This document shows, one piece after another, positions 1 through 64,000 of a stretch of DNA of 64,000 nt. Source of the DNA: Eledone cirrhosa. Taxonomy: Eukaryota. The position numbers were made by a program, and so were the translations under genes. The stretch is from NCBI GenBank assembly GCA_964016885.1, contig OZ024742.1, forward strand, positions 193,254,001 through 193,318,000. The letters run 5' to 3'. The notes under the pieces were generated by a model. That model was not told the origin of the DNA. It did no database searches and saw nothing but the letters and a program-made list of their open reading frames with translations. The first letter of the stretch is position 1, and every line of letters starts with the position of its first letter.

Positions 1-255
1 CACAAATGCTCTTTCCAAAGATTTGATAAACAATCTTCAACTTCTCTTTCAAACCTGATATGGAACTTAAAATGATAGAATATGGACTATTCTTTAACTT
101 GGGAAATAGATTCGAAAGCACCCGCATACCGAAACACAGCTTTATCTAGATTTTGCAAATTGTGTGTTGAGGAAATTTTTTTCATACTTAAATGTAAGAA
201 CTCTATTAATATAAGGACGAATTTATTTAGTTCTTGTAGACATCGCCTGAACTGA
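1..255 (+). pseudogene. C-terminal part of a Penelope-like GIY-YIG endonuclease (degenerate)
   Basis: Manual translation gives HKCSFQRFDKQSSTSLSNLIWNLK...LTWEI...AY...FCKLCVEE...LFSSCRH. This parallels HSFNRIDKRKCTALSELIWKLK...CNPCLSE...LFGACRH in ORF 15602-16030. Stops and frameshifts are present. Confidence 0.75.
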
Positions 256-1020
256 ACGTTTAGAACTATATATAAATTATAATTACGCTTATAATATTTC
301 TACTTATTTCCATAACAATCTTATCCACTTGGTTTTAATATATTGATATCTCTAAAGCATAGCTGTAACATTTGCTATAATTTCACTTCTTAAAGTTTCT
401 TAAAATATATACATATATAATTCTAATTTTTTATATTTTAATTTCAAATTTAATTTTAATTTTAATTGAAATATTAATCTTAATAATTTTTAATTCTTTA
501 TTTTCATTTCTTTAATTTTCTTTAATTCGTTATCTATTTTTAAAAATTACTTATTTTTTAAAAATTACTTATCTTTTATGAAGTATTTAAAAAACAAATT
601 TTCCCGAATTTTTAATGTTTTTTCAATATTTTTTATTAGATTTATAAACACTAACTAATTCTGGCTAAATATATCTTTAACGTTTATACTTATTTTGACA
701 GAATAGTCTCATACTAATGAATAAATAAACAAAACTGGAGTTTTTCCGTATCTTCCCATTTTAAAATATATAAATATAAATATTCTTCTTAACTCAGTTA
801 ACTTAATTTAATTTAATTAATATTTACTTACATTAAATACAAAACTAATATCCCTCATAACTCCTTAAACCAATTATCTATAACACTAAATACCCATATA
901 TTCATTTATTTATCTATTTATCTATTTATCCATTTATTTATTTATTTATTTATATATTTATTTATTTATTTTTGAAATCTATTCTTCTATCTATTATAAC
1001 AGTAAATATTATATTAGGAG

Positions 1021-1207
1021 GGCGGTGGATTGGCAGTATGGGTAGAGGGTCGGACGCCATGCTTTCTAGCATAGTTACGTCCCTTTAAGTCTGAGTTCAA
1101 ATCCCGCCGAGGTTAACTTTGCCTTTCATCCTTACGGGGTCGATAAAATAAAGTACCAGTAATGTACTGGAAAATTGCTGGGCTTGTGCCTAAAGTAGAA
1201 ACAATTA
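1021..1207 (+). mobile_element. tRNA-derived SINE (octopus-type), full length
   Basis: A-box-like TGGCAGTATGG and B-box-like GAGTTCAAATCC, followed by the body GGTTAACTTTGCCTTTCATCCTTACGGGGTCGATAAAATAAAGTACCAGT; about 15 near-identical copies in the window. Confidence 0.9.
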
Positions 1208-1540
1208 TATTAGAAAAGAATTTTAACAACTAATTAATCGTAAATGCACGTACCATTGAATATATTCCCCCAAATTTACGTTATTTGAGTTTTATTCATC
1301 CTCTTGTTAATTTCTTCTCTCTCTCTCGTAATATTTTTTATTTTTCTCTCTCTCCTTTTTCTCTCTTTCGTCCTCCAGTGTCATTTAAATAAACGGTTGT
1401 TTCTCAATTATTTACATATTCATTTGCATATTCACACATAAGTTTGAATAATCCCTAATATATTTCCACTATCCAGTGAATTTCCAACCGATAGGGTATG
1501 ATCTTCATGGGTATGTCTCTATTTATAAAACAAACTTTGT

Positions 1541-1599
1541 ATTTTATCTGATGAAAGCGCATGTTATATTGGTTGCCCTTGAAATATATATAATAAAAT
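1541..1599 (+). ncRNA. Type I hammerhead ribozyme (minimal, palindromic stem III)
   Basis: ATTTTAT-CTGATGA-AAGCGCA..TGCCCTT-GAAA-TATATATA-ATAAAAT: 7-bp stem I, canonical core, AATAAA directly downstream. Confidence 0.8.
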
Positions 1600-1719
1600 A
1601 AATATGGTTTTATAAATATAGTTTCCATTTATTTAATATCATTGTATATATATATATATATATATATACTACAAGGATAAGGAACACTGATTCAGTGTTG
1701 CATCATAACATATTTGATA

Positions 1720-1795
1720 ACATATTACATATATTTCATTATAGATCAGCTCGAGGCATGAACTGACTCTGTAATTTAAAGGTCGTCAGATATAC
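1720..1795 (-). ncRNA. Degenerate hammerhead-like motif (family also at ~4908-4983, 35215-35270, 60350-60420)
   Basis: Minus strand GTATAT-CTGACGA-...hairpin...-GAAA-TATATGT-A-ATATGT. Seven extra unpaired nt lie between core and stem II. Confidence 0.4.
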
Positions 1796-1969
1796 TTAGT
1801 ATATGAATTTGTTTCCGATTCTGAGTGTTCAAATCTTCAGCTATTAGCTATCTACAGAACATGTTAACATCATGTTATTCTAGGCCTGTTCATTGGTTCA
1901 ATTATCTCATCATCATCATCATTATACTCTCGGGGTGGTGGCTGTCTGTATATGTATATATATATATAT

Positions 1970-2196
1970 ATTAAAATAACAGCTTAAAGTTTAAGCAAAG
2001 AATCGCTGCTTTCACCCTTAACGGGATCTTCTGAAACTCAGAAGATCCCGTTAAGGGTGAAAGCAGCGATTCTTTGCTTAAACTTTAATCTGTTATTTTA
2101 ATAAATATTTGCTCTACGGTTCTTATATATTTGATATATATTTATCCTTATCGAGCCCTCTTTGGATTTTAGTCTTCAAATTTATTATTATTACTA
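1970..2196. mobile_element. Family A fold-back element in (TA)n
   Basis: Near-perfect ~64-bp inverted arms (1970-2033 / 2039-2102) plus a unique tail. Same family at 5480, 8790, 12424, 46767 and 53610. Confidence 0.85.
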
Positions 2197-2204
2197 TATA
2201 AATA

Positions 2205-4282
2205 TATAATGCACGAGTCAATACAATTAATAAAGGTTTATATCATGTAAGAGTTATATTATAGCTGAAACAAGCATATTTCATGTAGAATGTAAAAGCA
2301 CGTTACAAGTGTTAGAAATGTTTAACATTTTAAAAATTGCGTGCTATATGGTAGAGAGACATGTTGTGATAATATGGATATATGTCATGTAAGACGTAAT
2401 CCAAAGCACGGGATTGAATTAGATAGGTAATTTTCATTCAATAATTTTTAAATTGGAGTAAGCATATAGTGGTATATGTTGGATTCAACTCAAATGTATT
2501 AACCATGGAATTTTCTCAGTTTTAGATGTAATACTTTTGAGATGTGTATAGTTTATAGATATATGTTTGGTAAAGATAAATTCCACTGAATTACTGGCCA
2601 TGTGGTTATAGTAAGTATATTGTAGAATGCATTCCTATCTTTAAATTTTCTATTAAGGAATGTTCGAGTTTGCTTTATGTGTAAGTTTCATTAATAGTTA
2701 GTAGGCGGTTGAGAAGTCATTAAGTTGTTTTAACGTAATGAATTTAAACAGGAAGTGGTGCTGTCTGGGGGAGAGTTATATTATTGTAAATTGATTTTAT
2801 TATCTATTGAAAGTCATTTTTGATTAAGTAGTGTTATAAATTTATATTTATAAATTATAAAATATTATTAATGATTATTAATTAAATATTTATTCAAGTT
2901 ATTTGTTATTCTTATCTATTCAAATTGTGTAGAGAGAGTTAAAAAAATGTTATAACAAGATAGGGATTTATATAATATATATATATATATTCAGATTCTG
3001 CAGAGAGAGTTAACATTTTTTTATAACATCGATAGAGATTTATATAATATACAATGGAGTAATTACCGTTATATACACTGTTTTCACCTATTTAATTAGT
3101 GTTATATATTGTTTTAGAAGTAAGTATTGAAAGGATATCAGGGTGTCTAAATTCTTTATTTATTTGGTTATTGAGAAAAAACTAGAATTGTATGAGGTGA
3201 GAGATCAAAGAAGGGGTTTATTAATATAAAGCTCGACCTTGTGACGATGATATATGTGTAATGATATATGTGTAATGATGCTAATTTGATAACTGAGAAG
3301 GAATATCGGGCAGGATATAGGTTGGTGTGGTTTGTTTAAGTTAAGGTGTAGTTATATAATTACAAACATATAATGGGATAAATTTAAAGGTAATGGTCTA
3401 GAATTATTTCCGACATTGGTTCATATGAGCTACTTGGTTTGAAGTATAAGAAAGAGATTCTGTGGTAATGTGGACACGTGGAAAAAACTCTGATTTCCTA
3501 TTTAGTAGGTTAAGATTAGAATGAATAATAGTTCTAGACTCGAGGATGCAAAGGTTACAAAATGTGTTAGGTGGTTTATATGAAGAGGCCTTAGCTATCA
3601 CTTCCCATTCTAAGGTATATGGTATATTACTTGATTTTAATGAGTGTATGTATGTAGAGAGTGACGTTACATTAATAAGTCTAGGGTTTCTGACCGAATG
3701 GAGGTGCGAATTATATCTGGCCTTAAGTTATTCGCTGTTGAACCTATATAGACTTTCGAAATATGATTAGCAGTGCCAGTACAGGAGTAGATAATGTTTT
3801 AATAGGGCAGCTTTTACTTAATGGGCATGTTCTATTAGGTCTACAAATACAATTATTTTGGTAACTAGTATGTTGGTTAAGGGGGTATGAATTTGAGCGG
3901 TTATTTCTGTTTATACTTCTAGTAGTAAGATTATGTTAAGTATTATCATTACCATTGGTATTATTACTATTACTTGTAGTATCGTCCTGTACTGAGTTAT
4001 TGTTAAGGTTATTTCTATGTTGGACATTATTAACTTGGTGTACTCTGAAGTAATTTTTAATCTTCCTCTTGTTTCTACCAGGTAAATGTTCGGCGATGTT
4101 AGGTGTGGTGGAGTAAGAGATTTTAATAGTATTTTTGTTAAATAGGTTGTGGTATTTATGATTATTTGGGAGGTTTTTGTCTAAAATAGAGAAGAAAGCT
4201 TTAGCTATGTTGGTTGAGACATTTAAGTTGAACGGAGGATTAAAAAATGTGTTACTTCTTCTATTCTTCTTATGATTATTAT
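2205..4282 (-). mobile_element. 5'-truncated Penelope-like element (RT-EN linker + GIY-YIG + 3' region)
   Basis: ORF 3936-4292 FFNPPF...FFSILDK...HKYHNLFNKNTIKISYS. Downstream CPL..C...IIYSC...VYIGST and YKPPNTFCNLCILE match the element at 13383-16030. Confidence 0.85.
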
Positions 4283-4734
4283 CTGAGTTCAAATCCCGCC
4301 GAGGTTAACTTTGCCTTTTATCCTTACGGGGTCGATAAAATAAAGTACCAGTAATTCACTGGGATATTTGCTGGCGTTGTGCCTAAAGTAGAAACAATTA
4401 TATTAGAAAAGAATTTTAACAACTAATTAATCGTAAATGCACGTACCATTGAATATATTACCCCAAATTTATGTTATTTGAGTTTTATTCATCCTCTTGT
4501 TAATTTCTTCTCTCTCTCTCGTAATATTTTTTTATTTTTCTCTCTCTCTTTTTTCTCTCTTTCGTCCTCCAATGTCATTTAAATAAACGGTTGTTTCTCA
4601 ATTATTTACATATTCATTTGCATATTCACACATAAGTTTGAATAATCCCTAATATATTTCCACTATCCAGTGAATTTCCAACCGATAGGGTATGATCTTC
4701 ATGGGTATGTCTATATTTATTAAACAAACTTTGT

Positions 4735-4793
4735 ATTTTATCTGATGAAAGCGCATGTTATCTTGGTTGCCCTTGAAATATATATAATAAAAT
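4735..4793 (+). ncRNA. Type I hammerhead ribozyme (duplicate of 1541-1599)
   Basis: Same stems and CTGATGA/GAAA core as 1541-1599. Confidence 0.8.
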
Positions 4794-5155
4794 AAATATG
4801 GTTTTATAAATATAGTTTCCATTTATTTAATATCATTGTATATATATATATATATACTACAAGGATAAGGAACACTGATTCAGTGTTGCATCATAACATA
4901 TTTGATAACATATTACATATATTTCATTATGGATCAGCTCGAGGCATGATCTGACTCTGTAATTTAAAGGTCGTCAGATATACTTAGCATATGAATTTGT
5001 TTCCGATTCTGAGTGTTCAAATCTTCAGCTATTAGCTATCTACAGAACATGTTAACATCATGTTATTCTAGGCCCGTTCATTGGTTCAATTATCTCATCA
5101 TCATCATCATCATTATACGCTCGGGGTGGTGGCTGTCTGTATATATATATATATA

Positions 5156-5434
5156 AATGAAGTAATTCCATCGGAAAAGTCCAGGAAAAAAGAGTGCTCT
5201 ATGTAGGCAACAGAGCTTAATTATTATTATTATGTAATAAACAACATAAGGCAATTCTTCCATTTACCAGTGGTTTCTTAAAAGCAAAAGGTTTTGCTTT
5301 CAATCATCAGAACGGAAAAAGCTGGTTTGCAATAAACAAACCAGCTTTTTCCGTTCTGATGATTGAAAGCAAGACCTTTTGCTTTTAAGAAACCACTGGT
5401 AAATGGAATAATTGCCTTATGTTGTTTATTACAT

Positions 5435-5440
<6 letters not shown>
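5156..5440. mobile_element. Fold-back hammerhead element inserted in (TA)n
   Basis: ~105-bp inverted arms centred near 5332; absent from the equivalent TA tract (~1949-1970) of the other duplication unit. Confidence 0.85.
5349..5408 (+). ncRNA. Type I hammerhead ribozyme (mirror copy at 5258-5317, minus)
   Basis: TTCCGTT-CTGATGA-TTGAAAGCAA..TTGCTTTTAA-GAAA-CCACTGGT-A-AATGGAA; GUA cleavage triplet. Confidence 0.85.
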
Positions 5441-5867
<427 letters not shown>

Positions 5868-5939
5868 GATAGATATATATATGTATATAGTAATAATAAT
5901 ATTTATATTTATATATGTTTAATATACAATTATAAATAT

Positions 5940-8194
5940 GGAGGGTAGTACTAACTACTAGCCAGCTACCTGTAGGATAACAGACTCAAGGTAGATACAT
6001 GACTGTTGTCGGTGTCACAGACATCATATAGAAAATCGGGAGTTAAAAATGAATGTAATGCTTCAGAAAATACAATTACAAGGAGCATTGGGGAAAAGTG
6101 AAAAATAGGCATATTATGTTTAAGGTAATACATGTGCAAAAGGTGCAAGCAGGAAAATAGGCACAAGCAAAAAAAAGATGTAAGATAGGATAGGTAGAAG
6201 ATATCATAGCATTGGAAATCAGGTAATCTTAAGGGTATATAATGCAAGAGTCAATACAATTAATAAAGGTATATATCATGTAAGAGTTATATTATAGCTG
6301 AAACAAGCATATTTCATGTAGAATGTAAAAGCATGTTACAAGTGTTAGAAATGTTTAACATTTTAAAAATTGCGTGCTATATGGTAGAGAGACATGTTGT
6401 GATAATATGGATATATGTCATGTAAGACGTAATCCAAAGCATGGGATTGAATTAGATAGGTAATTTTCATTCAATAATTTTTAAATTGGAGTAGGCATAT
6501 AGTGAAATATGTTGGATTCAACTAAAATGTATTAACCATGGAATTTTCTTAGTTTTAGATGTAATACTTTTGAGATGTGTATAGTTTATAGATATATGTT
6601 TGTTAAAGATAAATTCCACTGAATTACTGCCCATGTGGTTATAGTAAGTATATTATAGAATGCATTCCTATCTTTAAATTTTCTATTAAGGAATGTTCGA
6701 GTTTGCTTTATGTGTAAGTTTCATTAATAGTTATTAGGCGGTTGAGAAGTCATTAAGTTGTTTTAACGTAATGAATTTAAACAGGAAGTGGTGCTCTCTG
6801 GGGGAGAGTTATATTATTGTAAATTGATTTTATTATCTATTGAAAGTCATTTTTGATTAAGTAGTGTTATAAATTTATATTTATAAATTATAAAATATTA
6901 TAAATGATTATTAATTAAATATTTATTCAAGATATTTGTTATTCTTATCTATTCAAATTGTGTAGAGAGAGTTAAAAAAATGTTATAACAAGATAGGGAT
7001 TTATATTATATATATATATATATTCAGATTGTGCAGAGAGAGTTAACATTTTTTTATAACATCGAGAGAGATTCATATAATATACAATGGAGTAATTACC
7101 GTTATATACACTGTTTTCACCTATTTAATTAGTGTTATATATTGTTTTAGAAGTAAGTATTGAAAGGATATCAGGGTGTCTAAATTCTTTATTTATTTGG
7201 TTATTGAGAAAAAACTAGAATTGTATGAGGTGAGAGATCAAAGAAGGGGTTTATTAATATAAAGCTCGACCTTGTGACGATGATATATGTGTAATGAAAT
7301 ATGTGTAATGATGCTAATTTGATAACTGAGAAGGAATATCGGGCAGGATATAGGTTGGTGTGGTTTGTTTAATTTAAGGTGTAGTTATATAATTACAAAC
7401 ATATAATGGGATAAATTTAATAGGTTAAGATTAGAATGAATAATAGTTCTAGACACAAGGATGCAAAGGTTACAAAATGTGTTAGGTGGTTTATATGAAG
7501 GGGCCTTAGCTATCACTTCCCATTCTAAGGTATATGGTATATTACTTGATTTTAATGAGTGTATGTATGTAGAGAGTGACGTTACATTAATAAGTCTAGG
7601 GTTTCTGACCGAATGGAGGTGCGAATTATATCTGGCCTTAAGTTATTCGCTGTTGAACCTATATAGACTTTCGAAATATAATTAGCAGTGCCAGTACAGG
7701 AGTAGATAATGTTTTAATAGGGCAGCTCTTACTTAATGGGCATGTTCTATTAGGTCTACAAATACAATTATTTTGGTAACTAGTATATTGGTTAAGGGGG
7801 TATGAATTTGAGCGGTTATTTCTGTTTATACTTCTAGTAGTAAGATTATGTTAAGTATTATCATTACCATTGGTATTATTACTATTACTTGTAGTATCGT
7901 CCTGTACTGAGTTATTGTTAAGGTTATTTCTATGTTGGACATTATTAACTTGGTGTACTCTGAAGTAATTTTTAATCTTCCTCTTGTTTCTGTCAGGTAA
8001 AAGTTCTGCGATGTTAGGTGTGGTGGAGTAAGAGATGTTAATAGTATTTTTGTTAAATAGGTTGTGGTATTTATGAATATTTGGGAGGTTTTTGTCTAAA
8101 ATAGAGAAGAAAGCTTTAGCTATGTTGGTTGAGACATTTAAGTTGAACGGAGGATTAAAAAATGTGTTACTTCTATTCTTCTTATGATTATTAT
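5940..8194 (-). mobile_element. 5'-truncated Penelope-like element, second duplicate copy
   Basis: ORF 7851-8204 is nearly identical to 3936-4292; ~120-bp deletion near 7419 relative to the first copy. Confidence 0.85.
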
Positions 8195-8373
8195 CTGAGT
8201 TCAAATCCCGCCGAGGTTAACTTTGCCTTTCATCCTTACGAGATCGATAAAATAAAGTACCAGTAATACAGTGGGATATTTGCTGGCCTTGTGCCTAAAG
8301 TGGAAATAATTATTTATATTATCGTTTTGTGTTAGGTACCTTATTATTTATATTTTGTATATATATATATATA

Positions 8374-8563
8374 TAACGAAGGAAATGTAGTAAGGAACCA
8401 GGTGGACCATAACGCACCAAAGTACTCAATACTTAGGGTAGTAGAGTGGGTAATAGGAACGAGTAGGACCCCGACGGATGAGCTCAAGCCGTTTCGACGG
8501 CTAATTCTGGACGGAATTATCCGTCGAAACGGCTTGAGCTCAGCCGTCGGGGTCCTACTCGTT

Positions 8564-8567
<4 letters not shown>
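8374..8567. mobile_element. Family B fold-back element in (TA)n
   Basis: Inverted arms 8452-8508 / 8513-8567 contain GTCGAAACGGCTTGAGCTCAGCCGTCGGGGT. Family also at 20504, 23604, 25426, 26105, 29810 and 54910. Confidence 0.85.
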
Positions 8568-8785
<218 letters not shown>

Positions 8786-8789
8786 TATT

Positions 8790-8985
8790 GAAATAACAGA
8801 TTAAATTTTAAGCAAAGGATCGCTGCTTTCAGAAGAACCCGTTAAATGATGAAAGCACCGATTCTCTGCTTAAATTTTAATCTGTTATTTTAATAAATAT
8901 TTGCTCTATGGTTTTTATGCATATTTGTTACAGTCCTTATCGACCCCTCTTCGGATTTAGTCTTCATATTTATTATTATTACAAT
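8790..8985. mobile_element. Family A fold-back element (diverged)
   Basis: AAATAACAGATTAAA...TTTAATCTGTTATTT arms and the same tail as 1970-2196. Confidence 0.8.
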
Positions 8986-9035
8986 ATATATATATATTAC
9001 TATATATATATATTACTATATATATTATTACTATA

Positions 9036-9375
9036 CTAGCTAACGTACCCAGCTTCGCCAGGGTAAACAGATAGACAGGTAAAGGAGAAAATGAGTGTAT
9101 TGGATGTTTGTCTGGTTACAGTATGAGGCGTGTCTGGGGTATATGTGTGATACAAAAAACGGTAAAAAAATCATCCAGATATACCAGATTCATCGTTGTA
9201 CCGCTTGTGCATATATATGAACAATTCTAGGTGCTCCCACCTAGAATAATGACTTCTAGGAGATGGTTCATCTTCTGCCTGACTGTAAAACGTGTATCAT
9301 TGCATAGACGTGGTTGTTCCACGTTTCTCAAAATGATGATGGAAGTTTCAACCTTTTATGTTATATGTAGATATA
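9036..9375 (-). mobile_element. Small non-autonomous Helitron
   Basis: Minus strand ends in a GC hairpin (ACCC-TGGCGAAGCT-GGGT) followed by CTAG|T. A TC(TA)-rich 5' end lies near 9375. The element could extend to ~10125. Confidence 0.6.
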
Positions 9376-10124
9376 GATAGAGATAATTAATATAAAAGAT
9401 GATGCTCAGTCAGTTCGTCTTCAACCATCGCAGCACGCCGTCGCTGCTTGGCTCCAATGTTTCGTTGGCGTTATTCAGCCAGTTCATCTTCATTCAATGC
9501 GGCACGTCTTCGCCTCTGAAGTTCGGCGTTCTGATGGCATTGTTCGGCCCGTTTTTCTTCATTCCTGGCTGCAGCCCGTCGCCGCTGTAATTCACTGCTT
9601 GGTAAAATAGAATTGCTTTTATTATCAGTATTCATTTCAAGCAATTATCAAAAAGTGACACAATAATAAATATAAAAGATGTCCGTCAATGTAAAAAAAC
9701 GTCCCTATTTACTCCCTTCACAACTCTGTATATGTTAGACTGACAGACAGGCACACAGACATAAACTGCGTGGCGATTGTGGAACGCCCCACGTACACAC
9801 ACATACACGCGTGGAAACGCGCACACGCACCCGTGCACTTACACAGACTTACACACTCACACATGTTCATAGTGTTTACTTTCTGTGGAACGCTGCACGC
9901 ACGCACACACACATAAACATACGCGCACGTACATACACACGCACACCTGGTATTAGTTACAGCGTTCTCTTTGCCTCTGTTTCATACTTGCCCCTCTCAC
10001 TCCCTCATTGGCATTTTGCGTAATAATTAAAGTTTGGCATCGTTGAGCTGGGCGGAGTCGTTTCAAACCTATGAACCAATGGTAATCGAGAATTATGACA
10101 CACGGAATAGTGACGTTGTTGAAA

Positions 10125-10162
<38 letters not shown>

Positions 10163-10165
<3 letters not shown>

Positions 10166-10412
10166 CTCTTTTACCCTTTTACCTGATCCATATTTGATAT
10201 ATAAGAACGATCGTCTTTCGTAAAATCGGACCGAGGAAACATTGTTTCCGTTGCTCTTTCCAATTGCTAATACTACCTATCGGACGCAACTTCAGGTAGA
10301 AGGAGCAACGTGAAATAAAGTGTCCTGCTCAAGGACATATCGCATGGCCTGGTCCAGGAAGGAACTCACAGCCTCACGATTGCGAATGCAATTCTCTAAC
10401 CACTCAGCCACA
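10163..10412 (-). mobile_element. tRNA-derived SINE of a second family (CORE-like central motif)
   Basis: Minus strand TGGCTGAGTGG A-box, GAGTTCCTTCC B-box-like motif, TGTCCTTGAGCAGGACACTT central motif and GTAAAAG(A/G)GTAAAAGAGTA tail. Confidence 0.7.
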
Positions 10413-10451
10413 CCCTCTTTGGATTTTAGTCTTCAAATTTATTATTATTAC

Positions 10452-10745
<294 letters not shown>

Positions 10746-11855
10746 TGAGAGAGTGTATAATTACAGCTGGCAAGTTATATCTATCAGTTTGTTATATGAT
10801 ACCTCGTCTGGGATTTTACAACAACGCAAAAAAGCAACAAAATAGTAAATGCTGAAATCTTCCTTAAAACAGAAGTCAACATAAAAAGTGGAGAAACTGA
10901 TTAGACAATATAATTGATACACATTATAATCCTGCTTACATGCTCTATTTCGTTATAATTTTTTCTGTCAGTCAACAAGGTCTTCAGAGAAAATGTGGGA
11001 CTAGAGAGACTGACTTTGCTAATGGCTCTCATTATCTATTTTAAGTTCACTCCTTGAAGAAAGATATAATCAGGTTGGGAGTTTCGGAAAGCCAAATTTC
11101 TGTATAGAGGGAATAAGGAATAGTACTTACCACATGTCCTGGAGCAGGGTGGTCATTACCTGAGTGATGATATTAGTGGGATGAGAATAACTGGGTGGAT
11201 GAAGCAAATACGCCAGGAAGAGCAGTGAAACAGAGTGCATTATAATAAAGTTAGAGGAGGTTGGTTGTGAAGATGATATCTGTTGGTCACTGCGTGGATA
11301 GTGTCAGTAGGTTATAAAGAAGGTGTAGAAACCAGTGCACTAATGGTAGAAGAGGCAGGAGGCACAGCTCAATCTGTGCCTCAGATGTTGGAGAATGTCT
11401 TTCGGTGATAGAAAAAGCAAAGACATGTTACTAACAGTAACATGGTCAGAGAGAGGAAGCGGTATGTCTGTGGACGTGGAAATGTGTCCTTATATGTGAC
11501 AGCAACAAACATAGAACATTATTGTAACGGTAAAATAAGTAGAGAGAGGTGTCAATTCGAGTGTATTTGCAAGTTTATGTAATGGTAGGAGATTTCATAC
11601 GACGATACCTATATCTCTATCTCCATCTTTATTGCTCCAATCAACCCAGAAACCCCTTACAAAACACTTGAGAAATACCGAAAGCGATCGTCTACCTGCG
11701 CTCATGACTCCTGCTAAACCACCTCACGACAAACCCTCCAAATTCGGGAAACCGAACTTGGACCAGTCACCTTTCCAAACTTGGCAAACAAAATCGGATA
11801 CATTGTAAATCGGATACATTATAAAACAGCAGCGGTCATATTACACACACGCACA

Positions 11856-11914
<59 letters not shown>

Positions 11915-12024
11915 CTGTCTGTCTCTGTGTGTGTGTCTCTGTGTGACTGTGAATAGGTGAGTCTTAAAATTGTTGTTTAGTATCTGTCCGCAATATCACA
12001 TTCTTTTTATGTTGTATTCTCCAG

Positions 12025-12120
12025 GCTTTCCTGAACTGGAAATCATCACAAAATGTTGACTATAAGATACCAGGTCTAGCCCTTGTACCCGACCAAATAT
12101 TTTACCTCACTTTTGCACAG
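12025..12120 (+). CDS. Exon of M13 metallopeptidase (neprilysin/ECE family)
   Basis: Polypyrimidine tract + CAG acceptor and GTAAGT donor; 96 bp encoding AFLNWKSSQNVDYKIPGLALVPDQIFYLTFAQ, matching the M13 motif AY..W...LPGL...QLFF..FAQ. Confidence 0.9.
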
Positions 12121-12176
12121 GTAAGTTAATTCAATCCTTTCTAATTTTGCACGTATACTACACTGCTACATGTATG

Positions 12177-12221
<45 letters not shown>

Positions 12222-12222
12222 A

Positions 12223-12412
12223 TAATTGTTTCTACGTTAGGCACAAGGCCAGCAATTACCCAGTGTATTACTGGTACTTTATTTTATCGACCCCGTAAGG
12301 ATGAAAGGCAAAGTTAACCTCGGCAGGATTTGAACTCAGAATGGAAAGGGCCGTAACTCTATGCGCCAAAGCATGGCATCCGATACTCTACCAATACTGC
12401 CAATCCACCGCC
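12223..12412 (-). mobile_element. tRNA-derived SINE (octopus-type)
   Basis: Reverse complement of the family at 1021-1207. Confidence 0.9.
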
Positions 12413-12571
12413 TTATATATAAATAGTAATAATAATAATAAATTTGAAAACTAAAATCCAAAGAGGGATCGATTAACATAAATATATATCAAATATATAA
12501 GAACCCTAGAGCAAATATTTAATCTGTTATTTTAATAAATAAATATATGTATATATATATATATAATCTCT

Positions 12572-12620
12572 GATTCCTGATGATTTCTAATGAATGAAAC
12601 AGTTCTAGTCCTGTAGAATC
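12572..12620 (+). ncRNA. Type I hammerhead ribozyme
   Basis: GATTC-CTGATGA-TTTC.TAAT.GAAT-GAAA-CAG..CTGT-A-GAATC; GUA triplet. The tail of this family recurs inverted at ~22390-22432. Confidence 0.75.
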
Positions 12621-12704
12621 TCATCTATATTAAAACTGTTATACTTTGCTATGTATTGAGTACCTTACTTACTGTGGTTACCTCCGATTCAACCCGGAAT
12701 AACG

Positions 12705-12767
<63 letters not shown>

Positions 12768-13134
12768 ACATTTTCTACTCTAACCATAATTTTCAGTAGC
12801 CCCACTCCACATAAATTCCACAATTTAAGAATGACCTGTAGTATCTATTTCATACTATTAACCTTAATTGAATATATATCTGACCAGGAATGCTTTTTGT
12901 GAAAATCAGTCATATGGAACTATTATCATCTTGCCTGACGGTTTGAACTTTACAACACTATCTGCCTCTTTTTGAGGTCAAATACCAACCCTACTATCAT
13001 CTACAAACTGACCAATGAGAATTAAAACTATTCCTGTTGACAACATTAAATTATTCCTAACAAGCTCATATGTCCCAATGCTCTGATACCATCATTACTA
13101 TAAACACACAGCTGGCATATCTAAGAACTGATTA

Positions 13135-13192
13135 ACTGCCTGATGAGGTCATAGCCATTCAATGGCTATCATCGAAATATATATATAGCAGT
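13135..13192 (+). ncRNA. Type I hammerhead ribozyme in upstream pseudo-LTR
   Basis: ACTGC-CTGATGA-GGTCATAGCCATT.C.AATGGCTATCATC-GAAA-TATATATATA-GCAGT. The downstream copy (17117-17165) has lost stem III and the 3' strand of stem I. Confidence 0.85.
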
Positions 13193-13382
13193 AAATAAAG
13201 GATTATGAGTTTATGCAATTGACTTATGTTTCGTCACTATTATAACTCCGGAACTTATATCTTCGTTGAGTGCTCCCTATCCGCATACTGAAGTACAGGA
13301 TTTTGCCAACACTTACTTTCTTGCTTACACCCATGTTCCACACCCTGTTGAGCGCTTCATACAGTAGCGGACCCCAGCCAAT

Positions 13383-16030
13383 ATGAATAAACTCACCACT
13401 CTGGCATCACTGAAGGACATCCCATTACCGGGTAAAAGAGAATACACCAGGAATCTCACTAAGAGTACTGACTCCCTAATACGCAGGATGAGGTGGAGGG
13501 CTTACCACTTTGATAGAGGAAACCCCAATATTAATAACCAAAAAACCATGGAGTGCCTCTTCAGATCAAAAAGACCCCCCCCCCCCCCACAACAGACTAT
13601 TGGAAGAGTTCGAGAACTAAATGATTGGCATCATTTCCAACATCAAATTTTCCGACCAACCATACCGGGGTGGAAAGTACCTTAGGCGACTGGAAAATGG
13701 AATTACCGAGCTTAAGGAATCTACATAAATACTCGTCCATACCGACAAATCCAACAACCTTTACAGCATGGACGTTCAAATTTAACGTGAGCTAATCCTT
13801 AGGGAATTGAGAAAAAGCTACAAAAAACACCCGAAGCTACCCTGGAGGATATCCACATCAAGGCTTATGAGATCGTATCTGGTCTTGGTATAGATGATAG
13901 GATAGCCCCATACCAACCACGGGAGCCGAGGATTACCATTAAGGACCACAAACCAAACTTCGAGTCTAACCTGCCGGTCAGACTGATAGCCCCCTCCCGA
14001 TCAGACATGGGGTTATAAGCAAAAGCATTTTTGATAGGATCCTGCCCACACTTAAGAGTAAAATAAGTTTACAACTCTGGTCCTGCACCAGCCAGGTGCT
14101 GGACTGGTCTACATTTTTACCTGACAAACATAGGACTAGCTTCATACAACTAGACATCAACAATTACTACTCCTCTATCTCGCCCATAGTCCTGAACAAG
14201 GGACTCATATTCGCGATGAATAGGACAGACCTAACACGCGACGAGGTCCGAATCATACACGCCGCCAGAAAGACCCTGATCCGATTCGGTGGGGACATAT
14301 TGACCCGGATCGACTGGCCAAATAATGTTGACATTACAATGGGCTCCAGTGACTCCGCGCAGCTAACGGACTTGGTTGGGATATACATACTCTACGAGAT
14401 CAGGAGAGAAATACCCAACCTGGGTGGCGGGCTGTACCGAGACGACGCACTCTTCACCGTAGTGGACCACAACACCACAATGGTCGAAAATATGAAGAGG
14501 AGAATTAGGCACTTCTTTAGCAAGGTAGGACTTGAAGTAGAGATGGAACCCAATAGAAAAGTAGTGAATTTCCTGGACACCACCCTCAACTTAAACACTA
14601 AGTTACACCACCTATATCATAAACCCAATGAGAAGCTTGTGTATATTAACGCTGGATCCAATCACCCTACATCTATAGTTAAGGCCGTAGTTAAGAGTGT
14701 CTCTGACAGGATTTCTAACTTGTCGGCCAATAAAGAGATCTTCCATTGTAACGCTGATTACTATAACTCAGCGCTAGCCAAGGCGTCCCACAGCCATAGG
14801 ATCAGCTACAACCCTAAGGGACATGGTCGAGATGACCCAAGGGTACCCATGACCATACCCTCAGGGGCATGAGTCGCCCACCTAATACCTCGGTGACCAG
14901 TAGTAACACTCACAAACCTCTATCCGTCAACACCTCCGGTAGAATGTCCCGCATAAACCACCAGTCTAATACCTACAACGCTGAAGACCACTGTGCTGTG
15001 GAGCATAGGCACCCCGGCCCCGGCCCCAGCACCCGGCGAACCCTAATTGAGCAGGGAGGCCGCACCTCGCAGGTTTATAGCGTCACGGTGGGCCCATATA
15101 ACCCTCATGACAGTGACCGCTCCGCACACCTGAGTGACACCAACTGAGCTCGACCTGAGCTGTGCACAACCACGCGATGGACCACGGCGGACACCCAACA
15201 ACCCCGCAAGTATAGGACCAGGAAGGTCACATGGTATAACCCTCCGTCCTCGGTGGGTCTACCTACCAGCCTGGCTAGAACATTCTTTAGATTATTGGAT
15301 AAATATTTCCCTAGGGCCCACAAGTACCATAACATATTCAACAGGCACACGGTGAAGCTTTCCTACTTAACCACACGCTCCGTAGCCCAGAACATACCTG
15401 ACATAAATAGGAATAGGCTCACTGCCTCTAATACCACCGTAAACCCCAGAACCAGCCAACAGAACCAGCACGCGGGACGCACCGACTAGCACACCGACTA
15501 GCACACCGACAGGCTCAACTAGCACACCGGAACCCAACGACCCTGTCCTTATTGCGGAGGCTACCCAGCCAACCCCGAGTGATGGTAACCACGCGGTACA
15601 TATGGTGAGGATTAAGAAGTCGTGTAATTGCAGAGACCCATCACTATGCCACCTTAGTAATGAATGCATGACGAAAAACGTAGTCTACAGGTGCAAGGTC
15701 ACAACCCCTAACTCGGAGCACCACTACATGGGATCCACAGCGACGAACTTTAAAGTTCGCCATTCCTTTAACAGAATAGATAAGAGGAAATGTACGGCCC
15801 TTTCTGAATTGATCTGGAAGCTCAAACTTGAAAAGACCCCGCACTCGCTGGTCTGGTCCGTGGTTAGAAAGGTTCCCCCATACAGAGGCGGGTCTGGTAT
15901 TTGCAACCCCTGTCTTAGTGAGACACTCGAGATACTTCATGGCGGAGCCAAGCTATTCAACAGCAGGGCCGACTTATTCGGTGCCTGCAGACACCTAAGG
16001 ACTGCAACTTACCTCAAGCTATATGGATAA
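13383..16030 (+). pseudogene. Penelope-like RT + GIY-YIG endonuclease ORF, frameshifted
   Basis: SLKDIPLP...IRRMRWRA N-terminus; RT motifs QLDINNYYSSI, ITMGSSDSAQLTDLVG, GLYRDD, VNFLDTTL, SNHP; WYNPP; CNCRDPSLC linker; VVYRC..YMGST; CNPCLSE. Split across several frames. Confidence 0.92.
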
Positions 16031-16199
16031 ACCCCGGTTAAGGCGGCCCACAACGCCACCCCCTCTATAGGTCCCCTACACCCCGTACCAATGACCAATG
16101 GACAACAACAAACACCCATAGTTTGTGGTTCCTATGGTGGATGGTCCACCGGATCCTCTACTGGTTAGGAGTCATCAAACCACGTTTTATTGAACCCGA

Positions 16200-16200
16200 T

Positions 16201-16239
<39 letters not shown>

Positions 16240-16350
16240 ATTATATGTATATATATATGTATATATATATATATATTTTATATATATATATGTATATATT
16301 TTATATATATGTATGTATATTTATATATATATATTATATATATATATATA

Positions 16351-16430
<80 letters not shown>

Positions 16431-16580
16431 TATATATATGTATATATATATATATATTTTATATATATATATGTATATATTTTATATATATGTATGTATA
16501 TTTTATATATATATATATATATTATATATATATATATTTTATATATACTTGTGCGTACATATATATATATATATACACAC
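16200..16580. repeat. Degenerate (TA)n microsatellite
   Basis: Directly visible. Confidence 0.95.
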
Positions 16581-17689
16581 CTGTATGGATTTGTGTGTGT
16601 AGATGTGTGTGTGTCTGAGGGGGTAGGTGTGCGTGTATGTACTTGTCTACCAACATAAGCCCTTTATTTCTAAATTTTCTATACTATCTATGTATTTGAC
16701 GCTAACCATTATTTTAAGTATTACCACCACACATTAATTCCTCAATTTGTATGTGTGGATGTGTGTGCGTGTCTGTGGCGGTGGTGGGAGTGTACGGGCA
16801 AGCCAACTTACATAAGTCTCTTTATTTGTAAATGTTCTACTCTAACCATAATTGAATATATATGTGACCAGGAATGCTTTTTTTGAAAATCAGTCATATG
16901 GAACTATTGTCATCTTACCTGGCGGTTTCAACTTTACAACACCACCTGCCTCTTTGAGGTCAAATACCCACCCTACTAACATCTACAAACTGACCAATGA
17001 GAATGAAGTCTATTCCTGCTGGCAACATTAAATTATTCCTAACAAGCTCATATGTCCCAAGGCTCTGATACCATCAACACTATAAATACAGAGCTGGCAT
17101 ATCTAAGAACAGAGTAACAGCCTGATGAGGTCATAACCATTCAATGGCTATCATCGAAATATAAATAAAGGATTATGAGTTCATGCAATTGACTTGTTTC
17201 GTCACTATATATATATATATATATTTAATACATTAACAGAGAAAGCCTTAAGCTATACTCTGATTGGCTTCCATCTCACTCAACAAACATTAGGATATAC
17301 CTTAGTATAATCCCAATTTTACGTTTGGGGTGCTAACTATATGTATTTTGCGGAAAGCCAGTTGTATTATTTTATATGAGACATAATTAAAAAATATCTC
17401 TCTTTCCAAACAATTGTTTCATTATAAGTTTTCTACAAGTTGGGAAAATGTGTCTAGGTTATGTAGAAACCTGCACACATTCCGTAGGAACATATGCAGG
17501 TGGGCACTTATAAATCATCAGTGGATGCCCGGTAAACATCGATATAAGGATTTATATATATACACAAAGGGTGGAAGAACTTCTAAAAGTCAACGGCCAT
17601 CCAAAAGTGTGTAAATTTGTATATGCACATGTACATATGTATGTATATGGGTGCATGTGTATGTATATGCGCGGGGGCATAGAAATAGT

Positions 17690-18013
17690 CAGGCTGGACA
17701 CCCGATCGCACGGTTAAACCACTGAGAGTGAAGGACCCCTAGCCTTTGTCAGGGCATTCTTCTAGGAAAAGTCAACTCAGGAAACTGGGATAATTCCGAT
17801 ATTAAATCTGCGGCTCAGTCGTTACCGATACTGTTGATATTTTCCTCTTTTCGGGTTATAGCTGTTGTCGCTCAGAGAGTGGAATTGGCTCAGTGCACAG
17901 TCTTTCCTCACTTTAAAAAATGTCTTCACGCACAAGCATTGAACGATAGAATTAATTAATAATTATTAATAATGGTATATCGTGCAATGGCGATACTCGA
18001 TAACGAGGGGGGA

Positions 18014-18020
<7 letters not shown>
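17690..18020 (+). repeat. Interspersed repeat of unknown class (inverted copy at ~22180-22390)
   Basis: Shared blocks GTGCACAGTCTTTCCTCACTTT and ATACTCGATAACGAGGGG occur in opposite orientations at the two loci. Confidence 0.7.
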
Positions 18021-18084
<64 letters not shown>

Positions 18085-18399
18085 TACATACATACAAATA
18101 TACATACATACATACATACATACATACAGGCATACATACATATATAATTACATACACACACCCATATGAAGAAGGTCATTTGATTGACATTCACAATATA
18201 AATTTAATTCTTACCGAACATTTAAATTATTACCGATAATCCATTTAACACTACCAGCCGTTACTCACCAAAAATCTACATTTAATTTCAGTTCAAACTT
18301 ACACAACTTCATACAAAACATGTATCAATGGTTTCTTTTATGTATAATCAACATAAGTAGTATTTATGTATTAGATATGTGCATGTCAGACGTTTCTTT

Positions 18400-19290
18400 T
18401 TGTATAGTTTCTTTTTTTCTGTTTTTGGTTGAGTATTTAGATTGGTGAGACACTAATTGTGTTATGAGAGATAACCAAGCTGTCAATAAATAATCAATAA
18501 AATCTGGCATTGATAATACATAGATATCGACACAAGGGATGTGCTCAAGTAATTGATTAACTATAATCAATATTATCCAGGAATTTGTAAAGTCAATAGT
18601 AATGAAATGAGAGTAGTTGTTGTTTCAGAAACATGCTGCACAGAAGGCGTTCGCAGCAGATCTAACCAGTACAAATTAATCATCAAATGTGACTATAACA
18701 AATTGATTCAACCTGATGACAACTGAGGCAATACACAACTATCAGTTGGTAATAAGTAACTGAGGCTATATGTTCATTATATACCCATATTCCTTTATAA
18801 GGGATAGCCACTTCTCAGAAATTACCACTGGGAGTAGTGGTCGCTCGCAGAATGTGGATTTAACTGCCTTCCACGTGTTTATAAAAATGGAGTTTTACAA
18901 AGAACCAACGGTTTGAGTTGAGGCACGAACCTTGCTGAGTAGATATACGAAGAAACATGCGCTTGGTTCGGTTAGTTTGTCTGACAAGCTTTAGCCTTAT
19001 GCTTACACGCCGAGTTGTTCACCATACATTAATTGGCAGATGTCTATTGCAAGTAATAACAGACCAGAAATCTTATGTTGGGTGTGTTGTGTTCAAGCTG
19101 TTAAAGAACTTTTAACTGCGTCCACTGTAGCATAGTGGTTCTGTTGAGGTAGGCCAGGTGCACCTTCCGAAGTGGTAAACGGGGTATAGTGATCTTGTTG
19201 GGAAAGGTTATGTTAGCAAAGAAAATATCATTTCCATGTACTTTCATCTCAATAAATATTTTTTATGGTGATTATACCTGTAAAGAAAAT
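18400..19290 (-). mobile_element. Possible highly degenerate LINE RT fragment
   Basis: Remnants resembling DNI..NQLLE...FIDY (RT motif A region) in ORF 18364-18570; weak. Confidence 0.3.
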
Positions 19291-20118
19291 TTTAAAAAGG
19301 ATTTTCTACATATAAGTTTCTTCTTTCTTCTTCTTCGTACACTTATTCCTGGGAGGATCATGGGCGCTGAGTCATCATACTCCCCTTCTAGCGGGTAATG
19401 TCAGAAGCAACCGTTTCCAACTGAACCGGCTGGATCCCCAAGCGAGACTAGCCGAGCTCCTGGATGTTATATAACCATCTTTCTCGGGTTCTACATCTAG
19501 GGCTCCTGCAAGTAGATTTTACCGGCAAAATATATCCAGCGATTCTTTCCTGAGACAACCACATGTCTGCAGTATTGGAGCTGAGATCTCTAAATTCAAA
19601 GAAGTTGCGGCTCTACCAAGACCGGCACCTTTATCTGCGAGCTATGCACTATATCGAGTAACATTACACCCAAACCCTTAGGAGAACCGCATTTTGGTCA
19701 CGTATAAGCAAAGACAACAAATCAAATACGTTTCACATTTCACAGTTTTTAGCTTTTCGAATATTCTTAAAATTGCTGTATCAGGCTAATTCCTCATAAA
19801 TCTCGATATTAGAAAGACAATTGTTTAGCCTTCTGATGTGTAGAGACGTTGTGCACATATACACACATTTACATACTTGGAGCAATACATATACAAACAT
19901 GCATATTGTGTAAGCCTCTTGTGATAGGAACGTGGCATAAGCTAGTTTTGCAGATCTATGAATATATTTACGTACTGAATAACTTGACAGTACAACATCT
20001 TACTTCCTATAAATATCTTAGTAGGTTGTATATCTTCCGGAGACACAGTGGTGCTATTACGAAGCTAAGCTTTGCTGTGGTTTAATACATAAACAGATGT
20101 ATTATATATATATATAAA

Positions 20119-20303
20119 GGCGGTGGATTGGCAGTATCGGTAGAGGGTCGGACGCCATGCTTTCCAGCATAGTTACGTCCCTTTACGATCTGAGTTCAAA
20201 TCCCGCCGAGGTTGACTTTGCCTTTCATCCTTACGGGGTCGATAAAATAAAGTACCAGTAATGCACTGGGATAATTGCAGGCCTTGTGCCAAAAAGTAGA
20301 AAC

Positions 20304-20308
<5 letters not shown>
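20119..20308 (+). mobile_element. tRNA-derived SINE (octopus-type)
   Basis: Full-length match to 1021-1207. Confidence 0.9.
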
Positions 20309-20337
<29 letters not shown>

Positions 20338-20470
20338 GTGTGTGTTTGTGTATGTGTGTGTGCGTGTGTGTAAATATATATAAACGCGCGCGCGCGCGCA
20401 CACCCACACACATACACACACACACACACGCATATATATATATATATACTGTATGTATATAAATATACTG

Positions 20471-20503
<33 letters not shown>

Positions 20504-20507
<4 letters not shown>

Positions 20508-20702
20508 CGAAGGAAGTGTGGTAAGGAACCAGTTGGACAATAACGCACCAGAGTACTCAATACTTAGGGTAGTAAAGTGGGTAATAGGAAATTGTATAAC
20601 TCCGACGGCAGAACTCAAGCCGTTTTGTCGGCTATTTCCAGACTCTTGAAATAGCCGTCGAAACGGCTTGAGCTCTGCCGCCGGGGTTATACATATTCCT
20701 AT
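20504..20702. mobile_element. Family B fold-back element
   Basis: Same tail and hairpin as 8374-8567, TA-flanked. Confidence 0.85.
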
Positions 20703-21480
20703 ATATATATTTACATATAGGCATACATTTATTCTGTATATCTGTTTATTAATATATAAACGTTTGCTTTGGTTTCAAAATACAAAGATAGACTGGATTT
20801 ATTTATTCACAAATTTCATTCTTTAGACGGATTCCGAATGTGTACCATGAACATTCATCCTTTAGTTTAGATAATAAATCCCACAGCTTAGTCAGTCTTA
20901 CTAGCAATAAGTCAAACGAATTATGGCAGAAAGTTGCACTGAACAAATAATATCATTCCTCATTGATCGACAAGAGAAAATAATACACGATGGTGGAATA
21001 TGGGCAATGAGAATTCGAAGTTGAAGATTTTTATGTAAGTAGAGATTACTATAAAAGTAACATGTATATTCTGGAAATTCTTCATAGAATTTAAACAATT
21101 TGGTGTGTGATTATTTTATTGTTATGACGTAGAGTTATTCGTGCCAGGCCGCAACATTTTCTTTTCATGGTTTCTGTCTACTTGGAATATTCCACAGCAT
21201 GTTACTATCACCGTAATTCTGTTTATAATCATCCACAAACCTGGTAAGTATCGCAAAGCAGTTTGTGCCCCATTTGTCAGGTATGACACATTGCGCCACT
21301 GCGCCAGTCACTGTATTTATTTCTGGCAATATTATTACAACAATATGACCCTCCCCAAGTATAACAATATATATATATATATATATAACGAAAATGTTCT
21401 CTCTACATGGCTGAATACAATAAATGTAATCTGAGTTTTTCGGCCATTTATCGCTCGTATACAGGGAACTGACTGGACAG

Positions 21481-21570
21481 TCTGCTGATATGCAAATCTG
21501 GCTCATCAGTGGATCTGCTAATATGCAGATCTGACTGATCAGCGAGTCTGCTAATATGCAAATCAGGCCA
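21481..21570 (+). repeat. 33-bp tandem repeat carrying octamer motifs
   Basis: ATGCAAAT at 21490, ATGCAGAT at 21523 and ATGCAAAT at 21556; period 33. Confidence 0.8.
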
Positions 21571-21640
21571 ATCTGTCACGGTATATGTTAGAAAATAGCA
21601 TATATTTTCACTAGCTCTGACAGTTTGGCAGGTGAACAGT

Positions 21641-21690
21641 GAGCTGTACTGATGAAGGGTGAAACCCAGAAACATTAGTGTCTGCAGTTC
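21641..21690 (+). ncRNA. Type I hammerhead ribozyme
   Basis: GAGCTGTA-CTGATGA-AGGGT.GAA.ACCCA-GAAA-CATTAGTGT-C-TGCAGTTC; 8-bp stem I, GUC triplet. Confidence 0.85.
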
Positions 21691-21833
21691 TGTTTACATG
21701 CCAACACAAGACCAAGAATGAAGAGTTCATTCTACTGACATGGCTATAAAAATGAGACTTGTTTTCATAATTGCAAACGAATTGAATATTATTATTAAAT
21801 ATACATTATTAAATATACATTATTAAATATATA

Positions 21834-22139
21834 CTCTGAGTTCAAATCCCGCCGAGGTTGACTTTGCCTTTACCCCTTACGGGGTCGATAAACTAAAGCA
21901 CCAGTAATGCACTGGGAAATTGCTGGCCTTGTGCCTAAAGTAGAAACAATTATGAGGGCGGTGGATTGGCAGTATCGGTAGAGGGTCGGACGCCATGCTT
22001 TCCAGCATAGTTACGTCCCTTTACGATTTGAGTTCAAATCCCGCCGAGGTTGACTTGCCTTTTCATCCTTACGGGGTCGATAAAATAAAGTACCAGTAAT
22101 GAACTGGGTAATTGCTTGCCTTGTGCCTAAAGTAGAAAC

Positions 22140-22144
<5 letters not shown>
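21834..22144 (+). mobile_element. Two head-to-tail SINE copies (partial 21834-21952, full 21957-22144)
   Basis: Matches to 1021-1207. Confidence 0.9.
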
Positions 22145-22179
<35 letters not shown>

Positions 22180-22593
22180 TGATATATAGCCCCTCGTTAT
22201 CGAGTATGGTCAATGCACGATATAACATTATTAAAAATTATCAATTAATGCCATCGTGCAATGCCGGTGCGGGAGGATTTTTTTTAAAAGTGAGGAAAGA
22301 CTGTGCACTCTCTGTTCACTCGACATTAGCTATAACCCGAAAAGAAACAAAGATCAACATCAACGGTAACTACTGAGCAGCAGGTTTTATCCCGGGTTCA
22401 ATCGGGGGCAACCACAGTAAGTAAGGTATCCAAAAGTTCAAAACTTAAAAAAAAATAATTGTACCTCTCATTTTTTCAATAATGTCATTTTTTCAATTAT
22501 ATCATCCTTTCAATAATGTCACTTTGACGAATCAAAGAAAGGATAAAAAAAAACCAGACACGTAAATATATTTTCCGTGCTATTTCCAACCTC

Positions 22594-22730
<137 letters not shown>

Positions 22731-22789
22731 GTCAGTCATACAAAAGTGAGTTACAAACGAAACGAAATTTAATTTCGTTTCGTCATTTG

Positions 22790-22843
<54 letters not shown>

Positions 22844-22847
<4 letters not shown>

Positions 22848-23538
22848 AAGAATTACTATATCTAGTAACATATATATACACAGATGCATACTTATGCTAG
22901 CAAATATATAGGTTTTGTCTTAGTAACTTTGTGGTTCAATGCATGGGGATGCAGAACAATAATATGAGAGACGTAAAATAAGAAAATTATAAAATTAACT
23001 TTCTTACTAAAATTTCACTCCAACTAATTAGTTTCTGAAAGGGAATAAACATTCTTTCCGAAGAAACGTACGGAGAAGCCTTTCGTCATCAGGGAAGTCT
23101 ATTCTCAGCTAAGTTTCCAAGCAATACGTGGACACAGGGAACTTATCAAAAATAATTCAGTGGATGGAAAAAAGCAAAGCGTGGACTAGATTCCAAGCCA
23201 TTGAGAAAATCACTGCCTACTGCGTCGGTGACAAATTCAAAAGAATCAATCACGTGACATCGAGGTCAATCAGTGGAGAGTGGTTTGTTAAGAAGACAGC
23301 AGCCGGACTGTTACTAAAGTAGCAGTTTTGGCCAATTTTTCCTCGACAAATAATTTGGAGATAATTATAAAGAATTAGTATATCTAGTAACATATATATA
23401 CACAGATGCATACTTATGCTAGCAAATATATAGGTTTTGTCTTAGTAAATTTGTGGTTCAATGCATGGGGATGCAGAACAATAATAAGAGAGACGTAAAA
23501 TAAGAAAATTATAAAATTAACTTACTTACTGTTAACTA

Positions 23539-23542
<4 letters not shown>
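22844..23542 (-). mobile_element. Non-coding hammerhead element with ~522-nt period (retrozyme-like)
   Basis: Direct repeats 22844-23019 and 23366-23542, TA-flanked, with an internal hammerhead. Confidence 0.7.
23017..23098 (-). ncRNA. Type I hammerhead ribozyme with long stem II
   Basis: ACTTCC-CTGATGA-CGAAAGG...CCTTTCA-GAAA-CTAATTAGT-T-GGAGT; palindromic stem III. Confidence 0.65.
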
Positions 23543-23607
<65 letters not shown>

Positions 23608-23697
23608 GAAGGAAATGTGGTAAGGAACCAGGTGGACCATAACGCACCAAAGTACTCAATACTTGGGGTAGTAGAGTGGGTAATAGGAACCAGTAAG

Positions 23698-23791
23698 ACC
23701 CCGACGGCTGAGCTCAAGCCGTTTCGACGGCTAATTCTGGACTAAATGAAAATTTATCCTGGTATTTAAGTAACCGATCTTCTCAAGGGAT
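23698..23791 (-). ncRNA. Type I hammerhead ribozyme, U3:A8 core (family B)
   Basis: ATCCC-TTGAGAA-GATCGGTTA...TAGCCGTC-GAAA-CGGCTTGAGCTCAGCCGT-C-GGGGT; GUC triplet. Confidence 0.8.
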
Positions 23792-23804
23792 AATTCCATA
23801 TATT

Positions 23805-24150
23805 GTGAAAGCAGGGCAAACTCTTAAATGACCTCAGGTCGCACAGAATGGATGTGATAGCTATTTGCGAGTCCAGGATCAACTGCGAGCACCAACTGGT
23901 CCCTATCTTCGACGACTTTGAAATATATGCATCTCTCTGTCAGCCACGGCGTGGGGCGGGGTGGTCGTTCTGCTGCGAAAACACCAGGGCCTCGCAACAC
24001 GGAAGGTACACCTGGACCCGGAAGGTCGACTGGTGGTTCTAGACGTAGGCAGTAGTGAAGGTGGTGCCTTCAGGCTGGTGGCAGCGTAAGCCCCATCTGG
24101 GACACCGCGCCCGGATTTCTTACAAACCTAGAGACTTTTCTGGGAACTAA
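23805..24150 (+). mobile_element. LINE (L1/Tx1-like) APE endonuclease fragment
   Basis: NDLRSHRMDVIAICESR resembles the APE D-I-x-x-x-x-E-T motif, followed by GGV-like and LVAAxAP remnants. Confidence 0.6.
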
Positions 24151-24554
24151 GAGTGTGAAATGAAATTTCGTTTCATTTTTTTCCGTTTATCGTTTTCGGT
24201 GCACCCGGCCGATTAACCCACTGGATATGCAAATTGGGCTACCCAGCCGTTAATATGCATAAGGTAACTATATACGTTCAACAATCTGGCAGGAAGGTAT
24301 ACGTTGCTGACGATAGCTAATAAGCTTGAAACTAGTACAGCGTTCCTTTGTCTGTGTTGAACAAACGAGCAACGATGGTTGCTGGACACTGCGGCTTAAT
24401 ACGCGGGATGTTTGTTTACAAACACACCGAGCATTATAATAAATGTTCGGTGAATCCATACGTCCATACGTACATATATATATGTGTGCATGTATGTATA
24501 TATATATACATACTACTGTACGTCTGTATACATATATGTATGTACGTGTACATA

Positions 24555-24631
<77 letters not shown>

Positions 24632-25133
24632 TATGTTCGCTTATTATGCGAAGATGCTTAAAGCAAATTCCCGTAATTGAAGTCTAACTTTCTGATAAAT
24701 AAAAAAAGTTATAAACCATTATTTACGCAGCAGAGTGAATATTTAACAATATTTCCTCCAGAGGCATTGAAGATACCTAGTTTTTCTTTTCCACCTACCT
24801 TCCTTTTTCTGATTACTGTATATCACTATCTACTGCCATTCATCACACTTGAAAACCGACCCGAGATGCTTGAAATTATCTATCTGCTTCAGTTGTGCTC
24901 TATTCACATGTAGAGTCACTCCGCAGGCTTCGTTGAGATGACGAGTGTTTCAGTTTTCGCAGCACTTATGTTAATGAGAATGCATAATTAACAATTTTAT
25001 TTCACCCTCAGTAATTTGAAGTAAGATAGATTTACAATTCCTGACGAAAATCTCATATATATATATACAGTGAAACTAATAAACCTTTGTTCGTACTGCC
25101 TCTCTCTTTTGTTCCCGTTCAATTTTTCACTAT

Positions 25134-25184
<51 letters not shown>

Positions 25185-25529
25185 TAGTTAGTACGGTGAA
25201 AATCTGGTGTTGGTACCAAATCGATATACAATAAATATTTTTCATATGTAAACGAAACTTCCTCGTTTTTTCTATTATATATATATACATGAATTATGTA
25301 TAACATATTTGGCAATATAACGAATGTTTAATTAAAAACATTTAGAAGACCATACGCTATCAGTTATATATATACATATATATATCTATAAATACATTAT
25401 ATATATATACATATATATATATATATAGGAACGAGTTCCTATTACCCACTCTACTACCCTAAGTATTGAGTACTTTGGTGCGTTATGGTCCAGCTGGTTC
25501 CTTACCACATTTCCTTCGTTATATATATA

Positions 25530-25930
25530 CAGGGTGTTCGGGATAAATTTGACAGCTTCATCAGGAAAAAGAAAAAGTGCTTGGTATCTACAAAATTTAT
25601 TTGATTTAAAAGAAATTCAATGGACAAGGAAATTACACTATTGTCAAAGAGTTTTACTCAAAATAACCGCCATTAGCGTCTATTACAGCCTCAATCCGGG
25701 CCCAGAACCTGGAGCAAGCTGATTTTACACTTTCCCTGGGAAGGCCCTCAAAAACTACTTTAATTCTGTCGATTAACTGGGCTTTTGTAGTACTGGCACG
25801 GCGATTGGTGTCTTTCTCTACAGCGCCCCATACATAATAGTCCATGGGGTTAAGATCAGGGGAGTTCGGAGGCCAAACATTGGGACTGGTGTAGTCGTAA
25901 AACTTGGCTGACAACCATTTTTGACTTTTC
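25530..25930 (-). mobile_element. Tc1/mariner-superfamily transposon 3' end
   Basis: WPPNSPDLNPMDYYVWG...VIDANGGYFE*; terminal sequence TA|CAGGGTGTTCGGGATAAATTTGACAG. Confidence 0.9.
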
Positions 25931-26125
25931 CTCCCCCTCCCCCTCCCCAGTATCTTCTTTGACCTCATGCCCAGCTGTAGCTGGCACTACCAACGCTTGA
26001 TTGGGTCTACTCCACCCCCTCCCCTCTTTCTCCTACTGGCAGGTTTAGCCACCATCTCCCCTACTAATTTGCAATCACAGAATTACTACTGACTTTTGAC
26101 AATCACTTTCACCATATATGGAATT

Positions 26126-26219
26126 ACCCCTTGAGAAGATCGGCTATTTAAATACCAGGATAAATTTTCATTTAGTCCAGAATTAGCCGTCGAAACGGCA
26201 TGAGCTCAGCCGTCGAGGT
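26126..26219 (+). ncRNA. Type I hammerhead ribozyme, U3:A8 core (family B)
   Basis: ACCCC-TTGAGAA-GATCGGCTA...TAGCCGTC-GAAA-CGGCATGAGCTCAGCCGT-C-GAGGT; one stem I mismatch. Confidence 0.75.
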
Positions 26220-26250
26220 CTTACTGGTTCCTATATATATATATATATAT

Positions 26251-27118
26251 ATATTAGAAAAATCGAGTATCGAAAAATCGGCGCACGAGTTCACGATAAA
26301 CAATATTCGAAATGAGCGGCAGAGGGCTCAATAATTCAGATGAATCAGAGCTATAACTATCGTTAAAATACCGTCACATATAGAACAAGTCTACAATCAA
26401 CCATACGATAAAAAATCGATAATAGAAGATTCGGGACAAACAGATAAAAAATATCAATAAAACAATACATCAATAATTTAAATGAATGTAAAATCATACC
26501 CGGACCCACTAGAAAGGTGTTAAATCTAGCTTCTTGGGTTTCTGTAAATCCTTAGACTGTACTCTATCAGCTCACATATAAATATAAAAGCCTACTAGAG
26601 CAAGGGGAACGGAGTTTACTTCATCAACGAGCTTTTTTCCTAGCGGATAAGGGGCTAACCACCAGTGAAAAACGCACATGGCATTAGACAAGGGAGATAA
26701 CCTCTACATCCGCGAAAACTATTCGAGGAAATGTGGAAATACACATATCGAATAAGAGTGCTCAATAGACATGTTAAAATAAAACAAAAGCTATTCATCA
26801 CTCAATAGAATCGACAAAAAATGAGCAATAACATTAACTGGTGGATAGCTATGTCCAGAGCTAAAAATATTAGAAAGATCGAGTATCGAAAAATCGGCGC
26901 ACGAGTTCACGATAAACAATATTCGAAATGAGCGGCAGAGGGCTCAATAATTCAGATGAATCAGAGCTATAACTATCGTTAAAATACCGTCACATATAGA
27001 ACAAGTCTACAATCAACCATACGATAAAAAATCGATAATAGAAGATTCGGGACAAACAGATAAAAAATATCGATAAGACAATACATCAATAATTTAAATG
27101 AATGTAAAATCATACCCG
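26251..27118 (-). mobile_element. Non-coding hammerhead element with 616-nt period (retrozyme-like)
   Basis: Near-identical direct repeats 26251-26502 and 26867-27118, TA-flanked. Diverged relative at ~32460-32745. Confidence 0.75.
26498..26632 (-). ncRNA. Hammerhead-like motif with long stems II and III
   Basis: GCTCG-TTGATGA-AGTAAA...TTTACA-GAAA-CCCA...TGGGT-C-CGGGT; C3U without G8 compensation, possibly decayed. Confidence 0.6.
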
Positions 27119-27139
27119 ATATATATATATATATTTCTA

Positions 27140-27370
27140 AATGACAGGAGGCAGGAGTGGTGAAATGCCTTAAAAGTGAGGTAATTTCACCAGCCCGGCT
27201 TCCTGTCATTTTACTCAATAATAATAAATTCCGTCCTCGCACTACCACCAGGATTCAACATCAATGATGGATGAGTTGCATAACATCCAGTGCTTTTCAT
27301 AATAATACATCATGGTTAACTATACGGAATGACCAGTTCTATCCAATGGTGAGGCACGGAACTTGAATGA
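27140..27370. mobile_element. Fold-back element in (TA)n (relative at 43530-43762)
   Basis: ACAGGAGGC...GC(C/T)TCCTGT hairpin plus a shared tail containing ATACGGAATGACCA..TCTATCCA.TGGTGA. Confidence 0.65.
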
Positions 27371-27437
27371 ATATATATATATATATATTATTCAAAATAT
27401 TAATAAATGGATACATTCACATAATCAAAATATATGA

Positions 27438-27499
27438 TTTATTATATATATATTTCGGAGCTGCTGTGTTGTTTTTTCAGTACGTCCTCATCAGGTAAA
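27438..27499 (-). ncRNA. Type I hammerhead ribozyme (TA-palindrome stem III)
   Basis: TTTAC-CTGATGA-GGA...TCC-GAAA-TATATATATA-ATAAA; first stem I pair mismatched. Confidence 0.65.
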
Positions 27500-27614
27500 A
27501 TACATAAATTGATGGTTCAATTCCAGTCTGAGTGATTTTAATCTATTGTAAAACTATATTTATTGAATAATCAATGAACCTTGTTTAACATTTGGTTATA
27601 TATATATATATATA

Positions 27615-27955
27615 CAGGGTGTTCGGGATAAATTTGACAGAATAATATTTGATTGTTTTTTCAGATGTTTTAAATTCATTCATGCCCACTCGGCTTTATT
27701 TGAAAGTTTAAACCCTCCTTCATGCATATATGTGATGACAACGAGAATGGATGACTGGGAGCCACCTGAATCATGGAAGAGAATAACTTGTATCATGATG
27801 ATTCGCGCCGGCCATCAAAATAAGGAGATTATGGTCGCTGCTCAATGCTCCCGAACACTGTATAAACAATCCGGCATGAACTGGAGAATTGCAATGGAGA
27901 CTACAAGGCTGTGGCTAGAAGAAAGAAACATAACAGAAGATCTGATTGCTCTCGC
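27615..27955 (+). mobile_element. Tc1/mariner-superfamily transposon 5' end
   Basis: Same 26-bp terminus as 25530 after TA; HTH-like start RITCIMMIRAGHQNKEIMVAAQCSRT. Confidence 0.8.
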
Positions 27956-29628
27956 ACTGTTCTTGTGTGTGTTTGCGTTTTGTAGTATGTGTCATGATTT
28001 CGGGAGCGTGGGTTTTTTGTTTGTGATGTTTGTGATGTTTGTGCTGGTGGTTGTGGGTTTGTTGCATTTTTGTTAACGTGGTGCCTTCTTTTCTTTCTTT
28101 TTACAGGCTGAAAAGGTTCTCCCTCGTCGTCGTTGGGTGACGTTGATAAGGGGTACTCGTCCGTGTTGTAGGGGAGGGGTATATTTTGGGGTTTTGTTTT
28201 GGTTGCTTTTGTATTTGTTTTAGGTGGGGAGGGGTTGGTTTGGACAGTGTCTTGTGTTGTTGTTTTTTCGTGTCGTTGTTGTTGTTGTGGTGGTGGTTGT
28301 GTTGTGGTGTGTGGGGTGGGCAGAAGCGTCATTTTGGTTTTTTTGGGGGTGGGGGTGGGGTAAAAGGGGACAGAAAGCACTCAGGTGACCACTTCTTGAA
28401 TAGTGGTAACATTAAGGCCGCTTCTCCTCAATAGAAATGTTTATGAAGGCGACTCCATCCAGAGACACACGCTGCGGTATTTTTGCTATCCGTTATGGTC
28501 TCATTTGGACCAGAACTTCAAGGCTATTGCCGCCGAATACGCCCACGGTGGATTCGCCTATCGAAAGGATTCTGTCCGCATCTTCTAGGAATCCCGTTAG
28601 CACCCACCAAATGCTCGCATTTGGCCTGATGCCCGAGATTCTTATCTTTTGAGTTCTTTTCCCTAAATGTGTTGGGAAAAAGGTGTATGATTTGGATACA
28701 ATTGGCGACACAGAATATTTCCGTGCCGCCAATTCATCTTACATTGAAACCGATATGCTTCCATACAATTTCCCTTTCTGTATGAAAGCGATATACTTGC
28801 AGGCACTACTTAGGACCAGCTCAATTTCGCTTTGGGACAATTGAGCCGGTTTCCTAGTCGTGTTCGAAACTCTCCTAAAGATTACAGTTCTGAGGACTGT
28901 GTCCCTTCTAATTTCTTTGGAGGAGGTAATTGTGAATTCCGCAGCTTCCCCGAAATTTACACAATTTCTTCTTCTTTCAGCAATTTCTTGTCATTCGAGA
29001 TGTCCAGTGCCTTGTATGTCTGCGTTTCTCGGACCACCTGTGCGAAGGAGACTGCAGCTGTGGATCCGTTTTCTTTCGTGTCGTTATCATTGTTGTTGTT
29101 GTTATTCCTGTTGGCTTGCTTTTTTCCTTTGTTGGTGTTGTCACTATTACTGTTGTTGGTTGTGTTGTTATTGTCATTGTTGCTGTTGTTGGTTGTGTTG
29201 TTATTGTCATTGTTGCTGTTGTTGGTTGTGTTGTTATTGTCATTGTTGTTCTTGTGTGTGTAATTGTTACATTTGGGTTTTTCACACATTTCCACAATCG
29301 TTTCTTTTGATTCCGTGGTGTCTTTTGCGGGACTACGGAGGGAAGGCTTACAGCGTTGTGCTGCTACCTTCTCTCTATCACTTTCCTTGGGGGGCGTGGC
29401 ATGCGTGGTATTAATGGCGTCCATTGTCACTAAGCGACTTTTTATCGACAATTTATAACTATTAAATTTCGCCCCCAAAAAGGGCGAAATTTATTTTACC
29501 CAACGTCTGCAGGACCATGCGAGGGGTTAAACACATCAAATAACAAATTACTTAAACAGACCTACAGCTTCTCGTAATAAATTCCGACATAATGCAGGAG
29601 CGAAACAAAAACACGTCTATCTTCTTCG
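27956..29628 (-). mobile_element. LINE 5' region/ORF1 (gag-like with zinc knuckle), degenerate
   Basis: Minus ORFs 28957-29478, 28493-28732 and 27901-28380. Contains SFAQVV, a degenerate knuckle RP*CYHYSRSGHLSAFCP (~28368-28425) and FQPVKRKKRR. 33-bp tandem repeat at 29141-29255. Confidence 0.7.
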
Positions 29629-29930
29629 ATATAGATAGATAGATACATAGTAAAAATGAATACAATCCAGTAGAAAATGCTGGAGAGATACCAGCGGTCA
29701 GTGCTCTCTGTTGAAAGCTAGCCGCTGGTATCTGCCCTCCGAATCATTGTTGCCTATCGCTGTCTTTAACAGCATTTATAGGTTTTAACGGCAGATCTAG
29801 AGATGGGTTTTCTCATTTCTATATGTATAGTTCATACTTTCTCCTATTACCCACTCTACTACCCTAAGTATTGAGTATTCTGGTGCGTTATGGTCCACCT
29901 GGTTCCTTACCACAACTCCTTCGTTATATA

Positions 29931-29988
<58 letters not shown>

Positions 29989-29989
29989 A

Positions 29990-30031
<42 letters not shown>

Positions 30032-30048
30032 ATATATATGTATATATG

Positions 30049-30082
<34 letters not shown>

Positions 30083-30115
30083 CACACTGTCAATAATATA
30101 TTTTGATAATTACAG

Positions 30116-30192
30116 AACTGGTGCGCCCATTTTTCACCCATTGCCATGCAAAATCAGATTCGTTACGATCCTCATGCACCGGATATAGCAAG
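30116..30192 (+). CDS. Exon of M13 metallopeptidase
   Basis: TACAG acceptor and GT donor; NWCAHFSPIAMQNQIRYDPHAPDIA(R) matches WC...I..D.HSP..R. Phase is compatible with both flanking exons. Confidence 0.9.
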
Positions 30193-31089
30193 GTACAGTT
30201 CTATTAACCAAACAAAATAATTACGTTTGTATTTACTATATTAACTTCATATCTATTAATACCAAACCCCAGGAAAGTCCTCAGTAATATTTGTTTTGCA
30301 GGTAATGATTAACGTACATAATATCGAATTGTTTTCCTTATAATCACTTAACCATGACAGTGAGAGTTAAAAATAAGATTATATCCTGTAACCAGTATAT
30401 TTATTCTGCTGAACCATCTATGCTGCAAATTCTGTTTAACAGACTTGAAACCAAGCCATATAAAACAGCCCCTGGTTCCACGATACAAAACTATTTTTTT
30501 TAAAGTGTTTGCATTTATCTAAAATCTTTACGAACTTTAACTTGATAACGGGATAGTTATTTATATTACTACATACACCAACATTCTTGATTGTTTCCAA
30601 AATTATACGTAAATCATTGGCAAAGCATTTCTATAGAAATATTCTAAAGAAAAGGTTAATGAAATTTTGGCTAAGATATAGAAACTGATTTACGTCACTG
30701 TTTAGACAGATGCCTTGATGGATTAAGTTTAATGGTATCATCTTATGCATTAGCGCATATTTCCAATTCTGTATAATGACTACAGAATAATGGAACCTGA
30801 GGTGACAGAGGTATATATAAATAAATGGACTGTTTTTCTATTAGGAATTCAAATAACTGACGAAGTTTCTATATTTATTCACGAAATGTCAGCATTTGCT
30901 TGGGAGGTTGTTTATTTCGTAGGTTTAAAATGTCCCCTCGTTGATATTTATAAGTTATTTTACTGCTTAGAAAACAAGACTCCAGCTTCATGAAAAAATA
31001 AAAGTAAAATAAATACATCTGTAGCAATTACATATTTCATCGAACTCTTTCTCTCTGTTTAATTGTAAACATTCTCTCTGTGTTTCCAG

Positions 31090-31189
31090 GGTACTTTTAA
31101 CATTAAGAAATTCACAAGAATTTGCAACTGCCTACAACTGCCATTCTGGTTCTTACATGAATCCCAAAACGAAATACGGTGTTTGGTAA
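31090..31189 (+). CDS. Terminal exon of M13 metallopeptidase
   Basis: TTTCCAG acceptor; (R)VLLTLRNSQEFATAYNCHSGSYMNPKTKYGVW* matches RV...L.N..EF..AF.C..GS.MNP..KC.VW. Confidence 0.92.
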
Positions 31190-31207
31190 AAGTTTTGCTC
31201 TATAGAG

Positions 31208-31213
31208 AATAAA
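31208..31213 (+). promoter_or_regulatory. Candidate polyadenylation signal
   Basis: AATAAA 18 nt after the stop codon; several more lie downstream in an AT-rich context. Confidence 0.35.
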
Positions 31214-32756
31214 TAATCCGAATAAGATAAAGTAATATAAGATAAAAGAGTATAAAATAAATAAACATATTAATCAAATAAATAAATGAAAAAGAAATAA
31301 ATAAAATTACTTGTGTCATATAGCCATATATTTTCGTAGAATTTCCTTTTCAAGACAAATCCATTAATGCACCAAGATATTTAATATCTAAATATTATTT
31401 ATTTTTTCCCAATATGTCGTGGTGGACATTTTGTTTTTCATTTCTATTTGTCGTTTCTAATAACTAGCGAAAGAGATCTTATAAATATTGTGCCATATAC
31501 AATGGAAGATAATCTTCAGCCTTTCGTTTGCTATAGCTCTCTTGAATAATTGATGAAATATTTACTAATATCGATGTATTTGTCAATAATGGAAATGGAA
31601 ATATATTCCATAAGCCAAGGATTTATATACTTTGTATAAAATAAGTTTCATGCTTCTCTGTCGAAACTGATCAATAGGTAGATTTGCTAAATTGGTAGGT
31701 ACAATGTATTGCGTTATATTATCTGGAATACTACGTTCTCAGTTCCAGTACCACCGGGGTCAACTTTATTTTAAATATTTCCTGCGTTTATAAAGAAAGT
31801 AAGAGGCCCAATACTTGTGAAGACGCCTCTTCTTCTAACTCTCAGATTTTAGATGTTCTATCAAGGAATGGAATGTAGATTACGAGTGAAAGAACTGTAC
31901 TACTACAAATTCATACTCGATAGTGAGTGACAGGCGTTGTCGTTTAATTCTGAACTTCATCAGCGTGAGGTTGAACATCAAACAGGGTGACATCACATTA
32001 TTGGTTTACAACAAACCAATTAGGTTGTTGGACTCTCTCGTTGTGTCATCAATTTGTATTGTTGTTCATTTTTTGTTGTGACCTGAATACATCAACCTGT
32101 CCTCCGGACAGGTTATATATATGCAATGGCATGTGAAGTATAGCATTGATCTGCTTATACGCAAACAAAGCTAGATGCTGTTAACGTGACAGAAAATAGT
32201 GATGTTTAAATACGTGGGTATATGTATACATACGGATATTCATTTATACATATATACATACGGATATTCATATTAAAACTAAGGAAAAAGAAGGGAATCT
32301 CGCTTATAAACGGAAGCTGAGGGACAGTTTCCATTACACGATCATTGCATTTCATTATCAGAAATATTGCTGTGAAGAGAAGTACAGATATTTATACATA
32401 TATATATATATATATACATCTATCTATCTGGAACGGTAACAGCTCATATATATATACAAATATAAATTAGCGAGAATCGCATTTCGGCTATTGGAAATTA
32501 GCGAAAAACAATTTCCGAGATGTGTGGCAAGCGCTCCATAGAAACTAGTGAACTAGAGCAACAACATACGTTAAAAGGCCAAACACACTGAGACGATGGT
32601 TAAATCATTATCCGCAAACCCATAGAAACGACCAAGCTATTCAGGTCAAACAAATAATAAAATATGATTGAAAATTATACCCGGACCCCTGGAAGTGGCA
32701 AAATCCAATATGGGGTTTCTGCAACTGCTAAATCAGGTACTGTCTGCTTAAACAAA

Positions 32757-32945
32757 TAATTGTTTCTACTTTTGGCACAAGGCCATAAATTAACCAGTGC
32801 ATTACTGGTACTTTTATTTTATCGACCCCGTAAGGATGAAAGGTAAAGTTAACCTCGGCGGGATTTGAACTCAGATCATAAAGGGAGGTAACTCTATGCT
32901 ACAAAGCATGGTGTCCGACCCTCTACCAATACTGCCAATCCACCG
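32757..32945 (-). mobile_element. tRNA-derived SINE with ~19-bp target-site duplication
   Basis: GTCTGCTTAAACAAATAAT at 32742-32760 and 32945-32963. Confidence 0.92.
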
Positions 32946-33536
32946 TCTGCTTAAACAAATAATGTTAAGCTTTTGGTATGATGATCGAACAAAGAAGTCA
33001 CTTTTTCAACAGGCATTTAGTTATATGCAAAGCTAAGGACTGACCGTTATCTGAACCCACGTGAGGGTTAGAAGGGAGACAACACCTAGTCTTGGCGGAT
33101 GAACAAAAAAAAAAAAAATATATATATAGAGAGAGAGATAGATAGATAGATATACACATGTGTGTGTGTCTTTGTATATGTTGGTATCGGCATTTATGTT
33201 TTCTATGGACTGTATGTTGATTGAGAGGGGTAACGGTGGAACGCGTTGATTGGAGAGGATAAAAGCGGGGTAGATTGTTGTGTAGATTACGATAGATTGA
33301 AGGTGAAGTAGTTGGAGAGAGAAACAATGAAGAGGAAGAAGAACGAGAAGGACAAGAAGAGACAAGAGGATAATTGTTTCTACTTTTGGCACAATGCCAG
33401 CAAGGGGAAGGGAGGAAGGGAGAGTAGAGGATGTTTGTTTTGCACTTTTCTAAGAAACCGTTTAGGATTGTCGTTATGCATCAGTGGCTATGGCTTTTCT
33501 GTTCAATGTTGTCGTCCAAAGTTAATATATATATCT

Positions 33537-33781
33537 GTGTGTGGTGTGTGTGTCAGTGTGCGTGCGTGTGTGTGTCAGTGTGCGTGTGTGTGTGTGTGTG
33601 CCAGTGTGCGTGTGTGTGTGTGTGTGTCAGTGTGCGTGTGTGTCAGTATGCGTGTGTGTGTCAGTGTGCGTGTGTGTGTGTGTGTCAGTGTGCCTGTGTG
33701 TGTGTGTGTGTCAGTGTGCGTGTGTGTGTGTGTGTCAGTGTGCGTGTGTGTGTGTGTGTCAGTGTGCGTGTGTGTGTGTGA
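33537..33781. repeat. (TG)n minisatellite punctuated by TCAGTGTGCG
   Basis: Directly visible. Confidence 0.95.
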
Positions 33782-33789
33782 GAAATAAA

Positions 33790-34530
33790 AACAATTGTTC
33801 ATTCTCTCACTCATACAGAAAAAAATCGCCAGACATCCTTTAACAATCTTGGTCTAAATATTTACAATAACGCGCAACATTACTAGATCACACTTATCGG
33901 ATGTCACCTTAGATTAACCCCTTCTCTTTAATACATATACCACAAACCAAACCAGTCCTTAAAATATATCACCTTATGCTCTAACTACTCGACTTATAGA
34001 ACCTTGTTAGTATTATATCTTTTAGGATCTCCGGGTCACTTAGCCATAGTGGACAACATTATTGATGATGGGACAGCGCAAAAATAGAGAAAGGGATGAT
34101 TACAATGTGGATATATCTCGAGCGTAAAGTTCTGGCAATCCAGGAACACAAGTTGTGTGCCATTTAAATTTTCTTCTTTATGTGAGAAGCACAGGTTAGG
34201 TTTTTATTACCAATTTATCTCTGGTGTTGTTGGATGACATAAAGGTTTCAATTGAGCGAAGAAATATAACTTCGAGTGCATCCTCTTTTCCAATGTGGAT
34301 TAGTTCAAATATATCCTCGTTCAATAGCATTTTTTATTCAGTCTATTGGACAGTAGATCCGATCGAAGGTATGACGGGTCTCGCACTCCTGACCTTCAGG
34401 AGTTTGAAATCATCGGCGAAGATTCTTATGTCGCTGCATGATGGCGTTGATAATGTCATTCATATAACAAATAAAAAGAAGAGTGTACAAGACAGTACCT
34501 TGCGGAACGCCACTACTGACTTTGTTTGGT
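33790..34530 (-). mobile_element. CR1/Jockey-group LINE RT fragment
   Basis: Minus-strand VSSGVPQGTVLYTLLF..YMND...IRIFADD..L, with stops. Confidence 0.8.
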
Positions 34531-35277
34531 ATACACACATATATATATATAGCAATAGTATCATTATGGAGGTAATAAATAGGTAACATTATGGTGAGTT
34601 ACGTTGTTATTACATATTTTTTCTTGTGGGTTACACATATGTTACACATATTTTTCTTGTGGGTTTGTTTTCTCAAGAATTACACTCCAGACTAAGTCAA
34701 TGGATAAACAACGTTAGGGTGGCACGTGTCAGAACTCATGAGACCAAGTAAGATTAAATCGAAACCAATGTCAAATGTTATGTTTATTAAAACAAAATAT
34801 TGTGTTTTCTTACTGGAATTTTCCCAGATGTAATTGGTAAAGCAAAATAAATACACCAGATTTTCGAAAAATAGAACATGTAAAAATATAAAAAGAATAA
34901 AATATAAACAAAACAAAATAGAGATGTGACGAAAACAAAAGCCCCTCTTTATTTATGTATATAACTTGGATAAAGTTAACTGTTTCCGAGCAGAATCAGT
35001 TGTGGCCCACGCCATGCAGAGCTACGGCTTCCTAAAAGCGTGTTTCTTTAGAAATACGAAATTTCTATACATATTCATATAAAGCTATGCTTGAAGCAAA
35101 ATCTTATTTCTTTTATATATGTATATATGTGTATGTATATATAAATATATATATATATATATATTAGGCGTATAATACTATATGAGTAAAGGAACAAGGA
35201 TTCAGTGTTGCATCATGACATATTTAATAACATATCACATATGTTTCACTATCGATCAGCATGGTATAGTATATATT

Positions 35278-35357
<80 letters not shown>

Positions 35358-35364
<7 letters not shown>

Positions 35365-35716
35365 GTGAGGTTTTTTTATAAAATGAAAAGTAACCGAGGT
35401 GTCCTACACGAGTGAAAGTATAAAGAAAACAAGATGAAATCGAAAATGCAATTGGAGTCTTATTTTTTAAAAAATATATATATTTATTTGGTTCCATTAC
35501 CGGTTTCGCTGTTCTTCTGCTTTTCAAAAGTAGAGTTGAGATGGAGGGTCTGTGGTTTTCCTCACAGATGTGAGAACAATCAGAGACTCTCCATCTCAAC
35601 TCTACTTTTGAAAAGCAGAAGAACTGCAAAACCGGTAACGGAACCAAATAAATATATATATATTTTTTTAAATAACTCTCCAGTTACATTTTCAATTTCA
35701 TCTCGTTTTCTTTATA
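35358..35716. mobile_element. Family E fold-back element (UUGAAAA hammerhead)
   Basis: Inverted arms centred ~35570, TA-flanked; family also at 59660-59880 and 59932-60300. Confidence 0.85.
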
Positions 35717-35731
35717 TATATGTATATATAA

Positions 35732-35822
<91 letters not shown>

Positions 35823-35825
<3 letters not shown>

Positions 35826-36637
35826 TTCAAACCCAAACTTGACACTAAGTGATCCCCTGGAGTCTAATGCACTTTTCCTTCCTATTCTGTAACGCGTTCA
35901 TGCACTCCTGGAAGGATTCTTCCGCGATCCCCCGCAGTTCCGTTGTGACGGCCTTTTTGATATCGTCCACGTCTTCAAAACGGGTCCTCTCCGGGTCGTA
36001 CTTGAAGATCCATGACTCATCAGCGGTGATGATGACTGTCCATAGCAAATCTGGTTCTGTTTCAAGGCACTCGAGGATTTCCTGGCACAATTGCATGCCT
36101 CGACCCTTCTGGTTATCGTTCAGCACTTTTGGGACCGTCTTCGCGCAGACTTTCCGCATGCTCAAATCTTCAGTGAGAATCTTCCAGACGCTTCCCGATT
36201 CATGCCCAGCTCATTTGCCATCAGTCGAACAGTCAGCCGACGATCGCTACGCGCCATCTGCCTGACGCGCTCAACGTTGACCTCAGTCCTGGTTGTTGAG
36301 GGCCTTCCGCTCCTGAGGTCATCTTGCACCACTCGAAAACAAGTGACATCTCCATACACTTGCTGTAACAATCCCAGTGCTTCTGACGGAGTTTTCCCCA
36401 ACCGTACCAGGAACTTCAAGTATGTTTGTTGCTCTGTGCTCAATGCTTGACGACCTGAAACAGAGGATATGTATATCAAATTATGAACAAAAAAGTTTGA
36501 TCGCCGCAGAGAGCTAATATTACAGTTACATACTCCAGGGGGTTTACTTTGAAGGAGAAAGCTCTTAGTGTGAAGTTTGGGTTTGAAATACATATTTTGT
36601 GTCATTAGTCCTGGAACTTTTCTAACACACCACGTAT
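35823..36637 (-). mobile_element. Internally deleted mariner transposon
   Basis: EQQTYLKFLVRLGKT...RSGRPST...DRRLTVR...MRKVCAKTVPKVL...ITADESWIFKYDPE; subterminal inverted repeats 35823-35849 / 36565-36591. Confidence 0.9.
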
Positions 36638-36667
36638 ATATATATATGCATATATATATATATACAT

Positions 36668-36734
<67 letters not shown>

Positions 36735-36735
<1 letters not shown>

Positions 36736-37086
36736 GATATTAAACAAATGGAAACTATATTTATAAAACCATATTTATTTCGTTATATATATTTCAGGGA
36801 TATCATATTAAAAATATGGTATGCCTTCCTCAGACAAAATACAATACATAAGCTGTTTTATAAATAATTTTTGACATACCTTTTAAATAATGCAACTTCC
36901 ATTTAAAAAGTTTTTAAATGGAAGTTGCATTATTTAAAAGGTATGTCAACAATTATTTATAAAACAGCTTATGTATTTTATTTTGTCTGAGGAAGGCATA
37001 CCATATTTTTAATATGATATCCCTGAAATATATATAACGAAATAAATATGGTTTTATAAATATAGTTTCCATTTGTTTAATATCGT
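36735..37086. mobile_element. Fold-back element with two mirrored hammerheads
   Basis: ~175-bp near-perfect inverted arms centred ~36910; tail shared with 1600-1645. Confidence 0.9.
36980..37043 (+). ncRNA. Type I hammerhead ribozyme (mirror at 36777-36840, minus)
   Basis: ATTTTGT-CTGAGGA-AGGCATACCATATT.TTT.AATATGATATCCCT-GAAA-TATATATA-ACGAAAT. Confidence 0.8.
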
Positions 37087-37208
37087 AAACCTACTCCAGA
37101 AACTGTTGAGTGCTTTTATATCAGTTATAAAATATTTACTCGTTGTAACCCAACAATCTTAAATAAAACTTTTGCATATATATATATATATATATATATG
37201 TATCTGAA

Positions 37209-37311
<103 letters not shown>

Positions 37312-37750
37312 AAAAGAGAAAAAACAGGTAAGCATTAAGAGAAGGAATATGTATATATATATATGTATAATGAAAGAATGAAGAGTAACATGGTTGGCTG
37401 TACAAGGGGCTTTATATCAGGTATTGTCAACTGTTTCATTGATCAGGTAAGTCTAGAGGTCGCTAATCGCTCGAAGTTGCGTCACTCGATCTCCATTACA
37501 TTATTTACCTCTGACCAACTCCTCGGAATACAAAAACAATTCACCCAGGCAAGATATATAGAGAAATAGCGTATAATCAAAACATACTACCATAATTATA
37601 GTGATAGTCTATTATTTATAGTGTAAACTCAAATAGTCTAAAGTTCAGACTATTTGAGTTCACCCCCCCCCCATCTCTCTATATATATATACATATTAGT
37701 AAGTAAGTATTGCCAAAACACAATGTATCCAATAACAACCGTATATTATA

Positions 37751-37790
<40 letters not shown>

Positions 37791-39177
37791 ACGATATAAG
37801 AGAATTAAAAAGTAAATAAATGAACTTACATAAAGATGGTAAAAACTAGATTCCTAAATCTATTCAGCTGTTTCAGGATCTAAGAGACATAGTGACATTA
37901 TTAGATAATATGAACCATAAAAACACCGGACCGACCATTATCTCTGACTAAAAGCACTAGAAACGACCAACCACCATGGATTAAACATCGAGGGTAATCT
38001 CGCGTCTCAAAGAAAACGGCAATAATAATAATTGTTCACTCTGAATACTATTTGAGAGAATCAAGTAATGTAATCATGGAAACTGCAAATAATTGGTAGA
38101 GGTGCGTGTGTAGCATAGAACCAGGTATGTCTCGGACATGTTCTCAACTATTATTGTTAAGCCTTCATTACGTTTATTTATTGGTGACGCGCGTTTCGCT
38201 ACTGATCAGCTGAAGCTTCGATCTGTATCGACCTGGCCCGACTCTGGAATCAAAAAACTCGTCAGACCTCTGCTGTCGTAATCACAGAATGAATATATAA
38301 GGCATGAAAATGTCTCACGTTTCGCGATCATATGTTAATCAATTTATGTTGTTTTGATTCGTTGTTTAGTTATGAGGAATGTTTTGGCATGTATGATAGA
38401 TGGGGTTGAGCGCTGTGAGGAAGTATTGGTGAGCAGTTTGTGTGAGTAGCGCGGTGTGGTGTGTTGGCTTGCCGCACGTTGTGAGGCAAAGGTGCTGTGA
38501 GTGGTGTGTTTGTGGCAGGGCTGTGCTTAATAGGACATGAAAGAATGTGGTGTTGAACTTCGGGTAGGGGTTTAAGCTGGTCATAAGTTTGACGCAGGAT
38601 AGTGATTGGACATAACTAGGGTAGGTGATACAGTTAAGACATCGTTAAAGGGGATATGCGCTATAAAGAATGAATGAGGTGATGACAATTGTATGAGGTT
38701 AGTGTATGAAAATATATATAAATGTGGAAATATGGTATGAGACTAGTGTTTGTAAAGACCATAGAATAGACTCTGAAGAATGTTTTTTAATAAAAAACAT
38801 TGTTTGGAGGTGTTGCTAAAATACTGCGGGCAGGGGTAAGATACCAATTCAGTGCATATTGTGTGAAAGAATATAAAAAAGGGAAATAAGTAAATAAACA
38901 TGTGTACACACGCACCCAGGGGCATATGTACACGCATGCAAATTCACACATGCATCAATGTAAATATATATATATATATTTATATGTAATAATCTCCCAT
39001 TAAGTTGAAATACAAATTTGGCTGTATTGTGCTGTGCTTTCTAGCAAAAATGCCGCCAGTCGTAAGCAACTACCACACCCCTTCCAACCTGACCGCGGCT
39101 ACGTCACGATTTTTAGCCATGTTGAATGAATTATTGGCGCGATCAGTTCGGAAAATTTAGTGTCTAGATAAGAGCAA

Positions 39178-39265
39178 ACTTCCTGATGAATCCGGTGCTC
39201 GAGTTTATATAATCATTACATAATTATTGGAAAACTCAAAATACGGATGAAACTATGGTAGAGGT
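39178..39265 (+). ncRNA. Type I hammerhead ribozyme with long stem II
   Basis: ACTTC-CTGATGA-ATCCG...CGGAT-GAAA-CTATGGT-A-GAGGT; GUA triplet. Confidence 0.8.
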
Positions 39266-39531
39266 ATTTAAATGTATTCTATTTTCTCCTAGTTTATTTT
39301 ACACCTAATTCTGTTTAGTTGACTGTATCTGGGCGATTACGCTGTCGAAATATTCGATAAATATTCCGTTGCGGCCGACGCGAAGGGCTAGTTTCGGTTA
39401 TTTGTCGGAGATTTCTTCATAGAAGCCTCATTCTTGTAGCCTGGTCTATTCGATTTTTTATATAGTTAATTATGCTAATTGGGAGAGGAAATGGTATATA
39501 TTTTATCTTGTGATTCTATAGACATGTTTTA

Positions 39532-39579
<48 letters not shown>

Positions 39580-39825
39580 AAACGAAAAATATATATATAT
39601 CGTTTATATCATTTATTTTGTTTGATCTGTTTAGCTTGACTTGTTTTTTGGCTTAAGTGGTTAATGCCTTCTTTACCACTTTTCAGTTTGTATGGCGTTT
39701 TAAGATATTGTTTAGCTGTAGTTTTTCTTAACTATTGGAGCGCTTGCCACCATTTCTACGATTTTGCGTTTCGTTTCGCTTTATCTACCAGCCGAAATAC
39801 GATTCTCGCTGAATATATATTTTTT

Positions 39826-39882
<57 letters not shown>

Positions 39883-39988
39883 CCAGAGAGGCACACGCGG
39901 TAGATACTCGGAGCCACACGGGTATACATTACTATATGCGTCTGCGCGTGGCAGGAGATATGGAGTTATACTGCTCATCATGCACTGG

Positions 39989-40040
<52 letters not shown>

Positions 40041-40074
40041 GTTTGTGTGTGTGTGTTTGTTTGTGTATGAAATA

Positions 40075-40176
40075 TATTGTTTCTACTTTTGGCACAAGGC
40101 CAGCAATTACCCAGTACATTATTGGCACTTTATTTTATCGACCCCGTAAGGATGAAAGACAAAGTTAACCTCGACG
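40075..40176 (-). mobile_element. 5'-truncated SINE (similar fragments at 42593-42682 minus and 47004-47141 plus)
   Basis: Matches the 3' half of the SINE family. Confidence 0.85.
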
Positions 40177-40299
40177 TATAAAATATATAATAATATATAT
40201 GTAGTAAACGAAAGATATATACTTTATAACAACTCTATTATTTATTTTAATATATATATTTTCATCATTTAAATTATTGGTAAAATTGGTGTTAACCGA

Positions 40300-40885
40300 T
40301 TATCATTAGGAGCTAATTCCCTATGAATAGTTCTGAGATTTCTATTATTAATTTTAGCTATATTTTGGATATATTCCAAGCGGTTGAGTATAAGAGTTTA
40401 AGTGTATATCTATAATAAATTCTAATATATTTATGCGTTTTGGGGAAGCATTTATCACGAGCATTTAAGAAGTGAGCTAAGTTTTCTTGATTCCTAGTGA
40501 TAGTGGTGGAGAATACAATAAAATAGAACGGGAACGGATTCTTTTACAAGGCTTATTGGTTTTATAGCAGTTATGTCTATTATATGACTGATTTGGTCTA
40601 GTTCCATGGCTTATGTTACGGATATTAGCATTATTATAATTGCTATAAGATGTATGTGCATTAGTATTGATACTAAATGAATGTTGATTTACATACATGG
40701 GGGTAGTGTGAACATTTTAATCTATATATTCAATTTTATCAGAGTAACCTGCTCCATTTAACGCATTTAGCCTTATTGTCAAAAATGTACTTATAAGCTG
40801 AGAGTCTAGAGAGACTTTGCAGAACGCTGTTTACTATAGCCTTTTTAACATTTCTAGGGTGGTTTGAATGGAAGCTAACATAATA
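40300..40885 (-). mobile_element. Penelope-like RT thumb/linker fragment
   Basis: YVSFHSNHPRNVKKAIVNSVLQSLSRLS and RSILLYSPPLSLG parallel the 14096-15489 region. Confidence 0.75.
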
Positions 40886-40919
40886 TATATATATATATAT
40901 AAATATATATATATGAATG

Positions 40920-41515
<596 letters not shown>

Positions 41516-41989
41516 AGTGTATGTGTTTGGTTATATGCGTGCGTGTGTGTGCAAATGACGGCGGATAAAGCTTGAACATTGAATTCGAGGTTTTCGTTGT
41601 AATAACAGGGCATATAAAAATCCTGAATAGTAAATAGGGTATCAGTATATATACATGTTGGTGTAAGTGGTCACCTACTTGGTCGGCAATCAGAGGGTTT
41701 GGTTCGACCCCTACGTATGCTGATACAATTATCTTGGGTTCTGTTATTAGAATATTTTCGTTAACGAAAAATACGACGAAACCTTGTAATTCAACATATA
41801 TATAATGGAATCTCACGTCGATTTCGAATTTGAAATTCAAGCATTCAGGTGTTTGTTTTTATTTTTTATTTTTTTCTAGTTTCGATGTTTGTGTATTGTG
41901 AGACTTTATTCCACCTAAAAATGCCGAGCCGACAGAGTAAACTACAGATTGAACATGAATAAAGAATATTATACGAAAAGAATTGGCAT

Positions 41990-42480
41990 GTTAGGCCGAT
42001 TCCTCACCTTTGATCTCATGTATTCAAGAAGATTCACAATGCTTGTTTCATAATTTTATTTGGTTATATAGAAAGTTAAACTTCTTTCATTCCGATTCGA
42101 TGCAGGTTTTTCAAATTTTTTCAAGGAATTGTTGTCATTTTCAGGTTAGATTCGCGTTTTATTTTGTATTCTAACCATGGTCTTCCTACTTTTAAAATTC
42201 GATCGAAGAAATGGGTATACATGAGTAATTTTGGAATGCTATTGTCACATCTTCCGACGACTTGGCCAACATTAATTTGCGTTACAAATGTAAGGCTTCA
42301 ATGCCAGATATTTTTCAATTAGAGAAGAGATTAATATGTGAGATTCTGTTATCTAACTATATCCAAAATGACCCAAGTTTTCGATTAGTATATCCACCAA
42401 ACTAGTTAAGAAATGAGCGAAAGGGGACTTAAGCTTCCGATCCGGAAAGTATAGTGGAAGGACTTCAGCTGGGTAGGTAT
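41990..42480 (-). mobile_element. RTE-like LINE 3' fragment
   Basis: Remnants SGIEAL...IPKLLMY...KVGRPWLEYK resemble the RTE C-terminal RIPK.LLY...GRP..RYKD. Confidence 0.55.
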
Positions 42481-43434
42481 TAATTTTTGTTTTCAATTAT
42501 ATTCCTTGTTCTTCCCACATACGATAGCGAAGTTTGCGTATATACAGAATATAGGTAACCGAAACTACTTAAATGTCTACAAATTGACACATATAATTGT
42601 TTTTACATTTGGCACAAGGCCAGTAATTACTCAGTGCATTACTGGTACTCTATTTTATCGACCCCGTAAGGATGAAAGGCAAATAATGACATGGAAATAT
42701 CGACATGAAAATAGCGTCGTAGAAATATGTGAAGCATTACTTATGTCCCACTAAATTGAAAAATGGTAAGTTATATCTATTGTCGAATATTTTGGCTTTG
42801 TATCAAGCACAGAGTTATATACTTTAAAAAGCCACAACAGAATAGGTAACAGAGATACTTAAATACCCTATCACTCTTTAGTAAAATATAATTATATCGA
42901 CGTACATATTCACTTAACATTATTGCCCATGTAAGATAAATTTAGATACAGAGATAGATAGTGTGTGAGAGTGGGACAGTGAGATATAATTTTTGTTTTA
43001 ATTTAATTCCAGGTCAATAAGATATTTCATTTTTAATAAATCATTTCACAGTTGTATAAATAACATTACATATATTGATGGAAATATGAAGGGAAATTAA
43101 AAAACAGATAAAACCAAAACCGAGCAACGAAGGAGTGTTTTAACAATCTACGTACAAAATGAAGGCAATAGATAGAATTCACGAACGATTGGAAAACATT
43201 TCTATATCGAATATTTAGTTATTTACGCGTTTAAAAAATATATATGAACATGTAAATACTTATAGAGAGTTTCAAAGACAAAACTAGACCACCCCTGACC
43301 CGTCGGGTCACGTTCCCTTCAAAATATTTTTTTCAAAATCATGTTCACATAAAAATAGTTTTTAAATAATTGTAACATACACAGACATGTGAAATGAAAT
43401 TGGAAGGCCCATATATATATATACGTGTGTGTAT

Positions 43435-43492
<58 letters not shown>

Positions 43493-43758
43493 ATACATAT
43501 ATATATATATATGTGTGTATATATATATATAAAATAAAATAACAGGAGGCTGGACTTCTGTAAAGCCTTTAAACCTTTCAAGGATTTACACAAGTCCAGC
43601 CTCCTGTTATTTTATTATAATAATTAACTCCGTACTCGCAGCACCAACTACACAAACGAAGACGATTGAGCTTCTTTACGTTGAGTACTCTCCATATTAT
43701 TACATCAAGATTGACCATACGGAATGACCAACTCTATCCAGTGGTGAACATTCAAACC

Positions 43759-43762
<4 letters not shown>

Positions 43763-43827
<65 letters not shown>

Positions 43828-43874
43828 GGGTGTCTGTGATCTATATACATTGGTCATAGACAGACACACACACA

Positions 43875-43937
<63 letters not shown>

Positions 43938-43942
43938 ACACC

Positions 43943-44024
<82 letters not shown>

Positions 44025-44050
44025 TACACACATATACTTACACATATATA
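43763..44050. repeat. (TA)n/(CA)n compound microsatellite
   Basis: Directly visible; (GCAA)n also at 44298-44347. Confidence 0.95.
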
Positions 44051-44313
44051 CACAACAACTCTTCCATTCTCCTTCTCTGTCTCCTCTCATTCTCTCTATG
44101 TCCATTTCAATCTACTCTCTCACAACCAGTATCTCTTTCTCTCTATCTTTCTCTCCTTCTCTCTGTTTATGAAGGTACCCAGAAAAACCCGGGAACCCGT
44201 GCTCCGATTTACGCGAAACTTGTTTTATTCAATTTGTATCCCCATTTCAGGGTCAACTTCCTTTCAAAGTATTTTCCCATTATGCTCCCTTTGGGGAGAA
44301 GCAAGCAAGCAAA

Positions 44314-44348
<35 letters not shown>

Positions 44349-46404
44349 TTACAGAGTTTTAGTAGTATATAGATGTATCTTTCTTTGTGTATATCATTAA
44401 ATATCTACTTAAGTACGTTTGAATATTGTCGTTGAAATGTATTTTAAAATCACTAATTAGAAAAGTCACATGCTATAACGTCTTCTTAAGTTTAGACCTT
44501 GACGCTACAACTATAAAACTGGTCATTGTCGCCCGTAACGTGCTGAAGTCGAAAATATCCAAATATTAGGACTTGACAACGCTTCATTTCCTTGTGACTA
44601 CCAGTGTTCCTTTACGTCCCGTGACTGCCATTCTATCCGCAAGGAATCTTGGATGTATCATGCCCCATACAGAAGAATCCCCGTGAGTCTGACTCGAAGC
44701 TGAAAAGGACATCACTAGCTGTTTTCCGTTTTATATGCGATGTGAGGCTGAGATATACCACCAAGCAAGATATGTAAAGTTGTTCTCCTTCTTCATTGAA
44801 TGTCTACCCCATGTTTCTCTTTTTCGGTTTATTATTTCAATCTTCTTTTCATTAATATTTCCATCAATTTATAATTCTTTTGAACAATAATTTGCTTGAT
44901 CTACGAATGGAAGTTGCAAAATTAGTCGTTGATCAGCACTAAATCTGTAACACCCATTTTATGAATTTTACAATTTAGTGAAGATGTAATAAATCAGAAA
45001 ATGACTCTATTGATTTTTAGTATTCAGTGACTATAATAATATAAGAGATTCCAATTAAATTATCACTAATTAATGTATTCATTATGAATAATGAATGAAT
45101 TAATTATGCAATGACCGACTATAGAGATTATTATCAAATTTTATTGTACGAAAAAACAACAAAAAACAAAGAAAGCATCCTACGTGGAAATTTCTGCGCT
45201 TTCGATGAACTTGCTAGATATTGTGGCTAAATATCAATTATTCTATCGACCTGTTTATTGTCGAAACGCTAAGTTAAGGGTCACAAACGAGCAGGAAATG
45301 TAAATACAAACACAGGCAAAAATATACATACATGTATATGACGGGCTTCCGTAGTGTTTCCTTCTACTAAATTTGAGGCACAAGTCAAATCTAGCAAACA
45401 GTTGCCAAAAACATGGCTGCCTAGTATTGAGATGAACGCGCAACCATATGGTTGTAAAGATATCTCAGCAAAGTCAAAGCCATTCAAGAACTTTTTTGTT
45501 CTTGTGATAGATTTCACAAAATGAAATTAAAAAAAAAGCATTTTCTATGTTATATGAAATATTATTAATATAAGGACAGATTCATGCATCTAGAAATGTT
45601 TCTATAACTTATCTGAATATTTGTTCATATAAGTTATTCATTAACACGGTGGCTACATTTTGAAAAAGCTATATGTTATTCCTCTTTTCTGATCTCTTTC
45701 TTGTTCACTTGAGATTCAGTACAGCGCTTAAAATTAAGAAGAAAAATAAAACAAATGGAAATATTCTTGCTTGGGTATTTGCCCAAGGATTTATTGGGCA
45801 AACAGTGAGTGATGGAATAGAAATTGTGATATCAATACACAATAAGGATTTAAAATATCAGGTTTAATTGTAAGAAGGAAATACAAAATCTAAATGCAAT
45901 GAACATTCAGTCTTATATTATCAAATGAGAGTAAACCATATTCTAGAATGTTGGCCAGATAAACATATGGACAGTAAATATAACCATAGAAGGAACATTT
46001 GTGACACTCATGAATATTGAAGGGAAAATATATTAGGAATTTTCTGCATACTAAACATTTATAAGATAGGGTATCACATCTATGGTAGTGGGACAGAAAT
46101 TGTCACCTAGTCAATTAAATCCACCTTGTCCTTTAGTGTAAGTATCCTCTCCCAATCATCGTGGAGGCCCTGCAGGAATTGAAAGCCACTCCCCTTCTCA
46201 CCCCGACTAAAGAGTATAACATAATCAGTTGGATTAATGGAACAGCCTGTTCACGAAATTAACATGTAAGCTGCTAAGCATTCCACAGCTATATCTACCT
46301 CTAAACTTAATTCTCAGTTAGATTCAGCGCACGATAGAATATGTGACGTGGCTGCTCCTTTGAATTACAATTTTCAATTTGCATAGGTTGATTATACTAA
46401 ACGT

Positions 46405-46717
46405 ATTGGCTTTAAACATTACCTCATCTGATAAATGTGTTGAGGGAGTGTTTATGAATTACGTTTGCTTTTCAGTTTCTAGATAGCATTGGTTGGTATG
46501 AATTTATTTGCGTTCAGCTTATAGCGAATAACCGTCTTTTTGCCGTTTCTTCATTACACACACACACGCACACACGCACACACGCACTCACAGACACACT
46601 CTCTCACACACACACACACACACACAGACACACACACACACACACACACGCACACACACACGCACGCACACACACACATATATACACACACACACACACG
46701 CACGCACACACGCACGT

Positions 46718-46751
<34 letters not shown>

Positions 46752-47144
46752 CTATATATATATATATTAAAATAACAGATTAAAGTTTAGGCAAAGAATC
46801 GCTGCTTTCACACTTAACGGGATCTTCTGTTTCAGAAGATTCCGTTAAGGGTGAAAGCAGCGATTCTTTGCTTAAACTTTAATCTGTTATTTTAATAAAT
46901 AATTGCTCTAGTGTTCTCATATATTTGATATATATTTATTCTCATCGAGCCCTCTTAGGATTTTAGTCTTCACATTTATCATTATTACTATTATTATTAG
47001 TATATAGTTACGTCCCTTTACGCTCTGAGTTCAAATCCCGTCGAGCTTAACTTTGCCTTTCATCCTTACGGGGTTGATAAAATAAAGTACCAGTAATCTA
47101 CTGGATAATTGGTGGCCGTGTGCCAAAAGTAGAAACAATTATTA

Positions 47145-47214
<70 letters not shown>

Positions 47215-47365
47215 AATAAAGAAATGGCAAAAAGGCGGTTATTCGCTACAAGCTGAACGCAAATAAATTCATACCAACCAATGCTATCTAGAAACTCAAA
47301 AGCAAACGTAATTTATAAACACTCCCTCAACACATTTATCAGAGGAGGTAATTTTTAAAGCCAAC
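46405..47365. repeat. ~155-bp inverted repeats enclosing microsatellites, a family A fold-back (46767-46992) and a SINE
   Basis: 46405-46560 is the reverse complement of 47211-47365. Confidence 0.85.
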
Positions 47366-47409
47366 ACATAACTTATATTACAAACGCACTGACACACATA
47401 CACACAAAC

Positions 47410-47459
<50 letters not shown>

Positions 47460-48269
47460 CACACACACATGTATATATACATACGTTGGTGTGTGTGTCT
47501 GTGTCTTTGTAATATAAGTTTTGCATGTATACAGTTTCTATCTACCAAATTCCAACCCTAATATATAGGTCAACCCAACGTGTCACGCCAATTGATCGAA
47601 TCCAGGATGATCGGATGATTTTCGAGGGAGAGATATAGCTGCTATTTCTTTTAGGTCCAATACCCATTTAGATTGTGTCTCTTTGTTTGATTAATATTGG
47701 ATTAGAAGTTGGAATGGAATTATTTTCTAACTTTAGTTTTAGTTTCCAGACAATTTCTATGTGTATGTATCAAAATAAATATATCGTCCACGAATCCTGA
47801 TGTACATTCTGAGTTTTCGGTCTGACTTGATTTTTTACTGAAATGGCGAATGCTAACACACACACATACACATACACATATACACACACGCACACACACA
47901 CATACATAGACACTCACCCTCTCTCACTCACTCTCACTGTCTTTTTCTTTCTCCGTCTCTCTCACATACATGCATATGTTCATACCTCCATGTATATACG
48001 AGTATGTGCTGTCTCGTAACTTCTGATTTGGGACGTTTAGACTCCATAGTTATATATGGCGTGTCACGAGTGTTTAGAATATGGCAGAGCTTATGGCTTC
48101 CCCAGGTCTGAATCCAGGCGATCTTCTCCTGGACAGGAGAGTAACAGAGAGAATGAGAAATATATAAAGAGGGGGGAACCGGCCCCAATACTGGACAAGT
48201 ACGTTTTTATAAACCTGGAAATGATGAAAAGCAAATTCACACTCTGTGGCATTTGAACTCAGAGCGGAG

Positions 48270-48705
48270 AGTGACGTAACATAGAGATGTTTATATTTAT
48301 TAAGACATGGAATCAAGTAGTATAGAAGGTGTACCGTATTATGTAAGTGTGGTAAAAGAAACGTTATTAAGAAAGTATAAAAATCAATATGAAGGTGGTT
48401 TAAAATCAAATGAATTCATTGATTGATACCGATGAGTTGGCCTTCAATGAGATGTATATATTCTCTAGAACTTTCATTCTAAGTGTAATTATTGTTCGCA
48501 GATGACAATTTCTGACTGAGGCAGAGACATCTATCGTTACCGTTGATATAAAGTTTGGATCTTTCAATAAATTCAACCACCCTAATATTGATTTCTATAC
48601 TTCCTTAATATATTTTCTTTCTGCACACTTGATTAATAAGTTATACCTCTTATCCTACTCAACCCCAAACGTTAATTAATATAAACATCCTTATGTTACA
48701 TAACC
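48270..48705. repeat. Diverged inverted repeat pair
   Basis: 48270-48410 and 48570-48705 are imperfect reverse complements. Confidence 0.6.
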
Positions 48706-49065
48706 ACCACATAAAACCATACATCTTCTATATTGCGCCCACACGAACACTAACATAGCCATTTGAATTTTACGTCATTGAATTATTTATTGAATACCCT
48801 TTAATAAAGAAGCATTTAACACGCTATAGTTTTAATGGTATCTTCAAACTTTTCCAAGCGCCTGAAGATTAGGCAACAAATTTGATCGCTCTTACAATCT
48901 GGGGAGAGGGTCATATTTGGGGCTTGAAACCTCAGGCAGCCCTTTTACTCCCTATATGAACATAAATAAATCATGTAATATATCTCATACCTGATTGATC
49001 ACTGTTCCATTTTTCATTTTTCACATCCAAACACCCCCACCATGAATATATATATATATATAGAG

Positions 49066-49350
49066 ACAGAGAAAATTGAGGTTGGTAATGGCACATGGAA
49101 TATATAAGAGACAGAATACTTTTTTGTGAAAAAACATATAATTTTATAAGGTAAGGAAAGAATAAAGGGTATAAGAAATGACCGGTTTCGATGGGTCTGC
49201 AAAAGCCATCTTTTCAAATGTTGACCCATCGAAACCGGTCATTTTTTATACCCTTTATTCTTTCCTTACCTTATAAAATTATGTTTTTTCACAAAAAAGT
49301 ATTCTGTCTCTTATATATTCCATGTGCCATTACCAACCTTAATTTTCTCT
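49066..49350. mobile_element. Fold-back element carrying a UUGAAAA hammerhead
   Basis: ~130-bp arms. Minus strand 49176-49221 reads TTGAAAA-GATGG..CCATC-GAAA-CCGGT-C; stem I is weak. Confidence 0.8.
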
Positions 49351-52300
49351 ATAACCTTCGTTTTGTGTAGAAACTTACACTTTTCATATATATATATATA
49401 TATACACGCACACATACATGCAAGCATACATACAGAGACACATATGTAATATATGCATATATATATGTGTGTATGCGTGTATTTATATATATATACATAT
49501 AAGAGAGACAGAGGGTGAGAGAGAGAGGGAGGGTGAGAGAGAGGGCGGTGAGAGAGCGAGGGAGTTGTGAGTGTGAGGAGATAAGTACATGTCCATATAA
49601 TGGATTGCAATGTAGGAAGTGACATACAGACATATATTTGGTAAATGGCATTTTCATAAGATCGAAAAAGAAAGTATTCAAACTGCCAATCAAAATCTCT
49701 GAACATCTCTTATATGACCATTCCTTCTTTCTGAATGTACACTTGGGATATTATATAACATCCTGTTATGGCATATATCAACCGCAATGAAATGTCAAAA
49801 GCTACAAACCCACTTCATAATCGAATGTAAACAAAAGAACCCCCCGCCCTCTTTCAAACGACATATAGTGAGATGGAATCGGTTTCATATGCAATTTTTT
49901 CAAGATATAACTTTATTAATGGATTTCTAGTCTAGTAGATTTGAGGAAAAGGTGATGCGGCTGGTGAAAATATCTTACAGTATTTATTTTCGAGGATTTG
50001 ACTTTCAGAGGTTAAATTTCACTAAAGTCAACTTTGCTGTTCCTTCAGTCTAACGGCTCGATGAAGTAAAGTAGCATATAATATGCTATAACTGGAGTAT
50101 TGTGGATAGGTCTGTGTATAATCAATGCAACGAAAGATAAGTGCGAAGGTCAAAAGAAACATAACAATCAAAAAAGAACCTTCATGTAACTATTGTCAGC
50201 CAAACAATGTGACCTTCTATTTCAGTTTTACTTTATCGTTTATTGTGATATCACCAATAAAATCTTCTAAATTATTTTCCTGTGACAATTTAATCGAAAA
50301 TAAGTTTATTCGAAAGGTTTTAGCCATATAACATGTCAAATAGAAAATCACTACGCGGATGATCACCTTGCTGGAATTCGCAGGTAATTATCTGCTAATC
50401 ACTCTAATGGATAAATTATCCCCTTTATATATTATGCTTAACAATCATACGACTAAAACATATATATATTAAACCTACTTACAGTTCCTTCGTGACCTGG
50501 GGATTAATTGAAAAATGTATAGACTGACCAAGATACTTTCCTGGAATGACCAAACGAGGTTTATCTTTCAACACACTTCCTGAAAAGAAACAATGCAGTC
50601 ATTAATAAGACGAGTTAAAATTAATGCGTGTAAGATTTCACAGCCCTAGCATCAATCCATCATAATCATCCTATGAATCTTTCAGCTCATCCTCCTACTT
50701 CGAAATGAAGTACACAAAATCATTCCAGCGAAGACCACATTATTCAATACGTTCGTGAATCTTTTGAATGTAGGTTAGATTTGAGTAAGATTAGACTTCG
50801 ATGTCTAGCAAATTGAGTGAATACGTACAGTAGATACTTTCATATTAACTTAGCTGGATACTTTCTAAACTTGGCATGAAACCAAAGCTTGAGGAGAAAT
50901 ATATATTTGATTAAATCGTCTCCAGAAAGTTATTTAAAATAGAAATTACAAAGCCTCTCCTATACGGTATTGTATTACACAAGGAATTTCATTTGCCTAA
51001 AGTATAATTCAGTTTGCCAATCGAATAATTCATTCAAAACTATTTAATTTCTGCTATAACTCAATTCATAATTGTTGTAGTAACAAAAGGAAAAAAGAGA
51101 TAAAAGCAAATACATAAAAAAAAATATTTTTTTAACAATGAACGATTTTTGAAAACAATTTATTTTTAAAGCAATCTAACTTTTTGTTTAGTTTGCAACA
51201 GTTATAACCCCAAAATCTAAATGCTTTTTAACATTCTATTAAACTTAATATTCAAATTATCATTTTTAATATAATTGACAACGGTAATGATGAATTTAAT
51301 TGCTCCATAATAGCATTACGGAAAGCACAAAATCAATAATTGATATTAGCTATTATTGATGATTTTTTTCATTTTTTCCACTCGATAAAGAACACGGTGT
51401 TGTTTTCCTAATATCAATTTTAACAAAGCGCATTTTGAATCAGTTTATTACAGTGGAATGTTGCTGTTGATAATATTATAACAACCCAGAGAGAGATACT
51501 TTTGAGCAAGATTTTTATAGTATAATGCCATCATTATCTAGACACCACATTCACCTCAGTTGACAAATTAACTATGGATAATCACAAACAAATATACACG
51601 ATTATACAAACAGGCTTGAGCAAACTTAGTAATAGGCCTAGGCGTGATGAAAAAGGTAGCTTTTACCCAATTCCTGGTAATATACACACTCCTGAAGTGT
51701 AACGTAGCCTTTCCGGCTGGTAACTGGCCATAGTTATAGATATGATGTAAAATGAAGGCCTCATTTCAATCTTCTCATCAAGTATTTTAGAAAATAGGAA
51801 TAAATACATGTAATATATGCAGAGGTTACATGTATATACATGTACATGTAGTGTACATCACAGAGGACACTCACTATTGAGTACAACATGGTATGTACCC
51901 ATGCAGTTGCAAGCAGACAGAGATACACACCTGACCCGCATTCATCGGATTCAGAGGAACATCCAGGATTTCACAGGTAGTAAAACAAAGGACTGCATTA
52001 CCAGACGTAACAGAACGGAAGAAAAGATAAAAGAACTAAGACTTGAGGTTAGAGACCCTTCTAAAGTTCGTAGGTTCATAACGACTAACCAACATGCAAT
52101 TGTCGTTGAAGGCGGACACAGTCGATGTTATGACTCTGACAAGCTCACACTATCTCTCTCTTAGCGTTGTTGTCGCTGGAAATTGACCTTTCAACGATCA
52201 TTGCCTTGTTAACCCACATGTTCCCTCTATTTAGCTTGCTTACTTGACAGTTCGTGTCCATAGAGTTAATAAATTCATATGTAGTTTTCGAATTGTTCTA

Positions 52301-53079
52301 TCGGGTCTTTTAACTCAATATATTTTTTATTCCTATAATTTTTTCCTAAAGCCATCCATATTAAGTTGTTCTATTATCACATTTATCCCGCCTGAAACCA
52401 CCCTAAATTCTTTTAGGCACTGGATATCCATCACTACATTATTCAATATATATTTTATTTTCAACAAAGTAGGATATTGTTTCAAAGAAATATGGGGGTT
52501 ATGATGCTGTGGTTAGCAATCGATAGAAATCTGAGAGCGTCCTTAGTTGGCTGATATTCAAATCTACGATACCGGACACAACACCACAGAATTTCAGATA
52601 TGTTTAACACGAAATATACGCGATATTAAATATCTTCTACCTTCCACCATTACCATTAAGATAGTAATTCTGTCAAGTATAGACTAATATAACGAGATGA
52701 ACGATAGATTATGGTTGGAGAAAGTTCAACGTTGTTTTTGAAATCTTCTATTTAGTGGCCTTACATAAAAACAACATTGATAACGGTATGAGTTTGTGGT
52801 GTGTATGAATCTGTGTGGTATATTGGTGTATATATGCAATACTTACTCTGCAGTGTATGTAATAGTAACTGAGTGCTGTACTATACTACTTACAGCTATA
52901 GGAATAATTGTCGATAAACATGAAACTCAATGTCCATAATAAATTTCCAAAGATTGTTAAGATGTTAAGAGATTTCCCTACAGATTGCATTGTTGTTTAC
53001 ACAGACACGTGTATGCACTAATAGAAACATGCATACACATGCGGATGTGCAAGTATATATATCTCAATGTATCTTTCTC

Positions 53080-53157
<78 letters not shown>

Positions 53158-53160
<3 letters not shown>

Positions 53161-53605
53161 ATATTGTTATACTTTGGGAGGGTCATGTTGCCAATAAGAA
53201 ACACACGCACCAGTTGCTTTCACTTCAATTTATTATATATTTATAAATTTACAAATTCATAAATCTATAAATTTCTGGTTGGTTGGTTGGTTCCACAACC
53301 AGATAGTTGTTTATATATAGTCATAGTCCTTTCGTCACGCACTCTGTGACCTCTTCAGTGCCTGGGGATTCCTTTCTTTGTCTCCGTGCCTCTCCCTTGT
53401 TCTGTCCTACGCCATTTTGTTTCTGTGTGTGTGTTGTGTGCTCAGTTTGCGCTTATATATATATTATAAATATATAATAAATTTGAAGTGAAAGCAACTG
53501 GTGCGTGTGTTTCTTATTGGCAACATGACCCTCCCAAAGTATAACAATATCGGTTTCAACACACGATTTCAGATAAAGAATCTTGCTAAACAAATTCAGA
53601 AACGA
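53158..53605. mobile_element. Family G pseudo-LTR fragments in inverted arrangement
   Basis: 53160-53250 is inverted at 53455-53550. Minus hammerhead-like CTGAAGA-GGTCAC..GTGAC-GAAA at ~53319-53362. Same family as 57795-58815. Confidence 0.75.
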
Positions 53606-53609
53606 TATA

Positions 53610-54712
53610 TAGTAATAATAATAAATTTGAAGACTAAAATCCAATAAGGATAAATATATATCAAATATATAAGAACCGTAGAGCAAATATTTATTAAAAT
53701 AACAGATTAAAGTTTAAGCAAAGAATCGCTCCTTTCACCCTTAACGGGATCTTCTGAAACTAACAAAGTCAATCTGTAAACGCAGAACTGGATATTTCAA
53801 AAAAACGTTGCAACCGGAGGAAGACAGGAAGACGATACTTTGGTTCGTGGTAACGTTCGCTGGCTAAGAACGGGAAAAAAACGAATATAATACGTCATTA
53901 ATAGGAGCGGTGAAAAACAATTACGCGCAAAGACAGAACCACGTTTATGGTATAATAGAGGTCGTAGACTAATGTTCTCTTTGGTGGTGCATAGAGACGT
54001 TATCTGGCGATGAACGAAAAAAACGAAGATAATACGTCATATGTGGAGCGTGGAGAACACAAAGACAAAACCACGTAAATGGTATAGAGAGAAGTCGTAG
54101 ACTAAATTCTAACTAGGAGACCGAATGAATCTCCGCTACGGAGTTAAGAACAAAGTAAATAAATACAATACAGAAGTAATAGAAATAAATAAATACATAC
54201 ACGCAAACAGAAACGTACATACACAAGCATACGCAAAAACTTACCATAGGTAAACAAAACCACGCACATATAAATATGTGTGTGTGTGTAAGCGTGTATA
54301 CAAATAAATAAATAATTATATAAACGTATATAAATAACTAAATACGTATATAACAAGCGCACGCACATACCTACATGTAAATACACGAATGTTCGGAGGC
54401 GTAGTACACATATACACACGCCCTACACACGTATGAACCTGCATACTCACACAGACGCAAAACTCCCGTATACACATAGCCGAACCATATGTACCAGAAT
54501 ATACAAAAAAATTATACGCCATAACAATCAAATATACGTACGAGAAGGTATACGTACCTTCACAAAACATACGGATAATATATACTTACCTATGCAAATA
54601 AGTAAAGGTATAAAGAAAACATATACTTAGCTCCCACATCGAGACGTAAAATATCCACGTATAGATCGTACTTCTTCGCTTAAACTTTAATCTGTTATTT
54701 TAATAAATATAT
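53610..54712 (-). mobile_element. Longest family A element (~1.1 kb, non-coding) with short inverted end
   Basis: Family A tail at 53610-53760 continues into a unique body with an internal ~95-bp direct repeat (53875/54017); inverted tail piece at 54678-54710. Confidence 0.7.
53702..53777 (-). ncRNA. Extended type I hammerhead fold with non-canonical CAGAAGA core (family A)
   Basis: ACAGATTGA-CTTTGTT-AGTTT-CAGAAGA-TCCC.GTTAA.GGGT-GAAA-G(C/G)A..TGCT-T-AAACT-TTAATCTGT; bulged 14-bp stem I. Confidence 0.65.
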
Positions 54713-54829
54713 ATATATATATATATGAAAAATATGGAGAGAAGAATACTGCAGGGTTGCACATGGATTACATATTATAAAATTAGTCCCTCATCAGTGA
54801 TTCGCCAACGATCATTGGTATTTCATCGC

Positions 54830-54902
<73 letters not shown>

Positions 54903-55142
54903 AGATAGGGTGTGGTGAAGACCAGCTAGACCATAAACAATTAGAGTACTCGATACTTAGAATAGGTAATATGAAAAGATCCAGGACCCCGGCGGCTGGA
55001 GCTCAGCCATCGTGGTGCCGATTCTTTATATAATATAACGTTACCCTATTAACACAAATATCGAGTAATCCGTTGAATAATGGGCTAACCAGTTTCAAAT
55101 TGAATATATCCTGATTTATATACATGTATATACATACATATA

Positions 55143-56335
<1,193 letters not shown>

Positions 56336-56661
56336 ATAAGGAGAGAGAGAGAGATGAAAGAGGAGACTGAGAGGTGCATATCGAATCATATGCAGCATAT
56401 TTTAATTAACATATATTTCTCGCTGTGGGTCTTTTCAGATATGATCATGTAATAGATACATCAGTAAGAGCATGCGAATGGTGAATACTAGTATTTAAGT
56501 ATCTCTGTCCATCATCGGTGTTGCTGATTCATTTGGTCTTGTGGTAAATAAGCCAATAGCTTATATACAGACTTTGCAAATAATACGTCAGTGATAAAGG
56601 ATAAAGATCACTAAATGCCAGCATGTGTACATTATATAGTTACACAAACACATGTATATAT

Positions 56662-56849
56662 ATGATGTGTTGTTATGGAGCCCATCGCATGAAGCAAGAA
56701 ACGCTGGTCGTCCCGAGAAGACATACGTCAAGCAACTTGAGGACGATACTGGATGCACTGTGCGGATGAACTGGCAAACGCTATGAGAGACAGAGATGGA
56801 TGGAGGAAACGTGTCGTAGAAAGCCGAGCAAGCTCGACCTGATGATGAT
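56662..56849 (+). mobile_element. RTE-like LINE 3' end
   Basis: DVLLWSPSH...GRPEKTYVKQLEDDTG...AMRDRDGWRKRV followed by a (TGA)n tail. Confidence 0.8.
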
Positions 56850-56951
56850 ATATATATATATATATACACATACATATATTTATATACATCTCTCTATCTA
56901 TCCACCTATCTATCTATCTATCTATCTATATATTGGCCTTGTGGCTAATAA

Positions 56952-56990
<39 letters not shown>

Positions 56991-56993
<3 letters not shown>

Positions 56994-57720
56994 ATGTATA
57001 TATAATGTATTTTGCAATACACTTTATGCTTAACTAAAAGCATTTTGAAGACCGTAAGCTATTGTTTTTTAGAGTAGTGACAAATTCACTTACTTTGATC
57101 TCAGCAAACAGGGGAATAAGCCGACAAGGCCTTGTTTCGCTTTTGTTGAAGCTTATCAAGACTAACTACTCCGACCTGTCTACCGAGATCACTAATGTTA
57201 TATTCTTATAGAATTCTAGTAAATAATCAGGAGCTGATTATACAGAGCGGTTGTTGGTCAGGCAGAAATTAAAAATTAGAATTGGAGCTCTGAAATAGCA
57301 ATATATATATGGATGTATATATAATGTATTTTGCAATACACTTTATGGTTAATTAAAAGCATTTTGAAGACCGTAAGCTATTGTTTTTTAGAGTAGTGAC
57401 AAATTCACTTACTTTGATCTCAGCAAACAGGGGAGATAAGTCGACAAGGCCTTGTTTATTTACTAGAATTCTATAAGAATATAACATCAGTGATCTCGGT
57501 AGACAGGTGGGAGTAGTTAGCCTTGATAAGCTTCAACAAAAGCGAAACAAGGCCTTGTCGGCTTATCTCCCCTGTTTGCTGAGATCAAAGTAAGTGAATG
57601 TGTCACTACTCTAAAAAACAATAGCTTACGGTCTTCAAAATGCTTTTAATTAAGCATAAAGCGTATTGCAAAATACATTATATATACATCCATATATATA
57701 TTGCTATTTCAGAGCTCCAA

Positions 57721-57727
<7 letters not shown>
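56991..57727. mobile_element. Family I: 319-nt tandem hammerhead unit with fold-back arm
   Basis: GGATGTATATATAATG at 56992 and 57311; 57455-57727 is the reverse complement of the unit. TA-flanked. Confidence 0.9.
57519..57563 (+). ncRNA. Type I hammerhead ribozyme, U3:A8 core (mirror at 57119-57163, minus)
   Basis: AGCC-TTGATAA-GCTT.CAACAA.AAGC-GAAA-CAAGGCCTTGT-C-GGCT; all three stems pair perfectly; GUC triplet. Confidence 0.88.
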
Positions 57728-57794
<67 letters not shown>

Positions 57795-57796
<2 letters not shown>

Positions 57797-58815
57797 AATT
57801 TGTTTAGCAAGATACTTTATCTGAAAACGTGTGTTGAAACAGATAGTGTTATGCTTTGGGAGGGTCATGTTGCCAATAAGAAACACACGCACCATGTGCT
57901 TTCACTCCAATTTAGTATAAATTAAATTCATAAATTTAGGAATTTGTAAATTTCCAGTTGGTTGGTTGGTGCCACAACCAGACGATTGTTCATATATTGT
58001 CAAAGTTCTTTGGTCACACATTTTGTGACCTCTTCAGTGACTGGGGATTTTTTTCTTTGTTTTTGTGCCTCTCCTTTGTTCTGTCCTACGCCATCTTGTT
58101 TTTGTGTGTGTTGTGTGCTTAGTTTGCGCATGTGTTACATACGAGTGTCTGTGTGTGTTTATATTTGTTTATTTATTTGTTTATTTACATGTTATTGGTT
58201 GGTTGTTTGTTCTATGTGTGTATGTGTGTTTTCATTTTGTCCTTAATTGTAAGTTGTAATGTTGTAATTCCATTCAGGTTGTCTATTTAATTTGGGTTGG
58301 AGTTCCTTTATGTTTATTGCCTCTGTGATTTGTCTAAACATTGCGTCTGTTATGTATGTAGATTCAATTTTTATTTCTATGTTCTCTAATTTACCCTTAT
58401 GTTCTATTTTAGCAGATGAATCTTTTCTATCTTGAAGCTCTCGCCAGTGTTCATTTATCCGTTCTCCTATACTACGAGCTGTCTCACCTATGTACACTAT
58501 ATTCCTATCTCTACATTGTCCTTCAGTATATCTTATGCTATATACTACATTTCTAGTTTTACAGTTAATATGAAAACACACACACACATAGAAAAAACAA
58601 CCAACCAGTAACACGTAAATAAACAAATACATAAATAAATAAACAAATACAAACACACGCAGACACCCGGATGTAACACATGCGCAAACTAAGCACACAT
58701 CACACACAAAAACAAGATGGCTTAGGACAGAACAAAGGAGAGGCACAAAAATAAAGAAAATAATCCCCATTCACTGAAGAGGTCACATGATGTGTGACGA
58801 AAGAACTGTGACAAT
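57795..58815 (-). mobile_element. Truncated Penelope-like element with GIY-YIG fragment and inverted pseudo-LTR (family G)
   Basis: CKTRNVVYSI...VYIGETARSIGERINEH...RQITEAINIKELQPKLN at 58243-58563. Pseudo-LTR 57995-58240 is inverted at 58570-58815, with hammerhead-like CTGAAGA...GAAA at 58770-58812. Confidence 0.88.
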
Positions 58816-58911
58816 ACCGGAAATTTATTATTTTCTATTTAATTTTTAATAAACATAAATGAATTAATACCAAAATAAAATAAAATAAAATAAAATAAAT
58901 TAAATTAAATT

Positions 58912-59430
58912 AAATAGAAAACAGACGAAAAAACGGTTCAGTACTATACGAACATGCCAGACAACAACACAACGGTAACATAGACAACATAGAAATTAGA
59001 ATAATATCTAAACATAGAAATGACCCAGCAGATAGGCAAATCAGAGAGGCCAGTGAAATAGAACTTAGAAGGCCAAGGCTAAACAGAAAGAATGAATGGA
59101 ATAACAACAACATCCAAACAAACAACACTGACCTAAGAGAAGTATAAATAAATAAATAGATAAATAAATAAATACATACACAAGCAGAATAACAACAAAA
59201 CATATAAACACACACTAGTAAAGATAGAATACATTAACCAATACACAGTCACCCAATCACGAACACACATCAAACAAAACACTATACACACACGCAAACG
59301 CATGCACAAAGAAGACAAAATAAAATAAACAAATAAATAAATATATAAACAGACTAAATAAAGATGGCGTAAAAAATACAATGCAACGGGAGGAAACAAT
59401 AGCAGATGTGCAACAAAAGAACTTTGATAA
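58912..59430 (+). mobile_element. Second GIY-YIG C-terminal fragment + decayed family G pseudo-LTR
   Basis: Plus frame SVLYEHARQQHNGNIDNIEIRII...RQIREASEIELRRPRLNRKNEWN*. Confidence 0.75.
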
Positions 59431-59881
59431 ACTATATATATGTGTTTGTGTCTATATTGTGTCTATATTGTATCTGTATTATTTTTGACCGTTGGTCAGT
59501 CAATGGCAACATTGAGGACCGAAAAAATTAGATTACCGATATAAAACACACAGAAGCGAAAAGCAAAAACCAATCAAACAGTGAGTGTGTTCTATTATTA
59601 ATTCTGGCAATATTACACAAATATGACCCTCCCCAAGTATAACAATATATATATATGTGTGTGTGAAAAAAACCACAGACACTTCATCTCAACTCTACTT
59701 TTGAAAAGCAGAAGAACTGCAAAACCGGTAAAGGAACCAAATATTTATTTGGTTCCTTTATATATATTTTTTTTAAATAAGACTCCTGATGCATTTTCGA
59801 TTTCAACATTTTTTTTTATACTTTCAGTCGTGTAGGACACGTTGGTTATTTTTCATTTTATAAAAAAACGTCACTTTCTTA

Positions 59882-59931
<50 letters not shown>

Positions 59932-59936
<5 letters not shown>

Positions 59937-60293
59937 AAAGTGATGTAATAGAAAATGCAACTGAAGTCTTATTTTTTAAAAAATTATATATATATTTATT
60001 TGGTTCCTTTACCGGTTTCGCAGTTCTTCTGCTTTTCAAAAGGTGAGTTGAGATGGTGGTTTTTCTCACATCTGTGAGAAAAACCACAGATGTGAGAAAA
60101 ACCACAGACCCTCCATCTCAACTCACCTTTTGAAAAGCAGAAGAACTGCGAAACCGGTAAGGGAACCAAATAAATATATATATTTAAAAAAAAAATAAGA
60201 CTCTAGTTGCATTTTCGATTTCATCTCTTTTTCTTTATACTTTCACTCGTGTAGGACACGTTAGTTATTTTTCATTTTATAAAAAAACCTCAC

Positions 60294-60300
<7 letters not shown>
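59932..60300. mobile_element. Family E fold-back element
   Basis: Inverted arms centred ~60080, TA-flanked. Confidence 0.88.
60006..60043 (-). ncRNA. Minimal hammerhead, U3:A8 core (mirror at 60126-60163, plus)
   Basis: CCTT-TTGAAAA-GCAG.AAGAA.CTGC-GAAA-CCGGT-A-AAGG; ACCGGT palindrome as stem III. Confidence 0.8.
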
Positions 60301-60344
<44 letters not shown>

Positions 60345-60519
60345 TATACTATATCATGCTGATCGATAGTGAAACATATGTGATATGTTATTAAATATGT
60401 CATGATGCAACACTGAATCCTTGTTTCTTTACTCATATAGTATTATACTCTGCTCTACGCAAGCATCGAGTGCTCAACCGGCATAGGGCCTAAGGACGCA
60501 ACTTTTCTTGCAACCATAC

Positions 60520-60562
<43 letters not shown>

Positions 60563-61393
60563 AATATATATATGGATGTGTGTGTGCATAGATTAACCCC
60601 CTACTCCCACAAAAAAAAGAAATGAATAATGCGGTCTGCTAGTCTGCAGATTGATTATAACATTCGACACTTTAAAAATTTCAAAACTACGCAGGCCATT
60701 AATTGTTGTAAATTGCGTATATATAAGTGTTTGATATCGCCTGTTATAGTTGGGAGAATGTTTGTATTTAAGTATTTTGGATTCCTTATTTTTTTAACAT
60801 TGTTTTCGTATACTTTCTCACATAAAGAAACTATATTCTGCAAATTTTTCTTCCTCGTTCTATTCACTACAGCAACTAATCATGAATCTGTGAAATTATG
60901 CTTTTTTCAACATTAAACAAATAAATAATAAATCTATAAATTTTCTATATCGTCAATAATTAGATATTGAAATTTCAAAAAAATATGAAAAACCCATTAG
61001 GAACCCTTTAAATAATCAATTAATTAGATTATCACCGGGAAGTGTGTAGCTAATTTGATAGTGCATGGTTTACTGGATAGCATGTTTCGGTCAAGATTGG
61101 ATGATCGTGATTACGGTTTCTGGTTGCGACAAAAGGGTATTTTACTTCAAGTTAATCCAAGCCACCTCGAATGTGAAATTCCGTTGTAACTGGAATTCAC
61201 AAGACAAGGATTGACACACACTGTAACACGTGGAATTTCCCTGAAAATTACGTTAGTAAACATGCAACGCAGGAATGCTTAGCCACTGGCACCTTAATTT
61301 AAAGTGTAGGCCGTTACCTTGCTTGACCAACAGTAACACACATCCTCCAAACCACTGGATTTCGAGCGAACACAACACAGGCCTTATATAAAT

Positions 61394-61963
61394 TAATTGT
61401 TTCTTTTTTGGCACAAGGCCAGAAATTATCCAGTGTATTACTGGTACTTTATTTTATCGACCCCGTAAAGATGAAAGGCAAAGTTAACCTCGGTGGGATT
61501 CGAACTCAGACAATATAGGGCCGTAACTCTTTGCTGCAAAGCATGGCATCCGACCCTCTACCGATACTGCCAATAGGCGTTATATGAATTAATTGTTTTT
61601 ACTTTTGGCACAAGGCCAGCAATTACTCAGTGTATTACTGGTACTTTATTTTATCGACCCCGTAGGGATGAAACGCAAAGTTAACCTCGGCGGGATTTGA
61701 ACTTAGAATGGCAAGGGCCGTAACTCTATGCGTCAAAGCATCGCGTCCCAACCTCTACCGATACTGCCAATCCATCGCCCTAGGCGTTATATAAATTAAT
61801 TGTTTCTACTTTAGGCACAAGGCCAGCAATTACCCGGTGCATTCCTGGTACTTTATTTTATCGACCCCGTAAGGATGAAAGGCAAAGTCAACCTCGGTGG
61901 GATTTGAACTCAGATCGTAAAGGGACGTAACTATGCTAGAAAGTATGGCGTCTGACTCTTGCC
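61394..61963 (-). mobile_element. Three consecutive SINE copies
   Basis: Units 61394-61574, 61590-61780 and 61797-61963, each preceded on + by GGC(G/C)TTATAT(A/G)AATTAAT. Confidence 0.9.
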
Positions 61964-64000
61964 AAATTAATGATGAATAATTACGGTAGGTTCGCATCTT
62001 ACGTAGCCTGTCAACGTCCTCCATTTACCATGTTATTAAAAGAAAATGTCGTATGTTCAAGACATGTGTTTTTCATTATGCATTTCCTATTTACGTCGAT
62101 GTTTTGGATGAGGCATTACGTTATATTCCCTGAAAAGGAACAATAGCGATATGTGTTGCCGTAATTCCCTTACATTTGATGATGAAACAGAACATTAAAA
62201 TTTAAGAGCTTTTACGAGTTATTCTTTTAATACATTTTGATAAAGGATTCTTTAAAAACATCCTGTTCAATATTTAAAAGACGGTAAGTGATATATGGCT
62301 ACTATTTCTAACAGGTTGTTCTACCATGTACATTTCACCTTCTTGCCTTGTCAAGTAGTGAAGGTTTCGAGGGTAAAAACAGAAAGAATGAAAACAAACA
62401 AAAACACATTGATTGACACAGTCTATATGGAATCAGCATTCTTTCAACTCTTGATATATAATTGATATTTTTGCCTTCGTCAAGTGATTGAATCTCCCAC
62501 CAATATACATTAGCGACATTTCATATTGATTGGAACTCTTCATTAACCTACAAAATGAAAAGAAAAGTAATACGTTGTTAGAATGTACTTCTGGCTTTGT
62601 TTTGTTTGTTACATTTTGTAGTATTACGAGTATTATTTACATTAGCAGGTGATAACCTGGGATGAGTGATGAAGTTGGTCGTAATGATGCAGTTAAATGC
62701 ACGAATAGCAATTAGTTAAGCAGCAATTGAGATTCTCCAACTCAATGTAATTGAAGATTATACTACAATTGACAGCCAACTTTCTTGTGGCTTCGTTTGT
62801 GCGGTTCTACAGCCTTTAATAACAGTTAACCCATTCATTACTATATTTCTAATGAAACAGGCTGCATAAAATTTTCAAATCATTTTGAACGTAAATGCGA
62901 ATTATGGAAACATTTAGTAAAATAACTAACTTCCTCCTTATTTAGTAGATACGTGTAAAACATATTTACTAGCATAAGTACTTTTAACACTTTCATTACT
63001 GTTTCAATTGAAAGACACAGTTCCTATAATTTTCAAAATATTTTGAATTTAATGAAGTATGTGGAAATATTTAGAACTACAACTAACTTTCTCATTATAA
63101 ATTTGGTATTTGGAACTCAACAAAGGTTCTGATATAAAATTATGATAGATTTGTTATGAATATATGCACTTTAGAGTAAACAGTTTTGTATCGTGGAACA
63201 AGGGCCAGCTTCCGACGGTTTAGTGCCAAGAGATCACTTGATATCTAAAGTAGGTTTTTAGGATAAATAATAAATAAATTGAATTAAAAAATGAAAGCCA
63301 TAGTCCTAGTAAAAACACAAACAATCAAACAAAAGCAAGAAAAATATAAAAAGATTAATATTGATCATCCTGAAAATATAAATAATAATGAAACTGCTGA
63401 AATTACAACAATTTATCAAATTAATTATGTTGATAAAGCTGTAAAGTTATCTGTACTATGACCCCTGCCTCAGCAAACAATACCATCGGCTGCATCAGTA
63501 ACAGCAGCAACACACCACGTCCTACCATACCACTCTCATGAACATCATCATTATCATATCATTACCACCATTACCACAACACCATTAACATCCGTAACAC
63601 CATTACCACCATCACAATCATTAATACGCCCACTAGCATTAACACCATTACTATTATGTGTTACAGTAATTTCATTAGAGAATAATACGTTGTGTTTGTA
63701 GTGAATCTGACAGATTTTCATTACTAAGAATCTCATTAGAGGAACGCAGCTGTAAGAAAGACTAATTATTTCGACTATTCCTCCTCTTCCCCACTCATAC
63801 GATAATTTCATGGGCATAATAGGAAATCTATTACCGGAGATTATATCCTTTCATCGTTGCAATTTTTCCCATGTCTTATTTTTCAACTGATATCTATATG
63901 TCGCAGGAATAATTACAAATCTTTATCAATTCTGTGATTAAGAATGTGAAATGAAAACTACTTATTAAAAATGAAACAATCACAAGAAACGGATTTGATT

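What the first reader, a model, noticed from the sequence alone, without database searches (positions are those of the whole stretch)
53702..53777. Most abundant family carries a hammerhead fold with a CAGAAGA (U4A) core and CUU site
Seen: the long copy shows a bulged 14-bp stem I, stem II CCC-GTTAA-GGG, GAAA, and stem III AGCA/TGCT (intact in the other copies). CAGAAGA is present in every copy that spans it (2039, 5548, 8830, 46833, 53750), so it is a family trait rather than decay. In four fold-backs the turn lies just 5' of this core. Established: U4 is highly conserved as part of the uridine turn. Inference: a naturally variant ribozyme supported by bulge-loop tertiary contacts, or a catalytically dead scaffold kept for RT recognition.
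Basis: partly seen in the sequence, partly recalled or inferred. Interest (0 to 1): 0.7.

Follow-up and report, generated by a model that had tools for sequence, protein, structure and literature searches.

The report
Retrotransposon hammerhead with fixed A4 core
This is the hammerhead-shaped RNA motif at the end of a very abundant, recently active Penelope-like jumping gene; nearly all copies carry A where related elements have the core U, yet the rest of the fold is kept, so it is likely a slowed-down self-cutting RNA (cutting untested).

Summary
Confirmed, on the minus strand (core 53756-53750). The motif is the terminal-repeat hammerhead of an autonomous Hydra-clade Penelope-like element (3.25-kb unit, 709-aa RT/GIY-YIG frame; core 197-200 nt before the ATG). 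A4 is fixed: 10,307 of 10,371 exact genome matches, 96 of 100 listed older-subfamily copies. Relatives have U4 (45 of 47 distinct metagenome motifs, none A4; 26 of 26 published rows), so A4 is derived. Between old and young subfamilies 0 of 38 unforced stem/core positions changed, against 27 of 87 flank positions, while N7, the bulge and loops changed and loop II kept its G...A pattern. There is no covariation beyond shuffles, no RNA run and no 5' end at the cut site. The long copy's broken stem III is a private mutation; two of the four fold-backs are one duplicated insertion; the turn hotspot at the core is real genome-wide (46 of 50) and fits micro-palindromes. Best reading: a single-molecule hammerhead braked by U4A (0.5); dead scaffold 0.3. 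This scan already reported the same family twice elsewhere in this genome (e1-10304421, e1-10319020). New variant of a known kind.

The parts
53702..53777 (-). Type I hammerhead-like fold of the pLTR (stem I 9+5 bp with 7-nt bulge, stem II 3 bp, stem III 4 bp in most copies)
53750..53756 (-). Core C3-A4-G5-A6-A7-G8-A9; A4 at 53755 replaces U4
53737..53749 (-). U10.1.U11.1 mismatch, stem II CCC/GGG and loop GUUAA (fits the RNnA loop-2 pattern)
53716..53736 (-). GAAA, stem III with 9-nt non-palindromic loop, CUU; predicted cut between 53716 and 53715; private C15.3G at 53731 breaks one stem III pair in this copy
53609..53701 (-). 3' end of the element: short terminus (about 53687) and tail to the long terminus (about 53609), both followed by (TA)n in most copies; in tandem copies it runs on into the ATG
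53860..54589 (-). GT-AG intron of about 730 nt in the pLTR; removed exactly in spliced retrocopies elsewhere in the genome; acceptor about 102 nt 5' of the core
53609..54672 (-). Long arm of a 5'-truncated insertion of the Hydra-clade PLE (89% to a full unit; no coding part)
54672..54710 (+). Short inverted arm of the same insertion, ending in (TA)n
1964..2200 (.). Fold-back insertion turning at the core (cores 2033- and 2039+)
5473..5710 (.). Segmental duplicate of the 1964-2200 insertion (cores 5542- and 5548+)
8782..8989 (.). Older fold-back (82-85%), core 8830+; arms joined through a TTTCA/TGAAA micro-homology
46760..46991 (.). Fold-back turning at the core (cores 46829- and 46833+)
12427..12541 (.). 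Fold-back of the same family that starts 3' of the cut site and holds no core
10413..10458 (+). Tail-only fragment of the family

Best explanation
The stretch is the terminal-repeat hammerhead motif of an abundant, recently active Hydra-clade Penelope-like retrotransposon whose lineage fixed A at core position 4 while keeping the fold, and it likely still cuts itself, but only slowly. Shown: the element, the place of the motif (197-200 nt before the ATG in tandem copies, about 0.9 kb after the stop), fixation of A4, the U4 state of relatives, and lack of change in stems and core across subfamilies. Shown also: relatives have a 2-4-bp near-palindromic stem III with a loop of 0-3 nt, the form reported to need a dimer, whereas this lineage has a closed 4-bp stem III with a 9-nt loop, a 14-bp bulged stem I and a G...A loop II. 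Inferred: that remodelled form would fold as a single molecule with a loop-bulge contact and would cut fast with U4; A4 removes the imino hydrogen bond of the uridine turn and would act as a brake, so most transcripts stay uncut and serve as templates, with residual or RT-protein-assisted cutting. Inferred: reverse transcription starts at two sites about 28 and 117 nt 3' of the cut site, passes the uncut motif, and often switches template at micro-palindromes around the core, which gives the short fold-backs.
For: Element: RT plus C-terminal GIY-YIG, DKT, CxCx5C, CxxC, CxH, (TA)n flanks; 9 of 28 full-length hits with an ATG keep a 708-710-aa frame counted as 709-710, three of them with A4 motifs at both ends. 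Fixation: 10,307 of 10,371 A, 28 T, 18 C, 18 G; older subfamilies 85 of 91 and 96 of the first 100 of 233 with positions 4, 5, 7, 8, 9 left free, where G5 was 93, G8 86, A9 96 but N7 split 63 A/28 T/7 G/2 C (counted by hand). Polarity: 45 of 47 distinct motifs beside 37-45%-identical relatives have U4, none A4 (54 of 78 loci had a motif); 26 of 26 published Hydra rows have CUGA; the A4 rows are one side of a 100-support branch and a canonical-core family of this window is among their nearer kin. Constraint: 0 of 38 unforced stem/core positions differ between old (18 copies) and young (26 copies) majority sequences, against 27 of 87 upstream (p 2e-5), 13 of 49 near flanks (p 4e-4), 5 of 12 bulge and loop II (p 4e-4). 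Loop II keeps first G and last A in three subfamilies, the RNnA pattern of PMC2632901. The 15.2-16.2 pair is G-C here and C-G in all 47 relatives. Attenuation: mutations in CUGA gave low activity in a full scan (PMC9901934); a natural U4C lowers activity yet supports a viroid, and U.U at 10.1-11.1 is tolerated (PMC3088659); a PLE hammerhead was protein-assisted and dispensable for insertion in vitro (PMC11167929). U4 copies arise sporadically on several subfamily backgrounds and did not found a subfamily.
Against: No activity data. No covariation beyond shuffles in 29 copies (score 0.086 against 0.087). None of 28 full-length copies has its 5' end at the cut site, and 17 of 28 run through an intact upstream motif; read depth steps up at the core, not at the cut site. 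The hammerhead is about 3 kcal/mol above the predicted minimum fold, A4 adds a competing 5-bp helix, and proximal stem I has pair probability near 0. The constraint test is one lineage comparison, several core letters were forced by the patterns, and the region 3' of the motif is also conserved in reads, so RT-binding or other roles could explain part of it. The brake idea (A4 coupled to the change of architecture) has no direct support: no intermediate with the new stems and U4, or the old stems and A4, was found.
Confidence: 0.5

Rival explanations
1. Catalytically dead scaffold: U4A abolished cutting, and the three-way junction is kept because the RT/EN protein binds it or it positions the two reverse-transcription starts.
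For: CUGA mutants show low activity with no rescue by a second change except the 3-8 swap. Hammerhead mutants did not affect insertion of a Poseidon element in vitro; Naiads thrive without hammerheads. No 5' ends at the cut site in 28 full-length copies. No covariation.
Against: G5, G8 and A9 stayed the majority letters with the positions left free while N7 changed, and loop II kept G...A; a mere secondary-structure scaffold need not keep these. The absence of cut-site ends was also reported for an active PLE hammerhead, so it does not discriminate.
Confidence: 0.3
2. Efficient natural variant: the long bulged stem I and the G...A loop II form a tertiary contact that makes up for A4, so the ribozyme cuts at a near-normal rate.
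For: Peripheral remodelling is confined to this lineage; tertiary contacts are proposed to offset natural core changes (PMC3088659); A4 held over about 30% flank divergence without reversion.
Against: The scan of a tertiary-stabilised hammerhead still gave low activity in this motif. Bulge letters and length vary between subfamilies with no matching change in the loop. More than 10,000 copies were copied through an uncut site, although this holds for canonical families too.
Confidence: 0.12
3. The constraint is not on a ribozyme fold but on overlapping DNA or splicing signals (promoter, 3' splice site made by A4), with the hammerhead shape a leftover.
For: A4 creates a pyrimidine-tract CAG; PLE pLTRs carry promoters and introns.
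Against: Of 30 loci with a non-G after the donor, 25 join directly to the acceptor 100-106 nt 5' of the core, 2 join to it from a second donor, 3 are unspliced, and 0 use the core CAG. The conserved letters are the paired and core ones, the changed letters the unpaired ones.
Confidence: 0.05
4. Editing switch: A4 is converted to inosine in part of the transcripts, which restores an imino donor at the turn and switches cutting on.
For: The uridine turn needs an imino donor (PMC4105743); A4 has a 3' G and lies in a partly paired region. Heavy A-to-I editing in cephalopods is recalled, and the host group is only my guess from genome size and repeat make-up.
Against: G4 is not enriched among genomic copies (18 G, 18 C, 28 T of 10,371). 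No RNA data. No evidence that inosine works at position 4.
Confidence: 0.03

Closest known systems
Hydra-clade Penelope-like elements and their pLTR hammerheads (Craig et al. 2021, PMC8557442; section 11, Files S1 and S2 seen)
   Same: RT plus C-terminal GIY-YIG, DKT, CxCx5C linker, C-terminal CxxC and CxH, (TA)n insertions, inverted truncated arms, type I hammerhead in the pLTR; U.U beside stem II (14 of 26 published rows, 25 of 47 metagenome motifs) and U at position 17 (10 of 26 rows) are common in the clade.
   Different: All 26 published rows have U4 and a short near-palindromic stem III with C15.2-G16.2; this family has A4, G15.2-C16.2, a closed stem III with a 9-nt loop and a 14-bp bulged stem I. 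Unit 3.25 kb with a 731-nt intron, longer than the listed families. Hydra-1_oBim is a different family; neither core 10-11-mer of this one occurs in the supplement text.
Minimal dimeric hammerheads of metazoan PLEs (Cervera and De la Pena 2014, PMC4209133; abstract, results, discussion seen)
   Same: pLTR location, many single truncated copies, pairs on opposite strands, nearby intron 3' end, tolerated core change (U3-A8).
   Different: Not minimal and not palindromic in stem III; the change is at U4 and has no partner change.
Poseidon element of Anolis (Frangieh et al. 2024, PMC11167929; main text seen)
   Same: Two 3' termini with a tail between them, AT-rich targets, uncut RNA as template, no ends at the cut site.
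   Different: Canonical core, frame starts inside the ribozyme, tail 30-40 bp against about 89 here; other clade.
Natural hammerhead core variants (Perreault et al. 2011, PMC3088659; section 8 and passages seen, figures not)
   Same: Single core changes with reduced activity, including U4C in a viroid, and U10.1.U11.1.
   Different: U4A is not named in the text (0 hits); none is fixed in a family of more than 10,000 copies.

Membership tests
Hammerhead ribozyme, type I | Three stems around the core, 5' and 3' ends in stem I | tested here: met
   90.4% of 492 cells paired, against 20-54% for slid partners; not the minimum-energy fold
Hammerhead ribozyme, type I | C3, G5, A6, G8, A9, G12, A13, A14, A15.1-U16.1 | tested here: met
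   C3, A6 and GAAA were fixed by the patterns, G5, G8, A9 were free
Hammerhead ribozyme, type I | U4 of the uridine turn | tested here: not met
   A in 10,307 of 10,371; so not filed as a proven hammerhead ribozyme, only as a homologue that probably works like one
Hammerhead ribozyme, type I | NUH cleavage triplet | tested here: met
   CUU; U17 in 10 of 26 published Hydra rows
Hammerhead ribozyme, type I | Covariation in the stems | tested here: not met
   no excess over shuffles in 29 copies, 17 pairs; 4 pairs of distal stem I left out for a register shift; one pair is flipped against the clade
Hammerhead ribozyme, type I | Loop II to stem I tertiary contact (RNnA loop, U partner) | tested here: inconclusive
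   G...A kept in three subfamilies, U-rich bulge; the contact itself is not shown
Hammerhead ribozyme, type I | Match to an Rfam hammerhead model | tested here: inconclusive
   no hit at E 10, but a natural U4 copy has none either
Hammerhead ribozyme, type I | Site-specific self-cleavage | not testable with these tools
   needs an assay; no RNA holder listed
Hydra-clade PLE | Single frame, RT then C-terminal GIY-YIG | tested here: met
   709-aa frames; DDG and IVY...YIG motifs read; Pfam scan of two partial frames gave 0 families
Hydra-clade PLE | DKT in place of DKG | tested here: met
   all 10 rows; one copy (L244) has lost it
Hydra-clade PLE | CxCx5C linker; C-terminal CxxC and CxH | tested here: met
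Hydra-clade PLE | Absence of the CCHH motif | not tested
   no alignment to canonical PLE endonucleases was made
Hydra-clade PLE | (TA)n insertion preference and hammerhead in the pLTR | tested here: met
   motif 197-200 nt before the ATG, as in relatives (about 180-220 nt)
Dimeric minimal PLE hammerhead | Very short palindromic stem III | tested here: not met
   4 bp with a 9-nt non-palindromic loop
Non-LTR retrozyme | Short non-coding tandem units each with a hammerhead | tested here: not met
   copies are truncated ends of a coding 3.25-kb element

The most novel reading that the evidence does not exclude
A Penelope lineage rebuilt its dimer-dependent hammerhead into a single-molecule, tertiary-stabilised one whose uridine turn is made with adenosine, and it cuts at a useful rate, alone or when switched on by the element's own protein (or by editing of A4): a natural active U4A hammerhead that widens the core consensus and gives a regulated ribozyme in more than 10,000 copies.
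Probability: 0.15. Interest if true: 0.8.

Novelty: new variant of a known kind. Interest (0 to 1): 0.5.

Why it matters
What hammerheads do in Penelope-like elements is open: they are widespread, slow, and dispensable in the one in vitro system. Here a family with intact frames and more than 10,000 copies has fixed a change in a nearly invariant core residue and still keeps the fold, with natural U4 copies and canonical sister families in the same genome as controls. One cleavage experiment decides between a slowed, a dead and a rescued ribozyme, and each result is informative: dead would show that a PLE can spread on the fold alone, active would widen the hammerhead consensus. It also warns that descriptors that fix CUGA miss such families, and that fold-back junctions create false canonical cores.

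Tried and rejected
Rfam: no hammerhead among the 150 of 174 rows shown for the window or for the motif; uninformative, since a U4 copy fails too. A canonical sister subfamily: 1,116 matches with CUGANGA and the same stem III looked like one, but of the first 30 loci 24 are fold-back junctions, 5 are junctions with flanking DNA and 1 has the native upstream. U4A as a micro-inversion of the TTC-A-GAA palindrome: dropped, because the older subfamily has A4 with U7, where the palindrome is absent. C15.3G as a spreading subfamily (9-10 such copies among the BLAST hits): an artefact of the query; 0 of 30 position-sampled copies, rarest variant. U4 copies as a clade: they sit on different backgrounds (24 read; 26 of the 28 places were fetched). 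The A4-made CAG as splice acceptor: 0 of 30. G5A sub-lineage (3 of 13): only 4 of 100. A second, canonical hammerhead in the element: none on either strand of three full copies. Neptune clade (first guess): replaced by Hydra on DKT and CxCx5C. Search with relative P0002 for a nearer canonical family returned only this family. No RNA holder listed. Run X21 laid 1 read and says nothing. Papers: Lunse et al. 2017 on PLE hammerhead variants and a review of hammerhead mutational data are not held, so I saw nothing of them; the first may already list a position-4 variant. Figures 5, S6 and S7 of PMC3088659 were not seen and may hold a U4A case. Searches that found no report of this core: 0 papers; only Craig et al..

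Full report
1. Observation. The described fold is present on the minus strand of 53702-53777: stem I of 9+5 bp with a 7-nt bulge, core CAGAAGA at 53756-53750, U.U beside a 3-bp stem II with loop GUUAA, GAAA, stem III and CUU. All 8 arms in 5 window loci that span the core read CAGAAGA. An A4-hammerhead descriptor gave 0 hits in 20 shuffled windows. Copies 2039 and 5548 are one insertion inside a segmental duplication. The long copy's stem III is broken by a private C-to-G (G is 11 of the first 100 of 317 non-C matches; 0 of 30 position-sampled copies). The hammerhead is not the predicted minimum fold (-12.3 against -15.1 kcal/mol), and Rfam finds neither this copy nor a natural U4 copy.

2. 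The element. The window lies in a 3.0-Gb genome. [quoted passage not shown] Tandem copies give a unit of about 3.25 kb; the core lies 197-200 nt before the ATG and about 0.9 kb after the stop. Of 28 full-length hits in which an ATG was found (30 loci), 9 keep a 709-710-aa frame and one more 708 aa; three of the nine carry A4 motifs at both ends. DKT, CxCx5C, CxxC, CxH and (TA)n flanks match the Hydra clade of Craig et al. 2021 (section 11; supplement legends). A GT-AG intron of 731 nt lies in the pLTR (window 54589-53860); of 30 loci with a non-G after the donor, 25 are joined directly to the acceptor 100-106 nt 5' of the core, 2 from a second donor, 3 are unspliced, none uses the CAG made by A4. 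Copies end at two places about 28 and 117 nt 3' of the predicted cut, each followed by (TA)n, like the two reverse-transcription starts and tail of the Anolis element (PMC11167929, parts 1-2 of 4). The window's long copy is a 1.06-kb truncated arm with a 39-nt inverted arm.

3. A4 is fixed and derived. Exact 33-mers: 10,371, of which 64 are not A (28 T, 18 C, 18 G). Older subfamilies: 85 of 91 A; with positions 4, 5, 7, 8, 9 free, the first 100 of 233 gave A4 96, G5 93, G8 86, A9 96, and N7 63 A, 28 T, 7 G, 2 C (hand count). Contigs from six other organism labels carry the family; no other letter is listed at position 4, and for four labels (X6, X7, X12, X13) a contig bridges the site, at low depth; the table was cut to its 40 best rows. 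Relatives at 37-45% identity in metagenomes: 54 of 78 loci have a motif, at the same place; of 47 distinct motifs 45 have C3-U4, one C3-C4, one U3-U4, none A4. All 26 published Hydra rows have CUGA (File S2). In a FastTree tree of 48 rows (every second metagenome locus left out) the four A4 rows are one side of a 100-support branch, and a canonical-core family of this window (13140) is among their nearer kin. The 1,116 canonical-looking hits are mostly junction products (24 of the first 30 loci). True U4 copies are scattered over subfamily backgrounds; two insertions have U4 in all their arms (L111, L112), so a U4 template was copied at least twice without founding a subfamily.

4. The fold is still constrained. 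Majority sequences of 18 old copies (of 30; those with native upstream) and 26 young copies (of 30) differ at 0 of 38 stem and core positions not forced by the pattern, against 27 of 87 upstream, 13 of 49 in the near flanks and 5 of 12 in bulge and loop II (Fisher p 2e-5, 4e-4, 4e-4). An old frame fragment is 69% identical to the young protein. Loop II keeps its first G and last A in three subfamilies, the RNnA pattern that makes the tertiary contact in most natural hammerheads (PMC2632901, passages). In RAD reads of the species with the best match, the best-supported variants within the motif lie in the bulge. Against this: no covariation beyond shuffles; the test is a single lineage comparison; the 3' flank is also conserved. 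Relative to the clade, the 15.2-16.2 pair is flipped (C-G in 47 of 47, G-C here), stem III is closed by a 9-nt loop instead of being near-palindromic, and stem I is long and bulged. U.U beside stem II and U17 are clade-typical.

5. Fold-backs. 2,207 fold-backs have an arm-to-arm spacer of 40-100 nt; in the first 50, 46 fall at 48-70, a mean turn from 8 nt before to 3 nt inside the core (uniform expectation 38%, p 1e-15), with modes at 51 (11) and 59 (7). The mode at 51 is a switch inside the near-palindrome TTC-A-GAA; the 8830 copy uses TTTCA/TGAAA. Read depth rises from about 3,000 to 5,400-6,600 across the core and shows no step at the cut site (a RAD library, and divergent upstream parts may fail to lay). 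So the hotspot is real and is explained by template switching, perhaps helped by stalling at the junction (inference); it is not a cleavage footprint. None of 28 full-length copies starts at the cut site (nearest -8, -5, +23, +35 against +41), and 17 run through an intact upstream motif. I had no genome-wide control from a canonical family; in four such window fold-backs the turn lies about 23-180 nt 5' of the core.

6. How it most likely works. Literature seen: CUGA mutants have low activity in a pairwise scan (PMC9901934, passages); U4 contacts the A6-N7 phosphate, a natural U4C is slow but viable, U.U at 10.1-11.1 is tolerated (PMC3088659, section 8 and passages); the uridine turn needs an imino donor (PMC4105743, passages); metazoan PLE hammerheads are slow and dimeric (PMC4209133, parts 1-2 of 4; PMC6765202, passages); a PLE hammerhead was protein-assisted and not needed for insertion. 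I also read part 1 of 5 of 10.64898/2026.07.22.740005 and passages of PMC11014351; neither bears on U4A. My reading: the lineage moved from a dimer-gated to a single-molecule hammerhead, and A4 is the brake that leaves most RNA uncut as template (0.5). Rivals: dead scaffold (0.3), efficient rescued variant (0.12), overlapping signals (0.05), editing switch (0.03). Activity, the tertiary contact and the brake are all inferred.

7. Novelty. The element class and its hammerhead are known; a family-wide U4A was not found in my searches, but Lunse et al. 2017 and the figures of Perreault et al. could not be seen. This scan had already noted the same family in two other windows of this genome with similar readings, and fixed core changes in PLE lineages of another genome (seen after my own analysis, unchecked AI notes; their figure of about 20,000 copies I did not test). 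Verdict: new variant of a known kind, interest 0.5, directly testable.

Noticed in passing
window 13140-17130 (+): A second Hydra-like PLE: frame remnants at 13407-16015 (30-44% to this family) with canonical CUGAUGA cores at 13140 and 17122 and a palindromic (UA)n stem III.
   Followed up: partly
window 35513-35622, 59709, 60025-60144; 57159 and 57523: Two families with the U3-A8 core (UUGAAAA with palindromic ACCGGU; UUGAUAA); the first supplies five of the window's CAGAAGA hits, there as part of stem II.
   Followed up: partly
window 1548, 4742, 5310/5356, 12577, 21649, 24307, 36833/36987: At least five further hammerhead families with canonical cores, several in fold-backs; core-like words also at 41349, 53358, 58037/58774. 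Frame remnants at 1-261, 3488-4247 and 7415-8162 are 38-58% like this family's protein.
   Followed up: no
window 1090-2967 and 4282-7000: Segmental duplication at 96-98% that doubles several insertions.
   Followed up: partly
L111 (G000:C9:23474000-23480200) and L112: Complex insertions in which all three (or both) motifs have U4: natural canonical-core versions of this family, useful as assay controls.
   Followed up: partly
L080-L108 (G000:C1): Fold-back junctions inside TTC-A-GAA write a canonical CUGAAGA on one strand, without the 5' strand of stem I; about a thousand such false canonical cores are likely.
   Followed up: yes
L158-L187: Both spliced (181 matches with a non-G after the donor, 27 of 30 read are spliced) and unspliced retrocopies exist, with a second donor 32 nt and a second acceptor 4 nt away.
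   Followed up: partly
L312:2167 and L314:2399: Marine metagenome motifs with a C4 core (CCGAAGA) and a U3-A8 core.
   Followed up: no
window 53853-54105: [quoted passage not shown]
   Followed up: no
window 36020-36200 (-): Sequence that resembles a mariner-type transposase piece (resemblance recalled, not tested; flanks printed).
   Followed up: no
window 55399-55568: Near-perfect 170-nt hairpin with sub-threshold Rfam microRNA scores, probably a small inverted-repeat element.
   Followed up: no
run X21 against X4: Raw reads labelled organism B laid 1 read while contigs with the same label lay at depth of several hundred; unexplained.
   Followed up: no

Follow-up and report, generated by a model that had tools for sequence, protein, structure and literature searches.

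In the 64-kb stretch of Eledone cirrhosa DNA analyzed here (hereafter, the window), the locus at positions 56982-57727 is very likely one insertion of a non-autonomous, retrozyme-type element with a 320-nt unit that was mobilized in trans by a (TA)n-targeting Penelope-like element (PLE). The locus bears on which enzyme moves animal retrozymes and on whether the hammerhead ribozyme or an RNA circle joins PLE transposition. PLE mobilization of retrozymes has been argued from co-occurrence and pLTR similarity (bioRxiv 10.64898/2026.07.22.740005; PMC7229834), and animal retrozymes have already been argued to be non-autonomous PLE derivatives (bioRxiv 10.64898/2026.07.22.740005). A non-coding hammerhead unit with a whole PLE scar provides direct sequence support for such mobilization. 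The literature searched, in which subscription journals are thinly covered, gave no description of a PLE scar on a retrozyme or of a cephalopod retrozyme. The word "tail" does not occur in the available text of bioRxiv 10.64898/2026.07.22.740005, the supplements of which may bear on this point.

The window is AT-rich (2-kb bins mostly 26-39% GC). Its 87 (AT)n tracts of at least 14 nt and numerous dispersed direct and inverted repeats give it the look of animal DNA rich in repeats, with a microsatellite landscape reminiscent of cephalopods. On the minus strand of the locus, a full non-coding unit (57300-56982; GC 34%) follows a 5'-truncated upstream copy of 157 nt (57457-57301), such that the two form a pLTR-like partial tandem of about 1.46 units. 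The 3' end of the full unit is flush and tail-less, running into the left (TA)n target tract (56956-56991), the final 10 nt of which are the same as the unit's own (AT)5 end. The partial copy starts 15 nt before its own GUC site, inside helix III of the hammerhead, and has no catalytic core; the predicted cut in this copy is between 57443 and 57442. At 57456-57457, the tandem meets an inverted 5'-truncated arm (57456-57727, plus strand, about 272 nt) that is sense outward. This head-to-head junction has no spacer and a microhomology of 2 nt, with four of five positions matching over a longer stretch. When aligned to two consecutive units, the inverted arm extends from about unit position 74, via the hammerhead, to 26 nt beyond the unit boundary. 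The last segment of the arm (57692-57727), with (AT)5 (10 nt) and 26 nt of the next unit's start, is a PLE-type tail found at one end only, and its length is 26-36 nt depending on where the (AT)5 is assigned. Both 3' ends of the locus abut (AT)n, and the right target tract (57726-57794) also borders the 3' end of another, unrelated PLE-like fragment, which has a GIY-YIG piece.

These observations agree with the initial annotation, which had described about 1.45 direct minus-strand units, an inverted arm that crosses the unit junction, and nearly identical copies. The differences amount to 4/157, 7/246, and 4/157 aligned columns. In the part common to all three copies, each copy has two private changes, as expected if the copies began alike and then drifted. 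The annotated unit length of 319 nt is correct for the full unit itself, which has a 1-nt deletion (a C missing next to 57115 and present in two of the three copies). However, the period from cleavage site to cleavage site, and the length in the register of the other copies, is 320 nt, a value that comes from a single locus. The longest stop-free stretch in the unit is 57 aa, with one sense ATG, and this absence of an ORF rules out a coding role and points to a non-autonomous, retrozyme-type passenger of a PLE. Within the 64-kb window, the only relative of the unit is a diverged 81-nt segment (25281-25360, minus strand; 79% identity over 81 nt) that corresponds to the unit's 3' end and likewise terminates at the flush site, within a short AT run. 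A plasmid blastn search with the unit gave no match. A scan for bacterial promoters and terminators, which was made for bacteria rather than for animal DNA, remained below shuffle level, and a candidate TATA/initiator upstream of the ribozyme was dropped after inspection by eye because of unconvincing spacing.

The insertion signature is that of a PLE. PLE insertions have been described as a partial tandem with an adjacent inverted 5'-truncated copy, with a 30-40 bp tail, often on one end only, and with a (TA)n bias and no discernible TSD (PMC8557442). At this locus, we found a partial tandem, an adjacent inverted 5'-truncated copy, a one-sided tail, a (TA)n target, and a hammerhead in the terminal repeat; a TSD is unreadable due to the (AT)n target. 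In vitro, PLE cleavage and extension occurred on both strands with AT-rich targets, and the tail was traced to two internal RT start sites (PMC11167929). The overrun past the unit boundary is such a PLE tail. Because this kind of tail is produced by two fixed internal RT starts and because the layout recurs, the junction-crossing arm needs only a template longer than one unit and not a circle. The initial annotation had proposed that both arms were copied from a circular or multimeric RNA; the non-coding type I hammerhead repeat and a template of more than one unit remain valid parts of that proposal, but the junction crossing does not point to a circle.

The same layout was found at other loci in the window. 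There are 22 short-range inverted pairs, including two that belong to the 320-nt locus. Among the other 20, eight have the tail asymmetry under a strict rule (one arm at most 5 nt from (AT)n and the other arm 35-94 nt away), and two further pairs fit on inspection (10/20); the remaining 10 did not fit or were taken no further. The 3' ends are fixed within families. In one family, the tail end is the same in 4/4 and the flush end in 3/3 of the copies compared, and in two additional families both ends agree at two loci each. The ten asymmetric inverted (AT)n insertions include 5156-5703, 8376-8983, 20507-20702, 35359-35741, 36735-37175, 49063-49385, 55196-55812, and 59934-60299. Their tails are family-specific (35-94 nt), and several far exceed the reported PLE tail length of 30-40 bp. 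Three of these insertions (55196-55812, 59934-60299, and 35359-35741) have hammerhead-like motifs with U3:A8 cores and a minimal helix III; the 55196 family has an altered GAAA box and nonetheless keeps the layout. Fixed internal priming predicts fixed ends from linear and circular templates alike, so circularly permuted genomic copies, which had been suggested as a test for a circle, are uninformative; ends are fixed in three other families of this window.

Short non-coding partial tandems also occur elsewhere in the window. The one at 40915-41413 (minus strand, between (AT)n tracts) has a 310-nt period with 88% identity; its hammerhead at 41349 has a canonical core, and a second copy is decayed. 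Those at 22844-23541 (minus strand, 522 nt) and 26251-27118 (616 nt) lie between (TA)n tracts; a hammerhead-like core is present at 23092 in the former and was not found in the latter. This genome seems rich in such units, with hammerhead-like motifs in those of 310, 320, and 522 nt within 64 kb. The 320-nt locus is ordinary for its genome, and its layout does not demonstrate a circle.

The events that led to this insertion may be outlined as follows. A source array elsewhere would provide an RNA longer than one unit, either a linear multimer or a ribozyme-made circle. Cleavage of an (AT)n tract on both strands by the PLE GIY-YIG endonuclease would leave two 3'-OH ends, each of which would serve as a primer for the RT. 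Synthesis would start at either of two fixed positions within the template: site A would be at the unit's (AT)5, and site B would lie 26-36 nt further downstream. The flush 3' end of the full unit would represent site A and the end of the tail (57727) site B. One cDNA would cover about 1.46 units and end where helix III of the upstream ribozyme meets the core, and the other would stop after about 272 nt. Joining of the cDNA ends via microhomology would then generate the head-to-head inversion with a tail on one side. The layout, the target, the missing ORF, the recurrence of the layout, and the fixed ends were observed directly, and from these we infer the rest of the mechanism. Among the points against this explanation, site A and the target share 10 nt of sequence, whereas PLE priming in vitro proceeded without homology (PMC11167929). 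The 5' truncation of the tandem arm (57457, minus strand), at this same helix III/core boundary, lies 15 nt past the cleavage site in the RT direction and is perhaps a structure-induced RT stop.

A descriptor search identified type I hammerhead motifs with U3:A8 and GUC at 57523-57559 (plus strand) and 57159-57123 (minus strand). The corresponding hammerhead domains are located at 57491-57587 in the arm (core 57523-57529, predicted cut 3' of 57559) and at 57096-57191 in the full unit (core 57159-57153, predicted cut 3' of 57123), with the boundaries of the latter transferred from the inverted arm by alignment. The domain contains a 17-bp outer stem, helix I, a U3:A8 core, a 4-bp helix II, and a 12-nt palindromic helix III. 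The conserved core of a type I hammerhead (3:8 pair, GAAA, NUH, and three helices) is present in two copies, which gives one complete hammerhead per strand; the tandem has a single complete ribozyme because the partial copy begins inside helix III. U3-A8 is a known natural variant of the hammerhead (PMC4209133; PMC3088659). The descriptor, which was composed after the motif had been seen and misses some other motifs, found 11 cores in the window and 0-1 per shuffle (20 and 30 shuffles). At the gathering threshold, Rfam gave no match anywhere in the window; its sub-threshold matches were to HH9, with 22.2 and 20.3 bits (gathering 52; E 0.0082 and 0.033). The ribozyme had been annotated as the cleanest in the window, which holds for the combination of a GUC triplet and a perfect palindrome (2/11 window motifs) but not for folding, as the monomer is predicted to misfold by 6-7 kcal/mol.

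The 106-nt hammerhead domain folds at z -4.5, with 0/200 shuffles equally good; the 75-76-nt cores alone are unremarkable (z -0.97 and -0.24). The outer stem includes three G-U pairs, and its antisense version is 14.5 kcal/mol weaker, which favors the sense RNA. The predicted cost of the active fold in the monomer arises because one half of the helix III palindrome is taken up in pairing with the helix I strand and the core. The nine other motifs in the window have predicted costs of 4-10 kcal/mol, so the motif of the 320-nt unit is not the best monomer. A canonical 3:8 pair is predicted to lower the cost from 7.2 to 4.2 kcal/mol, such that U3:A8 would add about 3 kcal/mol to the lock. For the dimer, the MFE structure is a double hammerhead with a 12-bp helix III (-90.3 vs. 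2 x -42.2, or -84.4 kcal/mol). These models predict a ribozyme that is locked in the monomer and becomes active on forming a double hammerhead, so that cleavage would take place in multimers and would spare monomers or circles. Frog retrozyme dimers have also been predicted to be active, and 8/9 were without cleavage in vitro (bioRxiv 10.64898/2026.07.22.740005).

For the RNA of this locus, a single swapped hammerhead is predicted for the tandem part alone (pair probabilities 0.8-1.0), and its cleavage could release no more than the 15-nt leader; read-through with the inverted arm would give a long dsRNA hairpin without any swapped-hammerhead pair. For these reasons, the locus probably cannot release a monomer, and this copy is probably a dead end. 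The suggestion that it would be the best experimental entry point suits the family better than this particular locus, with its one complete ribozyme per strand and its predicted dsRNA on read-through.

Two further features were noticed post hoc. First, helix I of the site-to-site monomer contains a U-A pair formed by the unit's T (57161) and the private A of the partial copy (57441), a pair that also lies in the double-hammerhead register. The chance of such a compensatory pair is about 0.002 by simulation, for a single case. The helix I variant with U-A (not C-G) is bounded by two cleavage sites and flanked by pieces of the other variant, and the switch between variants falls inside the 37-nt ribozyme core. 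A doubtful reading of this pattern is that the locus records, in fossil form, an RT that copied across monomers processed by the ribozyme. If it is true, in that the genome has both variants and chimeras that switch at the cleavage site, PLE enzymes would copy cut-and-rejoined retrozyme RNA, circular or ligated. The family would then combine a self-locking circle active only in dimers with a direct PLE integration scar, possibly with two circle sizes (320 nt unspliced and 197 nt spliced). The other feature is a possible 123-nt spliceosomal intron (57590-57712, plus strand), proposed from consensus sequences, with a candidate donor (57590) just after the ribozyme hairpin and a candidate acceptor (57712) just past the unit boundary. 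Their joint chance is roughly 0.004, an arithmetic value from background rates. Donors were found in 3/10 arms scanned and were absent in 7/10. PLE 5' UTR introns offer a precedent for an intron at a repeat/body boundary (PMC8557442).

The topology of the template deserves separate consideration. Reverse transcription passed a cleavage site three out of three times, so the template was uncleaved or re-joined. The layout alone fits both a linear multimer, which we regard as the more probable form, and a circle, which is somewhat less probable. A tentative alternative is that both arms were copied from a covalently closed circRNA of ~320 nt by read-around reverse transcription, still with PLE enzymes. 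This would fix only the topology and is compatible with PLE mobilization. The size and GC content of the unit fit animal retrozyme circles (PMC7229834), and circles have been proposed as templates of PLEs (PMC4209133) and retrozymes (PMC7229834). The passage of cleavage sites, the compensatory pair (57161/57441), and the predicted self-locking of the monomer, as a stable circle would require, are also in line with this alternative. However, an uncleaved linear multimer would yield an identical layout, and in vitro hammerhead cleavage is dispensable and uncleaved RNA is the dominant substrate (PMC11167929). Furthermore, a circle copied 1.46 times predicts identical repeats, yet the tandem has G at 57121 and A at 57441. 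Outside of the ribozyme domain, the unit has only modest structure (z -2.5; 60% paired vs. 56% in shuffles), which speaks against a circle; a rod-like, viroid-type circle was rejected.

The two remaining alternatives conflict more with the data. The unit could have come from an autonomous PLE, as its terminal repeat, and a one-off internal deletion or an RT template jump would then account for the 320-nt period. The observation of this period at one locus only, the PLE 5' UTR-like placement of the candidate splice sites, with the donor following the ribozyme and the acceptor beyond the unit boundary (PMC8557442), and the reported derivation of retrozymes from pLTRs (bioRxiv 10.64898/2026.07.22.740005) are consistent with this origin. 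Nonetheless, it is improbable given that the unit has no coding remnant and that its 6-bp helix I and 4-bp helix II have canonical proportions, unlike the PLE minimal type. In addition, the three other short partial tandems (310, 522, and 616 nt) between (AT)n tracts indicate that such units propagate in this genome. Lastly, a DNA-level foldback, replication template switching, or an assembly artifact would involve no RNA step. The AT-rich, palindrome-prone surroundings and the 2-nt junction microhomology would suit such an origin, and PLE structures of this kind are known to trouble assemblies (PMC8557442). The private substitutions in each copy are unlike an assembly duplicate, and both arms are sense-outward into (AT)n, with family-fixed ends and a one-sided tail at 8-10 loci. 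This possibility, which we consider very remote, is already largely refuted.

Compared with known systems, the 320-nt element combines the workings of a non-LTR retrozyme with the insertion mode of a PLE, a kind that is already known. Animal non-LTR retrozymes have a 150-450 nt non-coding unit, a type I hammerhead, GC below 50%, head-to-tail repeats, and co-occurrence with PLEs (PMC7229834; bioRxiv 10.64898/2026.07.22.740005). The 320-nt non-coding unit, with its 34% GC, type I hammerhead, and 1.46 head-to-tail units, has the properties of this class and is retrozyme-sized, in support of the annotated correspondence to the size range of animal retrozyme circRNAs. An "active" retrozyme locus has two consecutive units with complete hammerheads (bioRxiv 10.64898/2026.07.22.740005). 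In contrast, the locus studied here has one complete ribozyme per strand and a partial copy without a core, and is thus a dispersed copy rather than an active locus. It also carries the full PLE scar (inversion, tail, and (AT)n), which was not found among the retrozyme descriptions in the available text of PMC7229834 and bioRxiv 10.64898/2026.07.22.740005. Moreover, animal retrozyme circles are mostly predicted to be free to fold into the active form (PMC7229834), whereas the 320-nt monomer is predicted to be self-blocked.

With EN+ PLEs such as Hydra, Neptune, and Naiad (PMC8557442; PMC11167929), the locus has in common the partial tandem, the inverted truncated copy, the one-sided tail, the microsatellite target, a hammerhead 130-170 nt upstream of the 3' ends, and a possible 5' UTR-type intron. 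Unlike these PLEs, the unit has no RT or GIY-YIG ORF and is about 320 nt rather than about 3 kb, and its autonomous partner was not found in the window. PLE hammerheads have U3-A8 cores and occur as opposite-strand pairs 100-700 bp apart with dimer action (PMC4209133). The U3-A8 core (also PMC3088659), the palindromic helix III, the opposite-strand pairs a few hundred bp apart, and the predicted dimer action are shared by the 320-nt locus. The differences are the 12-nt perfect palindrome, the canonical sizes of helices I and II, the 17-bp outer stem, and the predicted contribution of U3:A8 itself to the monomer lock. The Chlamys elements, such as MRC1, are likewise non-coding PLE passengers with pLTRs and head-to-tail copies, but they are algal and most of them lack canonical hammerheads (PMC8557442).

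A candidate for the type of helper is the near full-length, frameshifted, PLE-like ORF-bearing element at 12859-17213 (plus strand). This element has a YRDD motif, which we take to be the RT core. Its terminal repeats bear hammerheads and are 89% identical; the 5' repeat continues into the body, and the 3' repeat has a flush end in (TA)n. A single 759-aa protein matches both the RT-like and the nuclease-like pieces of the element, and the RT-like ORF has three unnamed homologues. The element's motifs RWR, YRDD, and CxCx5C fit the description of Hydra in PMC8557442. Pfam found no RT family for the RT-like ORF or for the two homologues scanned, and a PDB search with the PLE-like proteins of the window gave no match, so the PLE/Hydra label is based on motifs and layout. 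This element also has a possible intron between the ribozyme and the start codon, with similar-looking donor and acceptor. Among seven ORFs of the window, the only Pfam match was GIY-YIG at 58246-58770 (E 2e-4, just under the cutoff), and none of 13 candidates was a homologue of this neighboring piece. The PLE-like fragment that contains it (57796-58816) has inverted repeats and a hammerhead-like core, with a related copy near 53161-53597, and is separate from the 320-nt element yet ends in the same (AT)n tract. No RT or GIY-YIG ORF exists in the 320-nt unit, which sets it apart from an autonomous PLE. No autonomous partner was identified in the window: of ten other elements aligned to the unit, eight scored within the range of shuffles, a ninth was borderline (42 vs. 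a shuffle maximum of 40), and the tenth is the 25281 relative. In the large direct duplications (96-98% identical) at 1090-8313, the plus strand has hammerheads and the minus strand PLE-like ORF pieces.

Several remnants of other types are present. A frameshifted coding-like remnant at 56670-56850 (plus strand) ends in a short TGA repeat and presumably resembles the 3' end of an RTE-type LINE. Two ORF fragments on the minus strand (25654-25986 and 35845-36210) have motifs that we assume to resemble those of Tc1/mariner transposases. A ~200-nt repeat with a B-box-like word forms a 2.8-copy tandem at 61373-61959 and has more than 10 dispersed copies in the window; we presume that this repeat is possibly a SINE.
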